Part shown: in pieces, positions 1 through 64,000 of the stretch | Layout: every line of letters begins with the position of its first letter | Numbering within the stretch: the stretch's first letter is position 1 | Source of the DNA: Bacteroidales bacterium | GTDB taxonomy: Bacteria; Bacteroidota; Bacteroidia; Bacteroidales; P3 | Direction of reading: 5' to 3' | Length of the DNA stretch: 64,000 nucleotides | Assembly: GCA_017550405.1 (NCBI GenBank) | Contig: JAFZPH010000019.1 | Location: forward strand, 35,075-99,074 | Notes under the pieces: model-generated | The model's input: the letters and a program-made list of their open reading frames with translations, nothing else | Told to the model about the DNA's origin: nothing | The model's database searches: none | Translations under genes and position numbers: made by a program

Positions 1-286
1 CACGCTGACGGCGATGTTTGAAACCGACAGCGTAGGCATTCGTCCCACCGACGAAAGTCATGCGGGATTGGTCATTTATCCCAACCCAGCATCGGGGACA
101 GTCACGCTGTGTGTCAGCCAGCCGTCCAGTGTCACGGTGGTTGATAGAATGGGTAGGGTTGTATTGCAGCACAAGTGTACCACTGCCGTCACCACGCTCG
201 ACATCAGTGGTCTGGCACCTGGAGTGTATTTCGTCAGGATGGACAGCCAACCCACGGCAACTGCACATAAACTTGTCGTCAGATAA
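1..286 (+). CDS. 3' end of a secreted protein with a T9SS (Por) C-terminal sorting domain; the 5' end lies outside the window
   Basis: The frame is open from the window edge to TAA at 284-286. The tail VIYPNPASGTVTL...LDISGLAPGVYFVRM...KLVVR fits the Bacteroidota T9SS CTD pattern. Confidence 0.7.
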   Translation, partial: TLTAMFETDSVGIRPTDESHAGLVIYPNPASGTVTLCVSQPSSVTVVDRMGRVVLQHKCTTAVTTLDISGLAPGVYFVRMDSQPTATAHKLVVR

Positions 287-307
287 TGTGAGTGAACACA
301 GCTTTAA

Positions 308-339
308 CCCCCGCCGAATGGATTATCACTCGGCGGGGG
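308..339 (+). terminator. Hairpin downstream of the T9SS-CTD gene
   Basis: Perfect 10-bp inverted repeat CCCCCGCCGA / TCGGCGGGGG lies 22 nt after the stop. The U-tract is weak. Confidence 0.5.
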
Positions 340-473
340 TCTTGCATCTACGGATTGTTTGTTGAAAACTTTTAGTCTGTTGGTACAGATTTTTTTATTA
401 TCTTTGTAATTTACTATTCAGCATGGCTGATTGGGCAAAACTTTGAATATCAAACAAAATAATATAGCATATA

Positions 474-929
474 ATGGAAATTTCAGGAAGACTTATCAAG
501 ATTTTGCAGGAAGTGCGCGGTGAGAGCCAGCGCGGACCCTGGGTTAGAGGTGGCTTTGTGATTGAAACCGACGGCGAATATCCCCGTCAGGTGGCTTTCA
601 CTACTTTTGGCGAAGACCGATTGGCAATGGTTAAATCCATCCCCCTCAATACACCGGTAGTGGTGAATTTCAATCCTGAATCACGCGAATACGAAGGACG
701 TTGGTACACTGATTTGCGTTGCTCACGCATTCAGAACTATGTGCCGGGACAGATGCCTCCCGCAGCCACTGGCTATGCCTGGCCAGCCGCACCCCAGGCC
801 CCTGCTGCCCCTGCAGCTGCTCCCGTACCTCCACAACAGCCTGCATCTCCTCCGGCAGCAGCCCCTGCGCAGCCTCAGGCACCCTCTTTCGCCTCGCCGC
901 TTGGCGGTGAAGACGACCTGCCGTTCTAA
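474..929 (+). CDS. DUF3127-family protein with a Pro/Ala-rich C-terminal tail
   Basis: The N-terminus MEISGRLIKILQEVRGESQRGPWVRGGFVIETDGEYPRQVAFTTFGEDR matches the DUF3127 pattern as I remember it. The C-terminal ~60 aa are low-complexity P/A/Q. Confidence 0.7.
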   Translation: MEISGRLIKILQEVRGESQRGPWVRGGFVIETDGEYPRQVAFTTFGEDRLAMVKSIPLNTPVVVNFNPESREYEGRWYTDLRCSRIQNYVPGQMPPAATGYAWPAAPQAPAAPAAAPVPPQQPASPPAAAPAQPQAPSFASPLGGEDDLPF

Positions 930-952
930 ATGTGATCTTGAATGTGTGAACG

Positions 953-1015
953 CGTTAATGTGTTAACGTGTTAGTCATTGGCGTATCAAAAGACTCACGA
1001 ATTAACACATTAACG
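953..1015. repeat. Word-type inverted repeat (TTAACACATTAACG family)
   Basis: CGTTAATGTGTTAA (953-966) is the exact reverse complement of TTAACACATTAACG (1002-1015). Related words recur near 14335-14375, 20972-20985 and 31553-31608. Confidence 0.8.
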
Positions 1016-1034
1016 AATTAACGAATTCAAAATT

Positions 1035-1580
1035 ATGGATAAGCAGACGTTGCGTAAACAGATCAGGGAGGCTAAACGTGCCGTTCCTTTCAGCGAAAAG
1101 GAGCGGCGGTCGGCAGCTATTATGCACCAGGTAGAGCAACATCCACGTTTCCTTGAGGCCAAAGTGGTGCTACTCTATTGGTCGATGGCGGACGAGGTGC
1201 AGACGCACGACTTCGTGAACCGTTGGTATAGGCAAAAGACGCTGCTGCTGCCCTGTGTGGACGGCGACGACTTGCTGTTGCGCCAATATACAGGTCCCGA
1301 GTGTCTGAAGGCTGGCGAACAGTTCGGTATCGGCGAACCTACTGGCCCAGTTTTTACTCAAGTAGACCGGGTGGAGATGATTGTCGTGCCGGGAGTGGCA
1401 TTCGACCGCAAGGGCAACCGCATGGGACGTGGAAGGGGTTTTTATGACCGGCTGCTGAAGAGAACGCCCAACGCTTACAAGGTGGGTGTGGCCTTCGACT
1501 TCCAGATGCTCGACGACATCCCTATGGAGCCTTTCGATGTGCCCATGGATGATGTGATATCAGAATTGAGAAGGTGTTGA
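1035..1580 (+). CDS. 5-formyltetrahydrofolate cyclo-ligase
   Basis: 181 aa. The C-terminal block VVPGVAFDRKGNRMGRGRGFYDRLL is typical of the 5-FCL family. Confidence 0.85.
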   Translation: MDKQTLRKQIREAKRAVPFSEKERRSAAIMHQVEQHPRFLEAKVVLLYWSMADEVQTHDFVNRWYRQKTLLLPCVDGDDLLLRQYTGPECLKAGEQFGIGEPTGPVFTQVDRVEMIVVPGVAFDRKGNRMGRGRGFYDRLLKRTPNAYKVGVAFDFQMLDDIPMEPFDVPMDDVISELRRC

Positions 1581-1590
1581 TATGTTGGTT

Positions 1591-1853
1591 GTTGATATGT
1601 TGATATGATTCGAGCCTTATAAACTTATCAACATATCAACCTATCAACGATTCAGTCGAGCCATATAAACTTATCAACATATCAACCTATCAACGATTCA
1701 GTCGAGCCATATAAACTTATCAACATATAAACATATCAACGATTCAGTCGAGCCATATAAACTTATCAACATATAAACATAATCAACGATTCTGTCAAGC
1801 CGTATAAACTTATCAACAGATAAACTTATCAACGAATAAACATATCAACGATT
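1591..1853. repeat. Tandem array of about 5-6 units of ~46 bp (TATCAAC word family), opening with a 15-bp perfect hairpin
   Basis: The GATTC(A/G/T)G unit marker recurs at 1608, 1649, 1695, 1741, 1788 and 1850. GTTGATATGTTGATA (1591-1605) is the reverse complement of TATCAACATATCAAC (1626-1640). Confidence 0.85.
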
Positions 1854-1897
1854 AAAAGAAGGTCTCACAATAACACGTTAATAAATACATTTGTCGT

Positions 1898-2404
1898 ATG
1901 TTTGAAGTAGAGAAACCGCGCCGCTTCCATTACGAGCCCCGTTTCTACGACCCCGAGAAGGAGAAATGGGAGGCTTTGAAGAAGAAATATGCCATGCAGA
2001 AAGAGGCAGAGGCTGCCCGTCAGCAGCGCGAGGAGGCTGCCGCCGAAGGGGAAGAGTCCAAAGACGAACTGGCCTATTTTGAACAGCGTGTACGCACCAT
2101 CGACCGCCAAGCCCGCCAGGCTTCTACGCGGCTCACATGGCGTGACCTGTTCCGCAAACGTTCTATGCCCACTTTCAACTATCAGCCCCGATTCTCCGGT
2201 GCAGGTGAACAGCAGGCGTCAGGCAAGGGCGAGGGTGGCGATGATGCCGTGATGGAGAAATACCGCCAGCCTAAGCACCTTATCAAGATACACCGCCGGT
2301 TCGATATCTCCGACCCCGACTATATGAAACCCATCCCTGGCACCAAGATTATTCTCTATTGTTTTATTGCCTTTCTACTTCTCTCTGTCATCATTATGTT
2401 TTGA
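1898..2404 (+). CDS. Hypothetical charged protein with a C-terminal transmembrane anchor
   Basis: 168-aa ORF with backbone-like codon usage. It has a Lys/Glu/Arg-rich body and a hydrophobic tail IILYCFIAFLLLSVIIMF. Confidence 0.6.
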   Translation: MFEVEKPRRFHYEPRFYDPEKEKWEALKKKYAMQKEAEAARQQREEAAAEGEESKDELAYFEQRVRTIDRQARQASTRLTWRDLFRKRSMPTFNYQPRFSGAGEQQASGKGEGGDDAVMEKYRQPKHLIKIHRRFDISDPDYMKPIPGTKIILYCFIAFLLLSVIIMF

Positions 2405-2484
2405 ATTGAGACCTTTGTGGAATTGAGTATTGAGAAAGTGTCTCCACGTATTACACGTATAAAATTGTGGAATTGAGAATTTTG

Positions 2485-2537
2485 AATTGAGAATTGAGAC
2501 CTGACGGGTGTTATTTCTCAATTCTCAATTATTTTTC
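2485..2537 (+). terminator. Intrinsic terminator built from TTGAGAA word repeats
   Basis: AATTGAGAATTGAGA (2485-2499) pairs with TCTCAATTCTCAATT (2516-2530), followed by ATTTTT. Confidence 0.7.
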
Positions 2538-2538
2538 G

Positions 2539-2546
2539 TATCTTTG
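2539..2546 (+). promoter_or_regulatory. Bacteroidota -7 box (TAnnTTTG) for panD
   Basis: TATCTTTG lies 16 nt upstream of the ATG at 2562. Confidence 0.55.
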
Positions 2547-2561
2547 CAAAAATATCAGGCT

Positions 2562-2906
2562 ATGCTTGTAAATGTATTAAAATCTAAGATTCATAGGGTT
2601 ACGGTCACTGAGGCCGACCTTGACTATATCGGAAGCATTACTATCGACGAAGCCTTGATGGAGGCGAGCAACATTATTGAAAACGAAAAGGTGGATATTT
2701 ATAATATCACCAATGGTGAGCGGTTCAGCACTTATGCCATCAAAGGTGAACGAGGCAGTGGTGTGATTGGCATCAATGGTGCCGCAGCGCACAAGGCTCC
2801 TGTCGGGTCGCTTATCATCATAGCGTCCTATGCGATGATGGACTTCGAGGAGGCACGCGAGTGGCATCCCACCGTCATATTCCCCGAGAACAACAAACTT
2901 CGTTAA
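2562..2906 (+). CDS. panD: Aspartate 1-decarboxylase
   Basis: [30 protein letters not shown], including the self-cleavage G-S site. I prefer the internal ATG at 2562 because the longer ORF start at 2508 lies inside the upstream terminator and promoter. Confidence 0.9.
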
Positions 2907-2913
2907 AGAGCTT

Positions 2914-3957
2914 ATGACAGAGAACGCCTCACAACCAGCCAGGAAGAAGAACCGGCTGGGCGACATCCTTAAGATGGTCCTCTTTCTGGGGATAGGCATT
3001 TTCTTTATCTACTGGTTTCTGTTGAAGCTTGAACCCGAGCAGAAAACTGCCGTCTGGCAGTCGTTTCTGAGTGCCGATTACGCTTGGGTAGCCGTGTCGG
3101 TGGTGATATGCCTGTTGAGCCATCTGATACGCGCTTTACGCTGGAGGCTTCTCTTCCGTCCGATAGGTTATGCGCCCAATGTCAACAATACTTTCGGCTC
3201 GGTGATTGTGGCATATCTCGCCAATCTGGCATTCCCGCGAGCCGGCGAGGTGGTCCGTTGTGCCACCCTGCGTACCAGCGAGGATATACCCATCGAGAAA
3301 TCGCTTGGCACAGTGGTGACAGAAAGACTTGTGGACACCCTGGCTTTTGCGCTCGTGGTGCTTATCGGCATGTTGGTGATGTTCGGTCAGGCCAAAGACT
3401 GGCTATACAACACCCTCTCCGAGAAATACGACAATCTGCCCAACATGACAGTCATCATCAGCGTATTGGCAGGCATGGCGCTGTTGGCGTTTGTACTATA
3501 CAAACTGTTGTGGAAACGTCTATTGAATGTCCCCTTTTTCAAGAAGATTGACGAGATGGTGCGAGGCATGATTGATGGACTGAAGAGCATCTTCCATCTT
3601 GGAGGCCGCCGCACGGTGCTCTTCATCGTCTATAGCATAGTCATCTATCTGCTGTACATTCTTGGTGGACTGGTCATCTTCCAGGCTTTCGACGAGACCG
3701 GATGGCTTGGGCTTCGTGCCGCTTTTGTGGTCTACCTGTTCGGCACAGTGGGGATGACATTCTCACAGGGCGGCATAGGTGTGTATCCCGTGCTGGTACA
3801 AGTGGCCTTGGGCATCTATGGCATCAGCATGGAAGTGGGCACGGCATGTGGTTGGCTGCTCTGGGGCAGCCAGCAGGCAGCGGTGCTTGTGGTGGGTGCT
3901 GCCTATCTGATCTATTTCAGCACCAAGAAATCAAACAATAGTCAAACAATCAAATAA
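2914..3957 (+). CDS. Flippase-like / lysyl-phosphatidylglycerol-synthase TM-region family (UPF0104) membrane protein
   Basis: 347 aa and multi-pass hydrophobic. It has an LIRALRWRLLFRP motif near the second helix. Confidence 0.65.
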   Translation: MTENASQPARKKNRLGDILKMVLFLGIGIFFIYWFLLKLEPEQKTAVWQSFLSADYAWVAVSVVICLLSHLIRALRWRLLFRPIGYAPNVNNTFGSVIVAYLANLAFPRAGEVVRCATLRTSEDIPIEKSLGTVVTERLVDTLAFALVVLIGMLVMFGQAKDWLYNTLSEKYDNLPNMTVIISVLAGMALLAFVLYKLLWKRLLNVPFFKKIDEMVRGMIDGLKSIFHLGGRRTVLFIVYSIVIYLLYILGGLVIFQAFDETGWLGLRAAFVVYLFGTVGMTFSQGGIGVYPVLVQVALGIYGISMEVGTACGWLLWGSQQAAVLVVGAAYLIYFSTKKSNNSQTIK

Positions 3958-3968
3958 GAAATATCACC

Positions 3969-4901
3969 ATGGAAAAGACACGTTGCTTAATCATTGGCTC
4001 CGGCCCTGCCGGATATACAGCAGGCATCTATACCAGCCGCGCCGACATACATCCTATCCTTTACGAGGGCATGCAGCCCGGTGGCCAGCTCACCATCACC
4101 ACCGAGATTGAGAATTTCCCCGGCTATCCCGAGGGCATCTCCGGCACCGATATGATGGCCGACCTCAAGAAGCAGGCCCAGCGTTTCGGCACCGATGTCC
4201 GTCAGGGATATATCGTCAGTGTCGACTTTAGTCAGCGTCCTTTCCGTTGCGTTGACGACCACGACAATGTGATTGAGGCCGAGACCGTCATTATCGCCAC
4301 AGGGGCCTCTGCCCGTTGGCTTGGACTGGACAGCGAGAAGAAACTCTATGGACAGGGCGTGAGTGCCTGCGCCACCTGCGACGGCTATTTCTACAAAGGT
4401 CTCGACGTGGCTGTGGTAGGCGGAGGCGATACCGCCTGCGAGGAGGCAAACTATCTGGCCACCCTTTGCAACAAGGTGTATCTCATCCATCGCCGTAACG
4501 AACTCCGCGCTTCGAAGTCGATGCAGCATCGGGTTCTTACCAATCCCAAAATCGAGATGCTGTGGGATTCTACCACCAAGGAGATTTGCGGCAATGACCT
4601 GGACGGTGTCACGGGTGCCGACATCCAGAATGTCAAGACGGGCGAGATACGCCATATCGACATTGCCGGTTTCTTTGTGGCCATTGGACACAAACCCAAC
4701 ACCGATTTCGTGAAGGGACAGATTGACCTCGACGAGCAGGGTTATATCAAAGTCCAGAATCCAGGCAGTGCCACCAATATCCCCGGTATCTTCGCAGCCG
4801 GCGACGTGTGCGACCCGAACTATCGTCAAGCCATTGTCGCTGCCGGCAAGGGTTGCATTGCCGCCATGGATGTGGAGCGTTTCCTCCAGAGTCAAAACTA
4901 A
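3969..4901 (+). CDS. trxB: Thioredoxin-disulfide reductase
   Basis: GSGPAGYTAG FAD motif, redox-active CATCDG and GGGDTACEEA NADPH motif. Confidence 0.93.
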   Translation: MEKTRCLIIGSGPAGYTAGIYTSRADIHPILYEGMQPGGQLTITTEIENFPGYPEGISGTDMMADLKKQAQRFGTDVRQGYIVSVDFSQRPFRCVDDHDNVIEAETVIIATGASARWLGLDSEKKLYGQGVSACATCDGYFYKGLDVAVVGGGDTACEEANYLATLCNKVYLIHRRNELRASKSMQHRVLTNPKIEMLWDSTTKEICGNDLDGVTGADIQNVKTGEIRHIDIAGFFVAIGHKPNTDFVKGQIDLDEQGYIKVQNPGSATNIPGIFAAGDVCDPNYRQAIVAAGKGCIAAMDVERFLQSQN

Positions 4902-4910
4902 TCCCTTGCT

Positions 4911-7079
4911 GTGAATTGCCGCAGGGTCATAGCATTCGTCATACTGTCCCTCATGGTTGTTGCATCATGGGGACAGGTTGATATCAATACCATCCGTTCA
5001 CTTCCCGTTAACAATATGGGCAGTACGGGATACCCCGGCAATCCCTCCCCAGGCTCCTATTCCGACAGCACAAGCACCCAGGACACCAGTTCCCAGGGTC
5101 CCAAAGGCATCGAATATCATGTCGACATTCCCGACAGTGTGTTGCAGGCATCCATCTTCATGTTCAAGCGTCCGACCGTGCAGGTGAAGATTATGGATGT
5201 CAGCCACCCTACCCTGACGCCCACAGGAGCGCAGTTCTCCGATCGTCTCGATGCCCTCAATGGCGATTATTTTCTCACCGTTACCGAGTTGGGACACCCC
5301 CATCTGTCCATCTTCCCCTCGTTTGAGTCCACTCCGCGGCTTGTCTACAAGACCAACATCTATCCAGGTCTTTACAAAACTCCCGACAACCTGACGTTCT
5401 ATCAGGTGCAGAACCCCTATACGTTGCTCTCCTACAACAGCTCACTGGATAAGGACTATCAGGTGCATGTCACCCATACGCAGAATATCAACGAGCGGTG
5501 GAATTTCGCCCTCGACTATCATCTCATCAGTCCCACAGGTGTCTTCTCCAACTCCTCGGCCACCGACCACTTCTTCGACTTCAACACCAACTACTACTCC
5601 CGCGATGCCCGTTACCAGCTCTCGGCCGGCTTTATATGGCAGAAGATGGTGCTGGGCGAGAACGGAGGCCTGTCCAATGAGGATATTTTCATCAACAAAC
5701 AGATTTCCAACATGGGGGGTGTGCCTGTAGTGGCCACCAACCGCTACAGCAACAACACCGACCATACCGTCTTTGTGAAGCAGACTTTCAATACCGTCCG
5801 GCAGTTCGAATGGTATCGCCCCATCATGGATAAATACATCGACACCATTCCTGTATACGATACACTGCACTTGACGCGTTTCGACTCCATCCAAGGCGAC
5901 AGCGTCCTCTTCGACACCGTCCTCACCACCTATCGCTACGAAGTCCGCGACACCATCGTCGACTACGATACCGTCCAGCCCCATGCCCCGCATGTCTATA
6001 ACACCGGAGTCCTCGGGCTCGAATTGCAGTGGGACAAGCAGAAATATCGCAGCAAGGATTCCACCATCTACAACAAGCTTTCGGCCTCGCTCTACTGGAC
6101 CAACGACGCTTATATGGACCACCGTTGGCACAACCCGCTGAAACTCTATGGCGGTGTCCGACCCGAAGTGTCGTGGCTACGGCTCGACGACAGTGTCTAC
6201 ACCCAGGGCAAAGTCCGCAAGATAGCGTTGTATCCTTTTGCACGACTCGAAATCAGCCCATGGCCTGCTGCCGAACTCAATGTATATGCCGAAGCGGCAC
6301 CCAACCTTTCCGAATACAATCTTGACGCCCGCCTCGTCTTCCCCTTCCGCGACAGCGTTGGCAATTCCGCTCAGAACATCACTCTCCGTGCCGTGGTCAA
6401 GGCCTACAATCCCGACCTGATTTATCAGGCGCAGACGCTCCTCACCCAATCCGGCTACACCATCGACCTTAAACCTGTCGGTGTCCGCAAGGTCGAGGCT
6501 GACTACCGGCATGGCGACCTCCTGCAGGTGCATCTCGCCGCCCAGCATATCGGCCACAACGTATGGTTCGAGCAACACCCTCTCCCCGACAGCACCACCA
6601 CCCTCCTACCTCATCAGGCCGACGGCAACGCACTGCTGCTGCAGGGACGTGTCAACCTCAATCTGAAACTCACGCGTTGGCTGCATTACGACATGCAGCA
6701 CCATCTCCAATACAGCACCGACCAGGATCAGATACGTGTTCCCCTTTTCGCAAGCAAGAATTCCATCTATGCCGACTTCAATCTCTTCCACAATGTGCTG
6801 CACACACAGGTGGGATTCGACATCCGCTACCATACCCTCTATATGGCCGACGGCTACGACCCGATACTGGGCGTTTTCTACCGCCAGAACGATGTCGAGG
6901 TTGGCAACTATCTATGGGCTGACTTCTTTATCAACCTCCAAGTCAAACGTGCCAGCATCTATGTCAAAGCAGCCCACTTCAATTCATTCCTCGAACAACA
7001 CTCTTACTGTATCCTCCCCCACTACCCCTCCAAGCAGTTCGGTTTATTCTTCGGCGTCACATGGAAATTCTTCGATTGA
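4911..7079 (+). CDS. Putative outer-membrane beta-barrel protein (putative-porin family)
   Basis: GTG start and signal peptide MNCRRVIAFVILSLMVVASWGQ. The 722-aa sequence is rich in Y/N/T/D and ends ...FGVTWKFFD (aromatic terminus). Confidence 0.6.
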   Translation: MNCRRVIAFVILSLMVVASWGQVDINTIRSLPVNNMGSTGYPGNPSPGSYSDSTSTQDTSSQGPKGIEYHVDIPDSVLQASIFMFKRPTVQVKIMDVSHPTLTPTGAQFSDRLDALNGDYFLTVTELGHPHLSIFPSFESTPRLVYKTNIYPGLYKTPDNLTFYQVQNPYTLLSYNSSLDKDYQVHVTHTQNINERWNFALDYHLISPTGVFSNSSATDHFFDFNTNYYSRDARYQLSAGFIWQKMVLGENGGLSNEDIFINKQISNMGGVPVVATNRYSNNTDHTVFVKQTFNTVRQFEWYRPIMDKYIDTIPVYDTLHLTRFDSIQGDSVLFDTVLTTYRYEVRDTIVDYDTVQPHAPHVYNTGVLGLELQWDKQKYRSKDSTIYNKLSASLYWTNDAYMDHRWHNPLKLYGGVRPEVSWLRLDDSVYTQGKVRKIALYPFARLEISPWPAAELNVYAEAAPNLSEYNLDARLVFPFRDSVGNSAQNITLRAVVKAYNPDLIYQAQTLLTQSGYTIDLKPVGVRKVEADYRHGDLLQVHLAAQHIGHNVWFEQHPLPDSTTTLLPHQADGNALLLQGRVNLNLKLTRWLHYDMQHHLQYSTDQDQIRVPLFASKNSIYADFNLFHNVLHTQVGFDIRYHTLYMADGYDPILGVFYRQNDVEVGNYLWADFFINLQVKRASIYVKAAHFNSFLEQHSYCILPHYPSKQFGLFFGVTWKFFD

Positions 7080-7174
7080 CACTCCATCGGACCTCCACGG
7101 AGGTTGAGCACCGCAACTGACAATAAACAGAATACAATAGTACCGATAATATATTAACAAAATAATAAAGTATC

Positions 7175-8182
7175 ATGACACTCTTAGAACAAATCCGCTC
7201 CAAAGCAAAAGCTGCCAACAAGACCATCGTTTTGGCCGAAGGCACTGAAGAACGTACCCTCAAGGCTGCCGACATCATCCTGAAGGAAGGTATTGCCCGT
7301 CTTATCCTCCTCGGCAACGAGGCTGAAATCAAAGGCCTCGCCGACCAGTGGGGTCTCAAGAACATCGACAAGGCCACCATCATCGACCCCGTGACCAATC
7401 CCAAACGCGAGTACTATGCCCAGATGCTCTGCGAAATCCGCAAGAAGAAAGGTATGCAGATGGACGAAGCCATGAACCTTGTGGCCGACCCGTTGTATCT
7501 AGCTTGCATGCTTATCAAGAACGGCGATGCCGACGGCGAGGTTGCCGGAGCCCGCAACGCTACCGGCGACGTGCTGCGTCCCGCTTTCCAGATTGTCAAA
7601 ACCCTGCCCGGCGTCAGCGTCGTCAGCGGTGCTTTCATCATGATTCTCAAGGACACCACCTACGGCGAGAACGGCATGTTTGTCTTCGCCGACTGCGCCG
7701 CCACCCCCTGCCCCACTGCTGAAGAATTGGGTCAGATAGCTGTTGTCTCCGCCCAGACCGCCAAGGCTATAGCAGGATTTGAAGACCCCCGTGTCGCCAT
7801 CCTCAGTTTCTCCACCAAGGGCAGTGCCAAGCACGAGTTGGTCGACAAAGTCATCGAAGCTACCCGTGTGGCTCACGAGCTCGACCCCAACGTGCATCTC
7901 GACGGCGAACTCCAGGCCGATGCAGCCATCGTTCCCAAAGTGGGTGCCAGCAAAGCCCCCGGCAGCGACATCGCAGGCAAAGCCAACGTCCTTGTATTCC
8001 CCGACCTTCAGAGCGGCAACATCTGCTATAAACTTGTCCAGCGTCTTGCCGGTGCCGAAGCTGTAGGTCCCGTCATGCAGGGCATGGCAGCCCCCATCAA
8101 CGACCTCAGCCGTGGCTGCAGCGTCGAGGATGTAGTCAACGTAGTGGCCATCACCGCCACCCAGGCTGCCTCCAAGAAATAA
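7175..8182 (+). CDS. pta: Phosphate acetyltransferase
   Basis: N-terminus MTLLEQIRSKAKAANKTIVLAEGTEERTLKAADIILKEGIA. 335 aa, short-form Pta. Confidence 0.9.
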   Translation: MTLLEQIRSKAKAANKTIVLAEGTEERTLKAADIILKEGIARLILLGNEAEIKGLADQWGLKNIDKATIIDPVTNPKREYYAQMLCEIRKKKGMQMDEAMNLVADPLYLACMLIKNGDADGEVAGARNATGDVLRPAFQIVKTLPGVSVVSGAFIMILKDTTYGENGMFVFADCAATPCPTAEELGQIAVVSAQTAKAIAGFEDPRVAILSFSTKGSAKHELVDKVIEATRVAHELDPNVHLDGELQADAAIVPKVGASKAPGSDIAGKANVLVFPDLQSGNICYKLVQRLAGAEAVGPVMQGMAAPINDLSRGCSVEDVVNVVAITATQAASKK

Positions 8183-8187
8183 ATCAA

Positions 8188-8224
8188 TAATCGGAGTATT
8201 CTGAATTATCAGAGTACTCCGATT
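8188..8224. repeat. Imperfect 16-bp hairpin made of CTCCGATTA / TTCTGAAT words
   Basis: AATCGGAGTATTCTGA pairs with TCAGAGTACTCCGATT (1 mismatch). ACTCCGATTA-like words repeat again out to about 8260. Confidence 0.6.
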
Positions 8225-8268
8225 ACTCAGAATACTCCGATTATTCCGATTATTCAGAAATCTAATAT

Positions 8269-9786
8269 ATGGCAAATCAAGAAGAATTCTTCAAAAAAGT
8301 AGTATCCCACGCCAAGGAATACGGTTTCATATTCCCCTCCAGCGAGATATACGACGGCCTCGCCGCCGTGTATGACTATGGCCAGCTGGGCACCGAACTC
8401 AAAAACAACATCAAGCAATACTGGTGGCGTGCCATGGTGCAGTACCACGAGAACATCGTCGGCATCGACTCCGCCATCTTCATGCACCCCCGCATCTGGA
8501 AAGCCTCCGGCCACGTGGATGCCTTCAACGACCCCCTGATTGACAACAAGGACTCCAAGAAACGCTATCGTGCCGATGTCCTCATCGAGGACCACATCGC
8601 CAAGATTGAGGAGAAGATAAACAAAGAGTGCGAGAAGGCGCACAAACGCTTCGGCGACGCCTTCGACCGTCAGCAGTTTGTCACCACCAACGCCCGTGTG
8701 CTGGAACACCAGAAACAGATTGACGAGATCCACGCCAAGTATGCCGAACTGATGAACGCCAACGACCTCGCCGGCCTCAAGCAGCTCATCCTCGACCTCG
8801 GCATTGTCTGTCCCGTCAGCGGCACCCGCAACTGGACCGATGTGCGCCAGTTCAACCTTATGTTCGCCACCAAGATGGGCTCCCTCATCGACGACAGCGA
8901 CACCCTTTATCTCCGTCCCGAAACGGCACAGGGCATCTTTGTCAACTTCCTCAACGTCCAGAAGTCCGGCCGCATGAAGATTCCCTTCGGCATTGCCCAG
9001 ATAGGCAAAGCCTTCCGCAACGAGATTGTCGCCCGCCAGTTCATCTTCCGCATGCGCGAATTCGAGCAGATGGAGATGCAGTTCTTCGTCCGTCCCGGCA
9101 CCGAGATGGAATGGTTCCGCTACTGGAAAGAGGAACGCCTCAAATGGCATCTTGCCATGGGTATCCCCGCCGAGAAGTACCGCTACCACGACCACGAGAA
9201 GCTGGCCCACTATGCCAACGCCGCCACCGACATCGAGTTCGAGTTCCCCTTCGGATTCAAGGAACTGGAGGGCATCCACAGCCGCACCGACTTCGACCTC
9301 AGCCGTCACAGCGAGTTCAGCGGCAAGAAGCTCCAGTATTTCGACTCCGAGCTCAACGAGAGCTATACTCCCTATGTCATCGAGACCTCTATCGGTGTCG
9401 ACCGTACCTTCCTCGCCATCTTCAGCCATGCGCTGAAGGACGAGACCCTCCCCGACGGTAGTGTCCGCACTGTCCTCAGCCTGCCCGCCATGCTGGCACC
9501 CTACAAAGCCGCCGTGCTGCCGTTGGTCAAAAAAGACGGTCTCCCCGAGAAAGCACGCGAGATTATGGACATGCTCAAACCCCACTACATGCTCCAGTAC
9601 GACGAGAAGGACGCCATCGGTCGCCGCTATCGCCGTCAGGATGCCATCGGTACCCCCTTCTGCATCACCGTGGACAACGACACCCTCAACGACAACAGTG
9701 TCACCGTCCGCAACCGCGACACCATGCAGCAGGAGCGCATCTCCATCGACAACCTCACTGCCTATCTCCACAACAACCTCAGATAA
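8269..9786 (+). CDS. glyQS: Glycine--tRNA ligase (homodimeric type)
   Basis: MANQEEFFKKVVSHAKEYGFIFPSSEIYDGLAAVYDYGQLG. 505 aa. Confidence 0.93.
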   Translation: MANQEEFFKKVVSHAKEYGFIFPSSEIYDGLAAVYDYGQLGTELKNNIKQYWWRAMVQYHENIVGIDSAIFMHPRIWKASGHVDAFNDPLIDNKDSKKRYRADVLIEDHIAKIEEKINKECEKAHKRFGDAFDRQQFVTTNARVLEHQKQIDEIHAKYAELMNANDLAGLKQLILDLGIVCPVSGTRNWTDVRQFNLMFATKMGSLIDDSDTLYLRPETAQGIFVNFLNVQKSGRMKIPFGIAQIGKAFRNEIVARQFIFRMREFEQMEMQFFVRPGTEMEWFRYWKEERLKWHLAMGIPAEKYRYHDHEKLAHYANAATDIEFEFPFGFKELEGIHSRTDFDLSRHSEFSGKKLQYFDSELNESYTPYVIETSIGVDRTFLAIFSHALKDETLPDGSVRTVLSLPAMLAPYKAAVLPLVKKDGLPEKAREIMDMLKPHYMLQYDEKDAIGRRYRRQDAIGTPFCITVDNDTLNDNSVTVRNRDTMQQERISIDNLTAYLHNNLR

Positions 9787-9797
9787 TCCATTTCCCA

Positions 9798-9862
9798 GGG
9801 GCAAAAACAGGTGCAGGCTCTACCCATCCGCAACCTTGCAGCTGTCTTTGCCCCTTTATTTT
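9798..9862 (+). terminator. Probable terminator after glyQS
   Basis: GGGGCAAA (9798-9805) pairs with TTTGCCCC (9847-9854), with an inner imperfect stem, followed by TTTATTTT. Confidence 0.5.
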
Positions 9863-9873
9863 AAGAAAACACC

Positions 9874-10743
9874 ATGAATAAACAACTCTCTCGCTATCTT
9901 ATCATTTACACTATTGCGCAACTCTTTGTCCTCATCATTGCCGCAATCTATCCTTTTTTTCAAAGCAATGTCAACATGAGTCCACGGTTTCACATCGCAT
10001 GCCGCACTCTCCTTGACTACATCCCCGGTATCATCCTCGCCGGATTTCTACTAAACGACATGTCACATACCGGCCGTGTAAATCAATTCTCACTGATTCT
10101 CACATTATTTGGTGGAATGGCAGGATTGCTCATGCACCTCAGCCAACTGCCGATTGTCCGCAGATACGGCAGCATAATCATCATTTATTCCATACTTCTA
10201 ATCGTTTTTTCCATATTCTTCCCATCTTTGCTCAGCGCATTGTCATACATCTTTTATGCCGTTGTCCTAGTCTCCGTTATCTACGACCTGTGGCACATCC
10301 GACTGCCCCGATGCCGCCAGACCTTTTGGCTGCAGGCAATCATCATCATCCTCTCCATCGCCCACCCCTCGACAGCCATGCTATCGATCTTCCTCCTCTC
10401 TCTTCCCGCCGCACTCCCCTCCGAGCGGATAAAACCCATGCTCAAATACCTCGTTCCCATCGTTATCTTCACTTTTACCTATAGAATCTGCCTCTCACTT
10501 CCTGGACTTCCGGTTTCCATCTTCACCCCCACAATCCTGTCCCTTATCCTGTTCTGCATCGTCGTCGTAATGCTCTACCGCGATGCCCCGCGTACCCGGC
10601 TGCCGCGACTCTGGCTCTGTGCCTCAGCCATCGGCTCTGCACCCGTCGCTGCCATGTGCTTCCTTTTCGCACGCCTGGACCGCGAAAATGAAGAATTACC
10701 CAACACAGAAAACACTATTTCAAACACAATACAACAGCAATAA
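9874..10743 (+). CDS. Hypothetical multi-pass membrane protein
   Basis: 289 aa with about 8 hydrophobic segments. I recognise no motif. Confidence 0.6.
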   Translation: MNKQLSRYLIIYTIAQLFVLIIAAIYPFFQSNVNMSPRFHIACRTLLDYIPGIILAGFLLNDMSHTGRVNQFSLILTLFGGMAGLLMHLSQLPIVRRYGSIIIIYSILLIVFSIFFPSLLSALSYIFYAVVLVSVIYDLWHIRLPRCRQTFWLQAIIIILSIAHPSTAMLSIFLLSLPAALPSERIKPMLKYLVPIVIFTFTYRICLSLPGLPVSIFTPTILSLILFCIVVVMLYRDAPRTRLPRLWLCASAIGSAPVAAMCFLFARLDRENEELPNTENTISNTIQQQ

Positions 10744-13649
10744 TGAAAAGATTGATTCTATTCTGCATGGCCTTGTGTGCCATGCTCGCCCTCTCGGCAC
10801 AGCACAAACTGCCTATCCAGACTTTCCACCTCGACAATGGACTGAAAGTCATCCTTTGCGAGGAGCATAGCCAGCCCAAAATCTACGGCTGTGTGGTGGT
10901 TCATGCAGGCAGCAAGAACGAAAACCCCAACGCCACGGGTGTGGCCCACTATTTCGAACACATCATGTTCAAGGGCACCGACCGTATCGGAACTATCGAC
11001 TGGGAAAAGGAGAAGCCATATCTCGACAGCATAAGCCAGGCTTACGACCGTCTCCAGGCCGCCAAGGACGACCAGGAACGGCACGACATCCAGCTCGAGA
11101 TTAACCGTCTCAGCATTGCCGCCTCGCAGTACGCCATCCCCAACGAGGTCGACGCCATCCTGCAGAATATGGGCTGCACAGGTCTCAACGCCGGCACTTC
11201 CTACGACTATACCGTCTACTACAACACCCTCCCCTCCAACCAGCTCCTCAACTGGATGGATGTGTATGTCGAGCGTTTCCGCAATCCCGTCTTCCGACTC
11301 TTCCAGAGCGAACTCGAGACCATCTACGAGGAGAAGAACCGTAGCGACAACAGGCTTGCGCAGAAGTTTGCCCTCAACGTGCTCACCGAGTCCTACGGCG
11401 ACCACCCTTACAGCCGTCAGGTCATCGGCTATGCCAAGCACCTCAAGAATCCACAGCCCAGCGAGATGCAGAAGTTCTTCGACACCTACTATGTGGCCAA
11501 CAATATGACGCTCATCCTTGTGGGCGACTTCAAAACCGCCGAAGTCAAGCGGCTTGTAAAAGATAAATTCAGTGTGTGGCGCAGCGGCAAAGTGCCCGAA
11601 ATGCCCGCCTACAATCTGCCCGACTTCGCCAAGCAGAAAGTACTCAATGTCCGACAGACCCCCATCAAGATGGGTATGATGATTTTCCCCGGTGTGCCCA
11701 AGAACCACCCCGACAAGCTGGCCCTCGACATGTTCAGTGAAATCCTCGGCAGCAATACCGGCCTCCTCACCCAAGCAGCCATCGACGGACGCCTCCTCAT
11801 GGCCTTGAACATGGATGTATCGCTCAATGACGCCGGTACCAACACCATCCTCTATATCCCCAATCTCCTTTTCCAAAGCCATGCCAAGGCCGAGCAGGTT
11901 ATCTGGGACTGCATCGACAGCATCAAGCAAGGCCGTTTCAGCGACGACATCATGGAAGGTATCAAAGTGCAGTCCTATATCGAACGCCAGCAGAAGCTCG
12001 AGAGCATCTCGAAAATCTCCGCCCTCCTCCTCACGCTCGAGACCGAAGGAAGCAGCTACGAGCAATGGGTCAACGACGGCAAACGTTGGTCCACCCTTAC
12101 CCGCGAGGATGTCATAGCCGTGGCCAACAAGTACTTCGACCGCGACCACTGCACCCTCGTACGCTCCAAGATGGGGTTCCCCTCCGGCGAACCCGCCGTC
12201 AAGCCCGACTGGGAGCACCTCGAACCCGCCAACAAGGGAGCCCAGTCCTCCTTCGCCCGCATGATTGCCATCACCCAGCCCGACCCCATCAAGCCGCAAG
12301 TCATCGACTTCAAGAAAGACCTCGACATCCAACCCGTCAACCCCCACTTCAACCTCTACAGCACCCAGAATCCCTACAACGACATCTTCGAACTGGAAAT
12401 CACTTACAACTATGGCATCATCGACAACCCCGACATCAACCGCGCCATCGGCTATATGGAATTGCTCGGTGCCGACAGCCTCAAATACCAGCAGCTCCAA
12501 CAGCAGCTCAACCTCTTAGGTGGGTCCTTCACCCTTTTCAGCAACGATGACAATTCAAACCTGACCATCACCGGACTCGAGAGCAACCTCGACAGCATCC
12601 TCTCCCTCTGCCGGCACTGGCTCTACCATCCCCGCCACGATGCCCGTCAGCTCGAGAAGATGCTCGACGGACTCAAATCCAACAAGAGAAGCGTGAAGAA
12701 CGATGCCGACAGCTGGTCGAAAGCCCTCAGAGAATATGTGCTCTACGGCGACCAATCCGAATACCTGCGCGAAACACCATACAAACAATGGGGCAAACGT
12801 ACGGGCGAAGAACTCCATGCCGAAGTGTTGCAAATCCTCACCCGCAATGGCTACGTCACCTTCTCGGGCAATACCGACCCCTCCACCCTTGCCGACAAGC
12901 TGCGCCATTACGGACTTGTCCGCGACAGCGTCACCGACATGCGTCCCCGCGAATTTAGGCAGAAAGACTACTCCACCCCTCAGTTCTTCTATGCCACCAA
13001 CAAAAAGTTCCTCCAGTCCAATATCGACATCTATGTTCCCAGCATCTATCTGGACACCAACATCATCACCAGCGACGGCTCGCCTAGCGACCGTGCCTCC
13101 AGAATGCTCTTCAACGAATACTTCGGCTCGGGCATGAACAGCATCATGTTCCAGGAGATACGCGAATTCCGCTCCCTTGGCTACAGCACCAGGGCTTATG
13201 TGTCCTCCTCCCTCCTCCGCCTCAACCCCATCTACACCTACGCCTACCTCGGCACCCAGTGCGACAAGACACAGGAAGGTGTCGAAGCCATTCGCGACCT
13301 CCTCGTCACCTTCCCCGAACGCCCCGAGAAGATACAACCCGCCATCCAGCAGGAGGTCAGCTCAAGCAACAGCAACTACCTCACCTTCCGCCGTATTCCC
13401 GGCATGGTACAGTACTGGAAGGAAGATCTTGGCTGGCATCGCGACTTCCGTGCCGACCTCACCGAACAAATCTCACGCCTCACCATCGACGACCTTCGTG
13501 CCTTCCACAACAAATACATCAAAGGTCGCCCGCTGGTCGTTGTCGTCTCCGGAAATGCCAAGAAGTTCGACCCCAAGGCCGTCGCCAACCTCCTAGGCCC
13601 CGACGTCAAACCCATCAAAGTCGACTTCGACCAGATGTTCCGCTTCTGA
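10743..13649 (+). CDS. M16-family (insulinase/pitrilysin-like) zinc peptidase, secreted
   Basis: Signal peptide MKRLILFCMALCAMLALSAQ and the inverted zinc motif HYFEHIMFKG (HxxEH). 968 aa, a double M16 unit. Confidence 0.88.
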   Translation: MKRLILFCMALCAMLALSAQHKLPIQTFHLDNGLKVILCEEHSQPKIYGCVVVHAGSKNENPNATGVAHYFEHIMFKGTDRIGTIDWEKEKPYLDSISQAYDRLQAAKDDQERHDIQLEINRLSIAASQYAIPNEVDAILQNMGCTGLNAGTSYDYTVYYNTLPSNQLLNWMDVYVERFRNPVFRLFQSELETIYEEKNRSDNRLAQKFALNVLTESYGDHPYSRQVIGYAKHLKNPQPSEMQKFFDTYYVANNMTLILVGDFKTAEVKRLVKDKFSVWRSGKVPEMPAYNLPDFAKQKVLNVRQTPIKMGMMIFPGVPKNHPDKLALDMFSEILGSNTGLLTQAAIDGRLLMALNMDVSLNDAGTNTILYIPNLLFQSHAKAEQVIWDCIDSIKQGRFSDDIMEGIKVQSYIERQQKLESISKISALLLTLETEGSSYEQWVNDGKRWSTLTREDVIAVANKYFDRDHCTLVRSKMGFPSGEPAVKPDWEHLEPANKGAQSSFARMIAITQPDPIKPQVIDFKKDLDIQPVNPHFNLYSTQNPYNDIFELEITYNYGIIDNPDINRAIGYMELLGADSLKYQQLQQQLNLLGGSFTLFSNDDNSNLTITGLESNLDSILSLCRHWLYHPRHDARQLEKMLDGLKSNKRSVKNDADSWSKALREYVLYGDQSEYLRETPYKQWGKRTGEELHAEVLQILTRNGYVTFSGNTDPSTLADKLRHYGLVRDSVTDMRPREFRQKDYSTPQFFYATNKKFLQSNIDIYVPSIYLDTNIITSDGSPSDRASRMLFNEYFGSGMNSIMFQEIREFRSLGYSTRAYVSSSLLRLNPIYTYAYLGTQCDKTQEGVEAIRDLLVTFPERPEKIQPAIQQEVSSSNSNYLTFRRIPGMVQYWKEDLGWHRDFRADLTEQISRLTIDDLRAFHNKYIKGRPLVVVVSGNAKKFDPKAVANLLGPDVKPIKVDFDQMFRF

Positions 13650-13675
13650 CGCCATCCGTGGAACCCATACCGAAA

Positions 13676-13718
13676 TGTGTGATTGTGAAGGCCTCCCCGA
13701 CACAATCACACATTTTTT
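13676..13718 (+). terminator. Intrinsic terminator of the M16 peptidase gene
   Basis: TGTGTGATTGTG pairs with CACAATCACACA, followed by TTTTTT. Confidence 0.75.
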
Positions 13719-13811
13719 ATCCCAAATCGGTCATTAGGAAACCGAAAACGGAGTACCTGTCGAATCTTGCAATACATTGGGGATAGCCCTGCCCCGGAGG
13801 GGCTTTCGTTT

Positions 13812-14080
13812 AACCCAAATCGGTCATTAGGGTTTATGGCAGATTAGTATTTGTTTCGAGCAGATTGGCCGCATCGCTGTCGAACGTTGCGTAAAGCGAG
13901 AGCAGAGAAAGCTTGCTTGCTCTGCCGAGCCACAACAACGTCAACGAAGTTAAGGCGTAGCGGGCTACGGCGAGACAGGGATGTGGACAAGATGCCGAAA
14001 GAAATGCTGATATGGCATAAACAGACCAGAAAAAAAGAGAGATTGATTGAAAAGTCGGTCTAATGACCGATTTGGGTTTA
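13812..14080 (-). repeat. MITE-like element (~270 bp) with ~20-bp terminal inverted repeats AAACCCAAATCGGTCATTAG
   Basis: AACCCAAATCGGTCATTAGGG (13812-13832) is inverted at CTAATGACCGATTTGGGTTTA (14060-14080). The interior is homologous, in reverse complement, to 30841-31010. Confidence 0.65.
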
Positions 14081-14945
14081 ATAGCATATCACGTTGTTGT
14101 ACAGATATATTCTCCGTAGGAGATCTCGAATAGGTATATTCCAATGACCGATTTGGGTTTATTTGACAAAGACTAAAGTGTGCCGGAGGCACACCATCTC
14201 AATAACCCCACACTAAACACCGAAGGTGAGCAGTGTGGGGTAACGGTGACCCATCCCAATGCGTGTCGAAGACACGCCACCTCGTATCGATTAACAAGGT
14301 GGCGTACCACCGACAAGCAGAATATGCGTGTTAAAGTGTAAATCGATTTACGAATTAACACATTCACGAAATAATTGTTATATATAGGTGAGTATGCAAC
14401 GCGACGACCCCCCCGCATTATCACTCCCTTACGTCCTTCAAACCGGCATCCTTATTCTATCGTTCCTCCCTCGTTTCCTGTAATGATGAAAGATAACGAG
14501 CCTGTAACGATACTATCAGGATGCTAGATTGAACGGCCCCAGTGAGTCCCAGCGCCAACTCCAGGCTCGATGCCACATCGATAGAAACAATCGAGCAACA
14601 GATAATCAACCGAGAACAGAAAGATAAGCTGCTCCGACAGATAGAAGCCATCGAGAAGAAATGCCGGTTGGAGAAACAGACGCACAAGAAATATGAATTG
14701 CACCAGGAGGTTGTAAGGTTGAAATAAATATTAAGCATGTTTAAATATGCTTAATGTATATTTTCATAATAACATATTCATAATAAATCAGTTACATATA
14801 TATTCTAATTTTAAAAATGTGGTTTAGAACGGTGATTATCACGAATGGATATAAAAAAATAGGTTCAATTTACCCATTGGATAAATATTAAGCACATAAA
14901 AATGTGTTTGATATTTAAAAAAGATGCATATTAGATTATTTTTCG

Positions 14946-14953
14946 TATATTTG
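14946..14953 (+). promoter_or_regulatory. -7 box for the COG1373-type ATPase gene
   Basis: TATATTTG lies 19 nt upstream of the ATG at 14972. Confidence 0.5.
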
Positions 14954-14971
14954 TGGCCTAAAATATACAAT

Positions 14972-16432
14972 ATGTTAAGTAGTGAATTAATTGAGAAACA
15001 GATTATAGGGCGGCTCCGCGTTGACAATCCATGGTGGACAGAAAATGAGGTTCCAAGGTATTATTCCGATATGCATCCTCGTTTATATCTCGACATCTTT
15101 TATCCTCTTGTAGTTGATACCGAGATACGGCGAGCAATTATCTTGATGGGCCCGCGGCGCGTTGGCAAGACAGTCATGTTGTACCATACCATTCAAAAAC
15201 TAATTGCCGACGGTGTATCCCCACGGAACATCATCTATATATCTGTAGAGACACCCATCTACAACAAGATATTGCTGGAACACTTGTTCAACCTCGCCAA
15301 GCAGGCTTTGGGGAAAGCAGATAGCAGAGAACAATTTTTTGTGTTTTTCGACGAGATACAATATTTGAAAGACTGGGAGATAAACCTGAAATCCTTGGTG
15401 GACACTTACCGTAACATAAAATTCATAGCTTCTGGCTCTGCTGCTGCAGAACTAAAGAAGAGAAGCAATGAAAGCGGTGCAGGCCGCTTCACCGATTTCA
15501 ACCTTCCGCCACTCACGTTCTATGAATACATACACCTGAAAGATTACGGCCAACTGATGCATCCAGTCATGATGGAATGGTATTCTGGACATGTCCCTTG
15601 CAGCACAACTATTGACATCGCAAAGCTCAATAAGCTTTTTATCGACTATATCAACTATGGCGGTTACCCCGAGGTGGTGTTCTCCGAACGCATACAAGAA
15701 AACCCGGGACAATTCATCAGGCACGATATTATCGACAAGGTTCTTCTACGAGATTTGCCGAGTCTGTATGGAATCACCGATGTGCAGGAGTTGAACTCCT
15801 TGTTCACCATGATTGCTTATCACTCTGGCTCCCAGTTCTCATTTGAAGGATTGTCTCGCGATTCTGGCGTGAAGAAAGAAACGCTTCGCAAATATATTCA
15901 ATATCTGGAAGCAGCATTTTTGGTAAAAAAGATTCGCAGGGCTGACGATACGGCCAAGGCGTACAAACGGGAGATGCTGTTCAAGCTATACCTGACCAAC
16001 CCCTCGTTGCGCTGTGCTCTCTTCCAACCCATCGACGAGAACGACGATGCCTTGGGGAATATGGTTGAAACAGCTGTCTACGCCCAATGGATTCCACGAG
16101 ACGCTAATATCGCTTATGCCAACTGGAACGAAGGAAACAAAAAACAAGGCGAGGTGGACATTGTCGGCATCAACGAAGCAAGACAGAAACCTGACTGGGC
16201 TGTCGAGGTGAAGTGGACCGACAAGCCTTTTGCAAATCCCTCATCGGAATTGAAATCGTTGGAAACATTCATGAAAACCAACGGCCTCACCCATGCACTC
16301 GTCACCACCATATCAGAGACAGGCAAAAAAGATATGCCGTACGGCTGCCTACAGTTTATGCCCGTGGCCTGCTACGCCTATACGGTTGGCGAAAACACAT
16401 TGAAAGCAACAAAGATGACTTATGGATTGTAA
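14972..16432 (+). CDS. AAA+ ATPase with a DUF4143-type C-terminal domain (COG1373 family)
   Basis: Walker A GPRRVGKT and Walker B FFVFFDEIQYL. The C-terminal GEVDIVG...AVEVKW resembles a PD-(D/E)xK signature. Confidence 0.75.
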   Translation: MLSSELIEKQIIGRLRVDNPWWTENEVPRYYSDMHPRLYLDIFYPLVVDTEIRRAIILMGPRRVGKTVMLYHTIQKLIADGVSPRNIIYISVETPIYNKILLEHLFNLAKQALGKADSREQFFVFFDEIQYLKDWEINLKSLVDTYRNIKFIASGSAAAELKKRSNESGAGRFTDFNLPPLTFYEYIHLKDYGQLMHPVMMEWYSGHVPCSTTIDIAKLNKLFIDYINYGGYPEVVFSERIQENPGQFIRHDIIDKVLLRDLPSLYGITDVQELNSLFTMIAYHSGSQFSFEGLSRDSGVKKETLRKYIQYLEAAFLVKKIRRADDTAKAYKREMLFKLYLTNPSLRCALFQPIDENDDALGNMVETAVYAQWIPRDANIAYANWNEGNKKQGEVDIVGINEARQKPDWAVEVKWTDKPFANPSSELKSLETFMKTNGLTHALVTTISETGKKDMPYGCLQFMPVACYAYTVGENTLKATKMTYGL

Positions 16433-16651
16433 AATGTAGATACCTAAAATGTAGACCTCATGCTAGAAGATGCAATCCGAACCCTTGAAGGTTGGAATCG
16501 ATTTAAGACGACAAACAGAGGAATGGCGGTAGGGCCGTGATAATTCCTTTAACCCAAAAATGACAAGAATGAATGAGAAGTCGGCCTGATGACCGATTTG
16601 GTTTTTTTAGCCGATGAGCGTATCTATGTCGGAGAATTGAAAAAAAATGTG

Positions 16652-16659
16652 TATCTTTG
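16652..16659 (+). promoter_or_regulatory. -7 box about 320 nt upstream of the helicase start
   Basis: TATCTTTG, followed directly by the small hairpin CCCGTGG/CCACGGG. Confidence 0.45.
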
Positions 16660-16821
16660 CAACGTCAAACCCCGTGGCCACCACGGGTCAGGCAAGCAAC
16701 AAAAAAGTGTAAAACAACAAACAAATTAACAACATAGAGAAAAGGAACTAACGTAAACAACGACATATTGACATAAAGCATTTTTTGCTTTTCAAGTGGA
16801 TGGAAATCTGGACAATTTCCT

Positions 16822-16887
16822 CTGTATTACACGAGAAAGCAGAAATGCTCACGGTATTATCCGTGGGCTTTCTCGTTTGTAATACAG
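16822..16887 (+). other. Long hairpin in the putative 5' leader of the helicase operon
   Basis: CTGTATTACACGAGAAAGC pairs with GCTTTCTCGTTTGTAATACAG (19 bp with a 2-nt bulge). An inner CACGG/CCGTG stem sits in the loop. Confidence 0.6.
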
Positions 16888-16979
16888 GCAGTCCAGAGCC
16901 TCCATCCAGACAGAAGTCCGCGGATTTTTTCATTGGTGGTGTTTTGAAAGGCAAAAAGCGAAAGAACCTTTCAGACATC

Positions 16980-19900
16980 ATGAGCACCAAATTCTTCAAC
17001 AATATAGAGACGACGCTGATGGACAAGTTCCACGGCATCGCCACAGCAATGGCCAACTTCGACATCTTTCATGCCGTAGTTGGCTATTTCCGTTCTTCGG
17101 GCTATTTCAAACTGCGCAAGGAACTGGAGAACGTGAAAGAGATACGCATCCTTGTAGGTATTGATATTGACAATCTTTTCCGTCAGTCGCAGGCGGCGGG
17201 CAAGCTGTTCTTCGGTGACCGCGATGCCACAATAGAGCAGTATGCTGAGGCTTTTCTGCGCGACGTGAAAGAATCCGATTACGACACCGAGGTTGACCGC
17301 GGTATACGGCAATTCTGCAAAGACATCGAGAGCGGCAGACTTGCGTTGCGTGCTCACCCTTCGCGCGACCTGCACGCCAAGTTCTACCTCTGTCTGCCCC
17401 AAGGGCATAATCCCAACAGCGACGGTTGGGTGATTATGGGCAGCAGCAACCTCAGCGCCCAGGGACTCGGAGCTACCGAGCCACCCAGATATGAGCTCAA
17501 TGTGGCAATGAAGGACTACGATGATGTGAGCTATTGCGAGGGCGAATTTCAACGACTGTGGAACGAAGGTCTGCCTGTCACCTTCGACGATGTGAGTCGG
17601 ATTATCAATAAGACCCACCTTGCTCCGGACGAGCAGCAGCCTACCCCCTACGAGCTTTATATGCGGATGATGATTGACCATTTTGGCACTCAGGTGGAGG
17701 ATGATTTTGTTCCCCTGCTGCCCGACGGCTACGACAATCTCACCTATCAGCGTGATGCTGTAGTGCAGGGCTACGACATCATGATGCGTCATGGCGGATG
17801 CTTTATCGCCGACGTGGTCGGTTTGGGCAAGACGGTTGTCGCCGCCATGATAGCGCAGCGTTTCATTGCCGCCAACGGCGACAGCACCCGCATACTGGTT
17901 ATCTTCCCGCCCGCAGTGCGCAGCAACTGGGTGGAGACCTTCAAGGATTTCAATATCCGCAACAAGTACAGCCACTTCGTCAGTAATGGCAGTTTGGACA
18001 AGGTGATTGCGGGAGCGGACAACTTAAGCCAACCGGGCTACTACGACCTGATTATTGTCGACGAGGCGCATAACTTCCGTCACGACAGTACCGGCAACTA
18101 CGACCTCTTGCAGCGTATCTGCAAGGCACCTCGACTCAACGGCGGCAACGTGTCGGGCGATAAGCGGGTGCTGTTGCTTTCGGCCACACCTTTGAACAAC
18201 ACTCCCGAAGATATAAAGAACCAGTTGTTGCTTTTTCAGGACACCGCCCGCTGCACGTTGGACGGAATAGGCAACATAGCCGACACCTTTGCCCCTTGGG
18301 TAAAGGAGCACAAGACCCTGATGTCGCAGCGGAGGGTGCTAAGTACCGAGATGTTGACCAAGCGCATCGATGCCATCAATCAGGAGATGCGGCATGTGGT
18401 GTTGGAGAAGGTGATGGTGCGCCGAACACGCAGCAACATACAGCATGAACCGCGGTACAGCGGTGAAATCCATTTCCCCGAATTGCTCGACCCCACCGTA
18501 CGCACCTATGAGATGACACCCCATGTCTACGAACTCTTCTACGAGACTTACCGCGCATTGGTTGCTGGAAAGAATAGCGATGCCGACAAGGAAGGCTCTT
18601 CGGGAGATAGTGCAACAGGACTGACTTATGCCCGCTACCGTGCCGTGGAGTACTGCCCTAAATACATCAAAGCCAACGGTGGCAAGGCCAAACAGGTGGC
18701 CGACCAGCTGGCAGCCATCTATCAGACCCACATGGTCAAGCGGTTGGAGAGTAGCTTCTATGCTTTCAAACGTTCATTGCACACCCTGCTGCAAGCCACC
18801 CTTGGCATGATAAAGATGTTTGAAGAAGACAAGGTGATTATCGCACCCGAGTTGAATGTGAAGAAACTACAGTCGGACGGCATGGAATTGGATGCCATCA
18901 TCGAGTTGGCACTGAACAAGGGCTACGACCAGGACGAGATACTATATAGGGCAGCGGATTTCAATCCCGAATTCCTGCCCATGCTCCAAGATGATGCAGC
19001 CTTGCTTGGTGCACTCTGCAAGCAATGGGATGCAGTGGATGAAGACTCGAAATTAGACCGTTTTATCGAGATGCTACAGGGTGAGTTGTTCGAAACCGAC
19101 ACCAATCCGACAGGCAAGCTGGTGGTCTTCTCCGAGAGTGTAGACACGGTGAATTACCTCGAGGAAGAATTGAAGAAACGGTTGCACCGTGATGATATAC
19201 TGGCTGTTTTCTCCAAGAATAGAAACAGGTTGCGCGAGACCGTCAGGGCCAATTTCGATGCCAACTACAAGGGAGAGGCCGTTGATGACTACAATATCAT
19301 CATCACCAGCGACGTGTTGGCGGAGGGCGTAAACCTGCACCGGGCAAATGTGGTAGTGAACTACGACAGCCCGTGGAACGCCACACGACTGATGCAGCGC
19401 ATTGGTCGTGTGAACCGTATCGGGTCGAAAGCACCGGTGATATACAATTATATGTTCTACCCTTCCGACCCGGGCGACAAGATTATCAGCCTGAAGAAGA
19501 ATTCGCTTATCAAGCTGCAGAGTTTCCATTCGGCATTGGGCGAAGACACCCGCATCTATTCCCACGAAGAGATGGTGCATGAGTTTCACCTCTTCAATTC
19601 AGATATGCAGGACGACACCGACCGCAGTCTGGAACTGTTGCGCGAAGTGAGGAGGCTGCACGACAGCAACCCTGCCCTATACCGACGCATCAAGCAGCTG
19701 CCCTGCAAGAGCCGTTGCGCCAGGGATACGAAAAATAACACATTACCACAATCACAAATTCACACAATCACCTATCTCTCTTCCCCGAAGAAGAAAGCCT
19801 TCTATCTTGTGGGGGAACATATCCGCGAGCTCTCTTTCTTAGAGGCAGCCACCATCATGAAGGCAGAGCTGGATGAGCACGCGGTGCCATTTGGTGACAA

Positions 19901-20321
19901 TATGGCACTGCACTACGAACAGGTGCGGAGTGCGATGGCGCAATACACAATCGACCAGCAACGGCAACATCAAGAGGACAAACCCAAGATTGGCAGCAAG
20001 GATAACGACGCTAAAAAGGCGGCTGCTTTCCTGCGCGATGTGCGTCCCTCCCTGCCTGACGACGAGGCCCGCAAAACGGTGGATGTGCTGAAAGCACTGG
20101 TGGAACGGGGTAAGTACAACCAGTTGGCCGACAACCTCAACCGATTGTCGAGGAAGCACAAGAAGAGTCCGCTGCCTATCATCGAGATAGTGGAACAATT
20201 GGAAGAACTGAAAGCCCGATATTCCCATCCCGATAAAGAGACACCGACCCAGACAAGTGCCGGTATCACTGCCGACATAATCCTCAGCGAGACCTTCTTT
20301 TGTTATCCGTTGATAAGTTGA
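16980..20321 (+). CDS. PLD-family nuclease domain fused to an SNF2/DEAD-like helicase (restriction or defence subunit)
   Basis: N-terminal HxK...GSxN motif (DLHAKFYL...IMGSSNLSAQG). Helicase motifs VVGLGKT, IIVDEAHNFR, LLLSATPLNN and QRIGRVNRIG. I chose the ATG at 16980 (MSTKFFNNIE...) because the upstream part of the ORF does not look protein-like. Confidence 0.8.
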   Translation: MSTKFFNNIETTLMDKFHGIATAMANFDIFHAVVGYFRSSGYFKLRKELENVKEIRILVGIDIDNLFRQSQAAGKLFFGDRDATIEQYAEAFLRDVKESDYDTEVDRGIRQFCKDIESGRLALRAHPSRDLHAKFYLCLPQGHNPNSDGWVIMGSSNLSAQGLGATEPPRYELNVAMKDYDDVSYCEGEFQRLWNEGLPVTFDDVSRIINKTHLAPDEQQPTPYELYMRMMIDHFGTQVEDDFVPLLPDGYDNLTYQRDAVVQGYDIMMRHGGCFIADVVGLGKTVVAAMIAQRFIAANGDSTRILVIFPPAVRSNWVETFKDFNIRNKYSHFVSNGSLDKVIAGADNLSQPGYYDLIIVDEAHNFRHDSTGNYDLLQRICKAPRLNGGNVSGDKRVLLLSATPLNNTPEDIKNQLLLFQDTARCTLDGIGNIADTFAPWVKEHKTLMSQRRVLSTEMLTKRIDAINQEMRHVVLEKVMVRRTRSNIQHEPRYSGEIHFPELLDPTVRTYEMTPHVYELFYETYRALVAGKNSDADKEGSSGDSATGLTYARYRAVEYCPKYIKANGGKAKQVADQLAAIYQTHMVKRLESSFYAFKRSLHTLLQATLGMIKMFEEDKVIIAPELNVKKLQSDGMELDAIIELALNKGYDQDEILYRAADFNPEFLPMLQDDAALLGALCKQWDAVDEDSKLDRFIEMLQGELFETDTNPTGKLVVFSESVDTVNYLEEELKKRLHRDDILAVFSKNRNRLRETVRANFDANYKGEAVDDYNIIITSDVLAEGVNLHRANVVVNYDSPWNATRLMQRIGRVNRIGSKAPVIYNYMFYPSDPGDKIISLKKNSLIKLQSFHSALGEDTRIYSHEEMVHEFHLFNSDMQDDTDRSLELLREVRRLHDSNPALYRRIKQLPCKSRCARDTKNNTLPQSQIHTITYLSSPKKKAFYLVGEHIRELSFLEAATIMKAELDEHAVPFGDNMALHYEQVRSAMAQYTIDQQRQHQEDKPKIGSKDNDAKKAAAFLRDVRPSLPDDEARKTVDVLKALVERGKYNQLADNLNRLSRKHKKSPLPIIEIVEQLEELKARYSHPDKETPTQTSAGITADIILSETFFCYPLIS

Positions 20322-20397
20322 TAAGTTTATACGGCTCGCATCATATCAACAAATCAAATCAACATAAACATTAACATATAATTTAATCCAACCACTT

Positions 20398-23300
20398 ATG
20401 AACACCGAGACACTGCGACAGATATTCCAGTCGCCATTCAACTACCCTTTATTCAGTCGTGAGATAGTACATGGCATTTTCGGCTGCAACGATGTGCAGT
20501 CCCAACCCGAACTGATAGACACATCTTCTTTGGGTGACAGCAGCTATTATGTTGGACAGATGGAAGACTGCGAGAGTCGTCTGCTGGGTTTCTTCTATAC
20601 CCGTGTGGCGGAGGGCAGCGACGTGCGCCGCAAGCGCGTAGGATTGAGAAAACTGATACAGCCGTATCTGCGGTATGAGGTGGATGCTGCCATTGCGGTA
20701 TTCGACGATGGGCAGCATTGGCGGCTGTCGTATATCTGCGACCATAAAGAGGGAACAACGTCGGCCAAACGATTTTCTTACGTGTTGGGTGACAAGCAGG
20801 GACAGTACAAGACCCCTTTGGAGCGGTTGGACAGAGTGGCAGCAAAGGCAGGTCATTTTAAGATGGATGACCTTCGGGATGCCTTCTCGGTAGATGCACT
20901 CAGCAAGGAGTTCTTCGATGAGTATCACCGTCACTATGACCGCATCTGTGATTATATTATCCACTCACACATTAACACATTAACGCAATTACACATTCAT
21001 GATTATGTGAAGAAAATGATGGGGCGTATTGTGTTTTTGCATTTCCTGCAGAAGAAAGGCTGGCTGAATGACGACCAAGAGTTTCTAAGCAAACTATTCT
21101 TCTTGAGTCCATACAAGCAGGATTTCCTTGAACAAGAATTAGAGCCACTCTTCTTTGGTATATTCAACACCGAGCCAGACAAACGCGAACAACTGTTTCA
21201 CCAAGAGCTCTGGGATCTGCGGTGGTTAGCGGAATGGGAAAAACTGCCCTATTTGAATGGCGGTTTGTTTGAGCGCGATGAGGTGGACAAAATGAAGATT
21301 AAACTGCCTGCATCATTATTTGAGAATCTGTTTAAGTTTATGGCCTCGTACAACTTCACCATTGATGAGAACGACCCCGACGATGCAGATATTGGAATTG
21401 ACCCCGAGATGCTGGGCAAGATCTTTGAGAGCCTGTTGGAGGACAACAAAGCCAAAGGTGCATTCTATACCCCCAAGGAGATAGTGCGCTACATGTGCAA
21501 AGAGAGCCTGATAGCCTATCTGAATAGTAAAGTGAATAGTGATGAGGTGAATAGTGAATCGAAAGAAAATCAAATCACTAATCACGATTCACTCGTCACT
21601 GCCGTAAGGCAATTTGTTGAGCAGCATGAATTCCCCGAGGAGTTGGAGCCTTATCGCGAAGTGTTAGATACCGCCTTGCGGAATGTGAAGATATGCGACC
21701 CCGCCATCGGCAGCGGTGCCTTCCCGATGGGCTTGCTGAATGAGCTGTGGCGTTGCCGTGAAGCATTGGGAGAAAGGGCTACCAGCCCGTCACAGATGGG
21801 ATCACAGGCCACAGGCCTGTCACAGGCTGGAAGCCTGTGCTCCAAAGAAGGACAAGCTGGAAACTTGTACCCCTATTCCCGCGCAGCCCTCAAACGAGAG
21901 ATCATCGAGAATAACATCTATGGAGTAGACATTGAGAAAGGTGCCATCGACATCGCCCGCCTGCGCTTCTGGCTCTCCATTGTTGTCGATGCTGAGAAAC
22001 CGGAGCCCTTGCCCAACTTCGACTACAAGTTTATGCAGGGCAACAGCCTTATTGAGAGCTTTGGGGGATACGACCTCAGCCATATCATGGACAAGAAAGT
22101 TGAAAGGAATGGAAAAACATATTATCAACGTCGAATAGGAGGAAAAGAGACCGTCCAAGTGTCTATGGATTTCTTCTCCAATGATACAAGACAGAACCTC
22201 AGAATCTGGCTGAAGAGATATTTCACGCTTACCAATCACCATGAGAAAACAGAGTACCGAAAGCGCATCAACGAAAGTGTGAAGAGTTACATAAAACAAC
22301 AAGGCATCGGACCTTCTGCCGAGACCAAATTAGACACCCTCGACCCCTCAGCAAACCAAGACTTCTTCCTCTGGCACACATGGTTCAAAGACATCTTTGA
22401 TAACGGTGGATTTGATATTGTGATTGGAAATCCTCCTTACATCAACGTTGAAAATCTTGATGAAAAGACAAAAGTTTATCTTTTTACGCATTATTCCACA
22501 TGTCAAGGACGCACAGATATTTATATTGGATTTATTGAGAAGGCAATAGCATTAATGAACAATAATGGTGTGACCTCTTTCATTATCCCTTATTCATACA
22601 CTAATCAAAATTATGGAGAACTCTCTCGTAAAATGTTAGCCGAGAAATATTCCATTGATGAGATTGTTGATACCTCCAACTACTATGTTTTTGACAATGC
22701 AGTGGTAAAAAACATTATCATCCGTTTTGGGAAAAGAAAGGGCGATTTCACATTGATTAGAATTGCTGATAATAAAGAATGTTTTGAGCAAGCAAATTTC
22801 GGGAATAGAAGACTGCCTACAAAAACTTTCCTTCAATTAAAGAATTGCCGAATAGAGACAAAACCTTTCGAAAATATATTGGGAATAAAAGAAAATATTG
22901 AAAAGGCATCAATAAGACTAGGAAAAATCTATTTGGTCGCATATGGAGTACGTGTCAATAACAAATATGATAAAAACAAGCCCAAAAACTATTATATTCA
23001 CGACACGCCTCAGGCGCAGTATAAGAAATTTACTGAGGGGAAATGCATAGATAGATATACATTTACACAATATGGATGGCTTAATTATTGTCCGAATGAA
23101 CATTATAATTCCATGTTTCCAGAATTGTTCGAAAATGAGAAACTGATGTTTATCAATGTTGTATCAAAAGGGCTAAGATTTGCATATGATAACGATGGCT
23201 ATTATAATAGTCATACGGTAGTGAACTGCGTGAATATATCAAAGCTTACAAAAGTAACCCATCCAACAGCAAAGAAAGCAATTAAAGAAGGAAATGTTAT

Positions 23301-23604
23301 TCTAGCAAAAAATTACTCCACAAAATTTGTGCTTGGACTAATTAACTCTAAACTTATTAACTGGTATTTCATGCAATTCCAGAGTGAGGGTTTGCATTGT
23401 TATCCAGATGATGCAAAACAATTCCCTATCATAAAAGTCACTCCAGAGCAACAGCAACCTATTATAAATCTAGTTGATCAAATTCTCGAAAAGAAGCGAG
23501 ACTTTCCTAATGCCAATACATCTGCATTGGAACAAGAAATCGACAAATTAGTTTACCAACTCTACAACCTCACTCCCGAAGAAATCGCTGTGATAGAGCA
23601 ATAA
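20398..23604 (+). CDS. Eco57I-like gamma-class N6-adenine DNA methyltransferase with a TaqI-like C-terminal target-recognition domain
   Basis: Motif I DPAIGSGAFPMG, motif IV GNPPY (22429-22440) and TRD-like GLINSKLINWYF. 1068 aa. Confidence 0.85.
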   Translation: MNTETLRQIFQSPFNYPLFSREIVHGIFGCNDVQSQPELIDTSSLGDSSYYVGQMEDCESRLLGFFYTRVAEGSDVRRKRVGLRKLIQPYLRYEVDAAIAVFDDGQHWRLSYICDHKEGTTSAKRFSYVLGDKQGQYKTPLERLDRVAAKAGHFKMDDLRDAFSVDALSKEFFDEYHRHYDRICDYIIHSHINTLTQLHIHDYVKKMMGRIVFLHFLQKKGWLNDDQEFLSKLFFLSPYKQDFLEQELEPLFFGIFNTEPDKREQLFHQELWDLRWLAEWEKLPYLNGGLFERDEVDKMKIKLPASLFENLFKFMASYNFTIDENDPDDADIGIDPEMLGKIFESLLEDNKAKGAFYTPKEIVRYMCKESLIAYLNSKVNSDEVNSESKENQITNHDSLVTAVRQFVEQHEFPEELEPYREVLDTALRNVKICDPAIGSGAFPMGLLNELWRCREALGERATSPSQMGSQATGLSQAGSLCSKEGQAGNLYPYSRAALKREIIENNIYGVDIEKGAIDIARLRFWLSIVVDAEKPEPLPNFDYKFMQGNSLIESFGGYDLSHIMDKKVERNGKTYYQRRIGGKETVQVSMDFFSNDTRQNLRIWLKRYFTLTNHHEKTEYRKRINESVKSYIKQQGIGPSAETKLDTLDPSANQDFFLWHTWFKDIFDNGGFDIVIGNPPYINVENLDEKTKVYLFTHYSTCQGRTDIYIGFIEKAIALMNNNGVTSFIIPYSYTNQNYGELSRKMLAEKYSIDEIVDTSNYYVFDNAVVKNIIIRFGKRKGDFTLIRIADNKECFEQANFGNRRLPTKTFLQLKNCRIETKPFENILGIKENIEKASIRLGKIYLVAYGVRVNNKYDKNKPKNYYIHDTPQAQYKKFTEGKCIDRYTFTQYGWLNYCPNEHYNSMFPELFENEKLMFINVVSKGLRFAYDNDGYYNSHTVVNCVNISKLTKVTHPTAKKAIKEGNVILAKNYSTKFVLGLINSKLINWYFMQFQSEGLHCYPDDAKQFPIIKVTPEQQQPIINLVDQILEKKRDFPNANTSALEQEIDKLVYQLYNLTPEEIAVIEQ

Positions 23605-23631
23605 AAGAAGGAGTATTACGTTATAAAAAAT

Positions 23632-24576
23632 ATGAAGCATAAGCCTAAAGATAATATATTAGAATCTTTGGATAGGAATTGCCTAACAACACCGCGCTCA
23701 GGTTCTTTTTTGCAAGATCTAGTAAATCTTTGTGAAAAAATGAATGATGAGATGTTGTTTGAACTAATCCCCATCAGACTAGTGGCATATTTAGAAGATA
23801 TGTTGCGGTTGAAATATGAACTTGTACTAAGACAGCCTGGAAAGCTAAAGAGTGTGTATGAACAAAACAAAAAGAAACTTGCCATTGATTCTGCCGAACT
23901 AATTGACGGTACCCTTCCTTTAAGTTTACAAATCGCCTATTCTTTTGGTTGCAATAATTTGAACGAGATCCTTGATAATATTAAAACTCTAACAAACATT
24001 GATTTAAATAAATTATGTGCTGATAAAATGGGAGACGATACCTGGATAAAAACACGAATATCTATTGATAGTATGTTCAATTTTAGACATAGGTTGTGCC
24101 ATGAATCAGGACATGGATTATGCATTTCTAAAGATTGTGCTCGGACCTGGATACAAGATGTGGGATTGTTGCTAAATTTAATAGACATTGCAATAGTCAA
24201 TACTGTTTATAAAGACTATCATTTCTTCAAAGAAAGTGATAAATCAAACAAGGACATTGACAGTGTGTTAGATGAAAACATTCAAAATGCTCAAAAGTTA
24301 TTTTATGATTCCGAAAAAAATCTTGATGATATTCTGCAACTATCTATAACTGATAATCAATATCCTAAAAGAATACCTAATTTGGATTATATATCAAAAT
24401 GGAAAGAATATAGAGATAAGAGAGTGGAGAGTGAAAACTTTTTCCCTATTGGCTCTAAACAAAATGTATTGTATACTTTGAAAGAAAAAACAACCTACAA
24501 TAACACTCTATATAATGAATTAAAAATTAGGTATAGGGATTTTATTAACTATGCCACAATTAATAAAATCATGTAA
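23632..24576 (+). CDS. Hypothetical protein with an RxxxxH (HEPN-like) motif
   Basis: 314 aa, AT-rich, 27 nt after the methyltransferase stop. It carries the motif FNFRHRLCHESGHG. The C-terminal WKEYRDKRVE is reminiscent of DUF1311, but that is weak. Confidence 0.6.
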   Translation: MKHKPKDNILESLDRNCLTTPRSGSFLQDLVNLCEKMNDEMLFELIPIRLVAYLEDMLRLKYELVLRQPGKLKSVYEQNKKKLAIDSAELIDGTLPLSLQIAYSFGCNNLNEILDNIKTLTNIDLNKLCADKMGDDTWIKTRISIDSMFNFRHRLCHESGHGLCISKDCARTWIQDVGLLLNLIDIAIVNTVYKDYHFFKESDKSNKDIDSVLDENIQNAQKLFYDSEKNLDDILQLSITDNQYPKRIPNLDYISKWKEYRDKRVESENFFPIGSKQNVLYTLKEKTTYNNTLYNELKIRYRDFINYATINKIM

Positions 24577-24586
24577 TAAATAATTT

Positions 24587-25300
24587 ATGGACTTGAAGAA
24601 AAACTTATTTAAACTCAAAAAAAATTGGTGGAAAATACTATTATTTATTTTTTTGATAAGTATTATCCCCGTTTCCCTAAATATTGTTTTAGGCTCAAAT
24701 AATCCATTTCATCGATTTTCCATTATTGGAGACCCTAAAGATTGGCTGACATTTTGGGGAGTATATTTGGGATCAATTGGGACCTTAATTATGGCTGTAA
24801 TTGCATTCAGTTCTCTTAAACAAAACGACCTTCTTGCCAAACAAAATGAAGATCAACTAAAAGAAATAAAACGACAATGGGAAGAGCAGAATAGAGCAAG
24901 GTTATCATGCTCCTTGGCGATAGGAAAAGACTGTATATACATTGAAATTAAAAACATTGCGTCTGTGCCAGCCCACAATGTTAATGTCTCGCTTGAAGAT
25001 TATACGGAAGAGAAAGGAATTTATGAATTTGATACCCTATGTGACCATCTAGCAAAAATACGTTTTGAAATATCACCATTTGAGATAAAACAGATTCCTG
25101 TATGGGGTGTGTCGCCATATGTTGATGGTAAATATGGTGGATATTTGGCTGTAATACTATCGTATAATGGTGTCTCGGAGACTTTTAATTTATATCTTGA
25201 GGAAATTAACGTAACAGCTTGGAAATATTATACACGAGATGTGTGTGACAGCCTAAAGAATATTAATTCGACAATTGATGAAATAAAAAGAAAAATCTAA
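24587..25300 (+). CDS. Hypothetical 2-TM membrane protein
   Basis: 237 aa, 10 nt after the previous stop. Hydrophobic helices WWKILLFIFLISIIPVSLNIVLG and FWGVYLGSIGTLIMAVIAF are followed by a soluble domain. Confidence 0.6.
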   Translation: MDLKKNLFKLKKNWWKILLFIFLISIIPVSLNIVLGSNNPFHRFSIIGDPKDWLTFWGVYLGSIGTLIMAVIAFSSLKQNDLLAKQNEDQLKEIKRQWEEQNRARLSCSLAIGKDCIYIEIKNIASVPAHNVNVSLEDYTEEKGIYEFDTLCDHLAKIRFEISPFEIKQIPVWGVSPYVDGKYGGYLAVILSYNGVSETFNLYLEEINVTAWKYYTRDVCDSLKNINSTIDEIKRKI

Positions 25301-25371
25301 CTGACATGACCCGACTTCCGACCATAACGATGTTTAAAAGTAAAAATATCCGAGGCCACTGTGGCAGACTT

Positions 25372-25450
25372 GGAAATTGAAAAGTGAAAGTCGAAAAGTG
25401 AAAAAGGGTGTTCGCTGAGGGACCTATACAAATTGAAAATTGAAAAGAAG
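25372..25450. repeat. Cassette-boundary repeat array R1 (1 unit plus partial units)
   Basis: (GAAAAGT)n-like words flank the core GTGTTCGCTGAGGGAC (25408-25423). Confidence 0.8.
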
Positions 25451-25538
25451 GTTTCTGAGAATCCATTGGAGGATATTCTCACCTGAAACCTTTCCTTGCA
25501 CATATTGATGCACAAGTAGATAACTATAGACATTAGAT

Positions 25539-26600
25539 TTACTTCAACGTCATTTGCAAACCCTTGTACAGATAGAAGAACGCCTTGGGGTTAGTCTTCT
25601 TTAGTTTGTTAAGCTTGGTGTATTCATACTCCGCGATTGTCCAATGAGCTATTTCTGCGTTGTGGGAAGGTGTATATTTCTCAATCTTTGGAGACTGTGT
25701 CATCAACGAGGCGGCCAGATAGTAGGTCTTGGCGGCAAAAAGGATGGCTTTTTCTATATGGAATGATTCTGAAAAGATGTGGTTGGCCACCTGTTTTATA
25801 CCTAACAAGAGAGTATCGAAGTCTGTTCCTTTATGGCTGCATCGGAAACAGATGGAGAGAGCATTGTCCATCGTGTCGCTAAGCACATCGTCAACAGTGC
25901 AAGACATATTATGGTACAACAATTCTTTTTCAGCTATTCGACGATAGGTTGAGTTGATGGCGAGCAAATCATCGGCCTTGTCGAAGAGGCGTCCGATGTC
26001 ATACAACTGCTTGATTATCTCCATCCCGCAGCTGTTGTAGCCTTTCTTGTAGGGAATGCCTATGGTTCGTGGTGCAAAGGCAGTCATCTTGTCGGCAAGG
26101 AGATTGTTGTAGTCGGGAACCTTTACCATAACATCAGGCGTTTCGGTGTCGATAAAGTCATTGGCGACAGGTTGGTCAAGAAGTACAGTATAAGGATTCT
26201 CCTCGAACAGCACGTCGAGTAGTATGGAGGCCTCCTTGTCTTCTACTACTGAGTGGTAGTAGAATTTGTAATGCTTCGCAGGGATGTCGCCCGTTGAGGC
26301 ACGTTGTTGGCACTCAAAACGGGTGAATCCATTGCTGTCACAGATTGAATGGAGAATAGCGTCGATGTCGTTGTACCGTGGAGACACTATGATGTCAATG
26401 TCTATAGAAAGGCGATGCGGCTTTTGAAACATCAGCATTAGGGCAGTTCCTCCTTTGAAGACAAACGGAAGCGAGGAATTTGCAAGACCTTCGAGCAAAG
26501 CTAAAGCCCGGATGGCTTTCTCGACCAGAATGCGGTCGGCTTTGTTTTCTTTGGATACCTTGCATATCCAATCGTGGGTGAAAGAACTTGGTTTTATCAT
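25539..26600 (-). CDS. abiEii: Nucleotidyltransferase AbiEii/AbiGii-family toxin
   Basis: FKGGTALMLMF...RLSIDIDIIV nucleotidyltransferase motifs. 353 aa, immediately downstream of an AbiEi-like gene. Confidence 0.8.
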   Translation of the reverse strand: MIKPSSFTHDWICKVSKENKADRILVEKAIRALALLEGLANSSLPFVFKGGTALMLMFQKPHRLSIDIDIIVSPRYNDIDAILHSICDSNGFTRFECQQRASTGDIPAKHYKFYYHSVVEDKEASILLDVLFEENPYTVLLDQPVANDFIDTETPDVMVKVPDYNNLLADKMTAFAPRTIGIPYKKGYNSCGMEIIKQLYDIGRLFDKADDLLAINSTYRRIAEKELLYHNMSCTVDDVLSDTMDNALSICFRCSHKGTDFDTLLLGIKQVANHIFSESFHIEKAILFAAKTYYLAASLMTQSPKIEKYTPSHNAEIAHWTIAEYEYTKLNKLKKTNPKAFFYLYKGLQMTLK

Positions 26601-26601
26601 C

Positions 26602-27315
26602 TCAATAGTCTATTTCATCAAGTATTTCTTCTATCACGGCACGACGGCCACGACGACCGGCATAGCGGAGCATGCGGCTGATATTGACGGCATAGGACGA
26701 GCAGGCGTTCTCAAAGATGCGGAGCATCTCTATATTTTGGAACGGAAACATTTTGTCCAAGGCGAGATCCACCAGTATCTTCTCTATCGAAGCCATCGGT
26801 ATGTCTTCCACTGTGATTACAGGGGCGGCTGTAATCAGGTTGCGCACAACAATGCAACCGTCATAATATGCGAGTTCCTCGTTGAGGTTGTTGCTGAGGA
26901 CGGTTTTAGGGTATTTGTCGCGAATAGCATAATAAACTGCCTCTCGTGCATAGCGCTCGACATCGACAAAAAACAACTCGGTATTGAGGAGATGATGGAC
27001 AAATGCATTGACCGCAGAGAAATTCCATTGGCAGTAATCTGCGAACGGAAACTGCTTGCGCATAATACGGGCTATATCCATTGTTTTACGGAAGATGTCG
27101 GGAAAGAAAATCTTTTCTTCCCCAAAACGATAACGACCGTGGCCGATTCTATGCAGGATTCCTTTGTCTATTAATGAATGAATACGCCATTTGACGGTTG
27201 AAAACGGGATGTCTGGAGAAAAACTGCAGTAGAAATCATCAATATCTCTTATTGTGATTTCTGTTTTGTTTCCCAGTGCATTACGCATCTCCTCTATATG
27301 TAAATTATCATACAT
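26602..27315 (-). CDS. abiEi: AbiEi-family antitoxin / transcriptional regulator (wHTH)
   Basis: WRIHSLIDKGILHRIGHGRYRF winged-helix signature. I chose the ATG at 27315 because the longer ORF runs into the repeat array. Confidence 0.7.
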   Translation of the reverse strand: MYDNLHIEEMRNALGNKTEITIRDIDDFYCSFSPDIPFSTVKWRIHSLIDKGILHRIGHGRYRFGEEKIFFPDIFRKTMDIARIMRKQFPFADYCQWNFSAVNAFVHHLLNTELFFVDVERYAREAVYYAIRDKYPKTVLSNNLNEELAYYDGCIVVRNLITAAPVITVEDIPMASIEKILVDLALDKMFPFQNIEMLRIFENACSSYAVNISRMLRYAGRRGRRAVIEEILDEIDY

Positions 27316-27335
27316 TATCGTTATATTTGACGATG

Positions 27336-27343
27336 CAAAGATA
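27336..27343 (-). promoter_or_regulatory. -7 box for the abiEi-abiEii operon
   Basis: The minus strand reads TATCTTTG, 21 nt upstream of the ATG at 27315. Confidence 0.55.
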
Positions 27344-27400
27344 CGCAAATTTTTGTCAATAGAAAGAAAAAAATGACAAAAGTTTGAAAAATGTATGTGG

Positions 27401-27625
27401 GGTCTTAACGAGGGTTTATGGACCAATACAAAGTGAAAAGTGAAAAATGAAAAGAGTGTTCGCCAAGGGACCATTACAAATTGAAAAGTGAAAATTGAAA
27501 AGTGAAAAGGGTGTTCGCCGAGGGAGCAATACAAATTGAGAAGTGAAAAATGGGGTTACCGAGAGACCAATACAAAGAGAAAAGTGAAAATTGAAAACTG
27601 AAAAGAGTGTTCGCCGAGAGGACGA
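27401..27625. repeat. Cassette-boundary repeat array R2 (4 units, period ~42-55 bp)
   Basis: Cores sit at 27456, 27511, 27552 and 27607 (GTGTTCGCC[A/G]AGGGA...) and alternate with GAAAAGTGAAAATTGAAAAGTGAAAAG words. Confidence 0.85.
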
Positions 27626-27657
27626 AGAACCATCGAAGCCCCCACGACATCGGAAAA

Positions 27658-28089
27658 TCACCGTTCTAAGCGGCATGATTCTCCTGTTCGACAAAACTTT
27701 ATGGTTATATCCCTGCTCTTAAAACTCTTTTCAATGGCTTGACGCTTGGTGTCGTTCTTGGGACAAGTGTTTGAGAATACAGCAAAAGCCATTCTTTTTG
27801 CTCCACTGAGACGAGGTGGCAATCTGTCTATGGTGTCTTTCAGCTGCTCAACTGCCTTGATCGAATCGCCACCTTTCAATTCGACGAAATATTGGTCAGC
27901 ATATTCTTCGCTTTCTAACAGGTTATCGCATTTGGAACCATCAGCTGCTGTAAAGACACAACCATCCACTTGAATGGCACGATAGGTGTTTCGTGCAGGA
28001 TTCTCAAACGTTATCCTTGATTTATTTTCGGAGAAGACAATGAGGGAATCAGACCTCGTTTCGACACAATGTGCTGGAATAATATTCAT
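27658..28089 (-). CDS. Small PD-(D/E)xK-like putative nuclease, partner of the upstream ATPase
   Basis: 143 aa. ...CVETRSD...KCDNLLESEEYADQYFVELKGG gives E...D-x14-E-x-K. Its start overlaps the ATPase stop by 4 nt (ATGA). Confidence 0.6.
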   Translation of the reverse strand: MNIIPAHCVETRSDSLIVFSENKSRITFENPARNTYRAIQVDGCVFTAADGSKCDNLLESEEYADQYFVELKGGDSIKAVEQLKDTIDRLPPRLSGAKRMAFAVFSNTCPKNDTKRQAIEKSFKSRDITIKFCRTGESCRLER

Positions 28090-29348
28090 GACTCAAGCAG
28101 TTTGGAGAAGTCGGAGGATATAGTATCGGATGCCGCATCTAAATCGGTTTGGGCGATAAGGCGTAGGTCGTAGTCTTTTATGTCTTTGACTGTCCCATTG
28201 TCAACAGCATAGACATTGATGTCTTCGAATTGGATTGCAGCAGATTTACCAACAACAGTTTCCACCACATTGGAATCTTTGTTATCAGCCGCTTGGATAA
28301 GGTTGTTGAATGAGGATAGGATATAAGGACTATGTGTGGCAATGCATAGGCTGTTATCTTGAGTGGTGTTTATTTGCTTGGCCATCCATTTTACCAATTC
28401 ATACTGGGTTGATGGGAAAAGGTTTTCCTCCGGCTCTTCAAGATAAATTGATGCATACTGGGTTAGCGAGAACTTATCTACTATTTCACTAAACAAAACC
28501 TCATCGTGGTGGGATGAAAAAAACTTGACAAAAGGTTCTGAAACAGTTTTTGCAATGTCATCGTCCTTTTCATCAATATTAGGGCCATTCGAGTGAGTGA
28601 ATTTCTCCTTATATAACGTGTCTTGCAGATTGTTTAGTTCGCGTTTTTGTGCCACACTGAGCTGGCGAGGACGGTGGAGTTCATAAAAGGTCAGATAATT
28701 TATCAAGCCACATAGAGGAACGACTGATTGAAGTCCACTAGATGCATTTAGAAATGCGATCTCTTTACCTTTATCAATTAATATTCTTTCTCTGTACTGC
28801 TCCTTTTCGTAATAATACGATAGTCCGAGATTCAGTATGTCGAGCCTGCTTTGTGGTGGGAAGGTACTACGAGCATTCTCCCAATCAGACATGTACCCCT
28901 GAATGTTATTGTCGATACTGAAAGAAATGTCAAACCAATTAGGAATGACAGCCACAATATTACGTTCGGCGGGGATATATGCTATCTGGGGACGACTGTA
29001 TTGCCAGCGGTCACGAGGTTTCCATTTAAAACTGAACTGAATCTTTTCTGGGGATCCGGAAATGGAAAAGGCCATATATGAGGATTCATATTTAATCAGA
29101 AATCCTTTTTTAATGAAGCCATTCAATCGATGATAATCAACAAGTTGTTTCCAAAACTCAAACTCATTTAAATAGTTATCTGGCTCCTGACTCAACTCAA
29201 TACGCTTCTCAACCCATTTGCAATAGGATGCAATTTTAAGGATACAACTTTTTCCAGAACTCTGTGGGCCAATAAAAAGGTTGTATTTGGCAAGATTAAC
29301 AGTTGCACTTTTTAAAGGCCCTATATTTTTGATTATTAACTTGTTCAT
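28086..29348 (-). CDS. ABC/SMC-like AAA ATPase (AAA_15/AAA_21-like)
   Basis: Walker A GPQSSGKS, signature-like ASSGLQS, Walker B IYLEEPEENLFP and H-loop IATHSPYIL. Confidence 0.75.
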   Translation of the reverse strand: MNKLIIKNIGPLKSATVNLAKYNLFIGPQSSGKSCILKIASYCKWVEKRIELSQEPDNYLNEFEFWKQLVDYHRLNGFIKKGFLIKYESSYMAFSISGSPEKIQFSFKWKPRDRWQYSRPQIAYIPAERNIVAVIPNWFDISFSIDNNIQGYMSDWENARSTFPPQSRLDILNLGLSYYYEKEQYRERILIDKGKEIAFLNASSGLQSVVPLCGLINYLTFYELHRPRQLSVAQKRELNNLQDTLYKEKFTHSNGPNIDEKDDDIAKTVSEPFVKFFSSHHDEVLFSEIVDKFSLTQYASIYLEEPEENLFPSTQYELVKWMAKQINTTQDNSLCIATHSPYILSSFNNLIQAADNKDSNVVETVVGKSAAIQFEDINVYAVDNGTVKDIKDYDLRLIAQTDLDAASDTISSDFSKLLES

Positions 29349-29374
29349 GTATAATCAGCATGTTTTTTACTTTG

Positions 29375-29382
29375 CAAAAATA
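29375..29382 (-). promoter_or_regulatory. -7 box for the ATPase-nuclease operon
   Basis: The minus strand reads TATTTTTG, 27 nt upstream of the ATG at 29348. Confidence 0.5.
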
Positions 29383-29450
29383 CAAAAAAATATTGATATT
29401 ATTACTTTCATGATGGAAAAACATCTCAAAGTAGATGAACGAAAGGACAA

Positions 29451-29616
29451 AGTTGAAAAATGAAAAGTGTGTTCGCAGAGGAACAATAAAAATTGAAAAT
29501 TGAAAAGAGAGTCGCCGAGGAAACAAATAAAATTGAAAAGTGAAAATTGAAAATTGAAGAGTGTGTCCGCTGAGGGACAATTATAATTGAAAAGTGAAAA
29601 ATTGAAAAATGAAAAG
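29451..29616. repeat. Cassette-boundary repeat array R3 (3 units)
   Basis: Cores at 29469, 29509 and 29563 are separated by TTGAAAAGTGAAAATTGAAAA words. Orientation is the same as R1 and R2. Confidence 0.85.
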
Positions 29617-29804
29617 GCTCCTTAAATTCCAGTTACAAGTAAGAAGCACAATAATAGTGCTATTATTGCGTTATTTTGATTACAATTAAACATTTATCAT
29701 GAAGTATCATACATGTACTATTTTATTGACGCTTGCTTGTGCAGTTTGTTCAAATGGGTCATGTGGTTGCCACATGACCTAATATTAGCCCCCAACCTAC
29801 CTAT

Positions 29805-30842
29805 ATGAACCCTGTAGCCATCCGTCTGCTAAACCAGCAGCTCTGCTCGCCCCAGTTTTCAACCCCCGAAGAGGTGGTGGCGCACCTCGGTGCCATGCAG
29901 GCACAAGAGTATAGACTGATGCGCTGGGCTGTCGCTATGCGGACAAAGAAACCCTCTTCCGAGGCATTCCAACAGGCTTTCGACAGTGGAAGAATCGTTC
30001 GGCTACACCTGATGCGAGGCACATGGCAACTGGTCGCGGGAGATGATTATTGGTGGTTACTGGACTTACTGGCCGAAAAGAGCCGCCGTGTAATCCGAGG
30101 ATGGATGACATCGAATCACATCTTCATACCCGACGACGAGATTGTTCGCATCAGAGAGATTAATGCCCGATGTGCCGAGGACTGTGGCAGCGCCACCAAG
30201 GAGGACTTTGTCAACGCCCTTGCCGCTCAAGGCATCAAAATGGACGACCACCGACTGTCGTACCACATCCGTATGGCCGAACTCTCAGGTACTTTGTGCA
30301 GTGGAAAACTCCTCCCCATGAAAGCGACTTACAGCCTTGCTGAATCACGCATTCCTCATCGAGAGCACATAGACCGTGAGGAGGCTTTGGCCCGACTGAC
30401 ACGCAAGTATTTCTTAAGCCGATGCCCGGCAACCTTGGAGGACTTTGTATGGTGGTCGGGATTGAGCGTCAGAGACTGCCGAAAAGGGGTCTCCGCCCTC
30501 GGCGACGAGCTATACTCTGTCAAATGGCACAACCGGGAGTTCTTCATCCACCAAGATGCCCGACATCATGGAGTGCGTCATGGAAACCTCTTGCTTCTCC
30601 CTCCGTATGACGAATACCTTATAGGGTATAAGAGTCGCGACATTGTGGTGCCAGAAACCCACCGCCATCATGCCCACAACTCGTCGGGCATCTTCTACCC
30701 TATCATCCTTCGGGACGGGATTGCCTGTGGGAATTGGAAGCCTTTTGAAAAGCAGATGCTCTGTCAGCCGTTTGACCCAGCCGACAACATTGAGGGTCTT
30801 GAAATGGCGTGGAAAAAGTATCAGCGTTATCTTGGTCATTAA
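29805..30842 (+). CDS. Winged-helix DNA glycosylase, YcaQ/AlkZ family (DUF1006)
   Basis: MNPVAIRLLNQQL...PEEVVAHLGAMQAQEYRLMRWAV at the N-terminus. 345 aa, with GC-rich backbone composition. Confidence 0.7.
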   Translation: MNPVAIRLLNQQLCSPQFSTPEEVVAHLGAMQAQEYRLMRWAVAMRTKKPSSEAFQQAFDSGRIVRLHLMRGTWQLVAGDDYWWLLDLLAEKSRRVIRGWMTSNHIFIPDDEIVRIREINARCAEDCGSATKEDFVNALAAQGIKMDDHRLSYHIRMAELSGTLCSGKLLPMKATYSLAESRIPHREHIDREEALARLTRKYFLSRCPATLEDFVWWSGLSVRDCRKGVSALGDELYSVKWHNREFFIHQDARHHGVRHGNLLLLPPYDEYLIGYKSRDIVVPETHRHHAHNSSGIFYPIILRDGIACGNWKPFEKQMLCQPFDPADNIEGLEMAWKKYQRYLGH

Positions 30843-31010
30843 ACCCGAATCGGTCATTAGGCCGACTTTTATATCCTTTCTAGCTTTTTCAGGTCTCTTT
30901 ATGCCATATCAGCATTTCTTTATGCTCAATGACTTTACTTGGTCTCGGCATAGCTTGAACAAGTTCGGCTCTGCTCTCGACTTCCGCAACGTTATTAATG
31001 GTCACACCTC
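30841..31010 (+). repeat. Truncated second copy of the MITE-like element, inverted relative to 13812-14080
   Basis: AAACCCGAATCGGTCATTAGGCCGACTTTT... and GGTCTCTTTATGCCATATCAGCATTTCTTT match the reverse complement of 13990-14080. The second terminal repeat is absent. Confidence 0.65.
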
Positions 31011-31064
31011 TCCGATGTGAATTATCGAAGTCTCCATTTTTTGTGTGGAATGGGGAAAAAGTTG

Positions 31065-31072
31065 TATCTTTG
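31065..31072 (+). promoter_or_regulatory. -7 box for the DUF2200 gene
   Basis: TATCTTTG lies 50 nt upstream of the ATG at 31122. Confidence 0.5.
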
Positions 31073-31121
31073 CATTCAAAAAGGAGCCTTTTGGGGCAAT
31101 ACATTATAATGTCTATTCGCT

Positions 31122-31457
31122 ATGGATGTGTTTGAAATGAAGTTTGCTAAGGTGTTCCCTTTGCTTGTTGCAAAGGCTGAGAGGAAAGGCCGCACGGCTG
31201 ATGAGGTGTATGCCGTGACGGAATGGCTTACAGGCTATACAAAAGAGGACTTGAAGGCTTTGCTGCTGAGCGATTGTACTTACGGGGAGTTTCTGGACAG
31301 GGCTCCCAGGATGAATCCCGACCGCTTTGAGGTGAAGGGTAAGATATGCGGTGTCCGCATCGAGGAGATCGAAGACCCACGCATGCGGGACCTCCGCATC
31401 CTCGACAAACTGGTGGACAACCTGGCCAAAGGAAAACCGGTGAACAGCCTGTTGTAA
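31122..31457 (+). CDS. DUF2200-family protein
   Basis: FAKVFPLLVAKAERKGRTADEVYAVTEWLTGY matches the DUF2200 pattern as I remember it. Confidence 0.7.
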   Translation: MDVFEMKFAKVFPLLVAKAERKGRTADEVYAVTEWLTGYTKEDLKALLLSDCTYGEFLDRAPRMNPDRFEVKGKICGVRIEEIEDPRMRDLRILDKLVDNLAKGKPVNSLL

Positions 31458-31724
31458 TATAAACATGAATTATCATTAATTGTCATGAATTTGTGGTCAT
31501 TACACGGCAATATAAAAATGCGTTGCAATGTGAATTGAAAAGATTAATAATGCGTTAACGTGTTGATGTGTAAGTTGATTTACGAGTTGACGAATTAACA
31601 CATTAACGAATTAATCATTAATTGTCATGAATTTATGGTCATTACACGGTAATTCGTGTTAAAAGATTCAGTTGAAATTATCATGAACGCCCCTTCCGGG
31701 GGGCAATTTATAGAGATTACCATC

Positions 31725-32483
31725 ATGAAGAAGTCAAGATTATGGATGCTTGCCGCCATCCTTTTGATATGCGGCATGACAGCCTCCTCATGCAAGCGGG
31801 CAAAGCAAGTGGTTGCCATTCCCATCGAGGAGGATGTGACCCATTTCACGGCCATTACGGATGTGGTGCCGGATGCCATTCTGGAGATACGCTATTACAG
31901 CACTTACAACTTTGTGGGTGCACGTGTGGACGGTTATAAAGAACCCCTGGCCTTGATGACCAAGGTGGCTGCCGACAGCTTGCGCGCGGTGAGTGACGAC
32001 ATGAAGCAGCAGGGCTACCGTCTGAAGATTTATGATGCCTACCGCCCACAGATGGCCGTGAGCCATTTTGTGCGTTGGGCAGAAGACTTGAACGACTCGG
32101 CCATGAAACCTTACTTCTACCCCGATGTGGATAAGTCGGTGCTGTTCAAGGAGGGCTACATTGCCGAGAAGAGCGGGCACTCGCGCGGCTCGACGGTGGA
32201 CCTGACGCTTGTCGACATGGCCACGGGCAAGGAGGTGGACATGGGCGGTGTGTTCGACTGGTTCGGCATTGAGAGCCACTCGGACTGCGGCGGCAACCCG
32301 GAGACGATGGAGTACAGACCCAACGACACCATCACTGCCACACAGTTCCAGAACCGCATGATGCTCCGTCAGGCCATGATGCGTCACGGCTTCAAACCCA
32401 TCGTCGAGGAGTGGTGGCACTTCACACTGGCTAACGAGCCGTTCCCCGACACTTACTTCACCTTCCCCGTGAAGAGATGGTAG
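31725..32483 (+). CDS. D-alanyl-D-alanine dipeptidase (M15D, VanX/DdpX-like) lipoprotein
   Basis: Lipobox ...CGMTASSC. Motifs YDAYRP, SGHSRGSTVDLTL and EWWHF. Confidence 0.8.
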   Translation: MKKSRLWMLAAILLICGMTASSCKRAKQVVAIPIEEDVTHFTAITDVVPDAILEIRYYSTYNFVGARVDGYKEPLALMTKVAADSLRAVSDDMKQQGYRLKIYDAYRPQMAVSHFVRWAEDLNDSAMKPYFYPDVDKSVLFKEGYIAEKSGHSRGSTVDLTLVDMATGKEVDMGGVFDWFGIESHSDCGGNPETMEYRPNDTITATQFQNRMMLRQAMMRHGFKPIVEEWWHFTLANEPFPDTYFTFPVKRW

Positions 32484-32795
32484 CATGATGAAACCCTGTC
32501 TTCGCGCCCCACAGGCAGGTGCCGTTTCCACCTGATTGTGGGGCTGCTGCATGAGGCGGGTTCTGTAGAAATCGCGCCCCCTCGAGACGCATATTTGAGG
32601 TAATCCCGCTGACCTCGGACTGTACTCTGTTAGTCTGGGGTTATCAGGATTCAACTTCAGAGTGGTGCTTTAGAGGAGTCCTTATGAGTGCTTCAGAGAG
32701 GCAGGCGTGGTGTACCGAGCAAGAAGAAAACATAACCGGGTACACAATAAAACAAGACGCCTGACGTTATATAAAACAAATAATACAGGACGACC

Positions 32796-33116
32796 ATGAT
32801 AGTGACAACTACCCCGACCATTGAAGGTCATCAGATTGTAGAATACCACGGTGTGGTTTTCGGAGAAGTAATAACCGGTATCAATTTTGTAAAGGATTTC
32901 TTTGCAGGCATCCGCAATGTGGTGGGTGGACGCTCGGGATCCTATGAAGAAGAGCTGAGCAATGCTCGCAGCAATGCCTTGAAAGAGATGGAGCAGCGAG
33001 CTATCCGCTTGGGTGCCAATGCTGTGATTGGTGTAGACATTGACTACGAGGTGCTAGGCACGAACAACGGGATGCTGATGGTGTCGGCAACAGGCACGGC
33101 TGTCACTATAAGATAA
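32796..33116 (+). CDS. YbjQ-family (UPF0145) protein
   Basis: [26 protein letters not shown]...[11 protein letters not shown]. 106 aa. Confidence 0.8.
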
Positions 33117-33127
33117 TAGATTGATAT

Positions 33128-34498
33128 ATGAATCCAGTTAAGGAATATATTGAACAGAACCAAGACCGATTTGTCGAGGAGCTGTTCTCGTTGATACGCA
33201 TCCCCTCCATCAGCTCCGAGTCGGAGCACAAGGAGGATATGGTGCGTTGCGCCGAGCGTTGGAAGGAGTTGCTGACAGCCTCGGGCGCAGAGCATGCAGC
33301 GTTGATTGAAACCACGGGGAACCCGTTGGTATATGCCGAGAAGATAATCGACCCGTCGAAGAAGACTGTGCTGGTATATGGCCACTACGATGTGATGCCT
33401 GTGACTCCTTTGGAGTTATGGAACACGGAGCCTTTCGAGCCTGTGGTCAAGGACGGCAGGATATGGGCACGCGGTGCCGACGACGACAAGGGGCAGAGCT
33501 TTATGCAGGCCAAGGCTTTTGAGACCATGATGGCTCTCGGCACGTTGCCCTGCAATGTGAAATTCCTGCTGGAGGGCGAAGAGGAGATTGGCTCCCCTGC
33601 CCTGAAGCTGTGGCTCAAAGCGCCGGAGAATAAGGCGAAACTGAAAGCAGACATCATCCTGGTATCCGACACCGACATGGTGAGTGCAGAAGTGCCGAGT
33701 ATCACTACCGGACTGCGCGGCTTGGTGAAGTTTGAGATGCGGGTGACTGGACCCGACCACGACTTGCACAGCGGCGATTTCGGCGGCACGGTGTCCAATC
33801 CGGTGAATGTGCTGAGTTGGATGATAGGTACCGTGTTGGACAAGGATGGACATATCACCATTCCGGGTTTCTACGACGACGTGCTGGTGTGCAGTGCGGA
33901 GGAGCGCGAGTTGATTAACCGCGCCCCATACAGCGACGATGAGTATAAAAAGAGTGTAGGAGTGGATGTGCTGCATGGCGAGAAAGGATACACCACGCTG
34001 GAACGTATCGGCATCCGTCCCACTTTCGATGTGTGTGGGATTCAGGGCGGCTACAGCGGCGAGGGTTTCAAAACCATTATCCCCTCGGTGGCATGGGCAA
34101 AGTTGTCGTTCCGCCTGGTGGCCAACCAAAACCCCGAGCGCATAGCCCGTTTGGTGGAGGAGTATTTCCGCAGCATTGCCCCCGACAGCGTGAAGCTGGA
34201 GTTTGTATATTACGAGAAGGGCATGCCCTACGTCTGCCCTATCGACCTGCCGGCCTACAAGGCTGCTGAAATGGCCTTCGGCGACACTTACGGCATGCAG
34301 CCTATCCCGGCCCACAGCGGCTGCTCCATCAGCATAGTGAGCGACTTTGAACAGGAGCTGGGGCTGAAGAGTATCCTCCTCGGTTTCGGGTTGGGTGCTG
34401 ACAATATCCACGCCCCGAACGAGAACTACCGCTTGGACCGCTTCTTCAAGGGCATTGAAACAGCCGTGGCATTCTTCGAGCATTATGCCGAGGCGTAG
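33128..34498 (+). CDS. M20-family dipeptidase (copy 1)
   Basis: LVYGHYDVMPV..., ARGADDDKGQSFM and LEGEEEIGSP motifs. Confidence 0.85.
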   Translation: MNPVKEYIEQNQDRFVEELFSLIRIPSISSESEHKEDMVRCAERWKELLTASGAEHAALIETTGNPLVYAEKIIDPSKKTVLVYGHYDVMPVTPLELWNTEPFEPVVKDGRIWARGADDDKGQSFMQAKAFETMMALGTLPCNVKFLLEGEEEIGSPALKLWLKAPENKAKLKADIILVSDTDMVSAEVPSITTGLRGLVKFEMRVTGPDHDLHSGDFGGTVSNPVNVLSWMIGTVLDKDGHITIPGFYDDVLVCSAEERELINRAPYSDDEYKKSVGVDVLHGEKGYTTLERIGIRPTFDVCGIQGGYSGEGFKTIIPSVAWAKLSFRLVANQNPERIARLVEEYFRSIAPDSVKLEFVYYEKGMPYVCPIDLPAYKAAEMAFGDTYGMQPIPAHSGCSISIVSDFEQELGLKSILLGFGLGADNIHAPNENYRLDRFFKGIETAVAFFEHYAEA

Positions 34499-34544
34499 TT
34501 AAGAATCAAAGAATAACGATTATTATAAACAAACACTCAATACT

Positions 34545-35906
34545 ATGAAAGATGTAAAGAGCTATATCGAAGCCAACAAAGACAGATTCTTGAATGAACT
34601 ATTCGAACTGATACGCATTCCCTCGATCAGTGCCGAGAGCGAACACAAACCCGACATGGTGCGCTGCGCCGAGAAGTGGAAGGAGTTCCTGCTGGAGGCA
34701 GGCTGCGACAAGGCTGAAGTGATGCCTTCGGCAGGCAATCCTGTGGTGTATGGCGAGAAAACCATCGACCCCGCCAAGCCTACTGTGTTGGTGTATGGTC
34801 ACTATGACGTGATGCCCGTGGCTCCCCTCGAGCTGTGGAAGACCAAGCCTTTCGAGCCCGTGGTGAAAGACGGCAAGATATGGGCCCGCGGCGCCGACGA
34901 CGACAAGGGTCAGAGCTTTATGCAGGCCAAAGCATTCGAGTTTATGGTGAAGACAAACCAGCTGCCCTGCAATGTGAAGTTCATGCTTGAGGGTGAAGAG
35001 GAAATCGGTTCGCCCAGTCTCTATGGCTTTTGCGAGGAGCATAAAGAGCTGCTCAAAGCAGATGTGATTTTGGTGTGTGACACCAGCATGATTGCCCCCG
35101 ATGTGCCCAGTATCACCAGCGGTCTGCGCGGCCTCTGCTACTGGGAGGTGGAGGTGACCGGTGCCAACCACGACCTGCACAGCGGCATTTACGGCGGCGC
35201 CGTGGCCAACCCCATCAACATTCTCTGCAAGATGATTGCAGGACTGCACGACGAGAACAACCACATCACCATCCCCGGTTTCTATGACGATGTGTTGGTT
35301 ATCAGCGACGAGGAACGTGCCCTGATGGCTAAAGCCCCCTTCAACGAAGAGGAATACAAGAGAGATCTCGACATCAAGGCAGTGCATGGCGAAAAAGGCT
35401 ACAGTACAAAAGAGCGTACAGGTATCCGTCCGTGCCTTGACATCTGCGGTATTTGGGGAGGACATACCGGCGAAGGTTCCAAGACCGTGCTGCCCAGCAA
35501 GGCATACGCCAAGATTTCAACCCGTCTGGTTGCTAACCAGGATTTCAACAAAATCAGCAAGCTCTTCCAGGAGTATTTCGAGAGCATTGCCCCCGATTGC
35601 GTCCGCGTGAAAGTGACCCCGTGCCATGGTGGCGCCGCATACGTCAGCCCGCTGGAGATGAAGGCATACCAGGCAGCCGAAAAGGCCATGGAAACCACAT
35701 ACGGAAAACGCCCCATCCCCACACGAAGTGGCGGAAGCATTCCCATTGTGGCCGGTTTCGAGAAAATCCTCGGCACCAAGAGCATATTGATGGGTTTCGG
35801 TCTCGGCAGCGACGACATCCATGCCCCCAACGAGAACTACCCTCTCGAGCAGTTCTTCAAAGGCATCGAGACTATCCCTTATTTCTATGAGTATTTTGCA
35901 AAGTAA
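34545..35906 (+). CDS. M20-family dipeptidase (copy 2, tandem paralogue)
   Basis: Carries the same motifs and is collinear with 33128-34498 along its whole length. Confidence 0.85.
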   Translation: MKDVKSYIEANKDRFLNELFELIRIPSISAESEHKPDMVRCAEKWKEFLLEAGCDKAEVMPSAGNPVVYGEKTIDPAKPTVLVYGHYDVMPVAPLELWKTKPFEPVVKDGKIWARGADDDKGQSFMQAKAFEFMVKTNQLPCNVKFMLEGEEEIGSPSLYGFCEEHKELLKADVILVCDTSMIAPDVPSITSGLRGLCYWEVEVTGANHDLHSGIYGGAVANPINILCKMIAGLHDENNHITIPGFYDDVLVISDEERALMAKAPFNEEEYKRDLDIKAVHGEKGYSTKERTGIRPCLDICGIWGGHTGEGSKTVLPSKAYAKISTRLVANQDFNKISKLFQEYFESIAPDCVRVKVTPCHGGAAYVSPLEMKAYQAAEKAMETTYGKRPIPTRSGGSIPIVAGFEKILGTKSILMGFGLGSDDIHAPNENYPLEQFFKGIETIPYFYEYFAK

Positions 35907-35918
35907 TCAATATCATTT

Positions 35919-36473
35919 ATGAACATGAAGAAACTTGTTTTTATCGCCCTCCTCTCTTTGGCCATGGCTCCCGCTATGGCTCAGCATGGTGGCCACAACT
36001 GCGGTAACTGCCCCCACCACAAACAGCACCAGGCTGCAGCAGCATGCTGCGACCAGCAGAAACAGCAGCCTAAAACTATCAACGGCATGGCTGCAGAGAT
36101 TGTCCAAGCCTTCCCCGAGGCAAAGAGCGTGAAAAAGGAAACCAAATGGACGGTAGTTCTTGATGCCAACAAGAAAGTAATGGGATATGCCGTCTATTCC
36201 AAACCCGCCAGCGACGGTATCAAAGGGTACAATGGTGAGACCCCGTTGATGGTGGCGCTCGATGCCAACAAGAAAGTGAAATGTGTGATACTTCTTCCCA
36301 ACAACGAAACCCCGGGTTACCTGCAACGCGTGGTTGATGCCGGATTGTTGAAGACTTGGGACGGCATGAAGGTAAGCAAGGCTTGCAAAAAGAAAGTCGA
36401 CACTGTATCGGGCGCCACTTTCTCTTCGCGCAGCATTATCCAGACCCTTCAGGCCGCATTGAAAAACCTCTAA
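35919..36473 (+). CDS. Secreted FMN-binding-domain protein with a Cys/His-rich N-terminal segment
   Basis: Signal peptide, then HGGHNCGNCPHHKQHQAAAACC. The C-terminal VDTVSGATFSSRSI is an FMN_bind flavinylation-type motif. Confidence 0.7.
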   Translation: MNMKKLVFIALLSLAMAPAMAQHGGHNCGNCPHHKQHQAAAACCDQQKQQPKTINGMAAEIVQAFPEAKSVKKETKWTVVLDANKKVMGYAVYSKPASDGIKGYNGETPLMVALDANKKVKCVILLPNNETPGYLQRVVDAGLLKTWDGMKVSKACKKKVDTVSGATFSSRSIIQTLQAALKNL

Positions 36474-36474
36474 G

Positions 36475-37065
36475 ATGGAATATTCCATTTTTGACAACAT
36501 GGAGCGCTGTACCCCAGATGAGGTACAGCGCTTGTTACCTTTGGTGCCGGAAGAGCATCAGGCTATTGCCCTGAAATTCAAGCACACCTTTGGTCAGTTC
36601 GCCACGCTCAAAAGCATACTAATGCTGAAAGAGCTGTTGACCAGGAGGGAGTTAATACACGATGACGATCCCCTTCATTTCGAATACAACTCCCATGGCA
36701 AGCCTTATCTAGCCAACCATCATGGTATACACTTCAACATCAGCCACTGTCCACACGCCATCGCTGTGGCAGTGGACGATGCACCTATTGGAGTGGATGT
36801 GGAACGATTTGTCTCACCTTCCGAATCATTGCTCAACTACTGTCTGAACGAGGATGAAGTACAGCAGGTACAACAATCAGCCTGTCCTGAGCAGACCTTT
36901 GCCGCCTTCTGGACGAAGAAAGAGGCCCTCTTCAAACTTCGCGGCACCGGCATCACGCACGAGCTGCGCAATGTACTTACCCAGCTTCAACCGAATGAAA
37001 AGTTGGAGACGACCTTGTTTGAAGAGAAAAGATTTGCCTTTACTCTGGCTTTGACGATTCACTGA
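36475..37065 (+). CDS. 4'-phosphopantetheinyl transferase (Sfp type)
   Basis: GKPYL, FNISHC, IGVDVE and FWTKKEALFK motifs. Confidence 0.8.
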   Translation: MEYSIFDNMERCTPDEVQRLLPLVPEEHQAIALKFKHTFGQFATLKSILMLKELLTRRELIHDDDPLHFEYNSHGKPYLANHHGIHFNISHCPHAIAVAVDDAPIGVDVERFVSPSESLLNYCLNEDEVQQVQQSACPEQTFAAFWTKKEALFKLRGTGITHELRNVLTQLQPNEKLETTLFEEKRFAFTLALTIH

Positions 37066-37200
37066 CAATAGTGAACTCCACGTCGGCGAGCTTGAAAGAC
37101 AAGGTGTCGGAAGTTGTATGTTCAAAAATCAGTGGCTGCTGATTAAGTGAATCCTGCATTACCGGCTCTTGGACAAAAGTCCGAATGGATATAAATAATA

Positions 37201-38619
37201 TCACTTAGAAAATATCTTCAACATCTTGAGCTTCTTCTCCCCTGCCCTACCGCTGTAGGGATGTTCACGAAGAGAAAGGTTGAACCTGTTGCTACCCATC
37301 AGCACAGTGGATGGGTGAGTGAATTCGCGGAAGCCCCATTCGCCATGATAGGCACCCATGCCTGAATGCCCTGTGCCATTGAAAGGAACCCCTTGTACCA
37401 TAAGATGTATGCATACCTCGTTGATACATCCTCCCCCATACTGTTGGCTACGCATCACCCGACGTGCCCAACGACGATTGCGGGTGAAGAGATACATAGC
37501 CAGGGGATGCTCCCTCTCGGCAATGACATTCATGAGCCAATCGACATCGGCATCCTTGAATGGGACTATCGGCAACAGCGGACAGAACAGTTCCTGTTGT
37601 ACGATTGGATCATCTATTCCTATAGGATATAGAATTGTTGGTGAATAGCGACGGCTGCTCCTGTCTCCTTGTCCCCCCATCACAATCCGGTTGCGATGGC
37701 TTTCGGCCCAGGCAGCACAACGGTCGTAGGCAGACTCGGTAATCAGTTTGGGGTATGACTCGTTTGTAAGCGGTGAATCACCAATCTGTTTGGAGAAAGC
37801 CATCTTCAATTCCCTGACGAAATCATCCGCCACCTCTTCAGCGACAGCTACCTGATTGATATTGATGCAAATCTGCCCAGCATTGCATAGTTTGAAGAAA
37901 GCCACTTTCCGTGCAGCATCCTTCAAGTCGGCATCCTTACGCACAATGCACCAGTTACCTGTCTCTCCGCCCAACTCCAATGCCACGGGGGTAAGATTCT
38001 TTGCCGCCTCCGCCATCACATGTTTCCCCACTGCTGGCGAGCCAGTATAGAAAATCTTGTCGAATCGTTGTTCCAGACACATGTCAGCCACATCGTGTCC
38101 ACCATCAACAAGTGTTACATACTCAGGAGGGAACAGGTCGGCGATGAACCGCTTCAACACGGCCGTACATGCAGCCGATTTGCTGCTGGCCTTGATAACA
38201 GCAGTGTTGCCACCGGCCAGACTGGCTGTCAGCACCCCAAGGGTGAGAAGGATGGGGAAGTTAAACGGACTGATAATAAGTGTGACACCGTATGGCATTT
38301 TGTATACCTTCGTCACAATGCTTGGGAAACACATCAAGCCACTATAATGGCATTCGGGGCGTGCCCAACGCTTTAGTCCTCGAATGGTCTCATTAATCTC
38401 GGTGATGGTTGGGAGGATGTCGCATAGATAGCCTTCCACCGCACTACGGCCAAGGTCTTGTTGCAATGCCTCTTCAAATTCATGCTCATAGGCCAATACC
38501 CCTGCTTTTAAACGTTTCAACTGTTTTATTCGCCACTTCAAGTCAAGCGTTTCTCCCTTGAGGAAATAGGTTCGCTGGCGTTCAACAATCTGCTTAATTT
38601 CTTCACTTGTGTAGTTCAT
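37201..38619 (-). CDS. Aldehyde dehydrogenase (class-3-like)
   Basis: ELGGETG and CNAGQICI catalytic motifs. The start is uncertain: ATG at 38619, or ATG 38637 / TTG 38640. Confidence 0.85.
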   Translation of the reverse strand: MNYTSEEIKQIVERQRTYFLKGETLDLKWRIKQLKRLKAGVLAYEHEFEEALQQDLGRSAVEGYLCDILPTITEINETIRGLKRWARPECHYSGLMCFPSIVTKVYKMPYGVTLIISPFNFPILLTLGVLTASLAGGNTAVIKASSKSAACTAVLKRFIADLFPPEYVTLVDGGHDVADMCLEQRFDKIFYTGSPAVGKHVMAEAAKNLTPVALELGGETGNWCIVRKDADLKDAARKVAFFKLCNAGQICININQVAVAEEVADDFVRELKMAFSKQIGDSPLTNESYPKLITESAYDRCAAWAESHRNRIVMGGQGDRSSRRYSPTILYPIGIDDPIVQQELFCPLLPIVPFKDADVDWLMNVIAEREHPLAMYLFTRNRRWARRVMRSQQYGGGCINEVCIHLMVQGVPFNGTGHSGMGAYHGEWGFREFTHPSTVLMGSNRFNLSLREHPYSGRAGEKKLKMLKIFSK

Positions 38620-38706
38620 AGTATCAATTCCTTTCATCAAATAAAAAACATGGGTTCCATTCTGCCGGTCAACTATTTCATCTCAGGCGTATCACTGTTT
38701 CGCTGT

Positions 38707-39573
38707 CTATCGCTCTTGGACCAGACGCACACTATGTCCATTGCTTCGCGCCGCAGTGGATAAGGCATAACCTAACGATTGTATATACACTTCGTATGCG
38801 GTTTCTTGATCATAATAACTGCCCGTCCAATAGCATCCATACTCTCCCACCAGCGATACATTGTCGCGGTCGCGATAGCCTCCAGTGGGAAGAAATACAG
38901 CTCCGGCGCCTTCCATACTTTTCCACTGCTCGATAGTATAAACATTGGTGGAGAACATTTCTCCGATTCCGTATTGGAAAGAACAGCCTGCCGGTAGCTC
39001 CCATTTGTCCGGAAGCAAAAGCAGACCATACATCGGTGAACCATCCTCCCGAGCGTTCTTGATTGTAGCCAATCCGCGCTTGACATTGGCCAATTCGCGA
39101 TAGGAGAACAGGTACTTCCATTCTTCATACGACATTGTTCGCCATACACGTGGTTTGTCGCCCCCATTGCTGATGGAGTTGTAACGACCCCAATCGTAAT
39201 CTGTACCACTTATATCTTGGTCCTCGATGCCATAATAGCTGTTGGTGTCGATTATTGTATAAGGCATGAGGTTACGGTAACCTGATGTTCCCCAGCCAAA
39301 CAAGTCGATCCAGCCACTGTATGTCGTATCTACCAGATTGTTACTTGTGCCAATTACATCATATTGATGAGCAGCAAAACGCCATGTCTTTGTCGATGCC
39401 TGATATTGCAAATTCCCTTGCGCAAACACCACGGTTGTGGTGTCACCAATGGAATACCGAGCATTGATGGCTCCGACGGCAGGGTAAAAGGGCTTTTCAT
39501 GTACCGTTTCCTTTTCTTGGCAGCCCGTTGCCAAAAAAAAGGCGAGTGGCAATAGCAAAGTGATGTATCTCAT
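38707..39573 (-). CDS. Lipoprotein of a FISUMP/DUF1566-like family (paralogue of 61178-61960)
   Basis: Lipobox LATGC. Motifs DLFGWGTSG, WRTMSYEEWKYLF, LLLPDKWELP, AVFLPTGGY and GHSVRLVQ. Confidence 0.65.
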   Translation of the reverse strand: MRYITLLLPLAFFLATGCQEKETVHEKPFYPAVGAINARYSIGDTTTVVFAQGNLQYQASTKTWRFAAHQYDVIGTSNNLVDTTYSGWIDLFGWGTSGYRNLMPYTIIDTNSYYGIEDQDISGTDYDWGRYNSISNGGDKPRVWRTMSYEEWKYLFSYRELANVKRGLATIKNAREDGSPMYGLLLLPDKWELPAGCSFQYGIGEMFSTNVYTIEQWKSMEGAGAVFLPTGGYRDRDNVSLVGEYGCYWTGSYYDQETAYEVYIQSLGYALSTAARSNGHSVRLVQER

Positions 39574-39650
39574 AATAATTAATAACGACAATTCTATTAT
39601 TATATTGTATGTTCTACATACACCCACCGTTGATGCCTACGAATGAAAGA

Positions 39651-40283
39651 CTATTCAGGGAAATATTCGGCAAATGTATGGTCGTTATATAGTACCACTA
39701 TTTTTTCAATCTTCTTCCTCGTCACATTTATCTGAACGGGTACACCAACCTTATTTGCTTCTTTTGTCGAAATCTCATCGGTCGAGTGAGTTTCGTCATT
39801 CTTCGTTTCTTTTTTTGCCACAACAGCCTGGTCTTCAGGAGGATTGTTGGTAGGAGTATATGGCACAGCCTTAATCTTGTCAATTGTAGATACATCCTGT
39901 TTTTCAGATTGTTGCATTTCTACTTTGTGAACAGAATTGTTATCGTTCTGAGTCACTAGCTCTTCGGCAGTAAAGGCTGGTTGTGAAAAAAGATCGTACT
40001 CATCTTGCTGAGATTCCGTTGTTTCATGTACGATAGGCTGCTCAAGAATCGTTGGCTGTTGCATCTCACTTGGAGAAACATACATTTCTCCTTTGCCAAA
40101 CATAAGCCAGCTGATATTTATTTCAGGCCACCGTTTCATTACTTTCAAAACAAAATCAAGACTGGGATTATTTCGTCCAGACAATATGTGTGATATCCCA
40201 CTTGGCTGGATGCCGATTTCTTCAGCGAACTGTCGCGCTGTTATATTTTTTGCTTTCAATAAAAGATTTATTCTGTCTACCAT
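39651..40283 (-). CDS. XRE-family HTH transcriptional regulator
   Basis: The N-terminal ITARQFAEEIGIQPSGISHILSGRNNPSLDF is an HTH_3-like pattern. The C-terminal half is acidic and low-complexity. Confidence 0.8.
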   Translation of the reverse strand: MVDRINLLLKAKNITARQFAEEIGIQPSGISHILSGRNNPSLDFVLKVMKRWPEINISWLMFGKGEMYVSPSEMQQPTILEQPIVHETTESQQDEYDLFSQPAFTAEELVTQNDNNSVHKVEMQQSEKQDVSTIDKIKAVPYTPTNNPPEDQAVVAKKETKNDETHSTDEISTKEANKVGVPVQINVTRKKIEKIVVLYNDHTFAEYFPE

Positions 40284-40317
40284 ACCATAATATTTGTTTG
40301 ATTCGTATTTCTAGTAA

Positions 40318-40670
40318 TTTACATCTGTAACTACATTTAATTCATTGTGCAAAGATACGACTTTTTTTCGGTTTACATAAATAATTGTTTATATTATTAC
40401 AGATGTAAACCTGCGAATTGATAAATCAAAACATTAAATGATTAAATATATTCTATTGTTATTAAGTCTATTAAATTCTATTTATTTCGAAGTTGATTAT
40501 ACCTTCATTTAATCTCATTTAATACTTTATATGATTATAATTATATATTGATATATAGTTTACTAATAATACAATATATATCAATTATATCACTATTTAT
40601 GTGGTTTACATGTTTTATGTGGTTTACATCTGTAATAATACCCATTCTGTTACAATATTTACGAATGTAA
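40318..40670. promoter_or_regulatory. Cluster of TTACA-N2-TGTAA palindromes (candidate operators)
   Basis: TTACATCTGTAA at 40319-40330 and 40624-40635, its complement TTACAGATGTAA at 40397-40408, and the variant TTACGAATGTAA at 40659-40670. Confidence 0.45.
40350..40357 (-). promoter_or_regulatory. -7 box for the XRE regulator
   Basis: The minus strand reads TATCTTTG, about 67 nt upstream of the ATG at 40283. Confidence 0.5.
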
Positions 40671-41419
40671 CTATATTATCCTTTGGTTGATGTTTACAGA
40701 ATTAAACACGCACACTTGTTGAAACTATGTAGATAAAGACTAATTACATCATATCTTCATTATCCCACGTTTGGTATCAATAAATATCATACCTATCTAT
40801 CAAATATCATTTATGAGAGCTAAAAAGTTAAAAACAACTCGAATCCATCACACATGTTGTTATGTAACAGGAAATTAAATAAGATTATATCATATACAAG
40901 TCAGTTTTGTAATAATTCATTATACCAATCATCCAAACCATAACAACTCATGTGCTATCTTTGGTTTCTGGAATACATCCCCAATTACGTAATAACATCA
41001 ATTGTGCATCATGCTAATGAATGATATTGTCCACAATGCTTCCCTACCCTATCCGTTTATCCACCTTTGCCATTCAGTTTGTTCAATGATTGCAATGTAT
41101 TTTATGCCAGATCAACTAAAGAAATGATTGGCATCGTTATGAGACTTGCTTTCTATTCATTATTGGCGTAGGCGTATTCCTTGTATATACGAGAAGAACT
41201 GTGCATTGATCAATTATTATTATTTGTGTGAGGATAACACGGTACCTCTATACCTCTACTTGATTAATCATTACCATTTAGGCATGTTATCGTCATAATG
41301 TCGGTTATTAAGAAAAAAAAACGTACATTTTTCTTTGTATATATATTTTTTTTTGTATTTTTGTATCGAGATAGAATGAGGTAGGTTGGTTAATAATGCA
41401 TTAATAATGATTTTATTAT

Positions 41420-41653
41420 ATGAGCGAAGAAGTTAAAAAGAATTGGTGGAACAGTTCGAACAGGTGGACATATCTTAGGATTGCATTCCTGAGTTTTACT
41501 ACTCCATCACGAGTTTATGAGTTGGCACATAAGTCGCATTCCTCCACTATAAGAGAGAAAGTTATTAGAGGTCGTCTAATAGAAGCTGGGGTATTGGGTA
41601 TTTCTAATTCTGAGGAGTCATCCAATATTGATTTAGAAAAAGGACATATTTAA
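41420..41653 (+). CDS. Hypothetical small protein
   Basis: 77-aa ORF in the AT-rich region. I recognise no motif. Confidence 0.3.
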   Translation: MSEEVKKNWWNSSNRWTYLRIAFLSFTTPSRVYELAHKSHSSTIREKVIRGRLIEAGVLGISNSEESSNIDLEKGHI

Positions 41654-41703
41654 ATACTAATGACACTGAGTACATTAAACATAATATAAATAATAGAATC
41701 AAC

Positions 41704-41820
41704 ATGAAAAAGTCCCTTATTGCAGTCTGTTTGGTCATGCTTATCGCCATGGTTGCATCTTCATGCACTCATCACACTTGCCCGGCTTATCGTGGTTCGA
41801 TAGCTGAAGTAGTTGAATAA
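41704..41820 (+). CDS. 38-aa putative lipoprotein, too short for the supplied ORF track
   Basis: ATG at 41704. MKKSLIAVCLVMLIAMVASSCTHHTCPAYRGSIAEVVE with lipobox VASSC. A hairpin AATGCCTTAG/CTAGGGCATT followed by a T-run lies downstream. Confidence 0.45.
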   Translation: MKKSLIAVCLVMLIAMVASSCTHHTCPAYRGSIAEVVE

Positions 41821-41900
41821 GTATTTTTCCGAACAAGACGAATCCAGAAACAATGCCTTAGCCTTTTATGACTAGGGCATTGTTTTTCTTGTAATGAGGT

Positions 41901-41951
41901 TTAACCCCAATCGGTCATTTCAGGCATCCTCCAAATGCCCGATTAGGGTTT
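41901..41951. repeat. Palindromic mini-element of the CGGTCATT family
   Basis: TTAACCCCAATCGGTCATT ... AATGCCCGATTAGGGTT are inverted arms related to the terminal repeats of the MITE-like element. Confidence 0.6.
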
Positions 41952-42149
41952 TAAAGTGAGCTTTATTCGCTTGTTAGAAATGAGCGATACTATAGATAAT
42001 AAGCTGTTTCGTAATTGATTGTAAGATTTTGTGGAAAAAGAAATCCCCTTTTCTGTTTATTTAGACTATTAACAGAAAAGGGGAAATAAATGGTCTGTTC
42101 TCTCAAAAAAGATGTGTCTTGTAGTTTGAAATAGGGCAAATGGGGCGAA

Positions 42150-42359
42150 TCATTTCAGTAAGTTCTCAAGTTCGGCTATACGGCTTCGAATCTTGTTGAC
42201 CTGGCTTTGGAGGAAGTCCTCACTGTATTTGGAATCACAGAAGCCATTACCGCGTGCTATATATGCTGAATCGTCTTCCATGTCTACTTCAAGTTCCAAA
42301 TAATTGAGCAACAGTTGTTGCTGTTGCTCAATTTCTTTTAATATATCTTCTCGGTTCAT
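42150..42359 (-). CDS. Hypothetical small coiled-coil protein
   Basis: ORF downstream of ftcD on the same strand. MNREDILKEIEQQQQLLLNYLELEV... The start is uncertain. Confidence 0.35.
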   Translation of the reverse strand: MNREDILKEIEQQQQLLLNYLELEVDMEDDSAYIARGNGFCDSKYSEDFLQSQVNKIRSRIAELENLLK

Positions 42360-42384
42360 ATATCCGGGGAAAGAAGTGCGAGAA

Positions 42385-44082
42385 TTAGAGACCAATCTTT
42401 TCGTTTACAATCTTGATGATTTCAGCCTCTTCTTTAATCGCACGTGCCTCAAGGTCGGCAGCCTTGGAAAGAATTTCGTTTTTGAATGATTCATCTTTCA
42501 GAGAGCTGGCATTGATCTTCACGTTGAGATGGGCACCCATGACGGCACTACGCGCGGCAAGCGCTCCAACGCCTCCGTCCGTCACACTTGCCGGGTTGCC
42601 CCACTCCACCATCGCACGGCACACCTCGAAGGCTTCGAAACTCTTCTGCATGGTGTGGAAGGGAACTTCGGTAGCGAACTTAGTGGCCTCTTGGATAGCT
42701 GCAGTGCGTGCAGCCTTCTCCTCGTCGGTTTTCTTGGGCAGGCCAAATGCATTCATTATCTTGTTGAAAGCATTGGTATCCTCGTCAACAAGGTGCAAGA
42801 GCTCTGTCTTAAGGGCTTGACCTTTGACAGCGATGTCGCTGAACTTCTCCCACTCATCGTCGTAGGCTGCTTTGCCACCAGTCAGGTTGGCAACCATCGT
42901 ACCTAACGATGCGGCCAAAGCGCCCATATAGGCACTCACACTGCCACCACCGGGAGCGGGGCTCTCGCTGGCGGTCTCGTCGCAGAAACCAGTGCAGGTG
43001 AGGTCGACTAGCTTCTTCTGACTATGGTCTTCGATAAGGAATTCGATTACTTTCTCCTTGGGGTCGAAAGGCTTGAGGTCGTCAAGACCCATGCTCTTGA
43101 TAGCCACCTTCATGATTTCGTCCTCGCTGACACCAAGGCTGCGCTGCTGTTTGGCCAGATAGTATTTACCGGCGTCAATCAGCACACTCTTGGGAATAAG
43201 ACCCACGATTTCACAGCCCGTAACGCGGAGACCGCGATTGGCAGCGCAACGGCACACCTCGTCGAAACAGAGGTGGACAGGAGCTACCTTGATGCTGGTG
43301 ATGTTCATCGAGACCTGTGCGATGCCGTAATCTTCGATATACCAACCGATGGCCTTGGTGCCCTTGAGGGTGCCGGGAATCATGATGGTATTGCCCTTCT
43401 CGTCTTTCATTATCTTGCCGCTGGGTTTGCCGCCCTCGCGCTGCGGACGCCCCTTTTCGCGCACATCGAAGGCTACGGCGTTGGCACGGCGGGTGCTGGT
43501 GGTGTTGAGATTGTAGTTGATGGCTACGAGGAAATCGCGGGCACCCACCTGGGTGGCTCCGGTCTGGGCCACATGGTCGTTCCACTCATTGGGACCGAAG
43601 TCGGGCTTCCATTCCTCGCTGCCCAAACGGCTGGAAAGGCTCTCGTATTCGCCGGTGCGGCAATAGGCCAGATTGCGGCGTTTGGGCTGGAAGGCGGCAT
43701 TCTCGTAGCAGTAAATGGGGATGTTCAGCTCCTCGCCTAAGCGTTTGCCAAGTTTGTGGGCGTATTCCACCACTTCTTCCATGCTGATGTTGCTGACGGG
43801 GATAAGCGGACACACATCGGTGGCACCTTGACGGGGATGAGCGCCATGGTGGTTGCGCATATCGATAAGTTCGGCGGCTTTCTGAACTACACGGAAAGCG
43901 GCCTCGCAAGCCTGCTCGGGTTCTCCCACAAAGGTGATGACTGTACGGTTGGTTGTCTGGCCGGGATCCACGTCGAGAAGCTTTACGCCTTCTACTTTTT
44001 CAATCTCGGCTGTCACCTGGTTAATGATATTCATGTCGCGTCCCTCGCTGATATTGGGTACGCACTCGATTAGTTGTTTCAT
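42385..44082 (-). CDS. ftcD: Bifunctional glutamate formimidoyltransferase / formimidoyltetrahydrofolate cyclodeaminase
   Basis: N-terminus MKQLIECVPNISEGRD plus a C-terminal all-helical cyclodeaminase-like domain. 565 aa. Confidence 0.85.
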   Translation of the reverse strand: MKQLIECVPNISEGRDMNIINQVTAEIEKVEGVKLLDVDPGQTTNRTVITFVGEPEQACEAAFRVVQKAAELIDMRNHHGAHPRQGATDVCPLIPVSNISMEEVVEYAHKLGKRLGEELNIPIYCYENAAFQPKRRNLAYCRTGEYESLSSRLGSEEWKPDFGPNEWNDHVAQTGATQVGARDFLVAINYNLNTTSTRRANAVAFDVREKGRPQREGGKPSGKIMKDEKGNTIMIPGTLKGTKAIGWYIEDYGIAQVSMNITSIKVAPVHLCFDEVCRCAANRGLRVTGCEIVGLIPKSVLIDAGKYYLAKQQRSLGVSEDEIMKVAIKSMGLDDLKPFDPKEKVIEFLIEDHSQKKLVDLTCTGFCDETASESPAPGGGSVSAYMGALAASLGTMVANLTGGKAAYDDEWEKFSDIAVKGQALKTELLHLVDEDTNAFNKIMNAFGLPKKTDEEKAARTAAIQEATKFATEVPFHTMQKSFEAFEVCRAMVEWGNPASVTDGGVGALAARSAVMGAHLNVKINASSLKDESFKNEILSKAADLEARAIKEEAEIIKIVNEKIGL

Positions 44083-44203
44083 GATGCTTATAATGTTTAG
44101 TTTATATACAACTTTGTTTCAACTTGTTGCCAAATATACCAGCAGCAAGAATGTAGTGCAAAGATACGAAAACTTTTTTAATCTGCGATTGTACTGTGGG
44201 CAT

Positions 44204-44233
44204 AAAAAAAGAGTCGCCACATGAGCGACTCTT
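44204..44233 (-). terminator. Intrinsic terminator of the M13 peptidase gene
   Basis: The minus strand reads AAGAGTCGC-loop-GCGACTCTT followed by TTTTTTT. Confidence 0.75.
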
Positions 44234-44260
44234 AATGATATGAAAAAGAAAGGGATGCAA

Positions 44261-46312
44261 TTACCAGAGCTGAGCACGGAGTTCAGGAGCGAGGTACATG
44301 GCGCAACCAGGCTGGATGCCGAAAGCCTCGAGGAACTCAGTGATATGCGGCAAGGTGGCGTTCACACGGTTCTCGGCCAGGCTGTGGACATCGGCAGCCG
44401 TAAGCTGCAGTTTGGCCTCCTCGCGGATGTTGCTGGCCCATACACCGGCATAGGCGAGGAAGAATCGCTGGGCGGGGGTGAAACCATCCATTTCCTTGTC
44501 GTTGACCTGGCGCTTGGCAAGCGCATTCTGCAGTGCTTGGTAGCTGATGTGCAGACCACCGTTGTCGGCGATGTTCTCACCAAGAGTGAGCTGGCCATTG
44601 GCATAGGTAAGAGGATCGTCACTGACTTTAACCTTGTTGAACCAATCGACAAGCACCTGGGCGTTGGCCTTGAAGCGGACGGTATCCTCGTCCTCCCACC
44701 AGTCGTTCAGGTTGCCGTCTTTGTCGTAGTGGCGGCCTTGGTCGTCGAAGCCATGGGTCATCTCATGTCCGATAACCACACCGATGGCACCATAGTTAAA
44801 GGCGTCGTCGGCATTCATGTCGAAGAAGGGTTTCTGCAGAATACCGGCCGGGAAGCAAATCTCGTTGGTGGTGGGGTTATAGTATGCATTAACCGTCTGG
44901 GGAGTCATGCCCCACTCGGTCTTGTCAACGGGCTTGTCGATCTTGGACACCATGTAGGCAATGTCGAACTGGTTGCTGCGGACAACATTGGCGAAGTAGC
45001 TGTCCTTCTTGATTTCAAGACCGCTGTAGTCTCTCCACTTGTCGGGATAACCTACTTTCACCATGATGGTGGAGAGTTTCTCGATAGCACGCTTTTTGGT
45101 GCCTTCACTCATCCATTTGGCATCATGGATACGCATGGCAAAAGCCTCTTTCAAGTTGTTGACCATCTCAACCATGCGGTGCTTGGCTTCCGGGGGGAAG
45201 AATCGGGCCACATAGAGTTCACCCAGCGCTTCGCCCATGGCACCGTCGACAGTACTGGTGACGCGTTTCCAGCGGGGACGCAACTGCTCGGCTCCACTGA
45301 GGGTGCGGCCGTAGAAGTCGAAATTGGTGTTGACGAAGTTACTGCTCAGATACGGTGCAGCAGTGTTGATGACATTCCAAGCGTAATAAGCCTTAACGGC
45401 ATCAAGACTTTTGGGCTCATTCAGCACCTTGCCCACTTCACTGAAGTATTCGGGCTGGCACATGTTGAAGCTGGTGAGCTTGGGAAGACCGATTTCTGAG
45501 AAATAAGACTTGAGGTCGATGCCAGCGGCACGCACAGCAGCAGTGTCGAAGTTCATCTTGTTGAAAGTCTTGAAGGGGTCACGGTTCTCCTCGTTGGAGT
45601 ATTGGGACTTGGCCAAACGGGTTTCAAGGTCCATGACCATTTTGGCGAGCTGTGCAGGGGTCTTGCCACTGATTTTGTCATAACCCGCATTGGCAAATTG
45701 GGCTTCCATCAAGGCGACGTAAGCCTTGCGCAACTCGGGTTCGCGGCCCTTGCTTTCCAGATAGTAGTCGCGCTCACCCATGCCTATGCCGGACTGGTAG
45801 AGCCAAGCAATGCACTGGTTGGCGTCGTTGGCGTCAGCCTCGTTGAAGATGGCGAAGAAGGGATTGATGCCAATACCGTGCAGACGGCGCATCTCAGGCT
45901 GAAGTTCATCAACGCTCTTGATGGCGGCGATTTCGTTCAGGTAAGGCATGATGGGTTCGGCACCCTGTTTCTCGATGGTGACAGTGTCCATACCCACAGA
46001 ATAGAGAGTGGCAATTTTGTCGCCATAGCTGCCAGGGTCGTTCTTGGTATTGACGAGCGAGTCGATAAGGGTACGCAACTGTTCCTGATTGGTCTCGGCC
46101 AACACGTCGAAAGCCCCATAGCGGCTGTGTTCGGCATCCAGCGGGTGAGCTTTCAGCCATCCGCCGCAAGCGTAGTGATAGAAATCCTCGGCAGGGTTGA
46201 CTGTCGTGTCGAGGTTGTCAAGATTGACACCCGAGGTCAACTCGGTACCCTTGTTACATGCTGTAACAGCAAAGAGCGATAGTGTCATGATTGTTAATAC
46301 TGTTTTCTTCAT
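44261..46312 (-). CDS. pepO: M13-family (neprilysin/PepO-like) metalloendopeptidase lipoprotein
   Basis: Lipobox AVTAC, HEMTHGFD zinc motif and GENIADNGG. It ends ...LRAQLW. I chose the ATG at 46312. Confidence 0.88.
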   Translation of the reverse strand: MKKTVLTIMTLSLFAVTACNKGTELTSGVNLDNLDTTVNPAEDFYHYACGGWLKAHPLDAEHSRYGAFDVLAETNQEQLRTLIDSLVNTKNDPGSYGDKIATLYSVGMDTVTIEKQGAEPIMPYLNEIAAIKSVDELQPEMRRLHGIGINPFFAIFNEADANDANQCIAWLYQSGIGMGERDYYLESKGREPELRKAYVALMEAQFANAGYDKISGKTPAQLAKMVMDLETRLAKSQYSNEENRDPFKTFNKMNFDTAAVRAAGIDLKSYFSEIGLPKLTSFNMCQPEYFSEVGKVLNEPKSLDAVKAYYAWNVINTAAPYLSSNFVNTNFDFYGRTLSGAEQLRPRWKRVTSTVDGAMGEALGELYVARFFPPEAKHRMVEMVNNLKEAFAMRIHDAKWMSEGTKKRAIEKLSTIMVKVGYPDKWRDYSGLEIKKDSYFANVVRSNQFDIAYMVSKIDKPVDKTEWGMTPQTVNAYYNPTTNEICFPAGILQKPFFDMNADDAFNYGAIGVVIGHEMTHGFDDQGRHYDKDGNLNDWWEDEDTVRFKANAQVLVDWFNKVKVSDDPLTYANGQLTLGENIADNGGLHISYQALQNALAKRQVNDKEMDGFTPAQRFFLAYAGVWASNIREEAKLQLTAADVHSLAENRVNATLPHITEFLEAFGIQPGCAMYLAPELRAQLW

Positions 46313-46583
46313 TATGTTATATGAATTATAAATTAATCTTGTTCTATTTTCTGTGCGAATATGTACATTCCCTGTCCAATGGCACATGCCAATTCAATAG
46401 GTAATTGTACTATAGACACATAGTAGAGTAATATGTCCAAAATTCAATATGCAAAAATACATTTTTTTTTTCGATTATCAATAAAAAACATAACCATCCA
46501 TTGTTGTCGGGTATCTTTCACATCAAATACTGATTGTTCAAATCAAGTAAAAACATTATCTTTGTAGCTTCAACTCTATCACT

Positions 46584-47276
46584 ATGACACAAGGTAATAA
46601 TAACGACAACAGCAAGTTCAGTATCCGTTCATTCGTCAAGCGATTGGACAAATTCGGTATAAAGACCCACAAAAAAATGCTTAGCGATGCTTTCATCGGG
46701 ACCGATTTCTCCGATAGTGCAGTACGATGGATGCGTTTTGGAATAGGTTTCTTTTCCGACATCATCCTCTCGTTCAAGTCGTCAGTTCATCTTGACAACT
46801 ACAAAGGGAACGACCGAATCGTCAATGCCTACAAGGATGCCATCAACAACTTTCATCTGCACACCGACCGCAAAAGATACATTCTGGCAGGTGTCGACCT
46901 CCATACGATAGGCGATTTCTATTCCCATACCAACTATATCGACCTCTACAGTCTTTATTCCCGTGAACGGGGCCTTTCAATGGAAAAGATTGATATTCCA
47001 GAGTTCTCCAAGATGATGGACCAGCAAGACTTCCTAATGTTCGCCGAAGCCAAAGGAGGTTTACGTGCCGGCACCTATGGAGTCGTTAGCGACTTGATTG
47101 AAAAGATCTTCAAAACCAAACCCAAGGAGGGTTCCCATACCTTGATGAATCTCGACACTAACAAGTCTATCAACGGGGGCAAACCTTATGCTCCCGGAGC
47201 CACTTTTACTAAACATGAAGCCAGTGTGGCTGTTGCCACAACCGAATGCTGCAACCTGCTTCAGCGACTGTTGTAA
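46584..47276 (+). CDS. Hypothetical protein with His-rich metal-site-like motifs
   Basis: 230 aa with HLD..., HTIGDFYSHTNY and SHTLMNLD. I am not confident of the family. Confidence 0.55.
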   Translation: MTQGNNNDNSKFSIRSFVKRLDKFGIKTHKKMLSDAFIGTDFSDSAVRWMRFGIGFFSDIILSFKSSVHLDNYKGNDRIVNAYKDAINNFHLHTDRKRYILAGVDLHTIGDFYSHTNYIDLYSLYSRERGLSMEKIDIPEFSKMMDQQDFLMFAEAKGGLRAGTYGVVSDLIEKIFKTKPKEGSHTLMNLDTNKSINGGKPYAPGATFTKHEASVAVATTECCNLLQRLL

Positions 47277-47320
47277 CAGCCGCCTGAAAGAAATGCACGG
47301 TCTCCCCTATGCACTTCACA

Positions 47321-48043
47321 TCATCTCTTCTTGCGGGACAGGCAACGGTATTCTCTGTGTGCTTTTCTCAATAGTCTCATGAAACGTTTGTCGGCATGCA
47401 GTCGGGCGATGGCGGCACTGGCGGCCAGTCGTCCGGCATCCACATCGCTCTGCCAGTGATAGCCTGCTATCACACGACTCTGACCGTACATGAATCCTCG
47501 TGCCAGAATGGTATCTGCCCTGTCGGGATTCAGTTCTGTCAGTAGTAACGCTGCGCACCACCCTTCTATTGTATGCCCCGAAGGGTACGAACCGTTGTAT
47601 CGAAGTTCATCCTCATCTTGTGGATAGATAGTAGGCTCACCATAATAGACGTATGGGCGTGTACGCTTATAGAAATCTTTAGGCAGTTTCCCCACCATGT
47701 CGGCGGTGATAAGTCCCACATACAGCATACGGAAAATTGCCGGTGTGGCCTCTTTTGAGATGGTCATGCCAAAAGGCTCGCTAAACTCACGGCAGATACA
47801 ATCAATGCTCCAATCGGCATCGCGTACCGCAATGGCGAGCCGTGCCGAGTCCAACCGTTGCTCCTTGCCCCAGCGGTATTGCGACTGGTCGTAAGCAAAA
47901 GCATCCGACAGCGTGTCAGGTGGGGGTGGGAGGAACCGAACAGGGTTGGGCATCTGCTGAGGAGTGAGCAAAGGCAAGGGCTCTTGCGAGCGGACACTTA
48001 GAGTCACTGCCAGCAATAGAAAGAGAAATAAAGTGTCTTTCAT
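47321..48043 (-). CDS. Class A acid phosphatase (PAP2 superfamily)
   Basis: KRTRPY, PSGH and SRVIAGYHWQSD motifs, with signal peptide MKDTLFLFLLLAVTLSVRSQ. Confidence 0.85.
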   Translation of the reverse strand: MKDTLFLFLLLAVTLSVRSQEPLPLLTPQQMPNPVRFLPPPPDTLSDAFAYDQSQYRWGKEQRLDSARLAIAVRDADWSIDCICREFSEPFGMTISKEATPAIFRMLYVGLITADMVGKLPKDFYKRTRPYVYYGEPTIYPQDEDELRYNGSYPSGHTIEGWCAALLLTELNPDRADTILARGFMYGQSRVIAGYHWQSDVDAGRLAASAAIARLHADKRFMRLLRKAHREYRCLSRKKR

Positions 48044-48059
48044 TGTAAAGTCATTCATA

Positions 48060-48896
48060 CTACAAATAACGTTTCGGCTCAGACGCATTGACACAGGCAA
48101 AGAGCTCGATATACTCCTTAGCGGGACTGGAGTTAATCTTAGGCAACAAGACCTCCTCTATCTGAAAGAGGCCTACTTCCGCCGACATCTGGACGACAAT
48201 CTGGACGGGGCGTTTGTTGCCTTTCTGAATCAGTACACGGTCAATCGAGTTGGCGGAATACTTATGGATGTCACCCATCTTGGGGGCGGTGTTAATCTCG
48301 ATGGGTACACGTGCACGGCCTTTGGTCATGTCGCAGCCGTCCGCAATGAGAACAATGCCCGCCTCAATTGTATGAACCTTACGGGTACCCATGTGACCGA
48401 GGATACCCTCCATGGCGGTGGAACGGATGACAACACGTCGCATTAAATCGCTTTCGTCTGGCAGGTTTTTCAGCAGGATGCTGTCGATGATGTTGTAGGC
48501 CAGGATGCCCGAGTATAGCTCATGGTCCTGACGACCTATAGTCATGCCAAAGTCATGGCAGAACGAGGCAAGCGCCACGGCTGTGACGCTATCGTCAAAT
48601 GTTCCCACCTGCTCCTTTTGGAGACTGGTGGGGATGCCGGCAGTGTACAGCAGTTTGAGCATCCGCAAGGCATTATGGCAAACCGTACGCATGTGTACAG
48701 GGCCATGATCGTTAAAGCCAAGTCGGGTGATGGAAACCTTGTTGGCGTAGTCCTGAACAGCTTGTATTTCCTTGTTGTTAATCAGGTCGCGGATGACATG
48801 CAGCGGCAGGTTATCCTCCTCAGGGGTGATGTCAACAAGCTCCTTCGTCAGACGCATCAGCCACTGCTCGACCGTTATTTCTTTAGGTGATTTCAT
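48060..48896 (-). CDS. HD-domain phosphohydrolase
   Basis: HGPVHMRTV ... FCHDFGM (H...HD). I chose the ATG at 48896 because a -7 box (48901-48908, minus strand) lies directly upstream of it. Confidence 0.7.
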   Translation of the reverse strand: MKSPKEITVEQWLMRLTKELVDITPEEDNLPLHVIRDLINNKEIQAVQDYANKVSITRLGFNDHGPVHMRTVCHNALRMLKLLYTAGIPTSLQKEQVGTFDDSVTAVALASFCHDFGMTIGRQDHELYSGILAYNIIDSILLKNLPDESDLMRRVVIRSTAMEGILGHMGTRKVHTIEAGIVLIADGCDMTKGRARVPIEINTAPKMGDIHKYSANSIDRVLIQKGNKRPVQIVVQMSAEVGLFQIEEVLLPKINSSPAKEYIELFACVNASEPKRYL

Positions 48897-49011
48897 ATTG
48901 CAAAAATACACAATTATTGTCACATTACAGAAAAAATCACCAAGAATATGTCTATCTCAATCTATACTTGGCATCTCAGCCTTGTCGCCAACTATCAAAA
49001 ATAGCAAGCAT

Positions 49012-49215
49012 TATAAAAGAAAGGGAGAACCCGATTGGACTCTCCCTTTCTTATTATTGCTCTCCGCGAGCACGCGGTTAGTACATTCCACCCATACTGG
49101 GATTGTACCCACTTCAGTCTCGTAAGATACCCGATGACGAGAACGGCGAAAGCTTTCCCTGTCAAGTTTAGCACCCAAAACTCATTCTAAACATCCTCGA
49201 CAGTGGCTCCAGTAA
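49012..49215 (-). ncRNA. Candidate structured small RNA of unknown family
   Basis: ORF-free. Minus-strand terminator GAAAGGGAGA-loop-TCTCCCTTTC plus TTTT at 49012-49050, preceded by several stems (GTTTAG/CTAAAC, GAAAGCTTTC, CTCGT/ACGAG, CCCA/TGGG). Confidence 0.25.
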
Positions 49216-49261
49216 ATTACATAATATTATAAATTTATTTTGCCACATCTAATTTAATTTG

Positions 49262-49269
49262 TATCTTTG
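49262..49269 (+). promoter_or_regulatory. -7 box for higB-higA
   Basis: TATCTTTG lies 26 nt upstream of the ATG at 49295. Confidence 0.55.
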
Positions 49270-49294
49270 CATTGTCAAAATATGTATTTCTGAG

Positions 49295-49591
49295 ATGAGA
49301 ATTGTTTCAAAAAAGACGATAAATCAATACGTTGTAAATAACCCACAGGCTATGAGGCCTCTTGACGACTGGTATAAAAAGACAAAAGAAGCCGACTGGC
49401 ACAATTTCGCCGACATACGCCGCACTTTCGCTACAGTGTCACAAGTGGGGAACGACCGCTATGTGTTTAACATAAAGGGCAACGACTACCGCTTGGTGGT
49501 AATCATACTCTTCACACCACATACGGTCTACATCCGCTTTATCGGGACACACGAAGAATATGACAAAATAAAAGACATTCAAAACATTTGA
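49295..49591 (+). CDS. higB: Type II toxin HigB (mRNA interferase family)
   Basis: MRIVSKKTINQYV...DWYKKTKEADWHNFADIRRTF...YVFNIKGNDYRLVV...IRFIGTHEEYDKI. Confidence 0.8.
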   Translation: MRIVSKKTINQYVVNNPQAMRPLDDWYKKTKEADWHNFADIRRTFATVSQVGNDRYVFNIKGNDYRLVVIILFTPHTVYIRFIGTHEEYDKIKDIQNI

Positions 49592-49594
49592 GAT

Positions 49595-49966
49595 ATGGCA
49601 CATATTAAGAACGAAGCAGCCTACGAGGCCGCAATGGCAAGAATAGAAGAACTACTGAAAGTGGTGTCGGACGATATGCCGTTGACCGACCCACGCATGG
49701 CCGAACTGGATATGCTTTCTGAACTCGTGGAAGAATACGAGGACATCAACTATCCTTTCCCTCCGCCAGAGATGATGCTTACCGAGGCAATCAAAGAGAG
49801 CCTTCACAAAAAGAAAATGACTCAGCGTGAAGCGGCCGCCCTCTTAGGTATATCGGCACCGCATTTCAGCGAGATTATACGTGGCAAGACAGAACCATCC
49901 CTGCCATTAGCACGTAACATTAGCCGCAAACTCGGCATCCCCGCAGAGGTAGTGCTGGGTGTATAG
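49595..49966 (+). CDS. higA: Antitoxin HigA (HTH, XRE-like)
   Basis: Lies 3 nt after higB. C-terminal HTH MTQREAAALLGISAPHFSEIIRGK. Confidence 0.8.
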   Translation: MAHIKNEAAYEAAMARIEELLKVVSDDMPLTDPRMAELDMLSELVEEYEDINYPFPPPEMMLTEAIKESLHKKKMTQREAAALLGISAPHFSEIIRGKTEPSLPLARNISRKLGIPAEVVLGV

Positions 49967-50036
49967 CACATTTATAAACAGCTGATTTGCGGCATCGAAT
50001 AATAATTCTCGACAATTATGTGCATTGGCAGCCATA

Positions 50037-51797
50037 TCAAAACGGCAAGTCCTCGTAGTCATGGTCATCTTTGATTTCGTCTGCCACCTTCCCTTTTTGC
50101 ACATTCATAATCTTTTTATAAATACAAACCTTTAAATCTCTCACTTTATCATTTTGTGTAGGACATTTGTTAAGATAGGCGTAAGCTTTTAGCAAGTCTG
50201 CAAACACATCCTCCTGCTCATAGATTAAATCCAAATTGCGTCTTTTATAATCCCCGTAGTCTTGATAATATAATAAACCTAAATTGTAGTAGGCATATTG
50301 CAAAACCAAGCTACAATAGGTATCTTTCTCTTTCTTGCTCTCGCGCTCTTCCGCCTCCTGTCTATAACATTCATCAATTGCCTTTAAGTATAGTTCCTCT
50401 GCCCTGTAAATCTGTGGTGCCCCTGTGTAAACAACTGAATGTTCTGTCACAGCTGCATTGTATAACCCAATTAAATGCCCAGACAGTGCTGCCTGATGTG
50501 TATAATTAAGGAAACGAAAGATTTCACCTTCTGCGTAGTACCAAAGGGACAGATTCACCATACTGTTTGCCACACCATGTTCTGCTGCCAGTTTGAAGTA
50601 TTCAATGGCTTTCTCAACATCCTTATTGAGCAGTTTAATTGCAATATTATTATAGGCTTCATATACTCCGTTGTTTGCAGCATTTAACAATTTGTCCTCT
50701 ATAGTTCCTTCTATGGAGTTATTGCACTGTTTCAAGACATCTTCTATTGGTTCCAAGAAAACCTGACCGTGAATACCAATCGGCCTGGGGGCTTGGGGAG
50801 CCACAAGACCCATATCAGAGCTCAGCGCATTTTCAATATATTCAATATTATCTCCTAATGGAAAATGTTCTGACGAATAGTCTACATAAAAATGCGTATT
50901 GCAATAGTGTTCAACTACGTCTTTACAATTAGGGCAGAATGAAACTTCACCACCATAAGCAACATGTCTATAACCAAACCAAATGAGTTTGGAGGAATCC
51001 ATACCACATTTCAGGCACGGGAGATGTTTCTCGATTTCAAAGTCTGTCATCAAAGCATCTGGAAGTAATGATTCCAGTGTGGACAGTAGACTCTGTTTAT
51101 TATCCAGAAATCCTGTGTACCAAATATGATCTCCAGTGAAAACAATCCGTTGAATTTTTGCTTGAGTGTTAAATGAAAAAAGTACAAGCGATGAACCGCA
51201 ATAACGTTTTTCTTCATTGTAGAACAATATTTGCAAAGCCTCAGTCTGGAAGTACTTGGCTTTTACAACCTTGTATTTATGGGTATTACTCTTATCAGAT
51301 TGACGCTTCAACCAGTTGTTCCAATAATACTCAACATTGGATTTGCCATTGGTTCTGTCAAATAGTTTTTCGTCATACAATACTTGATATACATTGTCGT
51401 CCAACATAGAAAAGAAAGATGAAAGATCTTTCCCGAACATACCATTTGCCATACATAAAGATGCATTTTTCTGAAGCGTGTTATCAAGTCCACTTTCAAC
51501 ATCTATCTTATCAACTTTCAGTTCTTTATATTCTTTTTCAAAATCATATTTTGTTTTCAGAGATTTTTTCAGTATAGTTCTATTGCGACGCTCTTGGGGG
51601 TCAAACGCCAATATCAATCCTAAAAAAATGCAAGCGATAGGGTATATGGGTAGTGGTAAGACTATTTTCCAAAGAGATCTCTTCTCTATTAAACTACCCC
51701 ACGGCCTAGGGTCATGCTGCCTACGGTATAAGACAATAAACATTATGGCTATCGCTACAACACAATAGGCAATTAAGATAATACTAAATGTGCTCAT
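50037..51797 (-). CDS. Membrane-anchored protein with a CxxC...CxxC zinc-ribbon-like motif and Sel1-like repeats
   Basis: Two N-terminal TM helices, CLKCG...CPNCK, and a C-terminal AIEYFKLAAEHGVANSMVNLSLWYYAEG (Sel1-like). Confidence 0.6.
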   Translation of the reverse strand: MSTFSIILIAYCVVAIAIMFIVLYRRQHDPRPWGSLIEKRSLWKIVLPLPIYPIACIFLGLILAFDPQERRNRTILKKSLKTKYDFEKEYKELKVDKIDVESGLDNTLQKNASLCMANGMFGKDLSSFFSMLDDNVYQVLYDEKLFDRTNGKSNVEYYWNNWLKRQSDKSNTHKYKVVKAKYFQTEALQILFYNEEKRYCGSSLVLFSFNTQAKIQRIVFTGDHIWYTGFLDNKQSLLSTLESLLPDALMTDFEIEKHLPCLKCGMDSSKLIWFGYRHVAYGGEVSFCPNCKDVVEHYCNTHFYVDYSSEHFPLGDNIEYIENALSSDMGLVAPQAPRPIGIHGQVFLEPIEDVLKQCNNSIEGTIEDKLLNAANNGVYEAYNNIAIKLLNKDVEKAIEYFKLAAEHGVANSMVNLSLWYYAEGEIFRFLNYTHQAALSGHLIGLYNAAVTEHSVVYTGAPQIYRAEELYLKAIDECYRQEAEERESKKEKDTYCSLVLQYAYYNLGLLYYQDYGDYKRRNLDLIYEQEDVFADLLKAYAYLNKCPTQNDKVRDLKVCIYKKIMNVQKGKVADEIKDDHDYEDLPF

Positions 51798-51823
51798 TGT
51801 TTCAAAATTTATTCCGTTAATAA

Positions 51824-52344
51824 TTAATATCTACGTATTGGCTCGGTGCAACATTCTTCCATTTCTTCTTTGCAGTAGTCGCATAATCCCAATCCCTTAT
51901 CGCAAAACCCAAAGCCTTTTGCCGAATAGGTAGGCATACTCAATCTATAACATTTACTATTCCAATGATAAATGCCATTTGGTTCGTCTACATACCATTT
52001 GGTGCATTCAAACTCGTATTTCTTATTATGGTTGTTGGTTTATGAGTCACAAAGAAGAAAACTATAATAAACCAAACTGATGCAATAATATCTATCACAG
52101 TCCATAGCATTTTGCTGTGAAAGTAAACGGGAATAATGGGGTTGAATAGTATGCCAACAATACCAGTTGTTACATTGCTATAATTGAATCCCATTTTATG
52201 GCTATCAATAATGATTACAATGGATGCAACAAACACAACTATTCGCAAAAAGGTATAATAGCCTATTGGTAGATGGAAACAACCTATTACCAATAGTAAA
52301 GCCGTAATAAGGCAGATGATAGTCGATGTCTTTTTATTAATCAT
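51824..52344 (-). pseudogene. Frameshifted paralogue of the 52648-53220 membrane/Cys-His-rich protein
   Basis: Frame A (52344 to 51988) encodes the TM helices and then stops. A second frame (52039 to 51824) encodes NNHNKKYEFECTKWYVDEPNGIYHWNSKC...CDYCKEE, which aligns with NNHNKQYKFDCAEWYVDEENHLYHWNKKC...CDYCKDE of the neighbouring gene. Confidence 0.6.
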
Positions 52345-52621
52345 CAAAAAAACTGTTTTTGATACTTTGTCCTGTACCTGTAACAAACCCTATTGAAGAG
52401 AGTATCGTGGCTGTCCACCAAAAGAAATTGTATCCACCAGCACATTCGCTTGCCTTAATCAAACAACCTGTGAATACATGTCTGATTAGGTTGGGGACGA
52501 AATTCATACCATGCCAAAGGCCGCCTAACCAATGATAGGTTTTCTCAGGGTCAATGTCACACCAAAGCCAGCTTAAAAACACGGCTACTACAATAAAAGT
52601 CAAAATACGCTGAATCATCAT
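52337..52621 (-). CDS. Small hypothetical membrane protein
   Basis: 94 aa with 2-3 hydrophobic helices. Its stop overlaps the next start (ATGATTAA). Confidence 0.5.
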   Translation of the reverse strand: MMIQRILTFIVVAVFLSWLWCDIDPEKTYHWLGGLWHGMNFVPNLIRHVFTGCLIKASECAGGYNFFWWTATILSSIGFVTGTGQSIKNSFFDD

Positions 52622-52647
52622 TTGTTTGTATTGATAATTTATTATTT

Positions 52648-53220
52648 TTAAGGTCTACGAATTGGCTTATACGATGACTCATAATCATCAAGTTCATCTT
52701 TGCAATAGTCACAAAACACCAGTCCTTGGCCACGAATTTCATAGCCCTTGGCAACATGGGTTGTTGAGCCAATCTTGTCGCATTTCTTATTCCAGTGATA
52801 GAGATGATTCTCTTCGTCAACATACCACTCAGCACAATCGAACTTGTACTGTTTATTATGGTTGTTGGTAACAAAACACAAGGTGATGCCAAGTCCAATC
52901 AGTACAATGCCCCATATAACGGTTAGTGAATAATGGGGGGCTCTTTCCTTGCTCACTCTATATAATAGCAAACGGTCTATTACAAGGATTAATGAGATAA
53001 TGTAGGCAAGGAACAAAAGAGAAAAACCACTGACCAGCGAAAACAGACTACACACAATATCCCAATGGCAAAGAAATGTTAGTCCCAAAAGCACAAGGAA
53101 TATCGGTGTGCCAACTAATACAATTGGGATGGCAAAGCCGGAGACGAAATCGTAAAAATCTCCAGTTATTCGGATGAAAAAGGATTCCCGTTCCTCAATT
53201 ATATTATCCTTGTCACTCAT
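52648..53220 (-). CDS. Membrane protein with a C-terminal Cys/His-rich (zinc-ribbon-like) domain
   Basis: 190 aa with four hydrophobic helices, then FDCAEWYVDEENHLYHWNKKCDK...VFCDYCKDE. Confidence 0.6.
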   Translation of the reverse strand: MSDKDNIIEERESFFIRITGDFYDFVSGFAIPIVLVGTPIFLVLLGLTFLCHWDIVCSLFSLVSGFSLLFLAYIISLILVIDRLLLYRVSKERAPHYSLTVIWGIVLIGLGITLCFVTNNHNKQYKFDCAEWYVDEENHLYHWNKKCDKIGSTTHVAKGYEIRGQGLVFCDYCKDELDDYESSYKPIRRP

Positions 53221-53229
53221 AATCGAATA

Positions 53230-53823
53230 CTAAATGTTGGGGCAATAACCGCCATTCTCAAAGTATGACAACACTGCTCCCATAAGTTTTAAATCTGCAC
53301 TTTTCTCCGCACCCTCTTTGAAGTAATACATACATGCATATACCGCAATCTTTCCTAATCCCATTTTGTCAGCAATTTGGTAGCAGTAGTTTATTTCTTC
53401 TGGTGTACATACACCGTCGGCAAGCATCATTGAGATTACCATCTGCAAATGTCCATACCTTTTCTTTTTTGATTTTGGGTATGGGATGTATTCCCAAGCA
53501 TCAATTATCTTACGAATAAATGTTACATCATGATTACTTATAATTAATAAATAAGCAAGATTATCAAGAGGGGAAGGGAAATACTCACCTTGAAAAAAAA
53601 AACCAGACTTAACAAAACCAATCTTTTTCTCTATAGAAAAAAGGAAATCTTTCTCTTCGACAGACACTTTTCCATCTGCAATTGCAATCAGTAACAAGTC
53701 AGCATACAGACGTTCTTTTACTTTATTGACATTTTCCGCATTAAGTTCCTTAAAACGTCTTATTGGTTCTATTATGAAGTAAAAAGCCGCAATAGCGCCA
53801 ATAACAATATACAAAACAACCAT
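53230..53823 (-). CDS. TM-anchored TerB-like (tellurite-resistance TerB / DjlA-N type) protein
   Basis: Two ADG-x-[VC]-x-x-EE repeats: IAIADGKVSVEEKDFL and MMLADGVCTPEEINYCYQIA. I chose the ATG at 53823. Confidence 0.5.
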   Translation of the reverse strand: MVVLYIVIGAIAAFYFIIEPIRRFKELNAENVNKVKERLYADLLLIAIADGKVSVEEKDFLFSIEKKIGFVKSGFFFQGEYFPSPLDNLAYLLIISNHDVTFIRKIIDAWEYIPYPKSKKKRYGHLQMVISMMLADGVCTPEEINYCYQIADKMGLGKIAVYACMYYFKEGAEKSADLKLMGAVLSYFENGGYCPNI

Positions 53824-54163
53824 TTCGTTTTCCCTTATACGTGGCGGGTACAACTCCTCTGCTGTCCGACCCGTAACAGCATGGTTACAAAAGAAGCGTG
53901 GGCCTGTATGTCTCACATTGTACTTGAAGGTCCTAGGAAAACCCGATAATCTAATGTAAAACAGCCCACGCGTGCATACGCGAAGCTGCAATACAACCTT
54001 GATTATCTGCTTGAAAATTTCCTAGGTTCTCAAGTACAAGGAAGCATAACGCTTCTATAATTAATTACTTTCGGTTTGAGCTTATATTCTCAAAACCGAT
54101 TGCAAAAATACGACTTTTTCCCGGTATGACAAAAAATATTTTCTACAAGTCAAAAAATAGTCG

Positions 54164-54171
54164 TAATTTTG
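54164..54171 (+). promoter_or_regulatory. -7 box for the DUF3800 operon
   Basis: TAATTTTG lies 26 nt upstream of the ATG at 54197. Confidence 0.5.
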
Positions 54172-54196
54172 CAACCTAAAAACAGATAATAATAAA

Positions 54197-54871
54197 ATGA
54201 GCAAGACATTCAATATATATTGCGATGAGAGTTGCCATTTGGAACACGACCATAAGCCATATATGTTTTTAGGATCGGTGAGTTGTGCGTATCCACAAGT
54301 CCAGATACACAGTCAACAGATTAAAGAGATGAAGTTGAGGCATAACTGCAATCGAGAAATCAAGTGGTCAACAGTGTCCAAGTCAAAACTAAAATTCTAT
54401 CTTGAACTTACAGATTACTTCTTTGCAACGGATATGTGTTTTCGTGCGGTTGGTGTCGAAAAGTCAAAGATAAAATGCGATGGGAATAATACATACGATG
54501 ACTTTTACTATAAGATGTATTATCAGCTTATCAATTATCGCATAAGCAGCATGTATTCATACAACGTGTATCTGGACATCAAAGACACCTTGAGTGCATA
54601 CAAGGTCCGGAAACTTCGTGAAATACTTAACAACAAATATAATTCGGAACTATTCCGAACAATTCAAAATATACGGTCGGAAGAGAGTGTGTTGATGCAA
54701 CTCTCTGACTTCATAATGGGTGCAATATCATACAATGCCAATGACACAGAACGTAAAAATATGGCTAAGGTACAGATTATTGACCGTATAAAGAAGCATG
54801 CAGGACTAATTGATCTCGGAAAAACCAACTATTCCGAAAAACTCAACCTTTTCTTCATAGAACTGCGATAA
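54197..54871 (+). CDS. DUF3800-family protein
   Basis: The N-terminal FNIYCDESCHLEHD fits the DUF3800 IY.DES signature. 224 aa, AT-rich. Confidence 0.65.
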   Translation: MSKTFNIYCDESCHLEHDHKPYMFLGSVSCAYPQVQIHSQQIKEMKLRHNCNREIKWSTVSKSKLKFYLELTDYFFATDMCFRAVGVEKSKIKCDGNNTYDDFYYKMYYQLINYRISSMYSYNVYLDIKDTLSAYKVRKLREILNNKYNSELFRTIQNIRSEESVLMQLSDFIMGAISYNANDTERKNMAKVQIIDRIKKHAGLIDLGKTNYSEKLNLFFIELR

Positions 54872-54873
54872 CT

Positions 54874-55383
54874 ATGCCCACTAACTTACTTAAGAGATAT
54901 AACGCGCTGCTTGAACTTGCTGCTTTAAACGAATATCAGCGAACTGACTCCCTAAAGGGTGTGTTTCGTCGCGATATTGTAGAAAATGTTAACTTCAGAT
55001 TCCGCTTAAAGCAAATCAAGCCGACTTCCGCCGATGGAGAAGATTCTATGGAACGCCTGTTTCGGCACTTGACTACTTGTATAACAGACAAAGCCACTCA
55101 ACATCGGGAGTTTGAAATGGCGAGGTCAATGAGACTGCATTGGATAAGGCATCATGTGGAAGAAAGAAAACCAGGCAATATGTATGTATTCTCTGTTGAC
55201 GAACCCAAAAGTGGCATTAGAACATACATATATGATAGCGATGAGATGTATGTAATAGTCCTTGAACCTTTGCGCAATGGAACAGAATATTATCTCCTTA
55301 CCGCATATTATCTTGAAGGTAAAGATGCCGCCAGAGACAAGATGATGAAAAAGTATAAGCGTCGGCTTCCCTACCTTGCATAA
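54874..55383 (+). CDS. Hypothetical protein, translationally coupled partner of the DUF3800 gene
   Basis: Starts 2 nt after the DUF3800 stop. 169 aa, with a His-rich RLHWIRHHVEE segment. I recognise no family. Confidence 0.55.
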   Translation: MPTNLLKRYNALLELAALNEYQRTDSLKGVFRRDIVENVNFRFRLKQIKPTSADGEDSMERLFRHLTTCITDKATQHREFEMARSMRLHWIRHHVEERKPGNMYVFSVDEPKSGIRTYIYDSDEMYVIVLEPLRNGTEYYLLTAYYLEGKDAARDKMMKKYKRRLPYLA

Positions 55384-55614
55384 AGCAAAAGACGCATGAC
55401 TTCATGGTCAAGCGTCCTTCGATTTCCTTCCCTAATGAGGGATGAACTAGGCTGCAAAAATACGATTTTTTTTCAATATAGAAATAAAATTCAACAAACA
55501 AAATTACATATTTTTCTATAAGTTATTGAATATAAAAAGAATTCAAACCATCGAACCAAATATAAATTAAGCGTGCAGCGGGAATACTTTTATTGTGATA
55601 GCAACGCTTTTGTC

Positions 55615-55650
55615 ATACAAATAAAGGGTGCCCAGTTGGGACACCCTTTG
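55615..55650 (-). terminator. Probable terminator of groEL
   Basis: AAAGGGTG/CACCCTTT stem about 45 nt after the stop. A moderately U-rich tail follows on the minus strand. Confidence 0.5.
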
Positions 55651-55695
55651 CATTTGATTGATTGGAAGAGGACATGATGTCCGTGCTCCCAAGGC

Positions 55696-57369
<1,674 letters not shown>

Positions 57370-57388
57370 TTATTCTGAATAATCTGAC

Positions 57389-57658
57389 TTAAATAATAGC
57401 GTACACGTCGCTTTCTTTCATAATCATATACTTCACACCGTCAATCTCGACCTCGGTGCCACTGTATTTGCCATACAGCACATGGTCGCCCACCTTCAAG
57501 GTCATCTCGTGGTCCTTGGTGCCTTTGCCAACGGCAATCACCTGGCCTCTTTGGGGTTTCTCTTTTGCGGTGTCGGGGATGATGATACCCGATGCTGTTT
57601 TTTGCTCAGCCTCTGCGGGCTGAATCAGAACGCGGTCTGCTAAGGGTTGAATGTTCAT
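57389..57658 (-). CDS. groS: Co-chaperonin GroES
   Basis: [45 protein letters not shown] chose the ATG at 57658. Confidence 0.93.
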
Positions 57659-57807
57659 AATTCTATAATTTTTAGTTTTTATTTCGCATTTGTGCATCTC
57701 TTCCCTTGCATATACCATGCCAAACGCCCCACACATCATTGTCACTGACATAATGTCACACAATAATACTGCCACATCCTCGTTACCATAACAAATATTT
57801 TCTCAAC

Positions 57808-58596
57808 ATGACATTATCCGAAATCATCCAATTCCTCGACAGCGAATTTCACCCCGAATACCAAGAGGACTACGACAATTCTGGATTCCTTCTCGGCAAT
57901 CCCGACTGCGAGTGTACGGGGGCGCTAGTTGCCCTCGACCTCACCCCCGCCGTGGTCGACGAAGCCATCTCCCTTGGCACCAACCTCATTGTCACCCACC
58001 ATCCCTTCATCTTCAGCGGCATCAAGCGAATCACACCTGCCAATGCCACAGGCCGAGCCATCATCTCACTTATCAAGAACGATATAGCCGTCTACGCAGC
58101 CCACACCAACCTCGACAACCTCAAGGATGGCATCAATGGTATCCTCGCCTTCCAACTCGGTCTGACAGATTGTCATATCCTCCGTCCCCTGCAATCCGCC
58201 TCGTCACCCGACATCGGTGCCGGAATGATTGGCTCTCTCCCCTATCCCATACCCACATCAGCTTTCCTCGAGCAGGTGAAAGTAGCCCTCGGCCTGCCCA
58301 TCCTGCGTGTCAGCGACCTCGCCACCCCTGCCGTCAGCCGCGTCGCCATCTGCGGCGGTGCTGGCAGTTTCCTCATCGACGACGCCATCCGTCAGCAGGC
58401 CGACATCTACCTCACCGGCGACATGAAATACCACGACTTCCAGCGTGCCGAAGGCCGCATCACCCTTGCCGACATAGGCCATTACGAAAGCGAGCAATTC
58501 GGCAAACAACTAATTTATTCTGTTATATCAAAAAAATTTAGTAATTTTGCATGTTTCATCAGCCGGCAAGGCAAAAGCTTTGTCTCTTATATTTAG
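57808..58596 (+). CDS. Nif3-like dinuclear metal-centre protein (YbgI/GTP cyclohydrolase 1 type 2 family)
   Basis: YDNSGFLLGN, LIVTHHPFIF, VYAAHTNLD and ICGGAG...YLTGDMKYHD motifs. Confidence 0.85.
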   Translation: MTLSEIIQFLDSEFHPEYQEDYDNSGFLLGNPDCECTGALVALDLTPAVVDEAISLGTNLIVTHHPFIFSGIKRITPANATGRAIISLIKNDIAVYAAHTNLDNLKDGINGILAFQLGLTDCHILRPLQSASSPDIGAGMIGSLPYPIPTSAFLEQVKVALGLPILRVSDLATPAVSRVAICGGAGSFLIDDAIRQQADIYLTGDMKYHDFQRAEGRITLADIGHYESEQFGKQLIYSVISKKFSNFACFISRQGKSFVSYI

Positions 58597-58636
58597 TTGT
58601 AATTTAGAATATTAATATATTTAGATTTATCACACA

Positions 58637-59461
58637 ATGACCAAAAAAGTCACAACACCCGAAGTCACGGAACAGACCACTGCCGAGGCCACACAACAAA
58701 TGTCCGACATCGACGTTGCCACCGAACGCCGTCTCGTAGCGCTCTACACCCTTCAGCTGGTCGATTCTGAAATTGACAAAATCAAGATCATCCGTGGCGA
58801 ACTCCCCCAGGCCATCCAGGACCTCGAAGACGAGATTGCCGGTCTCCAGACCCGCATCAGCAATTTCAAGGAAAACATCGCCGAGCAGAACGCTAACATC
58901 GTCAAGCGCAACAACGACATCGCCGACCATCAGGCCATGATCAAGAAGTACGAGAAGCAGCAGGACAACGTGCGCAACAACCGCGAGTTTGAAGCCATCA
59001 ACAAGGAAATCGAGTTCCAGAACCTCGAAATCCAGCTCTGCGAACGCCGCAACCGCGACTCCAACAGCAAAATCAAAGAACTCGAGCAGCACATCCAGGC
59101 CGCCGAGCTCCTCATAAAGAAATGCCAGGCCGAACTCGACTCCAAAAAGGCCGAACTCGACGGCATCATCGAAGAAACCAAGAAAGACGAGGTACGCTTC
59201 CTCAACAAATCCGCCGAGCAGGAGAAATACATCGACGAGCACTACCTCAATGCCTACAAGCGCATCCGCAAACAGGCCCGCAACGGTCTTGCCGTGGTCA
59301 CTATCGACCGCGATGCCTGCGGCGGCTGCTTCAGCAAAATCCCTCCCCAGCGCCAGAGCGAAATCAAGATGCACAAGAAAGTCATCGTTTGCGAGCACTG
59401 CGGCCGCATGCTTGTCGACGACGACATCGCCCGGAAAGCGCAGGAACAGCTTGACAAATAA
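58637..59461 (+). CDS. C4-type zinc-ribbon coiled-coil protein (COG1579/DUF164-like)
   Basis: A long coiled coil followed by CGGC...CEHCGR. It is the typical neighbour of Nif3. Confidence 0.75.
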   Translation: MTKKVTTPEVTEQTTAEATQQMSDIDVATERRLVALYTLQLVDSEIDKIKIIRGELPQAIQDLEDEIAGLQTRISNFKENIAEQNANIVKRNNDIADHQAMIKKYEKQQDNVRNNREFEAINKEIEFQNLEIQLCERRNRDSNSKIKELEQHIQAAELLIKKCQAELDSKKAELDGIIEETKKDEVRFLNKSAEQEKYIDEHYLNAYKRIRKQARNGLAVVTIDRDACGGCFSKIPPQRQSEIKMHKKVIVCEHCGRMLVDDDIARKAQEQLDK

Positions 59462-59498
59462 GCCTCCATTAGCACATTAACCTACAAAACCATTCATT

Positions 59499-60998
59499 AT
59501 GACCCATTATATCAATCCCGACGAGCGTCTCACTATCGCCAAGATTCGTGAAATCGTCGAAGGCCATCAGACCCTCGCCCTCAGCGACGAGGCCAAACGC
59601 CGCATCCAGAAATGCCGCGACTACCTCAACAAGAAGATGGAAACCCAGAAGGTGCCTATTTACGGTGTCACCACCGGCTTCGGCTCACTCTGCAACATCT
59701 CCATCAGCAAAGAGCAGCTCAGCCAACTGCAGAAAAACCTCGTTATGAGCCACGCCTGCGGCGTTGGCGACGAAGTTCCTGCCGAGGTTGTCCGTCTCAT
59801 GCTCCTCCTCAAAGCCCAGAACTTCTGCTTCGGCTACAGCGGTGCCCAGCTGCAGACCGTCCAGCGTCTCATCGACTGCTACAACAACGACGTTCTGCCC
59901 ATCGTTTACCAGCAGGGCAGCCTTGGTGCCAGTGGTGACCTCTGTCCCTTGGCCAACCTCATGCTCCCCGCTATCCTCGGCCTTGGCGATGTCTATTGGA
60001 AAGGCCGTCGCTGCGATGTGAAGGAAGTATACGACGCCCTTGGCTGGCAGCCCATCGAGCTTCAGAGCAAAGAGGGTCTCGCCCTCCTCAACGGCACCCA
60101 GTTCATGAGCAGCTACGCTGTGTGGTGCGTGCTCAAAGCCCAGCGTCTCAGCCGTCAGGCCGACATGCTCCTCTCCCTCAGCCTCGACGCCTTCGATGGC
60201 CGCATCGAGCCCTTCTACGAGAGCCTCCATCTGGTGCGCCCCCACAAAGGACAGCTCGAAACTGCCGCTGCCGTCCGCCGCTATACCGAGGGCAGCCAGA
60301 TAATCTCCCGCCACAAGGAGCACGTGCAGGACCCCTACAGTTTCCGCTGCGCTCCCCAGGTACACGGTGCCGCCAAGGACACCATCGCCTATGTGGCCTC
60401 TGTTGTCGAAACCGAAATCAACTCCACCACCGACAATCCCATTGTCCTTCCCGACGAAGACATGGTCATCTCCGGCGGCCATTTCCACGGTGAACCCATG
60501 GCCATGGTACTCGACTTCCTCGCCATTGCCGTGGCTGAACTCGGTAGCATCAGCGAGCGCCGTACCTACCAGCTTATCGATGCCAAGCGTGGTCTGCCCA
60601 GCTTCCTTGTTGCCAAACCCGGTCTCAACAGCGGCTTCATGATTCCGCAGTACGCTGCCGCCTCCATCGTCAGCCAGAGCAAACAACTCTGCTCACCCTG
60701 CAGCATAGACAGCATCCCCAGCAGTCAGAATCAGGAAGACCTCGTCAGCATGGGCGGCAACGCTGCCACAAAGTGCTATAAGGTCATGGAGAACACCGAG
60801 CGTGTTATGGCCATCGAGCTCTTCGATGCCGCTCAGGCACTCGACTTCCGCCATCAGGAAGGGCTCAAGAGCAGCCCCTTCATCGAGGGTCTTGTGGCCG
60901 ACTACCGCAAGTGCGTCAACTTTGTCGACATCGACCAAATCATGTACAAGCACATACACGCCAGCGTCCGCTTCCTGCAGGAAATGAAACTCGACTGA
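59499..60998 (+). CDS. hutH: Histidine ammonia-lyase
   Basis: GSLGASGDLCPLA (the MIO-forming ASG). 499 aa. Confidence 0.92.
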   Translation: MTHYINPDERLTIAKIREIVEGHQTLALSDEAKRRIQKCRDYLNKKMETQKVPIYGVTTGFGSLCNISISKEQLSQLQKNLVMSHACGVGDEVPAEVVRLMLLLKAQNFCFGYSGAQLQTVQRLIDCYNNDVLPIVYQQGSLGASGDLCPLANLMLPAILGLGDVYWKGRRCDVKEVYDALGWQPIELQSKEGLALLNGTQFMSSYAVWCVLKAQRLSRQADMLLSLSLDAFDGRIEPFYESLHLVRPHKGQLETAAAVRRYTEGSQIISRHKEHVQDPYSFRCAPQVHGAAKDTIAYVASVVETEINSTTDNPIVLPDEDMVISGGHFHGEPMAMVLDFLAIAVAELGSISERRTYQLIDAKRGLPSFLVAKPGLNSGFMIPQYAAASIVSQSKQLCSPCSIDSIPSSQNQEDLVSMGGNAATKCYKVMENTERVMAIELFDAAQALDFRHQEGLKSSPFIEGLVADYRKCVNFVDIDQIMYKHIHASVRFLQEMKLD

Positions 60999-61024
60999 TA
61001 ACATTCCCACATCATGTAATATCA

Positions 61025-61059
61025 AGAGACACAAGTCGCGCAGACTTGTGTCTCTTTTT
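61025..61059 (+). terminator. Intrinsic terminator of hutH
   Basis: AGAGACACAAGTC-GCGCA-GACTTGTGTCTCT followed by TTTT. Confidence 0.8.
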
Positions 61060-61177
61060 CCCCTTAAAACGCTCTTAACGAAATCCGGATATAAAGCTTA
61101 CAACATGAAAAAAGCCTTGCAGGAAACGAGTTCCCGCAAGGCCAAAAGCATGATATGTAATGATTGATTGTTGTTGA

Positions 61178-61960
61178 CTATTTTACATCTTGAACCAAAC
61201 GTACAGCGAAGCCGGGATAGCGGTGGGTGTAGCACATCACCCCCAATTCTTTTGTCAGGGCAGTGAAACCGAAACCCCACGCACCGTTGACGAAGTCGCC
61301 CGTTGATGTCCAGTAACGTCCAGGCGACCATAATGAAACAAACGACGCTCCTTCGCGGTAGCCGGAAGCAGGCAGGAACACAGCACCGGCATCCTCCATT
61401 TTCTTCCACGTGTAGCCTCTGTAATCGTTGCTGTCAATGTAATTCACTCCAGGGAAGAACAAGCAGCTGTCGGGCAGCGTCCACATATCAGGCAACAGAA
61501 TGATACCGGTTTTGTTTTCCACCCTGCCTATGGCATACTTCTTCTTGGCATCGGGTCTTCCTTTCAATATGTATTTCCATTCGTCCTTGTTCAAGGTGCG
61601 CCAATTGCCACCCAGTTTCGTACCCCAGTCCTCAAACGTGGCATAATCCTCATCCTTCTCGGTATAGAGCATAGGATTGTTTGCCGTTCCCCATCCAAAA
61701 AGGTCGATATCGCCATGATAGTTGGGTTTGTCTATCGAGTCGTTATACCCACCGGTGATATCCCACTGGTTTTCATACATGGCAAACGTCTTGGTCAGCA
61801 CGTTATAGTATACATTGCCCTTTGCGAATTTCACCTGACGGCCACCGCCCACGGAGAATCCTCCTGCCACCATAACTTCTTTCTTGCAACCTGTTGTAAC
61901 CACAGCCAACAGAGCCAATGCAACAATTTTTGTCAGTGATAAAACACCTTTTTTTGTCAT
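61178..61960 (-). CDS. Lipoprotein of a FISUMP/DUF1566-like family (paralogue of 38707-39573)
   Basis: Lipobox VTTGC. Motifs DLFGWGTANNP, WRTLNKDEWKYIL, ILLPDMWTLP, AVFLPASGY and GFAVRLVQD. Confidence 0.65.
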   Translation of the reverse strand: MTKKGVLSLTKIVALALLAVVTTGCKKEVMVAGGFSVGGGRQVKFAKGNVYYNVLTKTFAMYENQWDITGGYNDSIDKPNYHGDIDLFGWGTANNPMLYTEKDEDYATFEDWGTKLGGNWRTLNKDEWKYILKGRPDAKKKYAIGRVENKTGIILLPDMWTLPDSCLFFPGVNYIDSNDYRGYTWKKMEDAGAVFLPASGYREGASFVSLWSPGRYWTSTGDFVNGAWGFGFTALTKELGVMCYTHRYPGFAVRLVQDVK

Positions 61961-62370
61961 AATAATTTCGTTTTATGTCGTTTTATATCTTTATGTTTCA
62001 CAACTCTATAACGTGACGATGACCCACCGCCGCCGCTACAGTTCCGTTTCGTTTTACAACTGCAAAGATACGATTTATTTTTGAATTGCAACATTTTTTT
62101 AACGCAAATCATACGGGCATGGTCTGCCCCCACCGCTGTGTCCTTTCCAAGTCTCCCCTGCTCCACCGCAGTGCTGGGAAGTTTCAGCCGTCGGCATGCC
62201 ACGACCCACTAGGGTCGTTCAATCCCGGCTCGATGCTGCCTGCTTCCCGGCTGGTTATCCGTTATCATGTCGAGTAACGATGCTATAACGATACTATAAC
62301 GATGCAGGATTGAACGGCCCCTCTCCGTAGCGTGGGGAAATCGTTGCCGCTACACGGTGCAGGGGTCTGC

Positions 62371-62422
62371 TGTCAACAAAACGAAGGTGTCCCGTCTTTT
62401 CGTCGGGACACCTTCGAGTTTT
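62371..62422 (-). terminator. Bidirectional hairpin terminator downstream of the LRR gene
   Basis: 13-bp stem CGAAGGTGTCCCG/CGGGACACCTTCG. A T-run follows on the minus strand (TTTTGTT) and AGTTTT follows on the plus strand. Confidence 0.7.
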
Positions 62423-62500
62423 AAAACATAACGCCTGACTCTATCCTATGGTTCATACTGCCGGCCTTCGTGGGAATGAGTCTGTTGGGGTTATGATTTC

Positions 62501-63271
62501 TTACATGGACTGGATGGCGTACTGCCCCCAGATGTAGGAGGCTTTGTAAGCCGGGAAGTACTGATTGATGACGTAGATGGGTATCTCGCGGCCGAAAGCG
62601 GGGACACATTCGGGTTCGGGCGGCACAGGACCGAAAAAGGTGACACTCTTCAGCTGCTCGTAGCCGTCGAAAGCATGACATCCGATAGAAATAACTGAGG
62701 CGGGGATGAGGAAATCCGTGGCCGACTTGCAGTTCATGAAAGTGCCTTCGGGAATCTCGGTGAGGCCGTGGGATATGACAAAATGGCGCACATTGTCGCA
62801 GTCCTTGAAGACATAGGTGCCCATCTCGTTGACAGAATTGGGCATGACCACGTCTATGAGTGAAGTGCAGCCTTCGAAAGCGCTGGACCCGATATAGGTG
62901 AGCGTCTTGGGCATAAGGATGACACGGAGGTCGGTGCAGCGGTAGAAGGCGCGCTCGCCTACGAAGAACATGGTGGTGGGGAGTTCCACTCCCTGGATGC
63001 GGATGCAGTTGGCGAAGGCCTCGTCGGCGACGCCGGTGACGACATAGTTCTGGTCGTTGTATTTCACGGTACGGGGCACTTTGATATAGCCGCCGAGTAA
63101 CTCGGGATTCTGGTTATTGTACCATACATTCACTTCGCCGTAGTCGATGATTTTGTAATGAAGCACCTGTCCGGTGGAGCATACAGCGGAGAAGTCGGCC
63201 TTCTGGTCGGCCTGGGCAAAGGCTGGGCTTGTCAGCAGGACAAGCAGGATGATGTTGATGACTTTTTTCAT
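62501..63271 (-). CDS. BspA-type leucine-rich-repeat surface protein
   Basis: Signal peptide, then repeated AF..C..L..V.LP..V..IG..AF units (for example AFEGCTSLIDVVMPNSVNEMG). Confidence 0.8.
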   Translation of the reverse strand: MKKVINIILLVLLTSPAFAQADQKADFSAVCSTGQVLHYKIIDYGEVNVWYNNQNPELLGGYIKVPRTVKYNDQNYVVTGVADEAFANCIRIQGVELPTTMFFVGERAFYRCTDLRVILMPKTLTYIGSSAFEGCTSLIDVVMPNSVNEMGTYVFKDCDNVRHFVISHGLTEIPEGTFMNCKSATDFLIPASVISIGCHAFDGYEQLKSVTFFGPVPPEPECVPAFGREIPIYVINQYFPAYKASYIWGQYAIQSM

Positions 63272-63324
63272 GGGTTATAGGGGTTTATATGGATTACACT
63301 GTTGTCGGGTTAAGGGATAAGGAA

Positions 63325-64000
63325 TTAATGAGCCTCGAGCCAGTTGCTGCCAATGCCAATGCCCACCTCGACGGGAATGGACAGTGGCAGGGCGTTGGTC
63401 ATGGCCTCGAGGACGATGGCCTGCACCTGGTCTTGCTCGGGTTTGTAACAGTCGAAAACCAATTCGTCGTGTACCTGGAGAATCATTTTGGAGCGCAGTC
63501 CCAGCTGGCGGAACTGGCGGTGGATGTTAATCATGGCTATCTTGATCATGTCCGCCGAAGTGCCTTGTATGGGCATATTGACAGCGTTGCGCTCGGCAAA
63601 GCTGCGGGCAGAGGCGTTGCGCGAGTTGATGTCGGCGAGGTAGCGGCGACGGCCCAGAAGGGTCTGGGCGTAGCCATGCTCGTGGGCGAAGGCGATATTG
63701 GTGTCGATATAATGCTTGATGTCGGGATACTGGGTGAAATACTCGTCGATGAGGGCGGAAGCCTCTTTGCGCGGAATGCCCAGCTGCTCGCTGAGACCGA
63801 AGGCACTGATGCCGTAGATGATGCCGAAGTTGACCGACTTGGCGTTGCGCCGCAGGTCCTTGGAGACCTCGTCGATGGGCATGCCGTAGATTTTGGCAGC
63901 CGTGGCGGCGTGGATGTCGTAGTGGTTAGCAAAGGCGTCGATCATGTGGCGGTCGTTGGCCAGGGAGGCGATGATGCGCAACTCGATCTGCGAGTAGTCG
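63325..64000 (-). CDS. polA: DNA polymerase I, C-terminal part; the 5' end lies outside the window
   Basis: Motif B RRNAKSVNFGIIYG and motif C QVHDELVFD. It ends ...NWLEAH. Confidence 0.93.
   Translation of the reverse strand, partial: DYSQIELRIIASLANDRHMIDAFANHYDIHAATAAKIYGMPIDEVSKDLRRNAKSVNFGIIYGISAFGLSEQLGIPRKEASALIDEYFTQYPDIKHYIDTNIAFAHEHGYAQTLLGRRRYLADINSRNASARSFAERNAVNMPIQGTSADMIKIAMINIHRQFRQLGLRSKMILQVHDELVFDCYKPEQDQVQAIVLEAMTNALPLSIPVEVGIGIGSNWLEAH

What the first reader, a model, noticed from the sequence alone, without database searches (positions are those of the whole stretch)
16980..25300. Four-gene operon: PLD-SNF2 helicase, m6A MTase-TRD, RxxxxH protein and 2-TM protein (split Type ISP / DISARM-like, not a textbook R-M system)
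The first gene fuses a PLD-type nuclease motif (HxK...GSSN) to a full SNF2 helicase. The second is a 1068-aa Eco57I-like gamma m6A methyltransferase that carries its own TaqI-like TRD. Together they hold the parts of a single-polypeptide Type ISP enzyme (nuclease-helicase-MTase-TRD), but split across two proteins and using PLD in place of Mrr. They also recall DrmD plus DrmMI of class 1 DISARM, yet I see no drmA or drmB (DUF1998). Two more genes follow after gaps of 27 and 10 nt, so the unit may have four components. This is inference from domain content only.
Basis: partly seen in the sequence, partly recalled or inferred. Interest (0 to 1): 0.7.

Follow-up and report, generated by a model that had tools for sequence, protein, structure and literature searches.

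The report
R-M pair, add-on genes, leader RNA
The four genes are real, but only the first two (a nuclease-motor protein and a DNA methylase) form a conserved restriction-like defence unit; genes 3 and 4 are swappable add-on defence genes, and the cluster is headed by an undescribed ~200-nt structured RNA leader that many other restriction genes in gut and rumen Bacteroidales also carry.

Summary
Four co-directional ORFs lie at 16980-25300 with gaps of 76, 27 and 10 nt, and the stated domains are present.

The four-component interpretation is not supported.
- In 80 Bacteroidales genome loci, the PLD-SNF2 gene (g1) is followed by the Eco57I-like methylase-TRD gene (g2) in all 70 loci with enough sequence to tell.
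- The slot after g2 is hypervariable, with 55 protein clusters including AbiH, AbiJ, TIR, KAP/PifA, DUF2971 and HNH.
- g3 occurs in 5 and g4 in 2 of the 57 loci with a near-complete g2 (the window counted in both); a g4 relative also follows a fragmented g2 in L063. Each occurs without the other.
- g3 is a HEPN (RiboL-PSP-like, invariant R-x4-H) plus LprI/DUF1311 protein.
- g4 is an orphan protein with two apparent transmembrane segments.

Best reading: a two-gene ATP-dependent R-M-like core, plus two independent abortive-infection-type add-ons. It is not DISARM, BREX or Type ISP by membership. Whether g2 keeps its own nuclease is unresolved.

Unexpected: window 16777-16978, directly 5' of g1, is a structured leader.
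- It scores 186 bits against my covariance model and has no Rfam match.
- Covariation is strong both in 64 genome copies and in 88 distinct metagenome copies not used to build the model.
- It also precedes Type ISP, Type I, Type III and orphan-methylase genes, and some surface-protein genes.
- Its function is unknown.

The parts
16777..16978 (+). Structured 5' leader. A conserved 5' box (AGCAUUUUUUGCUUUUC) is followed by a multi-helix domain, about 16797-16908. P2 is 16797-16804 paired with 16901-16908. P3 is CUGGAC/GUCCAG, 16807-16813 paired with 16891-16897. P4 is a long hairpin at 16821-16888, whose tip (16847-16868) plus U-rich tail looks like a terminator. Then come a segment complementary to the 3' strand of the P4 tip, a U-run (about 16922-16934), and a conserved GAAAGGC..GC box just before the ATG.
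   Evidence: Covariance model R1 scores 185.7 bits here, and this is the only copy in the window. The minus strand scores 12 bits. RNAfold gives -79 kcal/mol with z = -6.4. Covariation: MAFFT alignment A6 has 93.9% of cells paired against 38-55% when partners are slid. Alignment A7 has 97.5% paired and 32 of 57 pairs with compensatory changes. Alignment A8, 88 distinct metagenome copies not used to build the model, has 95.4% paired and 28 such pairs. No Rfam family matches at E <= 1.
16980..20321 (+). g1: PLD (single HKD) nuclease domain fused to a SNF2-type translocase (1113 aa), with a roughly 280-aa C-terminal helical tail. Proposed restriction/motor subunit.
   Evidence: Pfam and PADLOC hits. 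Motif conservation in 74 homologues. The nearest solved relative by sequence is RapA, over a short stretch only. A g2 homologue follows in all 70 genome loci with enough downstream sequence.
20398..23604 (+). g2: gamma-class N6-adenine methyltransferase (Eco57I family, 1068 aa). It has a conserved roughly 350-aa N-terminal region and a hypervariable C-terminal TaqI_C-type target-recognition domain. Proposed modification and specificity subunit.
   Evidence: Pfam, PADLOC and NCBIfam hits. Conservation collapses after about residue 780. The nearest solved relatives are CamA, BseCI and TaqI, over the methylase core only. The N-terminal model has pLDDT 82 and no fold match.
23632..24576 (+). g3: HEPN (RiboL-PSP-like) N-terminal domain plus LprI/DUF1311-like C-terminal domain. 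Accessory gene and candidate RNase effector.
   Evidence: R152, H157 and E158 are invariant. Of 61 relatives, 31 hit PF18735 and 35 hit PF07007. hhalign between the close family and those relatives gives probability 100% and E = 1e-44. The close clade lies directly after a g2-type methylase in 6 of 6 independent contexts.
24587..25300 (+). g4: small protein with two apparent transmembrane segments (by eye) and an orphan C-terminal domain. Accessory gene, candidate membrane effector or sensor.
   Evidence: No Pfam, PADLOC or NCBIfam family. Only 14 homologue clusters exist. The homologues lie directly after a g2-type methylase with no g3 present: L028, L063, L101-L108.

Best explanation
The locus has three layers.

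(1) Core. g1 and g2 form a two-gene, ATP-dependent restriction-modification-like system.
- g2 methylates adenine in a target read by its C-terminal TRD, and so marks self DNA.
- On unmethylated target DNA, g2 recruits or licenses g1.
- g1 then translocates double-stranded DNA with its SNF2 motor and cuts with its PLD domain.
- Each g1 carries only one HKD motif, so a complete PLD active site needs two g1 molecules. This would tie cleavage to dimerisation or to collision of two complexes.
- In parts list this resembles Type ISP, and in subunit logic it resembles Type I. It differs in having a PLD-SNF2 'R' protein and a fused methylase-specificity 'MS' protein.

(2) Add-ons. g3 (HEPN RNase candidate with an LprI-like domain) and g4 (two apparent TM segments) are separate cargo genes in a variable slot after g2. 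They are probably transcribed with the core. They most likely act as abortive-infection or back-up effectors, not as obligate subunits. A PrrC-like arrangement, in which g3 is held in check by the R-M proteins, is possible.

(3) Control. The cluster is headed by a roughly 200-nt structured RNA leader shared with many other R-M genes. It most likely regulates expression in cis, for example by attenuation.

Shown here: gene order, domain content, motif conservation, co-occurrence statistics, and RNA covariation.
Inferred: every step of enzymology, the g1-g2 interaction, co-transcription, and the leader's function.
For: Core.
- g1 is followed by g2 in 70 of 70 informative genome loci, across 48-86% g1 identity.
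- All nuclease, motor and methylase motifs are at least 98% conserved.
- The TRD region of g2 is hypervariable, as expected for a specificity module.
- Some relatives carry inverted partial Eco57I-family cassettes. In L109 these sit next to an Mpi-family invertase; L082 has an inverted g2 fragment. Milman 2023 lists this same gene pair as a programmed-inversion locus.
- The canonical D..(D/E)xK motif is missing from strands 2-3 of the g2 N-terminal domain.

Add-ons.
- The downstream slot holds 55 clusters in 57 loci. They include AbiH, AbiJ_NTD4, TIR_2, KAP_NTPase/PifA, DUF2971/PDC-S31, DUF3800, DUF4062, HNH_5 and AAA_15/21.
- g3 occurs without g4, and g4 without g3.
- HEPN assignment of g3 rests.
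- Distant g3 relatives sit in other defence contexts.
- GC falls from about 0.50 to 0.32-0.36 inside the g2 TRD and stays low through g3-g4. This suggests the TRD and the add-ons are exchanged together.

Operon.
- Gaps are 76, 27 and 10 nt, and no terminator-like site lies between the genes.

Leader.
- In leaderless relatives L086, L088 and L109, a small XRE-type HTH ORF abuts g1 at the same position. This suggests that control upstream of g1 matters.
Against: - There is no experimental datum for this family: no methylome, no cleavage assay, no phage assay.
- The PLDc_2 hit is marginally below Pfam's cut-off (26.2 against 27).
- g2 has near-invariant D96, D115 and K117 in its N-terminal domain, and strong PADLOC Type IIG hits. 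It may therefore still carry its own nuclease.
- Foldseek could neither confirm nor exclude a nuclease fold.
- The close g3 and g4 clades were seen only next to this methylase type. That hints at a functional dependence I cannot test.
- The leader is also found before non-defence genes (BspA-LRR, GLUG, CsgG-like). Its role is therefore not specific to R-M control.
- The long-range helix P1 shows almost no covariation, and its 3' strand is lost in divergent copies.
Confidence: 0.55

Rival explanations
1. All four genes are obligate components of one system. g3 and g4 would be needed for sensing or for the restriction outcome.
For: The genes share a strand, and the gaps of 27 and 10 nt suggest translational or transcriptional coupling. 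The close g3 and g4 clades were found only directly after this methylase type.
Against: g3 is present in only 5 and g4 in only 2 of the 57 loci with a near-complete g2 (a third g4 relative follows a fragmented g2 in L063). Each occurs without the other. Fourteen informative loci have no co-directional gene after g2. Dozens of unrelated genes occupy the same slot.
Confidence: 0.07
2. g2 is a self-sufficient Type IIG (Cj0031/MmeI-like) restriction-modification enzyme with its own N-terminal nuclease. g1 is then a separate helper: a processivity or anti-evasion factor, or an independent PLD-helicase defence protein.
For: PADLOC Type IIG models match g2 at 1e-73, 3e-68 and 6e-66. Milman 2023 calls the homologue a Type II R-M enzyme homologous to Cj0031. 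The N-terminal domain has an alpha-beta-beta-beta-alpha-beta layout and near-invariant D96, D115 and K117. Single-gene PLD-helicase anti-phage proteins exist as a curated family (NCBIfam NF042964).
Against: Adjacency of g1 and g2 is strict, 70 of 70. No acidic-x-K motif lies in strands 2-3, where the fold normally places it. Neither a PDB profile search nor Foldseek finds a nuclease match for g2 residues 1-360. g1 scores 124 bits against the 1100-bit cut-off of NF042964.
Confidence: 0.17
3. The pair works like BREX or DISARM. Methylation marks self, and g1 blocks replication of unmethylated phage DNA by remodelling or occlusion rather than by double-strand cleavage. The PLD domain would be regulatory or would only nick.
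For: g1 is most similar to DrmD, DpdE, BrxHII and HmaA-type SNF2 proteins, and g2 shows weaker similarity to PglX and DrmMI.
Against: The H-x-K and GSSN catalytic residues of the PLD domain are at least 98% conserved. There are no PglZ, BrxC, DrmA or DrmB partners. All NCBIfam BREX and DISARM scores are far below their cut-offs.
Confidence: 0.12
4. The conserved upstream element is not an RNA. It would be a DNA-level feature: a miniature mobile element, or an invertible promoter bounded by the P1 inverted repeat.
For: The element is about 200 bp and is bounded by imperfect inverted repeats (P1) that hardly covary. It is dispersed before many unrelated genes. The gene classes involved, R-M and surface proteins, are classic phase-variable genes in Bacteroidales (PMC7641763 abstract).
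Against: All of the roughly 150 copies are co-oriented with the gene that follows, usually 0-95 nt before its ATG. None is inverted. Internal helices show dense compensatory changes, including many strand-specific G-U pairs. The opposite strand scores only 12-15 bits.
Confidence: 0.1

Closest known systems
Type ISP restriction-modification enzymes (LlaGI, LlaBIII)
   Same: They hold the same functional parts: nuclease, SF2 dsDNA translocase, gamma-class m6A methylase and C-terminal TRD. Cleavage is expected to be coupled to translocation and to the meeting of two enzymes. Genuine Type ISP genes in the same metagenomes carry the same leader RNA.
   Different: Here the parts lie on two polypeptides. 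The nuclease is a PLD (HKD) domain rather than Mrr. The motor is SNF2-type. No ISP_coupler or Type_ISP_C domain is detected.
Type IIG / IIL enzymes (Eco57I, MmeI, Cj0031 of C. jejuni)
   Same: g2 belongs to the Eco57I methylase family and has a TaqI_C TRD. It matches PADLOC IIG models over most of its length. Relatives undergo TRD shuffling by inversion.
   Different: IIG enzymes act alone and need no ATP. g2 is always paired with a PLD-SNF2 gene, and the canonical PD-(D/E)xK residues are not evident in its N-terminal domain.
Class 1 DISARM (DrmD + DrmMI + DrmA/B/C)
   Same: It has a SNF2 helicase next to a large adenine methylase and includes a PLD nuclease (DrmC). g1's second-best PADLOC hit is DrmD.
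   Different: There is no DrmA and no DrmB/DUF1998. The PLD is fused to the SNF2 protein. DrmD and DrmMI scores are far below family thresholds.
EcoprrI-PrrC and RloC (a HEPN anticodon nuclease embedded in a Type I R-M locus); a model for g3 only
   Same: A HEPN-motif protein is encoded inside or next to an R-M operon. Anantharaman et al. 2013 (PMC3710099) document repeated HEPN/R-M associations and list the RiboL-PSP HEPN family.
   Different: g3 has no ABC-ATPase domain and carries an LprI/DUF1311 domain instead. No evidence exists for latency or for activation. g3 is present in only a minority of loci.
Controller (C) proteins of R-M systems, and cis-regulatory leader RNAs (riboswitch or attenuator type); a model for the leader only
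   Same: The control element sits directly upstream of the restriction gene. In leaderless relatives an XRE-type HTH ORF occupies that position. The leader has a terminator-like hairpin and an alternative pairing followed by a U-run.
   Different: It is an RNA structure, not a protein. No ligand or partner is known. It is also found before non-R-M genes. It matches no Rfam family.

Membership tests
Type ISP R-M | A single polypeptide with Mrr-family nuclease, SF2 helicase-like ATPase, coupler, methylase and TRD | tested here: not met
   There are two polypeptides. g1 and g2 have no Mrr_cat, ISP_coupler or Type_ISP_C Pfam hits. A true ISP gene from L158 does hit Mrr_cat_2 and ISP_coupler.
Type IIG R-M | Eco57I/MmeI-type gamma m6A methylase with a fused C-terminal TRD | tested here: met
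   Eco57I 3.5e-39, TaqI_C 3.1e-08, and PADLOC REase_MTase_IIG 1e-73. DPAIGSGAF and NPPY are conserved.
Type IIG R-M | An active PD-(D/E)xK endonuclease domain in the same polypeptide, acting without a partner | tested here: inconclusive
   The AF2 model of residues 1-360 (pLDDT 82) has an alpha-beta-beta-beta-alpha-beta layout, but strand 3 reads LLGFFYTR. D96, D115 and K117 are near-invariant elsewhere in the domain. Neither Foldseek nor a PDB profile search finds a match. An obligatory PLD-SNF2 neighbour argues against autonomy.
DISARM class 1 | The core genes drmA (helicase) and drmB (DUF1998) are present | tested here: not met
   Neither occurs among window neighbours or in the identical contig L001.
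DISARM class 1 | g1 is an equivalog of DrmD and g2 of DrmMI | tested here: not met
   NCBIfam DISARM_DrmD scores 154 bits against a cut-off of 610. The PADLOC DrmMI match is only 1e-23 and partial.
BREX | PglX methylase together with PglZ and BrxC | tested here: not met
   BREX_1_MTaseX scores 86 bits against a cut-off of 500. No PglZ or BrxC lies in the neighbourhood.
PLD (HKD) nuclease superfamily | The HxK(x)nGSxN catalytic motif | tested here: met
   H132-A-K134 and G154-S-S-N157 are at least 98% conserved in 74 homologues. The Pfam PLDc_2 score is 26.2 bits, just under the gathering score of 27.
SNF2 family ATPases | Helicase motifs I, II, III and VI, with SNF2-type domain matches | tested here: met
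   GLGKT, DEAH, SATP and QRIGRVNRIG are conserved. SNF2-rel_dom scores 37.6 bits and Helicase_C 65 bits. The nearest solved sequence is RapA.
HEPN superfamily, RiboL-PSP-HEPN family (PF18735); applies to g3 | The R-x4-6-H motif in an all-helical domain, with a profile match to the family | tested here: met
   R152-x4-H157 is invariant in 61 relatives. The window protein itself has no direct Pfam hit, but 31 of 61 relatives do (best 2e-10). The close family aligns to those relatives with hhalign probability 100% and E = 1e-44. The model is all-helical. RNase activity was not tested.
LprI / DUF1311 (PF07007); applies to the g3 C-terminal domain | A profile match over the C-terminal roughly 90 residues | tested here: met
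   35 of 61 relatives hit PF07007 (best 1e-11) at about residues 200-290. This carries over to g3 through the same profile alignment.
Any Rfam RNA family; applies to the leader | A covariance-model match | tested here: not met
   cmscan of window 16300-17100 against 4227 Rfam families returns no match at E <= 1.

The most novel reading that the evidence does not exclude
The roughly 200-nt leader is a new class of cis-acting regulatory RNA in gut and rumen Bacteroidales. It would place many horizontally exchanged restriction systems (PLD-SNF2/methylase pairs, Type ISP, Type I, Type III and orphan methylases) and some variable surface-protein genes under one common signal. That signal might be a ligand, a protein or an antitermination factor. 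This would coordinate when defence genes are switched on, for instance delaying nuclease expression after transfer or responding to infection. Within that frame, the PLD-SNF2 plus methylase pair is an uncharacterised R-M type whose cleavage needs two motor-nuclease subunits to assemble one PLD active site.
Probability: 0.35. Interest if true: 0.8.

Novelty: new variant of a known kind. Interest (0 to 1): 0.62.

Why it matters
- The PLD-SNF2 plus methylase pair is common in Bacteroidales. It was present in all 80 genome loci kept of the 127 found. More distant PLD-SNF2 relatives occur on plasmids of many bacteria and archaea (98 records). Current tools still split the pair into a 'Type IIG' gene and an unclassified helicase, so its biology and methylation motifs are being mis-filed.
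- The slot after the methylase looks like a natural collection point for single-gene defence modules. It could be mined for new ones: about 55 clusters in 57 loci, of which only about 29 were scanned and roughly a dozen of those matched no family.
- The leader RNA is the most unexpected item. A large, well-covarying structure shared by four classical R-M types would be the first RNA-level control element common to unrelated restriction systems. It would give a direct handle (reporters, Term-seq, in-line probing) on how gut bacteria regulate defence genes.

Tried and rejected
- Foldseek of the g3 model against the PDB gave no hit with E <= 0.001. This is uninformative for an all-helical protein.
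- A PDB profile search and Foldseek for g2 residues 1-360 gave nothing significant. The question of g2's own nuclease stays open.
- A search of window 16-30 kb for inverted TRD cassettes (a shufflon) found only short chance repeats. One pair of similar promoter-like boxes, TATCTTTGCA, lies at 16641-16669 and 27326-27354. The window copy is therefore not an inversion locus, unlike L109 and L082.
- A strict Bacteroides promoter pattern (TTTG-N17-23-TAnnTTTG) has no match near g1. The sigma-70 scan is no better than shuffled sequence.
- Rfam has no match. No tRNA lies at the island borders.
- The single viral-contig pattern hit (L112) was not confirmed by the covariance model.
- A profile search for distant g3 homologues among the other roughly 315-aa downstream genes found none.
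- Helix P1 of the leader was first taken as a closing stem. Because it hardly covaries and its 3' strand is lost in divergent copies, I now treat it as doubtful; the 5' box may instead be promoter DNA.
- The leader is not a coding uORF. Indels among copies are not multiples of three, and the ATG used by the 1173-aa gene call is absent in other loci.
- Literature searches found no description of the pair as a tested system, nor of the leader.

Full report
**1. What is in the window**

Four + strand ORFs occupy 16980-25300.
- g1 is 16980-20321 (1113 aa).
- g2 is 20398-23604 (1068 aa).
- g3 is 23632-24576 (314 aa).
- g4 is 24587-25300 (237 aa).
- The gaps are 76, 27 and 10 nt.

The start of g1 is the ATG at 16980. 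All homologues align from that residue. The longer TTG/ATG extensions, including the 1173-aa public gene call seen, run into a non-coding conserved element.

The cluster lies in a low-GC stretch of roughly 14-31 kb, with GC 0.32-0.49 against 0.53-0.56 on the upstream flank. That stretch also holds:
- an AAA_14/DUF4143 ATPase (PADLOC PDC-S01) at 14924-16432;
- an AbiEi/AbiEii pair at 25539-27534 (-);
- a PDC-M29A/B pair at 27658-29348 (-).

It is therefore a defence island. No tRNA marks its edges.

**2. Domain content**

g1:
- PLDc_2 at 106-194 scores 26.2 bits, just under Pfam's 27.
- SNF2-rel_dom/ResIII covers 256-410 and Helicase_C covers 697-815.
- The best PADLOC model is 'C3a139, HKD+Snf2' (4e-38), followed by DrmD, HmaA, DpdE and BrxH.
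- All NCBIfam equivalog scores are far below their cut-offs: DrmD 154 against 610, phospholipD_antiphage 124 against 1100, DpdE 114 against 500.

g2:
- Eco57I at 505-765 (3.5e-39), N6_Mtase, TaqI_C at 878-998, and a weak MmeI_Mtase hit.
- PADLOC Type IIG models match at 1e-73, 3e-68 and 6e-66, and PglX and DrmMI match only weakly.

In 74 g1 and 56 g2 homologues the catalytic residues are at least 98% conserved. These are H132-x-K134, G154-SSN, GLGK284T, D361-EAH, SATP and QRIGRVNRIG in g1, and DPAIGSGAF (434-442) and NPPY (678-681) in g2.

The last roughly 300 residues of g2, the TRD, are not conserved. tblastn identity typically stops near residue 780.

**3. Which genes belong together**

A genome scan with g1 returned 80 Bacteroidales loci, mostly rumen and gut MAGs, at 48-86% identity.

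*The core pair.*
- In all 70 loci with enough sequence after g1, a g2 homologue follows immediately. The other 10 loci end within or just after g1.

*The slot after g2.*
- In the 57 loci with a near-complete g2, the next position is highly variable. It holds 55 protein clusters.
- 37 loci have at least one co-directional gene within 250 nt. 14 informative loci have none. 6 loci end at the contig edge.
- Representatives are AbiH, AbiJ_NTD4, TIR_2/SEFIR, KAP_NTPase (PifA-like), DUF2971 (PDC-S31), DUF3800, DUF4062, HNH_5, AAA_15/21, a UvrD-like helicase, STAS-like DUF4325, and about a dozen proteins with no family.

*g3 and g4.*
- g3 occurs only in the window, L005 (=L066), L007, L015 and L023.
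- g4-like genes occur only in the window, L028 and L063. L063's g2 is fragmented, so it is not one of the 57 loci.
- g3 homologues form just 19 clusters at 90% identity. In six independent contexts they sit 17-27 nt after a g2-type methylase. What follows them is AbiJ plus a 212-aa protein, a KAP NTPase, DUF4325, a 1235-aa protein, or nothing.
- g4 homologues form 14 clusters. They sit directly after a g2-type methylase with no g3 present, and are followed by DUF4238 or DUF4062 proteins.

So the conserved unit is g1+g2. g3 and g4 are independent, stackable cargo that nevertheless seems specialised for this slot.

GC drops inside the g2 TRD and stays low through g3-g4. This fits exchange of the TRD together with the downstream cargo.

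**4. What g3 and g4 are**

g3 itself has no direct family hit. The assignment goes through its relatives.
- A profile of its close family finds 99 representatives across public data.
- In 61 of them R152, H157 and E158 are invariant and H153 is nearly so.
- 31 of 61 hit PF18735 (RiboL-PSP-HEPN) over about residues 20-190. 35 of 61 hit PF07007 (LprI/DUF1311) over about 200-290.
- hhalign between the close family and those relatives gives probability 100% and E = 1e-44, with the RHxxCHE motifs aligned.

Anantharaman et al. 2013 list the RiboL-PSP HEPN family as retaining the conserved HEPN motif, and as distantly related to AbiD/AbiF. They document repeated HEPN/R-M associations (PMC3710099).

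Distant g3 relatives sit in other defence-type neighbourhoods: before a TIR gene, after YafQ, and after SNF2+SMC+Fic next to a DUF4145 HEPN.

The AF2 model (pLDDT 74) is all-helical and has no Foldseek match.

g4 has two hydrophobic N-terminal segments (by eye) and an orphan C-terminal domain.

**5. Does g2 have its own nuclease?**

The AF2 model of residues 1-360 has pLDDT 82. It shows helices 3-27, strands 33-42, 48-56 and 62-69, helix 83-93, and strands 97-103, 108-114 and 124-130.

This layout is compatible with a restriction-endonuclease-like core. But the position that normally carries (D/E)xK, strand 3, reads LLGFFYTR.

The near-invariant acidic and lysine residues (D96, D115, K117) lie in later strands.

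A PDB profile search and Foldseek gave nothing significant.

I lean towards an inactivated or repurposed domain, perhaps the docking site for g1. This point remains unresolved.

**6. Relation to known systems**

The pair fails the membership tests for Type ISP, DISARM and BREX. It meets only the methylase/TRD half of Type IIG.

The pairing has been noticed before but, as far as I could find, never tested.
- Milman et al. [quoted passage not shown]
- PADLOC holds an 'HKD+Snf2' model.
- A Prevotella nigrescens replicon (L109) shows an HTH gene, a 'helicase-related protein', an N-6 methylase, two inverted partial Eco57I genes and an Mpi-family invertase.

The window itself has no inverted cassette.

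More distant g1-like proteins, annotated 'helicase-related protein', occur on 98 plasmid records from bacteria and archaea. One example sits next to a methyltransferase and a second DEAD/DEAH-box helicase gene in Enterococcus, an arrangement that resembles a Type III Mod/Res pair.

**7. Proposed mechanism (inferred)**

- g2 methylates and reads the target.
- On unmodified sites it licenses g1, which translocates on dsDNA and cuts.
- One HKD motif per g1 means that two g1 molecules must pair to form an active site. This would naturally couple cleavage to dimerisation or to collision, as in Type ISP enzymes or in dimeric PLD nucleases such as BfiI and SauUSI (general knowledge).
- g3 and g4 would be abortive-infection or back-up effectors. 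Whether g3 is guarded by the R-M proteins, as PrrC is, is speculation.

**8. The unexpected element: a structured leader**

*Conservation.* The roughly 200 nt directly 5' of g1 are 70-88% identical at the DNA level in about 60 loci. These include loci whose g1 protein is only 53% identical.

*Structure.* The element comprises:
- a 5' box, AGCGUUUUUGCUUUUC;
- helix P2;
- a CUGGAC / GUCCAG pairing (P3). It can either stack between P2 and P4, or form a loop-loop contact between two small hairpins. The hairpin closing the GUCCAG loop has one covarying pair (U-A in 54 copies, C-G in 30);
- a long three-part hairpin, P4, whose GC-rich tip plus U-rich tail looks like a terminator;
- a segment (CACGGAU) complementary to the 3' strand of the P4 tip, followed by a U-run;
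- a GAAAGGCGAAGCGC box that can pair with the 5' box (P1).

*Covariation.*

| Alignment | Copies | Cells paired | Paired when partners slid | Pairs with compensatory change (slid) | Covariation score (slid) |
|---|---|---|---|---|---|
| A6, plain MAFFT | 60 | 93.9% | 38-55% | 22 (5-10) | 0.263 (<=0.064) |
| A7, fitted to the model | 64 | 97.5% | 37-53% | 32 of 57 (8-14) | 0.402 (<=0.071) |
| A8, metagenome copies not used to build the model | 88 distinct | 95.4% | 38-54% | 28 (9-17) | 0.397 (<=0.069) |

- In A6 the P3 helix is 100% paired, with 5 of 6 pairs covarying.
- The A8 copies were selected through the invariant P4 tip, so that helix cannot vary in A8.
- In A8, P2, P3 and the outer part of P4 each show three to six pair types per position.

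*Other properties.*
- The minus strand scores only 12-15 bits, against 81-219 for the plus strand.
- RNAfold of the window copy gives -79 kcal/mol, z = -6.4.
- The alternative helix is 94.9% paired, against 25-48% when slid. In the divergent copies before L087, L089 and L092 the equivalent segments are CGUGGGCG and CGCCCACG, again followed by a U-run. This suggests a switch.
- P1 is weakly supported. It is 93-99% paired but almost without compensatory changes, and its 3' strand is lost in the most divergent copies. The 5' box could instead be promoter DNA.
- No Rfam family matches.

**9. The leader is not specific to this system**

Of these, 36 precede g1-like genes.

The others precede:
- Type ISP enzymes (Mrr_cat_2 + ResIII + ISP_coupler);
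- Type I HsdM;
- Type III Res and Mod;
- MmeI-like and Dam-like methylases;
- small HTH ORFs;
- BspA-type LRR and GLUG surface proteins;
- a CsgG-like protein;
- a tail-collar-domain protein;
- an 8xMP membrane protein.

Every copy examined is co-oriented with the next gene. The ATG usually lies 0-95 nt after the model end.

In leaderless g1 loci L086, L088 and L109, a 67-72-aa XRE-type HTH ORF abuts g1 instead.

The most economical reading is a portable cis-regulatory 5' leader used mainly by restriction genes. Its signal and mechanism are unknown. A DNA-level element, mobile or invertible, is less likely given the fixed orientation and the strand-specific covariation.

**10. Verdict**

- The 'split Type ISP-like, not textbook' reading of g1+g2 is reasonable as a description of how it may work. 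It is not a statement of family membership.
- The four-component reading is not supported.
- The pair is a new, uncharacterised variant of ATP-dependent R-M, already glimpsed in the literature.
- The leader RNA is the most novel item and deserves its own follow-up.

Noticed in passing
window 16777-16978 (+); also L005-L070 just 5' of g1, and L113-L232: A roughly 200-nt structured leader with strong covariation and no Rfam match. It lies upstream of g1 here, and elsewhere upstream of Type ISP, Type I, Type III and orphan-methylase genes and of some surface-protein genes.
   Followed up: yes
window 14924-16432 (+): An AAA_14/DUF4143 ATPase (PADLOC PDC-S01, 2e-58) lies just upstream. Distant relatives (20-26% identity) lie within 10 kb of the g1-g2 pair in about a dozen other loci, on either side and either strand. 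This may be coincidence, because the family is abundant in Bacteroidales.
   Followed up: partly
window 25539-27534 (-) and 27658-29348 (-): An AbiEii/AbiEi (DUF6577) toxin-antitoxin pair converges on g4. Beyond it lies a PDC-M29A (AAA_15/21 ATPase) plus PDC-M29B pair. The region from about 14 to 31 kb is a low-GC defence island between peptidase genes.
   Followed up: partly
window about 22000-25300: GC falls from about 0.50 to 0.32-0.36 inside the TRD-coding part of g2 and stays low through g3 and g4. The break coincides with the point (about residue 780) where g2 homologues stop aligning. This suggests recombinational exchange of the TRD together with the downstream cargo.
   Followed up: partly
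L109 15005-18913; L082 16674-17582 (-): Some relatives carry inverted partial Eco57I/TRD gene fragments after the methylase. L109 also has an Mpi-family invertase, that is, a specificity shufflon. The window copy has none.
   Followed up: partly
L047 3385-3580 (-); L203, L124; L155, L161, L197: Leader copies also precede very small ORFs. One group is HTH-like, 61-74 aa (for example MAIFIGEIIRQKAKERKVTVTWMAKKLGCHRTNIYRIF...). The other is a 55-70-aa family, MKKRNKYIAQDRIAMRIAARYG...LTPLEALEDWDLL. Their function is unknown.
   Followed up: no
L086 9768-9986; L088 4551-4769; L109 7516-7719: In g1-g2 loci that lack the leader, a 67-72-aa XRE-type HTH ORF abuts or overlaps the g1 start. It resembles the controller proteins of R-M systems.
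   Followed up: partly
window 16641-16669 (+) and 27326-27354 (-): Two similar boxes (..GTATCTTTGCA..) contain a Bacteroides -7-like TAnnTTTG motif. One lies about 120 nt upstream of the leader and the other upstream of abiEi. They are probably promoters, and the repeat finder reported them as an inverted repeat.
   Followed up: no
window g2 residues about 460-495 (nt about 21775-21880): A low-complexity Ser/Gly/Gln-rich insertion (ERATSPSQMGSQATGLSQAGSLCSKEGQAGN) lies between methylase motifs I and IV. It is not conserved in homologues.
   Followed up: no
L111 (Enterococcus faecium plasmid p116-3) 7998-16709: A distant PLD-SNF2 'helicase-related protein' (23% identity) is followed by a 185-aa protein, a site-specific DNA methyltransferase and a DEAD/DEAH-box helicase family protein, an arrangement that resembles a Type III Mod/Res pair. 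Similar hits occur on Listeria and Bacillus plasmids. This is a different partnership for the same kind of protein.
   Followed up: no

Follow-up and report, generated by a model that had tools for sequence, protein, structure and literature searches.

Repeat families resident in a Bacteroidales genus lie in frame in three loops of a defence methyltransferase, probably as tolerated passengers

A DNA methyltransferase gene in a 64,000-nt stretch of a Bacteroidales genome (the whole stretch analyzed, hereafter the window) contains three tracts of short repeated words and hairpins of a kind otherwise seen between genes, which raises the question of whether these are ancestral parts of the protein, captured repeats, or structures retained for a purpose. 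A preliminary description of the window had read all three as in-frame insertions of the same repeat families that populate the spacers, or else as RNA structures held inside a defence gene. Upon re-reading the sequence, we found the tracts at the positions and with the sequences described there, all three in frame in one open reading frame (20398..23604), with tracts i and ii open in only one of the six frames. The gene was compared with 67 close homologues, 29 same-family loci, and 10 distant homologues (34–51% identity).

The Host Methyltransferase and Its Operon

The host gene (20398..23604, forward strand) encodes a 1068-a.a. gamma-class N6-adenine (m6A) DNA methyltransferase of the Eco57I/PglX-like type. 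Its translation displays motif I (DPAIGSGAF), motif IV (NPPY), and the protein's own TaqI-like target-recognition domain, and Pfam scores lie above their cut-offs for Eco57I (3.5e-39, 135 bits, cut-off 25.3), N6_Mtase (40.1, cut-off 20.4), and TaqI_C (34.3, cut-off 26.5), with MmeI_Mtase also matched; motifs, domain, and scores place the protein among the gamma-class Eco57I/PglX/MmeI-like N6-adenine methyltransferases. PADLOC returned REase_MTase_IIG, DrmMI, and PglX matches, and the fold resembles those of CamA, PglX/BrxX, M.BseCI, MmeI, and TaqI.

The operon partner (16785..20321, forward strand), identified via Pfam and PADLOC, is an HKD(PLD)-SNF2 helicase that is free of repeat insertions and of steady length in relatives (about 1098–1113 a.a.), with no indels across 16652–20250 compared to the syntenic relative L002. 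The methyltransferase sits in a defence island according to PADLOC, which, across eight neighbouring proteins, returned none of the DISARM or BREX core genes (DrmA, DrmB; BrxC, PglZ) and just partial DrmD-like and DrmMI/PglX-like matches on the two operon genes. The catalytic fold and the Eco57I-family signature are common to the host protein and to PglX/BrxX (BREX), MmeI (Type IIL), DrmMI (DISARM), and CamA, a likeness that belongs to the host gene and not to the tracts. The setting differs from that of the BREX and DISARM methyltransferases, as the partner here is a single HKD-SNF2 helicase.

Three Loops Vary by the Presence and Absence of Cassettes

Across the comparison set, the three tract sites behave as presence/absence cassettes. 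The allele L001 has short loops of 15, 11, and 9 a.a. at sites i, ii, and iii, respectively, and site iii of many alleles reads IEETSSRVE; lengths range from 11 to 87 a.a. at site ii and from 9 to 65 a.a. at site iii. All three sites also interrupt the HMMER matches obtained in 45 genomes. Compared to L002, with flanking DNA of 93–100% identity, only sites i and ii lose DNA identity sharply within the gene's first 1.7 kb, and a fourth variable stretch lies farther downstream. Empty-site orthologues with conserved flanks exist, as do intergenic copies of the inserted families (for tract ii mainly in congeners), which is the pattern of in-frame palindromic insertion.

In the 10 distant homologues, the stretch around site ii (query residues 362–412) comprises 34–38 residues versus 51 in the window, and that around site iii (residues 440–505) mostly 36–41 versus 66; the exceptions at site iii, L043 (78 residues) and L044 (62 residues), carry unrelated sequence. 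These 10 proteins have no counterpart of tract ii or tract iii, and the orthologue alignment that the preliminary description had proposed as a refuting check left the insertion reading standing. A caveat applies to tract i. The loop at site i varies generally in length (34 to 67 residues in the distant homologues), and cassette i (20947..21000, forward strand; aa 184–201, CDYIIHSHINTLTQLHIH) stands in the place of a 15-a.a. loop common in homologues (IAELARQGNTGAVFH); the loop is exchanged, for a net lengthening of 3 a.a., and tract i is no clean insertion.

The same loops hold other repeats in relatives. At least five further palindromic families are represented at these sites; every one of them has been seen at site ii in one allele and at site iii in another, and sites ii and iii often share a family. 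In L011 and L014, one ~130-bp element is present at both sites. A GTAG-tagged perfect palindrome lies in frame at site i of L004. One allele series carries a 33-bp repeat at site ii in 3–8 copies, giving 11-a.a. steps from 34 to 89 a.a., and stem changes between its units are compensatory (ACAGGCC/GGCCTGT versus ACAAGCC/GGCTTGT). Assortment of cassette types among the three sites is nearly free, with 23 combinations in 67 alleles.

An AlphaFold (AF2) model, moderate in quality (pTM 0.41, catalytic core poorly modelled), displays turn or coil at sites i, ii, and iii, with pLDDT values of 71–85, 53–59, and ~30 (~28–33 for the site iii coil). The tracts are derived, belong to small repeat families, and are located in loops, which the model predicts to be flexible inter-helix segments of the N-terminal half of the methyltransferase.

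The Repeat Families of the Tracts

The core of cassette i (20968–20999) consists of four 8-nt satellite units (CACATTAA, CACATTAA, CGCAATTA, and CACATTCA), and the tract sequence CACATTAACACATTAACGCAATTACACATT at 20968–20997 encodes HINTLTQLHI. The satellite, (ACATTAAC)n, occurs at about 100 genome loci, about 95% of them intergenic by our crude, home-made gene map, on which all of our coding/intergenic counts rest and by which intergenic DNA makes up 15% of the genome. The octamer family, including the exact 16-mer ACATTAACACATTAAC of tract i, gave 114 genome matches versus 0 for a control pattern, and the tract i 17-mer gave 13 matches (≤3 mismatches) versus 0.17 expected. A word search of the window located intergenic octamer copies at 946..1022, where an inverted pair forms a hairpin, and at 31554..31615, also as an inverted pair. 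Such arrays frequently end 3–60 nt upstream of start codons.

Tract i itself contains no hairpin and, as a pure word tract, folds no better than expected (RNA folding z +0.34). A perfect octamer array in its frame would read ACG CAT TAA, where the alleles instead read CAA TTA or CAT TTA; tract i carries the one change that avoids the in-frame TAA. A leader-like internal start signal was considered for tract i and rejected as of very low probability, with the orientation of octamer arrays to genes (58:41) indicating no clear bias.

Cassette ii (21523..21603, forward strand; aa 376–402, NSKVNSDEVNSESKENQITNHDSLVTA) is an imperfect ~70-nt hairpin with arms at ~21531–21561 and ~21575–21600, built of GTGAATA-type 7-nt words. 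The words GTGAATAGTGA lie at 21532 and 21547, and the arms at 21547–21561 and 21585–21599 are complementary at 13 of 15 positions. With up to one mismatch, GTGAATAGTGA gave 6 matches versus 1.07 expected, a count reached in 0 of 100 shuffles. The heptamer satellite (GTGAATA)n is abundant in congeners (up to 163 matches per genome, controls near 0) and scarce between the genes of this genome (about 3 loci); the tract ii 15-mer, with ≤2 mismatches, matches 10 loci in this genome versus roughly 6 expected by our own arithmetic, which is unconvincing alone. Given that look-alikes number only about 3 in this genome, the satellite origin of tract ii is deduced from the congeners. Relative to the L006 allele, tract ii also carries a 15-bp in-frame duplication.

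Cassette iii (21766..21888, forward strand; aa 457–497) comprises four consecutive REP-type hairpins: GGGCT-ACC-AGCCC (21776–21788), ACAGGCC-ACA-GGCCTGT (21804–21820), CACAGGC-TGGAA-GCCTGTG (21821–21839), and ACAAG-CTGGAAA-CTTGT (21852–21868). The preliminary description had recorded the latter two correctly and had missed the former two. With stems of 5–7 bp and loops of 3–5 nt, these are short imperfect palindromes of the REP kind, and the last two display the minus-strand REP heads GGAGCAC and GGGGTAC. Across this tract, the Pfam MmeI_Mtase match spends 105 residues on 72 profile positions. Positions 21822–21843 are a 22/22 reverse complement of a REP at C60:81660–81681 of this genome (G000), where a RAYT frame (C60:81155–82753; Pfam Y1_Tnp at aa 272–364, IS200-like) is flanked by GGAGCACAGGCTTCCAGCCTGT; copies of the tract iii family thus flank a RAYT (Y1 HUH transposase) in the same genome. 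Perfect stems are general in REP families, intergenic copies included.

The tract iii family numbers 53 strict hairpins in 21 clusters in this genome, which is low for a REP, and 30 of the 53 lie inside called ORFs by the crude gene map, several of these ORFs being REP arrays read through. Another gene (C17, 829 a.a.) carries a ~31-a.a. REP array that is absent from most matched congener genomes, with their matches splitting around query residues 248–282. A genome-wide census of clusters of ≥3 perfect hairpins missed the methyltransferase itself, and its criterion is too strict for rates. No further copy of the tract iii family occurs in the window. An intergenic composite of three REP-type hairpins (14176..14292, forward strand) can be aligned to sequence flanking the C43 RAYT and to cassettes of L006, L018, L015, and L033, and its family is found in frame at methyltransferase sites ii and iii in relatives.

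The proposed kinship with the spacers largely holds. The words of the tracts belong to families that appear mainly intergenic, overwhelmingly so for the octamer, with the provisos that the tract ii family is rare in this genome and that the other copies of the tract iii family are on other contigs. As for folding, tract ii (z −3.75 on the plus strand and −6.31 on the minus strand) and tract iii (−2.6 and −2.9 on the two strands) fold significantly compared to three control pieces of the methyltransferase coding sequence (between −0.5 and +0.4), and tract i, as noted, does not. No Rfam family was matched in the window.

Origin of the Tracts and Alternative Readings

We consider that the three tracts are probably small repeat families resident in the genus that were captured in frame as tolerated passengers. 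Tract iii consists of REP hairpins of a family tied to RAYT transposases, tract i stems from the 8-nt satellite, and tract ii probably from the 7-nt satellite arranged as a hairpin. By analogy with Rickettsia palindromic elements (RPEs) and the intragenic REPs of other phyla, the cassettes most likely have no dedicated function. A target-site signature was not identified at tracts i–iii and no insertion event was directly seen; the route that we infer would start with single-stranded DNA at these positions receiving hairpin-forming repeats, by the action of a RAYT-type Y1 transposase, template switching, or illegitimate recombination. Selection would then retain only stop-free copies with a length that is a multiple of three, in loops that the fold tolerates. 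Later, slippage would expand or shrink the cassettes, and homologous recombination through the conserved flanks would shuffle them among alleles.

That the loops are instead kept as adaptive cassette slots, in which repeat insertion, 33-bp copy change, and shuffling yield selected surface or linker diversity, we regard as unlikely. Such diversity could help the enzyme to evade phage inhibitors directed at PglX-like methyltransferases or tune its coupling with the helicase-nuclease partner. The almost free assortment of cassettes, the reuse of the same loops by at least six families, and the VNTR-like length steps at site ii fit this view, and the repeated use of three loops together with the compensatory stem changes in the 33-bp units could reflect selection. 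The gene also sits in a defence island next to an undecorated partner, and the phage inhibitor Ocr is known to target its structural relatives PglX/BrxX (PDB 8q56, 9ex7, 8zek). However, many alleles are short at all sites and evidently viable, non-defence genes of this genome carry like inserts, and the loops, disordered by prediction, lie far from the motifs. Rather doubtful, too, is the fuller version in which the three loops are evolutionarily maintained slots and selfish repeats have been recruited as a generator of diversity in an immune protein. The stem-preserving paired changes and the significant folding of tracts ii and iii could also be taken to indicate a nucleic-acid function, with the hairpins, in mRNA or DNA, acting in pausing or attenuation, as RNase sites, or as joints at which methyltransferase modules recombine, and the pairwise distances of neighbouring protein blocks are less well correlated across site i (0.53). 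Yet the main recombination break lies near aa 660 (r = −0.08), outside the cassettes, and the values at sites ii and iii (0.67 and 0.77) are unremarkable, being within the noise of low-diversity blocks. Many alleles lack the hairpins, the families differ between alleles, tract i is unfolded, Rfam is silent, and perfect stems are no peculiarity of the cassettes; we thus give such functions little credence, and the suggestion of RNA structures held for a purpose is not upheld.

It is very improbable that the tracts are ancestral low-complexity linkers that happen to resemble repeats, or repeats mis-assembled in a metagenome-assembled genome. The variable loop at site i, seen even in distant homologues, would suit the former, but tracts ii and iii are missing from those homologues, exact 16-nt and 22-nt matches tie the tracts to repeat families, 6 contigs encode the identical methyltransferase protein, and the cassettes are found again in many assemblies that are independent of one another. 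We also rejected a phase-variable simple-sequence contingency locus: the varying units of 33 bp and 15 bp are multiples of three, the short, degenerate 8-nt and 7-nt words have a fixed frame, and no stops were found inside the methyltransferase matches in 45 genomes.

Comparison with Known Intragenic Repeats

Restriction-modification genes are known to contain in-frame tandem repeats of variable copy number, such as those setting the spacer length in Type I specificity subunits. The 33-bp unit is similar in that it is a multiple of three and varies between alleles with the frame intact. It differs in being a REP hairpin itself, and the loop lies between motif X and motif I, not in a target-recognition domain.

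Palindromic repeats captured in frame have precedents in RPEs and intragenic REPs (PMC3733652, PMC3184786). As in the intragenic GTAG/CGTC-tagged REPs (Di Nocera et al. 2013, PMC3733652) and in REPIN-RAYT systems, the repeats here are short G+C-rich palindromes that appear mostly extragenic, with copies flanking a Y1 (IS200-like) transposase gene. Intragenic REPs likewise occur in frame in conserved genes, whether singly, as dimers, or in clusters of 20–80 a.a., and sometimes strike one gene at two sites. By contrast, the repeats here occur at low copy number in a Bacteroidales genus of the rumen, the tract iii heads read GGAGCAC and GGGGTAC, against the GTAG/CGTC tags of the described elements, the decorated gene encodes a defence methyltransferase instead of a replication or repair protein, and three loops are shared by several REP families plus two short-period satellites. 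RPEs, as far as they are described in the papers citing Ogata et al. 2000 (PMC3184786, PMC3733652), are also palindromic repeats that lie in frame in protein genes without destroying them, have intergenic copies, and take surface positions, for which our counterpart is the loop placement in the AF2 model (pTM 0.41). The ~130-bp palindrome of L011 and L014 is of RPE size by these accounts. Against the same accounts, ours is a free-living or gut-dwelling bacterium of another phylum, and the elements of the window are shorter (units of 17–70 nt).

Implications

Selfish DNA inside genes, a phenomenon described for the RPEs of Rickettsia and the intragenic REPs of proteobacteria, thus probably extends to gut and rumen Bacteroidales. 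One gene family with three loops colonized by at least six repeat families is an unusually clear case, in which sites with and without an insert, one element at two sites, and variants that differ stepwise in copy number can all be compared. In annotation, such tracts should not be taken as domain boundaries or frameshifts. The cassettes could be used as natural markers of insertion-tolerant loops in PglX/MmeI-like methyltransferases and, given that satellite abundance differs between the few congeners compared, may record the past hosts of a mobile defence gene.

Host Gene and Sequence of the Repeat Tracts

The methyltransferase gene (20398..23604, forward strand) encodes, by translation of the window, a 1068-aa protein with Pfam matches to Eco57I, N6_Mtase, TaqI_C, and MmeI_Mtase and a predicted fold likeness to CamA, PglX/BrxX, M.BseCI, MmeI, and TaqI. 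It is preceded by an HKD(PLD)-SNF2 helicase gene (16785..20321), and both lie within a defense island that also contains PDC-S01 and AbiE. The AF2 model of the protein is moderate overall (mean pLDDT 72.5, pTM 0.41; catalytic core modeled poorly) and predicts tract i at a turn joining helices 165–190 and 197–219, tract ii in an inter-helix coil (pLDDT 53–59), and tract iii in a 35-residue coil (pLDDT ~30). The preliminary description placed all three tracts between conserved methyltransferase motifs. Tract ii follows motif X (FYTP) and precedes motif I, and tract iii comes directly past motif I; tract i, in the helical N-terminal region, falls outside the span between the motifs.

On re-reading the window, the sequences and coordinates earlier assigned to tract i (20968–21000), tract ii (21520–21600), and tract iii (about 21785–21870) were correct, and the tract words were much commoner than in shuffled sequence. 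Described together as word and hairpin tracts, they differ in folding: hairpins fold in tract ii (z of −3.75 on the plus strand and −6.31 on the minus strand) and tract iii (z of −2.6 and −2.9), with three control pieces of the same CDS near 0, but tract i gave no folding signal (z +0.34). The two hairpins originally named in tract iii (21821–21839 and 21852–21868) are present, although the total is four, with others at 21776–21788 and 21804–21820. A single frame of the six is open through tract i, and likewise through tract ii; for tract iii all three forward frames are open.

Comparison with Homologues

In an alignment of 67 homologues (53–100% identity), the three sites behave as presence/absence cassettes with invariant blocks on either side, in agreement with the DNA of the fetched loci. 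Site i is the 15-aa IAELARQGNTGAVFH in the majority of alleles, the 18-aa CDYIIHSHINTLTQLHIH in the window, and 23 or 27 aa in others, while lengths range from 11 to 87 aa at site ii (27 aa in the window) and from 9 to 65 aa at site iii (41 aa in the window). The operon shares 93–100% identity with that of L002, a syntenic relative; along the gene's first 1.7 kb this similarity breaks down at just two places, site i (~20945–21000) and site ii (21523–21612), and tract iii is present in both sequences. A fourth variable stretch in this comparison, at ~22095–22330 (aa 566–645), has a few allelic types and no obvious hairpins. No indels of the cassette kind were seen in the helicase partner among the relatives compared, including L002.

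Around site ii (query residues 362–412), where the window has 51 residues, ten more distant homologues (34–51% identity), drawn from the same genus and from others in the family, have 34–38 (44 in one of them, L044). Around site iii (residues 440–505), eight of the ten have 36–41 residues, against 66 in the window, and the remaining two, L043 (78) and L044 (62), carry unrelated sequence; site i varies from 34 to 67 residues. Residues homologous to tracts ii and iii, which orthologues from unrelated taxa would carry were the tracts ancestral, were not found in the ten distant homologues. Together, these loop lengths mark tracts ii and iii as derived insertions, as had been proposed for all three; tract i is instead a replacement within a generally variable loop (18 aa versus the common 15 aa).

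Origin of the Tract Sequences

Tract i consists of octamer satellite sequence (ACATTAAC and its variants) and is four units long. Arrays of this satellite reach 328 bp and occupy ~100 loci in the genome of the window (114 matches to the octamer 16-mer; 0 to a control pattern). Using a crude home-made gene map, 92 of 94 strict arrays are intergenic (76/81 or 104/109 in looser sets), with intergenic DNA making up ~15% of the genome. The variants ACATTAAC, GCATTAAC, and GAATTAAC populate ~100 intergenic spacers, often as inverted pairs, and copies within the window lie at 946–1022, 14351–14367, and 31554–31615. A perfect array in the frame of the gene reads ACG CAT TAA, whereas the window reads ACG CAA TTA and the relative L011 ACG CAT TTA; the TAA stop has thus been eliminated.

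Tract ii is a ~70 nt hairpin of GTGAATA-type heptamers, with only ~3 similar loci in the same genome. At 21532–21561 it holds a 15-bp in-frame tandem duplication (GTGAATAGTGATGAG followed by GTGAATAGTGAATCG), single-copy in the L006 allele. Other genomes of the genus have heptamer satellite counts as high as 163, 67, 61, and 59 matches (controls ~0). The octamer was absent from one of the two heptamer-rich genomes checked (G036) and had 4 matches in the other (G033), while all three genomes with an octamer cassette in the methyltransferase contain the octamer family (114, 38, and 8 matches). Given this distribution, the window allele looks like a mosaic of cassettes from different repeat floras.

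On its minus strand, tract iii contains GGGGTACAAGTTTCCAGCTTGT and GGAGCACAGGCTTCCAGCCTGT, the latter identical at 22/22 positions to a hairpin on another contig of the genome (C60:81660–81681). Together with three similar copies, this hairpin flanks a Y1 transposase of the IS200-like kind (Pfam Y1_Tnp, HUH motif PNHVHVLIE), the classic arrangement of REPs and their associated transposase (RAYT). In all, the genome carries four transposase genes of this kind (the others at C58:92237–92773, C43:36484–36942, and C37:24753–25220, outside the window), each with its own flanking hairpin family, and thus several separate REP–transposase sets. The C60 locus (81155–82753, outside the window) is one open 532-aa frame in the order WYL, REP hairpins, RAYT, REP hairpins, WCX; a WYL–WCX regulator gene thus hosts a REP-flanked RAYT with the frame kept open. 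Eight tandem ~97 bp units, each with one REP, follow at C60:83150–83660.

Other Repeats at the Same Sites and in Other Genes

In relatives, site ii carries a 33-bp REP unit (GGGACACAGGCCACTGGCCTGTCAAAAGAATCA) in 3–8 tandem copies, giving alleles of 34, 45, 56, 67, 78, and 89 aa, with the paired change ACAAGCC/GGCTTGT in some units. The methyltransferase sites also hold a SQSERKE...SDCDK family, a ~130 bp palindrome (SPSPAGRDLVNLVDSAD...), a SSPKLGEG/SPLERG family, and a three-hairpin family (DTSERCDFNNPxQ...QCGD); across the alleles, all four are found at site ii as well as at site iii, and so is the REP unit; the 130-bp element occupies both sites in L011 and L014. Column-for-column alignment matches the three-hairpin family both to the sequence flanking the C43 RAYT and to an intergenic copy at 14176–14292 of the window (GTGTGCC-GGAG-GCACAC; AACCCCACAC…GTGTGGGG; GCGTGTC-GAAG-ACACGC). 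At site i, L004 has a GTAG-headed perfect palindrome with a 13-bp stem. Cassette types at the three sites form 23 combinations among the 67 alleles, a near-free assortment, and the methyltransferase gene family is, on these comparisons, a hot spot for repeat insertions.

Besides the C60 frame, two genes outside the window also carry repeats in frame. A conserved 829-aa gene (C17:2801–5290) contains an array of four REPs (GHPARQQEYGHLARVAVDGHLARTPNDGQDART, ~31 aa), missing in eight of ten matched congener genomes, where matches split at query residues 247/283 with a gap of ~12 nt, and also an octamer tract (TRTLTHSRNNT). A THUMP/RlmL-like RNA methyltransferase (C47:69872–71398) has a ~100 aa C-terminal tail (…STGASPVNRNTGVSPVNRNTG…) that is a read-through REP array.

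Interpretation

We infer from sequence comparison that repeats inserted into the methyltransferase loops, and the three tracts fit passenger insertions filtered by selection. Selection would keep insertions with the right frame and no stops in tolerant loops; slippage and allelic recombination would then reshape the cassettes. In-frame REPs and RPEs are known in other phyla, with one gene struck several times and clusters encoding 20–82 aa (PMC3733652, PMC3184786). The suggestion that RNA structures are held inside a defense gene was not borne out: no conserved RNA role is evident, hairpins are missing in many alleles, their family varies among the others, and Rfam returned no match. Nor are the cassettes supported as recombination joints at sites ii and iii; site i, where the block-distance correlation dips to 0.53, may act as such a joint. 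The strongest break is a sharp one just before NPPY (~22375, near aa 660; pairwise-distance correlation between blocks 600–660 and 661–720 of −0.08). This break fits the swapping of a single module in which the target-recognition domain travels with the C-terminal catalytic part.

Abundance of the octamer and heptamer satellites varies across the few genomes compared, and both may serve as markers. Beyond passenger insertion, loop diversity at the three sites may be adaptive, which is the most interesting alternative reading of the tracts.

Follow-up and report, generated by a model that had tools for sequence, protein, structure and literature searches.

Co-oriented repeat arrays mark the joints between defence modules in a chromosomal hotspot of rumen Bacteroidales

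Introduction

Defence islands turn over fast, and the physical basis of this turnover is mostly unknown outside integrons and mobile elements. The attC sites of chromosomal integrons, historically the 'Vibrio cholerae repeats', are imperfect palindromes of 57–141 bp, one per cassette. In Acinetobacter plasmids, pdif modules hold genes, including toxin-antitoxin pairs, between short sites and owe their movement to a recombinase encoded outside the module; each pdif site is a 28-bp XerC/XerD site with inverted arms around a 6-bp spacer, and the sites alternate in orientation. In Neisseria, a role in the homologous exchange of modules, with no recombinase encoded by the element, has been proposed for intergenic mosaic elements, dRS3 arrays and 'minimal mobile elements'; these repeats occur throughout the genome and have links to transformation and, at dRS3, to phage integration. 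Pneumococcal BOX elements are built as boxA-(boxB)n-boxC. BrickBuilt, from Porphyromonas gingivalis, is dispersed in 19 copies per genome and carries small inverted repeats at its ends (PMC4596501). Chromosomal integrons are presented as reservoirs of anti-phage genes in a preprint (bioRxiv 10.1101/2024.07.02.601686).

Here we describe a simple repeat that sits at the module joints of a chromosomal hotspot in an uncultured rumen Bacteroidales, within a 64-kb stretch of DNA (the window). Comparison with related loci, labelled with L numbers, shows what appear to be losses, gains and exchanges of modules at array joints without a local recombinase. As in integrons, same-orientation repeats lie between small gene modules, the modules varying while the flanking repeats are conserved; as in pdif modules, the cargo is bounded by short repeated sites; and as in Neisseria, intergenic repeat arrays adjoin variable genes, although phylum and sequence differ and the present repeat is confined to a defence hotspot. 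The intergenic build of head, variable tandem units and tail recalls BOX and BrickBuilt, the latter also from Bacteroidales. However, the units of 41–62 bp, made of heptamers, have no sequence similarity to the 23-bp BrickBuilt units, and local alignments of heads with reverse-complemented tails scored no better than shuffles (p 0.03–0.98, mostly >0.3), giving no sign of terminal inverted repeats. BrickBuilt is also dispersed, whereas we detected one locus per genome: the four genomes matched by a genome scan yielded no second repeat locus (1–2 adjacent stretches per MAG), with a scan pattern that misses roughly half of the units, in incomplete MAGs. We found no published description of such a repeat system in the literature.

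A repeat family confined to three arrays in the window

A sequence-only reading of the window had placed eight copies of a 16-nt core in three arrays, R1 to R3. All eight were confirmed at their positions, and the core and heptamer words are near-absent from the rest of the 64 kb. Searching the window for the core GTGTTCGCCGAGGGAC with ≤3 mismatches, we found six plus-strand matches (25408, 27456, 27511, 27607, 29469 and 29563) and one unrelated minus-strand match at 11390; 0.34 matches are expected by chance, and none of 100 shuffles reached seven. The two remaining copies, at 27552 (GGGGTTACCGAGAGAC) and 29509 (GAGAGTCGCCGAGGAAAC), are degenerate units, which can be seen on reading the sequence and which a profile search also picked up. 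Similarly, 23 of 25 matches to GAAAAKTGAAAA words fall inside the three arrays (1.3 expected). The core is thus non-randomly distributed, with all window copies within 4.3 kb. Tandem Repeats Finder reported periods of 40–55 in the arrays.

Each unit comprises the 16-nt core, a short linker and two to five TGAAAA[G/T] heptamers. Across 24 loci, which hold 36 arrays and 89 units with 1–7 tandem units per junction, unit spacing is quantised at 41, 48, 55 or 62 bp (27+7n), the mark of slippage. Among the 89 units, the heptamer is conserved at 98–100% at six of its seven positions, compared with 60–97% in the core, and both are kept across lineages with ~80–90% core-gene identity. Arrays within a locus are 70–95% alike and share one orientation, with mixed orientation in none of the 11 loci that have at least two arrays.

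We rejected a CRISPR array as the identity of the repeat, as the units abut without unique spacers and heptamer number is the only variable part. Nearby in L086 and L095 there is a true CRISPR array, of Cas12a type and 66-bp period, unrelated to the repeat arrays. The window contained no Rfam match at gathering score; the sole Rfam match in 25250–29800 was a spurious snoRNA (E 0.0015).

Layout of the window locus

The layout proposed by the sequence-only reading was correct and can be written as R1 - AbiEii/AbiEi (minus strand) - R2 - PDC-M29B/M29A (minus strand) - R3 (Table 1), and the arrangement across the region is 100% identical in three independent sample assemblies. PADLOC identified AbiEii (3e-127), AbiEi (3.6e-63), PDC-M29A (1.1e-54) and, weakly, PDC-M29B (8.8e-6); the AbiE proteins also matched Pfam PF08843 and PF20217. 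The 143-aa PDC-M29B partner had been labelled a mini-nuclease, which we do not retain: it carries no nuclease signature, and its one match, to PDC-M29B, is weak, with none by sequence in Pfam, NCBIfam or PDB. Between each cassette's ATG and the upstream array, we read a Bacteroidota-type TAnnTTTG −7 box from the sequence.

Table 1. Features of the locus, in window coordinates
Feature	Position	Strand	Details
Left part of the defence island, without arrays	14924–25300	+	PDC-S01 (AAA_14/DUF4143), HKD+Snf2 helicase, type IIG RM enzyme, two unknown ORFs
R1 head, ~50-nt conserved block (…AAAGTAAAAATATCCGAGGCCACTGTGGCAGACTTGGAAATTG) with small palindrome GCCAC-T-GTGGC	25330–25379	+	After the stop of the upstream plus-strand operon
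R1 unit	25380–25446	+	Heptamers, core 25408–25423, linker, heptamers
Hairpin at R1 right edge (degenerate core + 'tail')	25448–25492	-	Followed directly by UUUUCAAUUUUCAAUUU (25447–25425) in the minus-strand RNA
Second small hairpin near R1	25495–25516		
AbiE cassette	25539–27315	-	AbiEii toxin 25539–26600; AbiEi/DUF6577 26602–27315
AbiE cassette −7 box TATCTTTG	27336–27343		
Array R2	27385–27623	+	Degenerate first unit 27385–27419, then cores 27456, 27511, 27552 (degenerate), 27607
R2 'tail' GAAGAACCATCGAAGCCCCCACGACATCGGAAAA	27624–27657	+	Between last R2 core and PDC-M29B stop codon; single match in window
PDC-M29 cassette	27658–29348	-	143-aa partner 27658–28089; AAA_15/AAA_21 ATPase 28086–29348
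PDC-M29 cassette −7 box TATTTTTG	29375–29382		
Array R3	29425–29616	+	Head 29425–29448, cores 29469, 29509 (degenerate), 29563; end GAAAAGG followed by CTCC
Right-hand neighbours	29805–31457	+	AlkZ-like gene 29805–30842 (Pfam PF06224); DUF2200 gene 31122–31457 (PF09966)

Conserved heads and tails flank the runs of 1–7 units. The R1 head has one exact match in the window, and the same head follows different plus-strand operons in 7–8 other loci; in L086 its palindrome reads GCCAT-T-ATGGC, so that the symmetry is kept. R3 begins with a second type of head (…AAAGTAGATGAACGAAAGGAC), and in L094, a 97%-identical relative, its middle unit is replaced and one heptamer added. Tails related to that of R2 follow arrays before at least five different cassettes. 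The R2 tail sequence also lies 3′ of M29B in L106, a genome without arrays, and we therefore read it as probably being the M29 3′ UTR.

Arrays coincide with synteny breaks in related loci

The same repeat was found in about 24 related loci from rumen Bacteroidales MAGs and metagenome contigs, with no matches among phages, plasmids and viral contigs. In nearly all of these loci, the arrays sit where gene order differs between genomes, in support of the earlier proposal that they delimit cassettes. Modules bordered by arrays include AbiE, PDC-M29, AAA_14/DUF4143, Fic, Schlafen, KAP, RM, Cas12a and SIR2. The AbiE module has at least four different left and four right neighbours and the PDC-M29 module at least four left and three right, with an array at almost every such junction; by our count, arrays occupy about 14 of 16 distinct junction types. 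Cassettes lie on either strand across the related loci, each family keeping one orientation relative to the arrays. The right-hand neighbours of the window locus behave as cassettes elsewhere: the order of the AlkZ-like and DUF2200 genes is changed in L097 and RUG13549, and arrays follow DUF2200 in L004, L057 and L060.

Comparing related genomes, we also found different cargo between homologous arrays. Core genes of RUG264 and contig Ga0247611_10000851 are 94% identical, and the interval from AbiE to DUF2200 holds M29 and AlkZ in the former and AAA_14 and Fic in the latter. Most configurations are single short-read metagenome contigs, only the window arrangement being backed by three samples, and some of this cargo polymorphism, or of the mosaic identity described below, could reflect assembly chimeras, since repeats are places where an assembler may fuse different strains. 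Other genomes (L097, L100–L110) have these modules but not the arrays, which indicates that arrays are dispensable for the modules' existence or rearrangement.

Recombination traces and a proposed role as portable homology

Two comparisons bear on how modules change. At the same chromosomal site, L056 carries AbiE, one array and AlkZ, with the PDC-M29 module absent; the left part of this single array matches window R2 and its right part window R3. Such a chimeric array is as expected from loss or gain of PDC-M29 through a crossover inside arrays. In L095, of the RUG264 lineage, the AbiE tract corresponding to 25450–27400 is 98–100% identical to that of the window (also given as 99.5%) and encodes an identical AbiEi protein, against 88–92% for flanking core genes and 72–93% for R1/R2 (85–93% for R2), and the high identity stops at R1 and R2. 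Some identity breakpoints fall inside genes, for example at about 27950 and 28400 in the M29 genes, so recombination is not confined to arrays.

The explanation we favour, at about even odds, is that the arrays are recombination joints at which general recombination gains, loses and exchanges defence modules without a dedicated integrase. Observed directly are the repeat family, its position at synteny breaks, the cargo differences, the chimeric array, the near-identical module bounded by arrays and the lack of a local recombinase. The enzyme system would be homologous recombination, and the arrays have presumably been kept because module turnover is useful. They would constitute a lineage-specific, locally confined minisatellite that, in a single chromosomal hotspot of one rumen Bacteroidales clade, occupies the intervals separating defence modules, each of which is transcribed on its own. 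Being co-oriented and 70–95% alike, arrays would work as portable homology: RecA-type recombination or unequal crossing-over between two of them would delete or loop out the intervening module, recombination of arrays on incoming DNA with resident arrays would insert or replace one, and slippage would continually change heptamer and unit numbers. The outcome would be integron-like modularity with neither a dedicated integrase nor attC structure. Counting against this explanation, the heptamer is conserved well beyond the needs of homology, which hints at a sequence-specific reader.

Alternatively, the arrays may be a neutral by-product: intergenic DNA in these genomes would fill with short tandem word repeats through slippage, this family having simply expanded in one hotspot, while ordinary recombination at other sites, together with illegitimate events, shuffled the modules and the arrays played no causal part. 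Unrelated word arrays do occur in housekeeping intergenic regions of the window (940–1035, 1575–1856 and 2400–2530), and L106 and L100 have further ones next to the M29 module. Moreover, the modules of L097 are the same but differently ordered, and its heptamers are no more than vestigial; some deletions break outside arrays, as in L007 and in L019, where a remnant of the AbiEi promoter persists. We nonetheless regard this alternative as unlikely, given the R2/R3 chimera in L056, the near-identical AbiE tract that ends at arrays, the presence of arrays at most junction types and the conservation of heptamer and core across lineages.

If the portable-homology explanation is true, a co-oriented minisatellite alone suffices for integron-like modularity. 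It would also supply a gene-discovery rule for the clade, an array-bracketed gene being a candidate defence module; candidates would include unannotated ORFs in L031, L041, L058 and L081 and the DUF2200 and AlkZ-like genes. In short-read rumen assemblies, the arrays would flag likely breaks or chimeras.

Search for a recombinase and recombination sites

The sequence-only reading had noted no visible integrase, and this was upheld: neither the window nor any related locus yielded an integrase or transposase. No recombinase was present among the searched window ORFs of ≥120 aa (about 45 of 97, the remainder mostly nested or opposite-strand), the small ORFs of the left border, which we read by eye, about 50 proteins of related loci, or the precomputed Pfam lists of 28 further loci.

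The description of the locus as integron-like holds for its layout only. In the same ORF search and in the related loci, no intI/IntI gene adjoins the cassettes, which have their own promoters, lie on either strand and belong to a Bacteroidales host; in place of one attC per cassette there are 1–7 tandem units. Identity with attC was rejected, as R2 folds no better than shuffles on both strands (z +1.5) and internal R3 units reach −3.5 kcal/mol. A CALIN (at least two structure-recognisable attC sites without an integrase) was likewise rejected, because the units lack an attC-type fold. Unlike pdif sites, the core described here lacks dyad symmetry, and every array is a tandem run in the shared orientation; no XerC/XerD arm pair was found at the cores, and an inverted-repeat search of the region gave chance-level pairs only.

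An integron- or Xer/pdif-like recombinase could still be encoded elsewhere, using the core as its crossover site, excising modules as circles and re-inserting them at any unit, with the heptamers as putative binding sites for its arm domain or an accessory protein. This would suit the near-invariance of the heptamers among genomes that diverge by 5–15% in the flanks, the strictly uniform array orientation and the fixed orientation of each cassette family. Furthermore, unique cassette DNA usually begins directly behind a core, whether complete or degenerate, and ends immediately ahead of …GGAC + (CAATAC)AAAKTG, which places the junctions of about eight cassette families at the same part of the unit. 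However, array edges fade into degenerate units, which weakens the argument from a constant register, and the shared tail adjoins M29B in the array-less L106. Up to seven tandem units occur without cargo between them, and unit length varies in steps of 7 bp, changing helical phase and making a fixed nucleoprotein complex unlikely. Together with the missing recombinase, the asymmetric core and arrays less structured than shuffles, these points make a site-specific system distinctly improbable. Its boldest form, a cassette capture native to Bacteroidales that does the integron's job through crossover at the core, with a putative heptamer-bound factor encoded elsewhere and modules moving as circles between arrays and strains, would be a long shot. 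Of the two kinds of recombination that the sequence-only reading had offered, homology-driven exchange appears to fit better than site-specific exchange.

Predicted terminators at some array edges

The main role of the arrays could instead be transcriptional, as polar terminators or insulators against leftward, minus-strand read-through between toxic modules. In the window, R1 and R2 lie directly past the 3′ ends of the two minus-strand cassettes. Downstream of abiEii, a stable hairpin at the R1 edge runs straight into UUUUCAAUUUUC; a 121-nt minus-strand segment at this edge folds at −26.9 kcal/mol (z −2.4), and the R2 edge has a weaker hairpin. Minus-strand array RNA is U/C-rich, G-poor (U 45–50%, C 24–27%, G 7–12%) and unstructured, resembling a Rho loading site. 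Against such a role, hairpins are missing from internal units, the genes on either side of R3 diverge and the presence of 1–7 tandem units is left unexplained. In addition, about 19 of 32 related-locus arrays precede a plus-strand gene or separate two plus-strand genes (our map count), where a leftward terminator would be of no obvious use. We therefore think termination improbable as the main role. The earlier suggestion of strong insulators fits the R1 edge beside abiEii, which makes a good intrinsic terminator with the heptamers as its U-tract, and fails for the unstructured internal units and the many arrays that are misplaced for it; terminators are formed at only some array edges.

The arrays frame two defence modules in a chromosomal island

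The window derives from the chromosome of a rumen Bacteroidales MAG (an M15 peptidase that matches at 100% identity is named 'Bacteroidales bacterium'), and housekeeping genes with a GC content of about 50–57% lie on both sides of a ~16-kb island whose right-hand part, at about 22–30 kb, falls to 30–47% GC. From left to right, the island comprises PDC-S01, an HKD+Snf2 helicase with a type IIG RM enzyme, two unknown ORFs, array R1, AbiE, R2, the PDC-M29 module (ATPase M29A and a 143-aa partner, M29B), R3, an AlkZ-like gene and a DUF2200 gene. The 64-kb window yielded no tRNA gene, integrase or transposase. In keeping with the sequence-only reading, which saw no integrase, a Pfam search of window ORFs of at least 120 aa (about 45 of 97) returned no recombinase, and none of the small ORFs at the island's left border, read by eye, was long enough or recombinase-like. 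An unannotated 306-aa neighbour is lipoprotein-like, with no relevant PDB match.

The core copies first noted from the sequence alone were recovered, six as direct matches to GTGTTCGCCGAGGGAC and two as degenerate units (see table). No other core match occurs on the + strand of the 64 kb (chance expectation 0.34 at ≤3 mismatches), and 23 of the 25 GAAAAKTGAAAA words fall inside the three arrays (1.3 expected). Repeat periods of 40–55 were obtained with Tandem Repeats Finder and a repeat finder. Across the array region, the window is matched at 100% identity by three independent sample assemblies, so the layout did not arise as an artefact of a single assembly. The abiE and ATPase/partner cassettes expected between the arrays were found there, each with a TAnnTTTG box of the Bacteroidota type ahead of its start codon, as read from the sequence. 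The 143-aa partner had been called a mini-nuclease, a label for which no nuclease evidence was found.

Coordinates of features in the window and in related loci
Feature	Sequence	Position	Strand	Remark
Core GTGTTCGCCGAGGGAC, ≤3 mismatches	Window	25408, 27456, 27511, 27607, 29469, 29563	+	
Degenerate units	Window	27552, 29509		Recovered by profile search
AbiEii/AbiEi	Window	25539–27315	−	Between R1 and R2
PDC-M29A and 143-aa partner	Window	27658–29348	−	Between R2 and R3
AlkZ-like and DUF2200 genes	Window	29805–31457		
306-aa unannotated neighbour	Window	38707–39627		
Motif AAACCCRAATCGGTCATTAGG	Window	13722, 13818 (+), 14060, 14143, 16583 (−), 30843 (+), 41905 (+)		Short, dispersed
Unrelated word repeats	Window	940–1035, 1575–1856, 2400–2530, 20309–20364, 31460–31650		Intergenic
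Low-GC stretches	Window	40283–42385, about 50000–55400		29–39% GC
Cas12a/CRISPR	L086	about 5460–6360		Reoriented; about 2176–3076 in stored orientation
Cas12a/CRISPR	L095	93–1048		
186-nt direct repeat	L097	5459–5644, 7257–7442		85% identical
~85-nt imperfect palindrome	L004, L018, L019, L097	5836–5920, 2690–2760, 1845–1925, 3690–3770, respectively		At cassette borders

Unit composition and array edges

A profile built from 89 units at 24 loci gave per-position conservation of 60–99% in the core and 60–84% in the linker, CAATAC. The heptamer, TGAAAA[G/T], occurs in 2–5 copies per unit, and six of its positions are 98–100% conserved. Core-to-core distances are quantised at ~41, 48, 55 and 62 bp (27+7n), as expected from slippage by whole heptamers. 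On the + strand, the arrays are 72–74% purine, with C at just 7–12%. No secondary structure was found in the arrays (R2, z +1.5 on both strands; part of R3, −3.5 kcal/mol); on the R2 folding result and the absence of Rfam hits, an attC-like or other structured element was rejected. A Bacteroidota promoter within the units was also rejected, as the unit consensus has no TAnnTTTG on either strand (nearest, TCAATTTG).

Array edges are unlike the interior units. Many arrays open at the left with a conserved head, either a type that carries the palindrome GCCAC-T-GTGGC and is located after + strand operons, or …AAAGTAGATAGAAC.AAAGGAC, found upstream of M29A and other genes; many close at the right with a core followed by the tail GAAGAACCATCGAAGTCCCCACGCTAT or a diverged version of it. 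A MITE with terminal inverted repeats was discarded because the inverted GTGG(C)GGACTT that head and tail seem by eye to share is not significant when their alignment is compared with shuffles. At R1, a strong hairpin on the − strand, made up of the diverged tail and the degenerate core, leads directly into the U-rich heptamers and is a predicted good intrinsic terminator for abiEii; the equivalent hairpin at R2 is weaker. That the arrays act mainly as transcriptional insulators or terminators is, in our judgement, quite improbable.

Other genomes carry the M29 module but not the heptamer repeat; there, other 'word' repeats lie on its flanks and its 3′ tail is kept. The tail as a defined array end is weakened by one such locus, L106, in which it follows M29B where arrays are absent, and it is therefore probably part of the M29 3′ UTR. 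In these loci (L100–L110), at other chromosomal sites, the PDC-M29 pair neighbours GmrSD, an AAA_15 ATPase and the same HKD-Snf2/type IIG RM pair, or has AAA_14 genes on both sides; its flanks carry word repeats of the CATTCACG/CATTTACAC and CCTTCGNCGAT types.

The repeat is locally confined and adjoins defence genes

The pattern GAAAANTGAAAAN{2,3}GTGTTCGC, scanned once each against species-representative genomes and JGI metagenome contigs, returned true loci together with chance singletons in unrelated phyla. Genome matches were the rumen MAGs RUG13549, RUG264 and RUG539 and one Bacteroidaceae MAG, with one locus per matched genome (the two RUG13549 stretches are adjacent 8-kb blocks of one contig, across which the AbiEi gene is split); in metagenomes, the repeat was present on 17 contig stretches. 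IMG/VR viral contigs, PLSDB plasmids and INPHARED phages gave 0 matches, on which basis a phage, plasmid or virus origin was set aside. Orientation is uniform within every locus, including all 11 of the 11 loci with at least two arrays.

A check for the core beside other defence genes had been proposed from sequence alone; in the related loci, array-adjacent proteins are overwhelmingly of defence type. They include type I and type III RM parts, GmrSD and Mrr+M78; two AbiE types, AbiJ, Fic and HEPN proteins; AAA_14/DUF4143, AAA_15, KAP NTPase and Schlafen/AlbA_2 proteins; and SIR2, Cas12a with its CRISPR array, an MNT-type nucleotidyltransferase, an ion channel and several unknowns. No recombinase was found among the array-adjacent proteins of the related loci. 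In two lineages, the first heptamer array has a Cas12a gene with its own CRISPR array (66-bp period) directly to the left of its head.

Different modules lie between arrays at largely the same site

For the pangenome comparison proposed from sequence alone, loci were gathered by anchoring on the downstream M15 peptidase and AlkZ and supplemented with pattern-derived loci. Different modules occur between arrays at largely the same chromosomal site, most alternative configurations being single short-read contigs in which chimerism at repeats is possible.

Arrangement of modules in the window and related loci (R, array)
Locus	Arrangement
A, window	RM operon – R – AbiE – R – M29 – R – AlkZ – DUF2200 – M15
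B, RUG264 (L095/L016)	Cas12a+CRISPR – 2 ORFs – R – AbiE – R – M29 – R – AlkZ – DUF2200 – M15
C, Ga0247611_10000851 (L086+L025)	Cas12a+CRISPR – R – AbiE – R – AAA_14 – R – Fic – DUF2200 – M15
D, RUG13549	… HEPN – R – DUF2200 – R – AbiE type 2 – R – AAA_14 remnant – R – AlkZ … M15
L056	Type III res – R – AbiE – R – AlkZ
L046/L054	AbiE – R – AAA_14 remnant – R – M29
L097	AlkZ – AAA_14 – M29 – DUF2200 – M15; vestigial heptamers only
L098/L099	FeoB adjoins M15; island absent

Lineages B and C carry different modules between AbiE and DUF2200 although their core genes are 94% identical. A few loci lie elsewhere on the chromosome, as the AbiE module adjoins FTCD in L007 and the island abuts UPRTase in L018. 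The AlkZ-like and DUF2200 genes are themselves cassette-like: their order relative to M29 and AAA_14 varies between genomes (L097, L004/L019), arrays come after DUF2200 in L004, L057 and L060, and AlkZ is 94–97% identical to relatives in which adjoining core genes are just 70–92% identical.

Array junctions suggest recombination

The single AbiE–AlkZ array of L056 starts as R2 does, sharing its first units including a position-specific CCAAGG variant, and ends as R3 does, sharing its last unit type and its GAAAAGG|CTCC junction; the switch falls inside a core. Such an array would be the expected product of an R2 × R3 crossover, or the state preceding M29 insertion.

Sliding identity comparison with L095, together with per-gene values, revealed no homology left of R1, 72–88% identity in R1, 98–100% across AbiE (25450–27400), 85–93% in R2, a mosaic of 68–100% in the M29 genes, 90–100% in AlkZ and about 81–96% (mostly 88–92%) in the core genes to the right. 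The AbiEi protein is identical in both backgrounds. The AbiE module thus appears to have been exchanged recently between lineages ~10% apart, with the exchanged tract ending at the arrays. Breakpoints also occur inside genes (window versus L095) and outside arrays (L007, L019). The arrays evolve faster than the DNA that flanks them: in a relative at 97% identity whose AlkZ protein is identical, one R3 unit is replaced and one heptamer is extra. The M29 mosaic is sharp, with 98–100% identity at 27950–28400 and 68–93% in the N-terminal two-thirds of the ATPase gene (28400–29350), which suggests recombination or diversifying change within the gene.

The best-supported reading, which we would put at an even chance, is that this locally confined, co-oriented minisatellite provides portable homology through which modules are lost, gained or replaced by general recombination. 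A site-specific system with its recombinase encoded elsewhere would fit the near-invariant heptamer, the uniform array polarity and the cassette ends that repeatedly fall beside a core. Constant junction register fails as proof of site-specific insertion and is suggestive only, because array edges fade into degenerate units; we regard the site-specific system as the least probable reading. The description 'integron-like' holds for the layout, which integrons and heptamer arrays have in common, but not for IntI, an attC fold or one site per cassette, all of which the arrays lack.

In effect, the heptamer arrays resemble the intergenic repeat arrays of Neisseria, which are believed to favour recombination beside variable genes. 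We rate the heptamer arrays as recombinogenic modular intergenic repeats; full-text literature searches returned nothing relevant describing them. They share a head-units-tail build with BrickBuilt (PMC4596501) and BOX elements but, unlike these, have no terminal inverted repeats and, in the genome scan, no sign of genome-wide dispersal. The unusual feature of the heptamer repeat is a defence island organised into exchangeable cassettes.

Other repeats and accessory DNA

Building intergenic DNA from tandem words looks like a general habit of the window's genome, since unrelated word arrays occur in intergenic regions of the window, housekeeping ones included. One consists of 4.9 copies of a 46-nt unit that combines TATCAACA/TATAAACT octamers with a core; others consist of GTGTTAAC/AATTAACA words or of GAATTGAGA words. 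That the heptamer arrays are a neutral by-product is unlikely, and ranks first among the alternatives to portable homology.

The direct repeat in L097 differs from the heptamer repeat and flanks an AAA_14/DUF4143 gene, placing another defence gene between direct repeats. The palindrome at cassette borders, absent from the window, consists of GGTGCTACGCGCTACGGTGCTACAGTT, a G-rich loop and AACTGTAGCACTGTAGCAAGTGTAGCGCGG. In the window, AAACCCRAATCGGTCATTAGG sites occur at the island's left border, in the PDC-S01/helicase gap, directly after the AlkZ stop codon and in a low-GC stretch near 41.9 kb, and may mark accessory-DNA borders. The two further low-GC stretches may be additional accessory islands: an XRE/CI-type HTH gene precedes the first, which holds small ORFs only, and the products of the second are DUF6804, TerB-like and DUF3800 proteins along with several unknowns.
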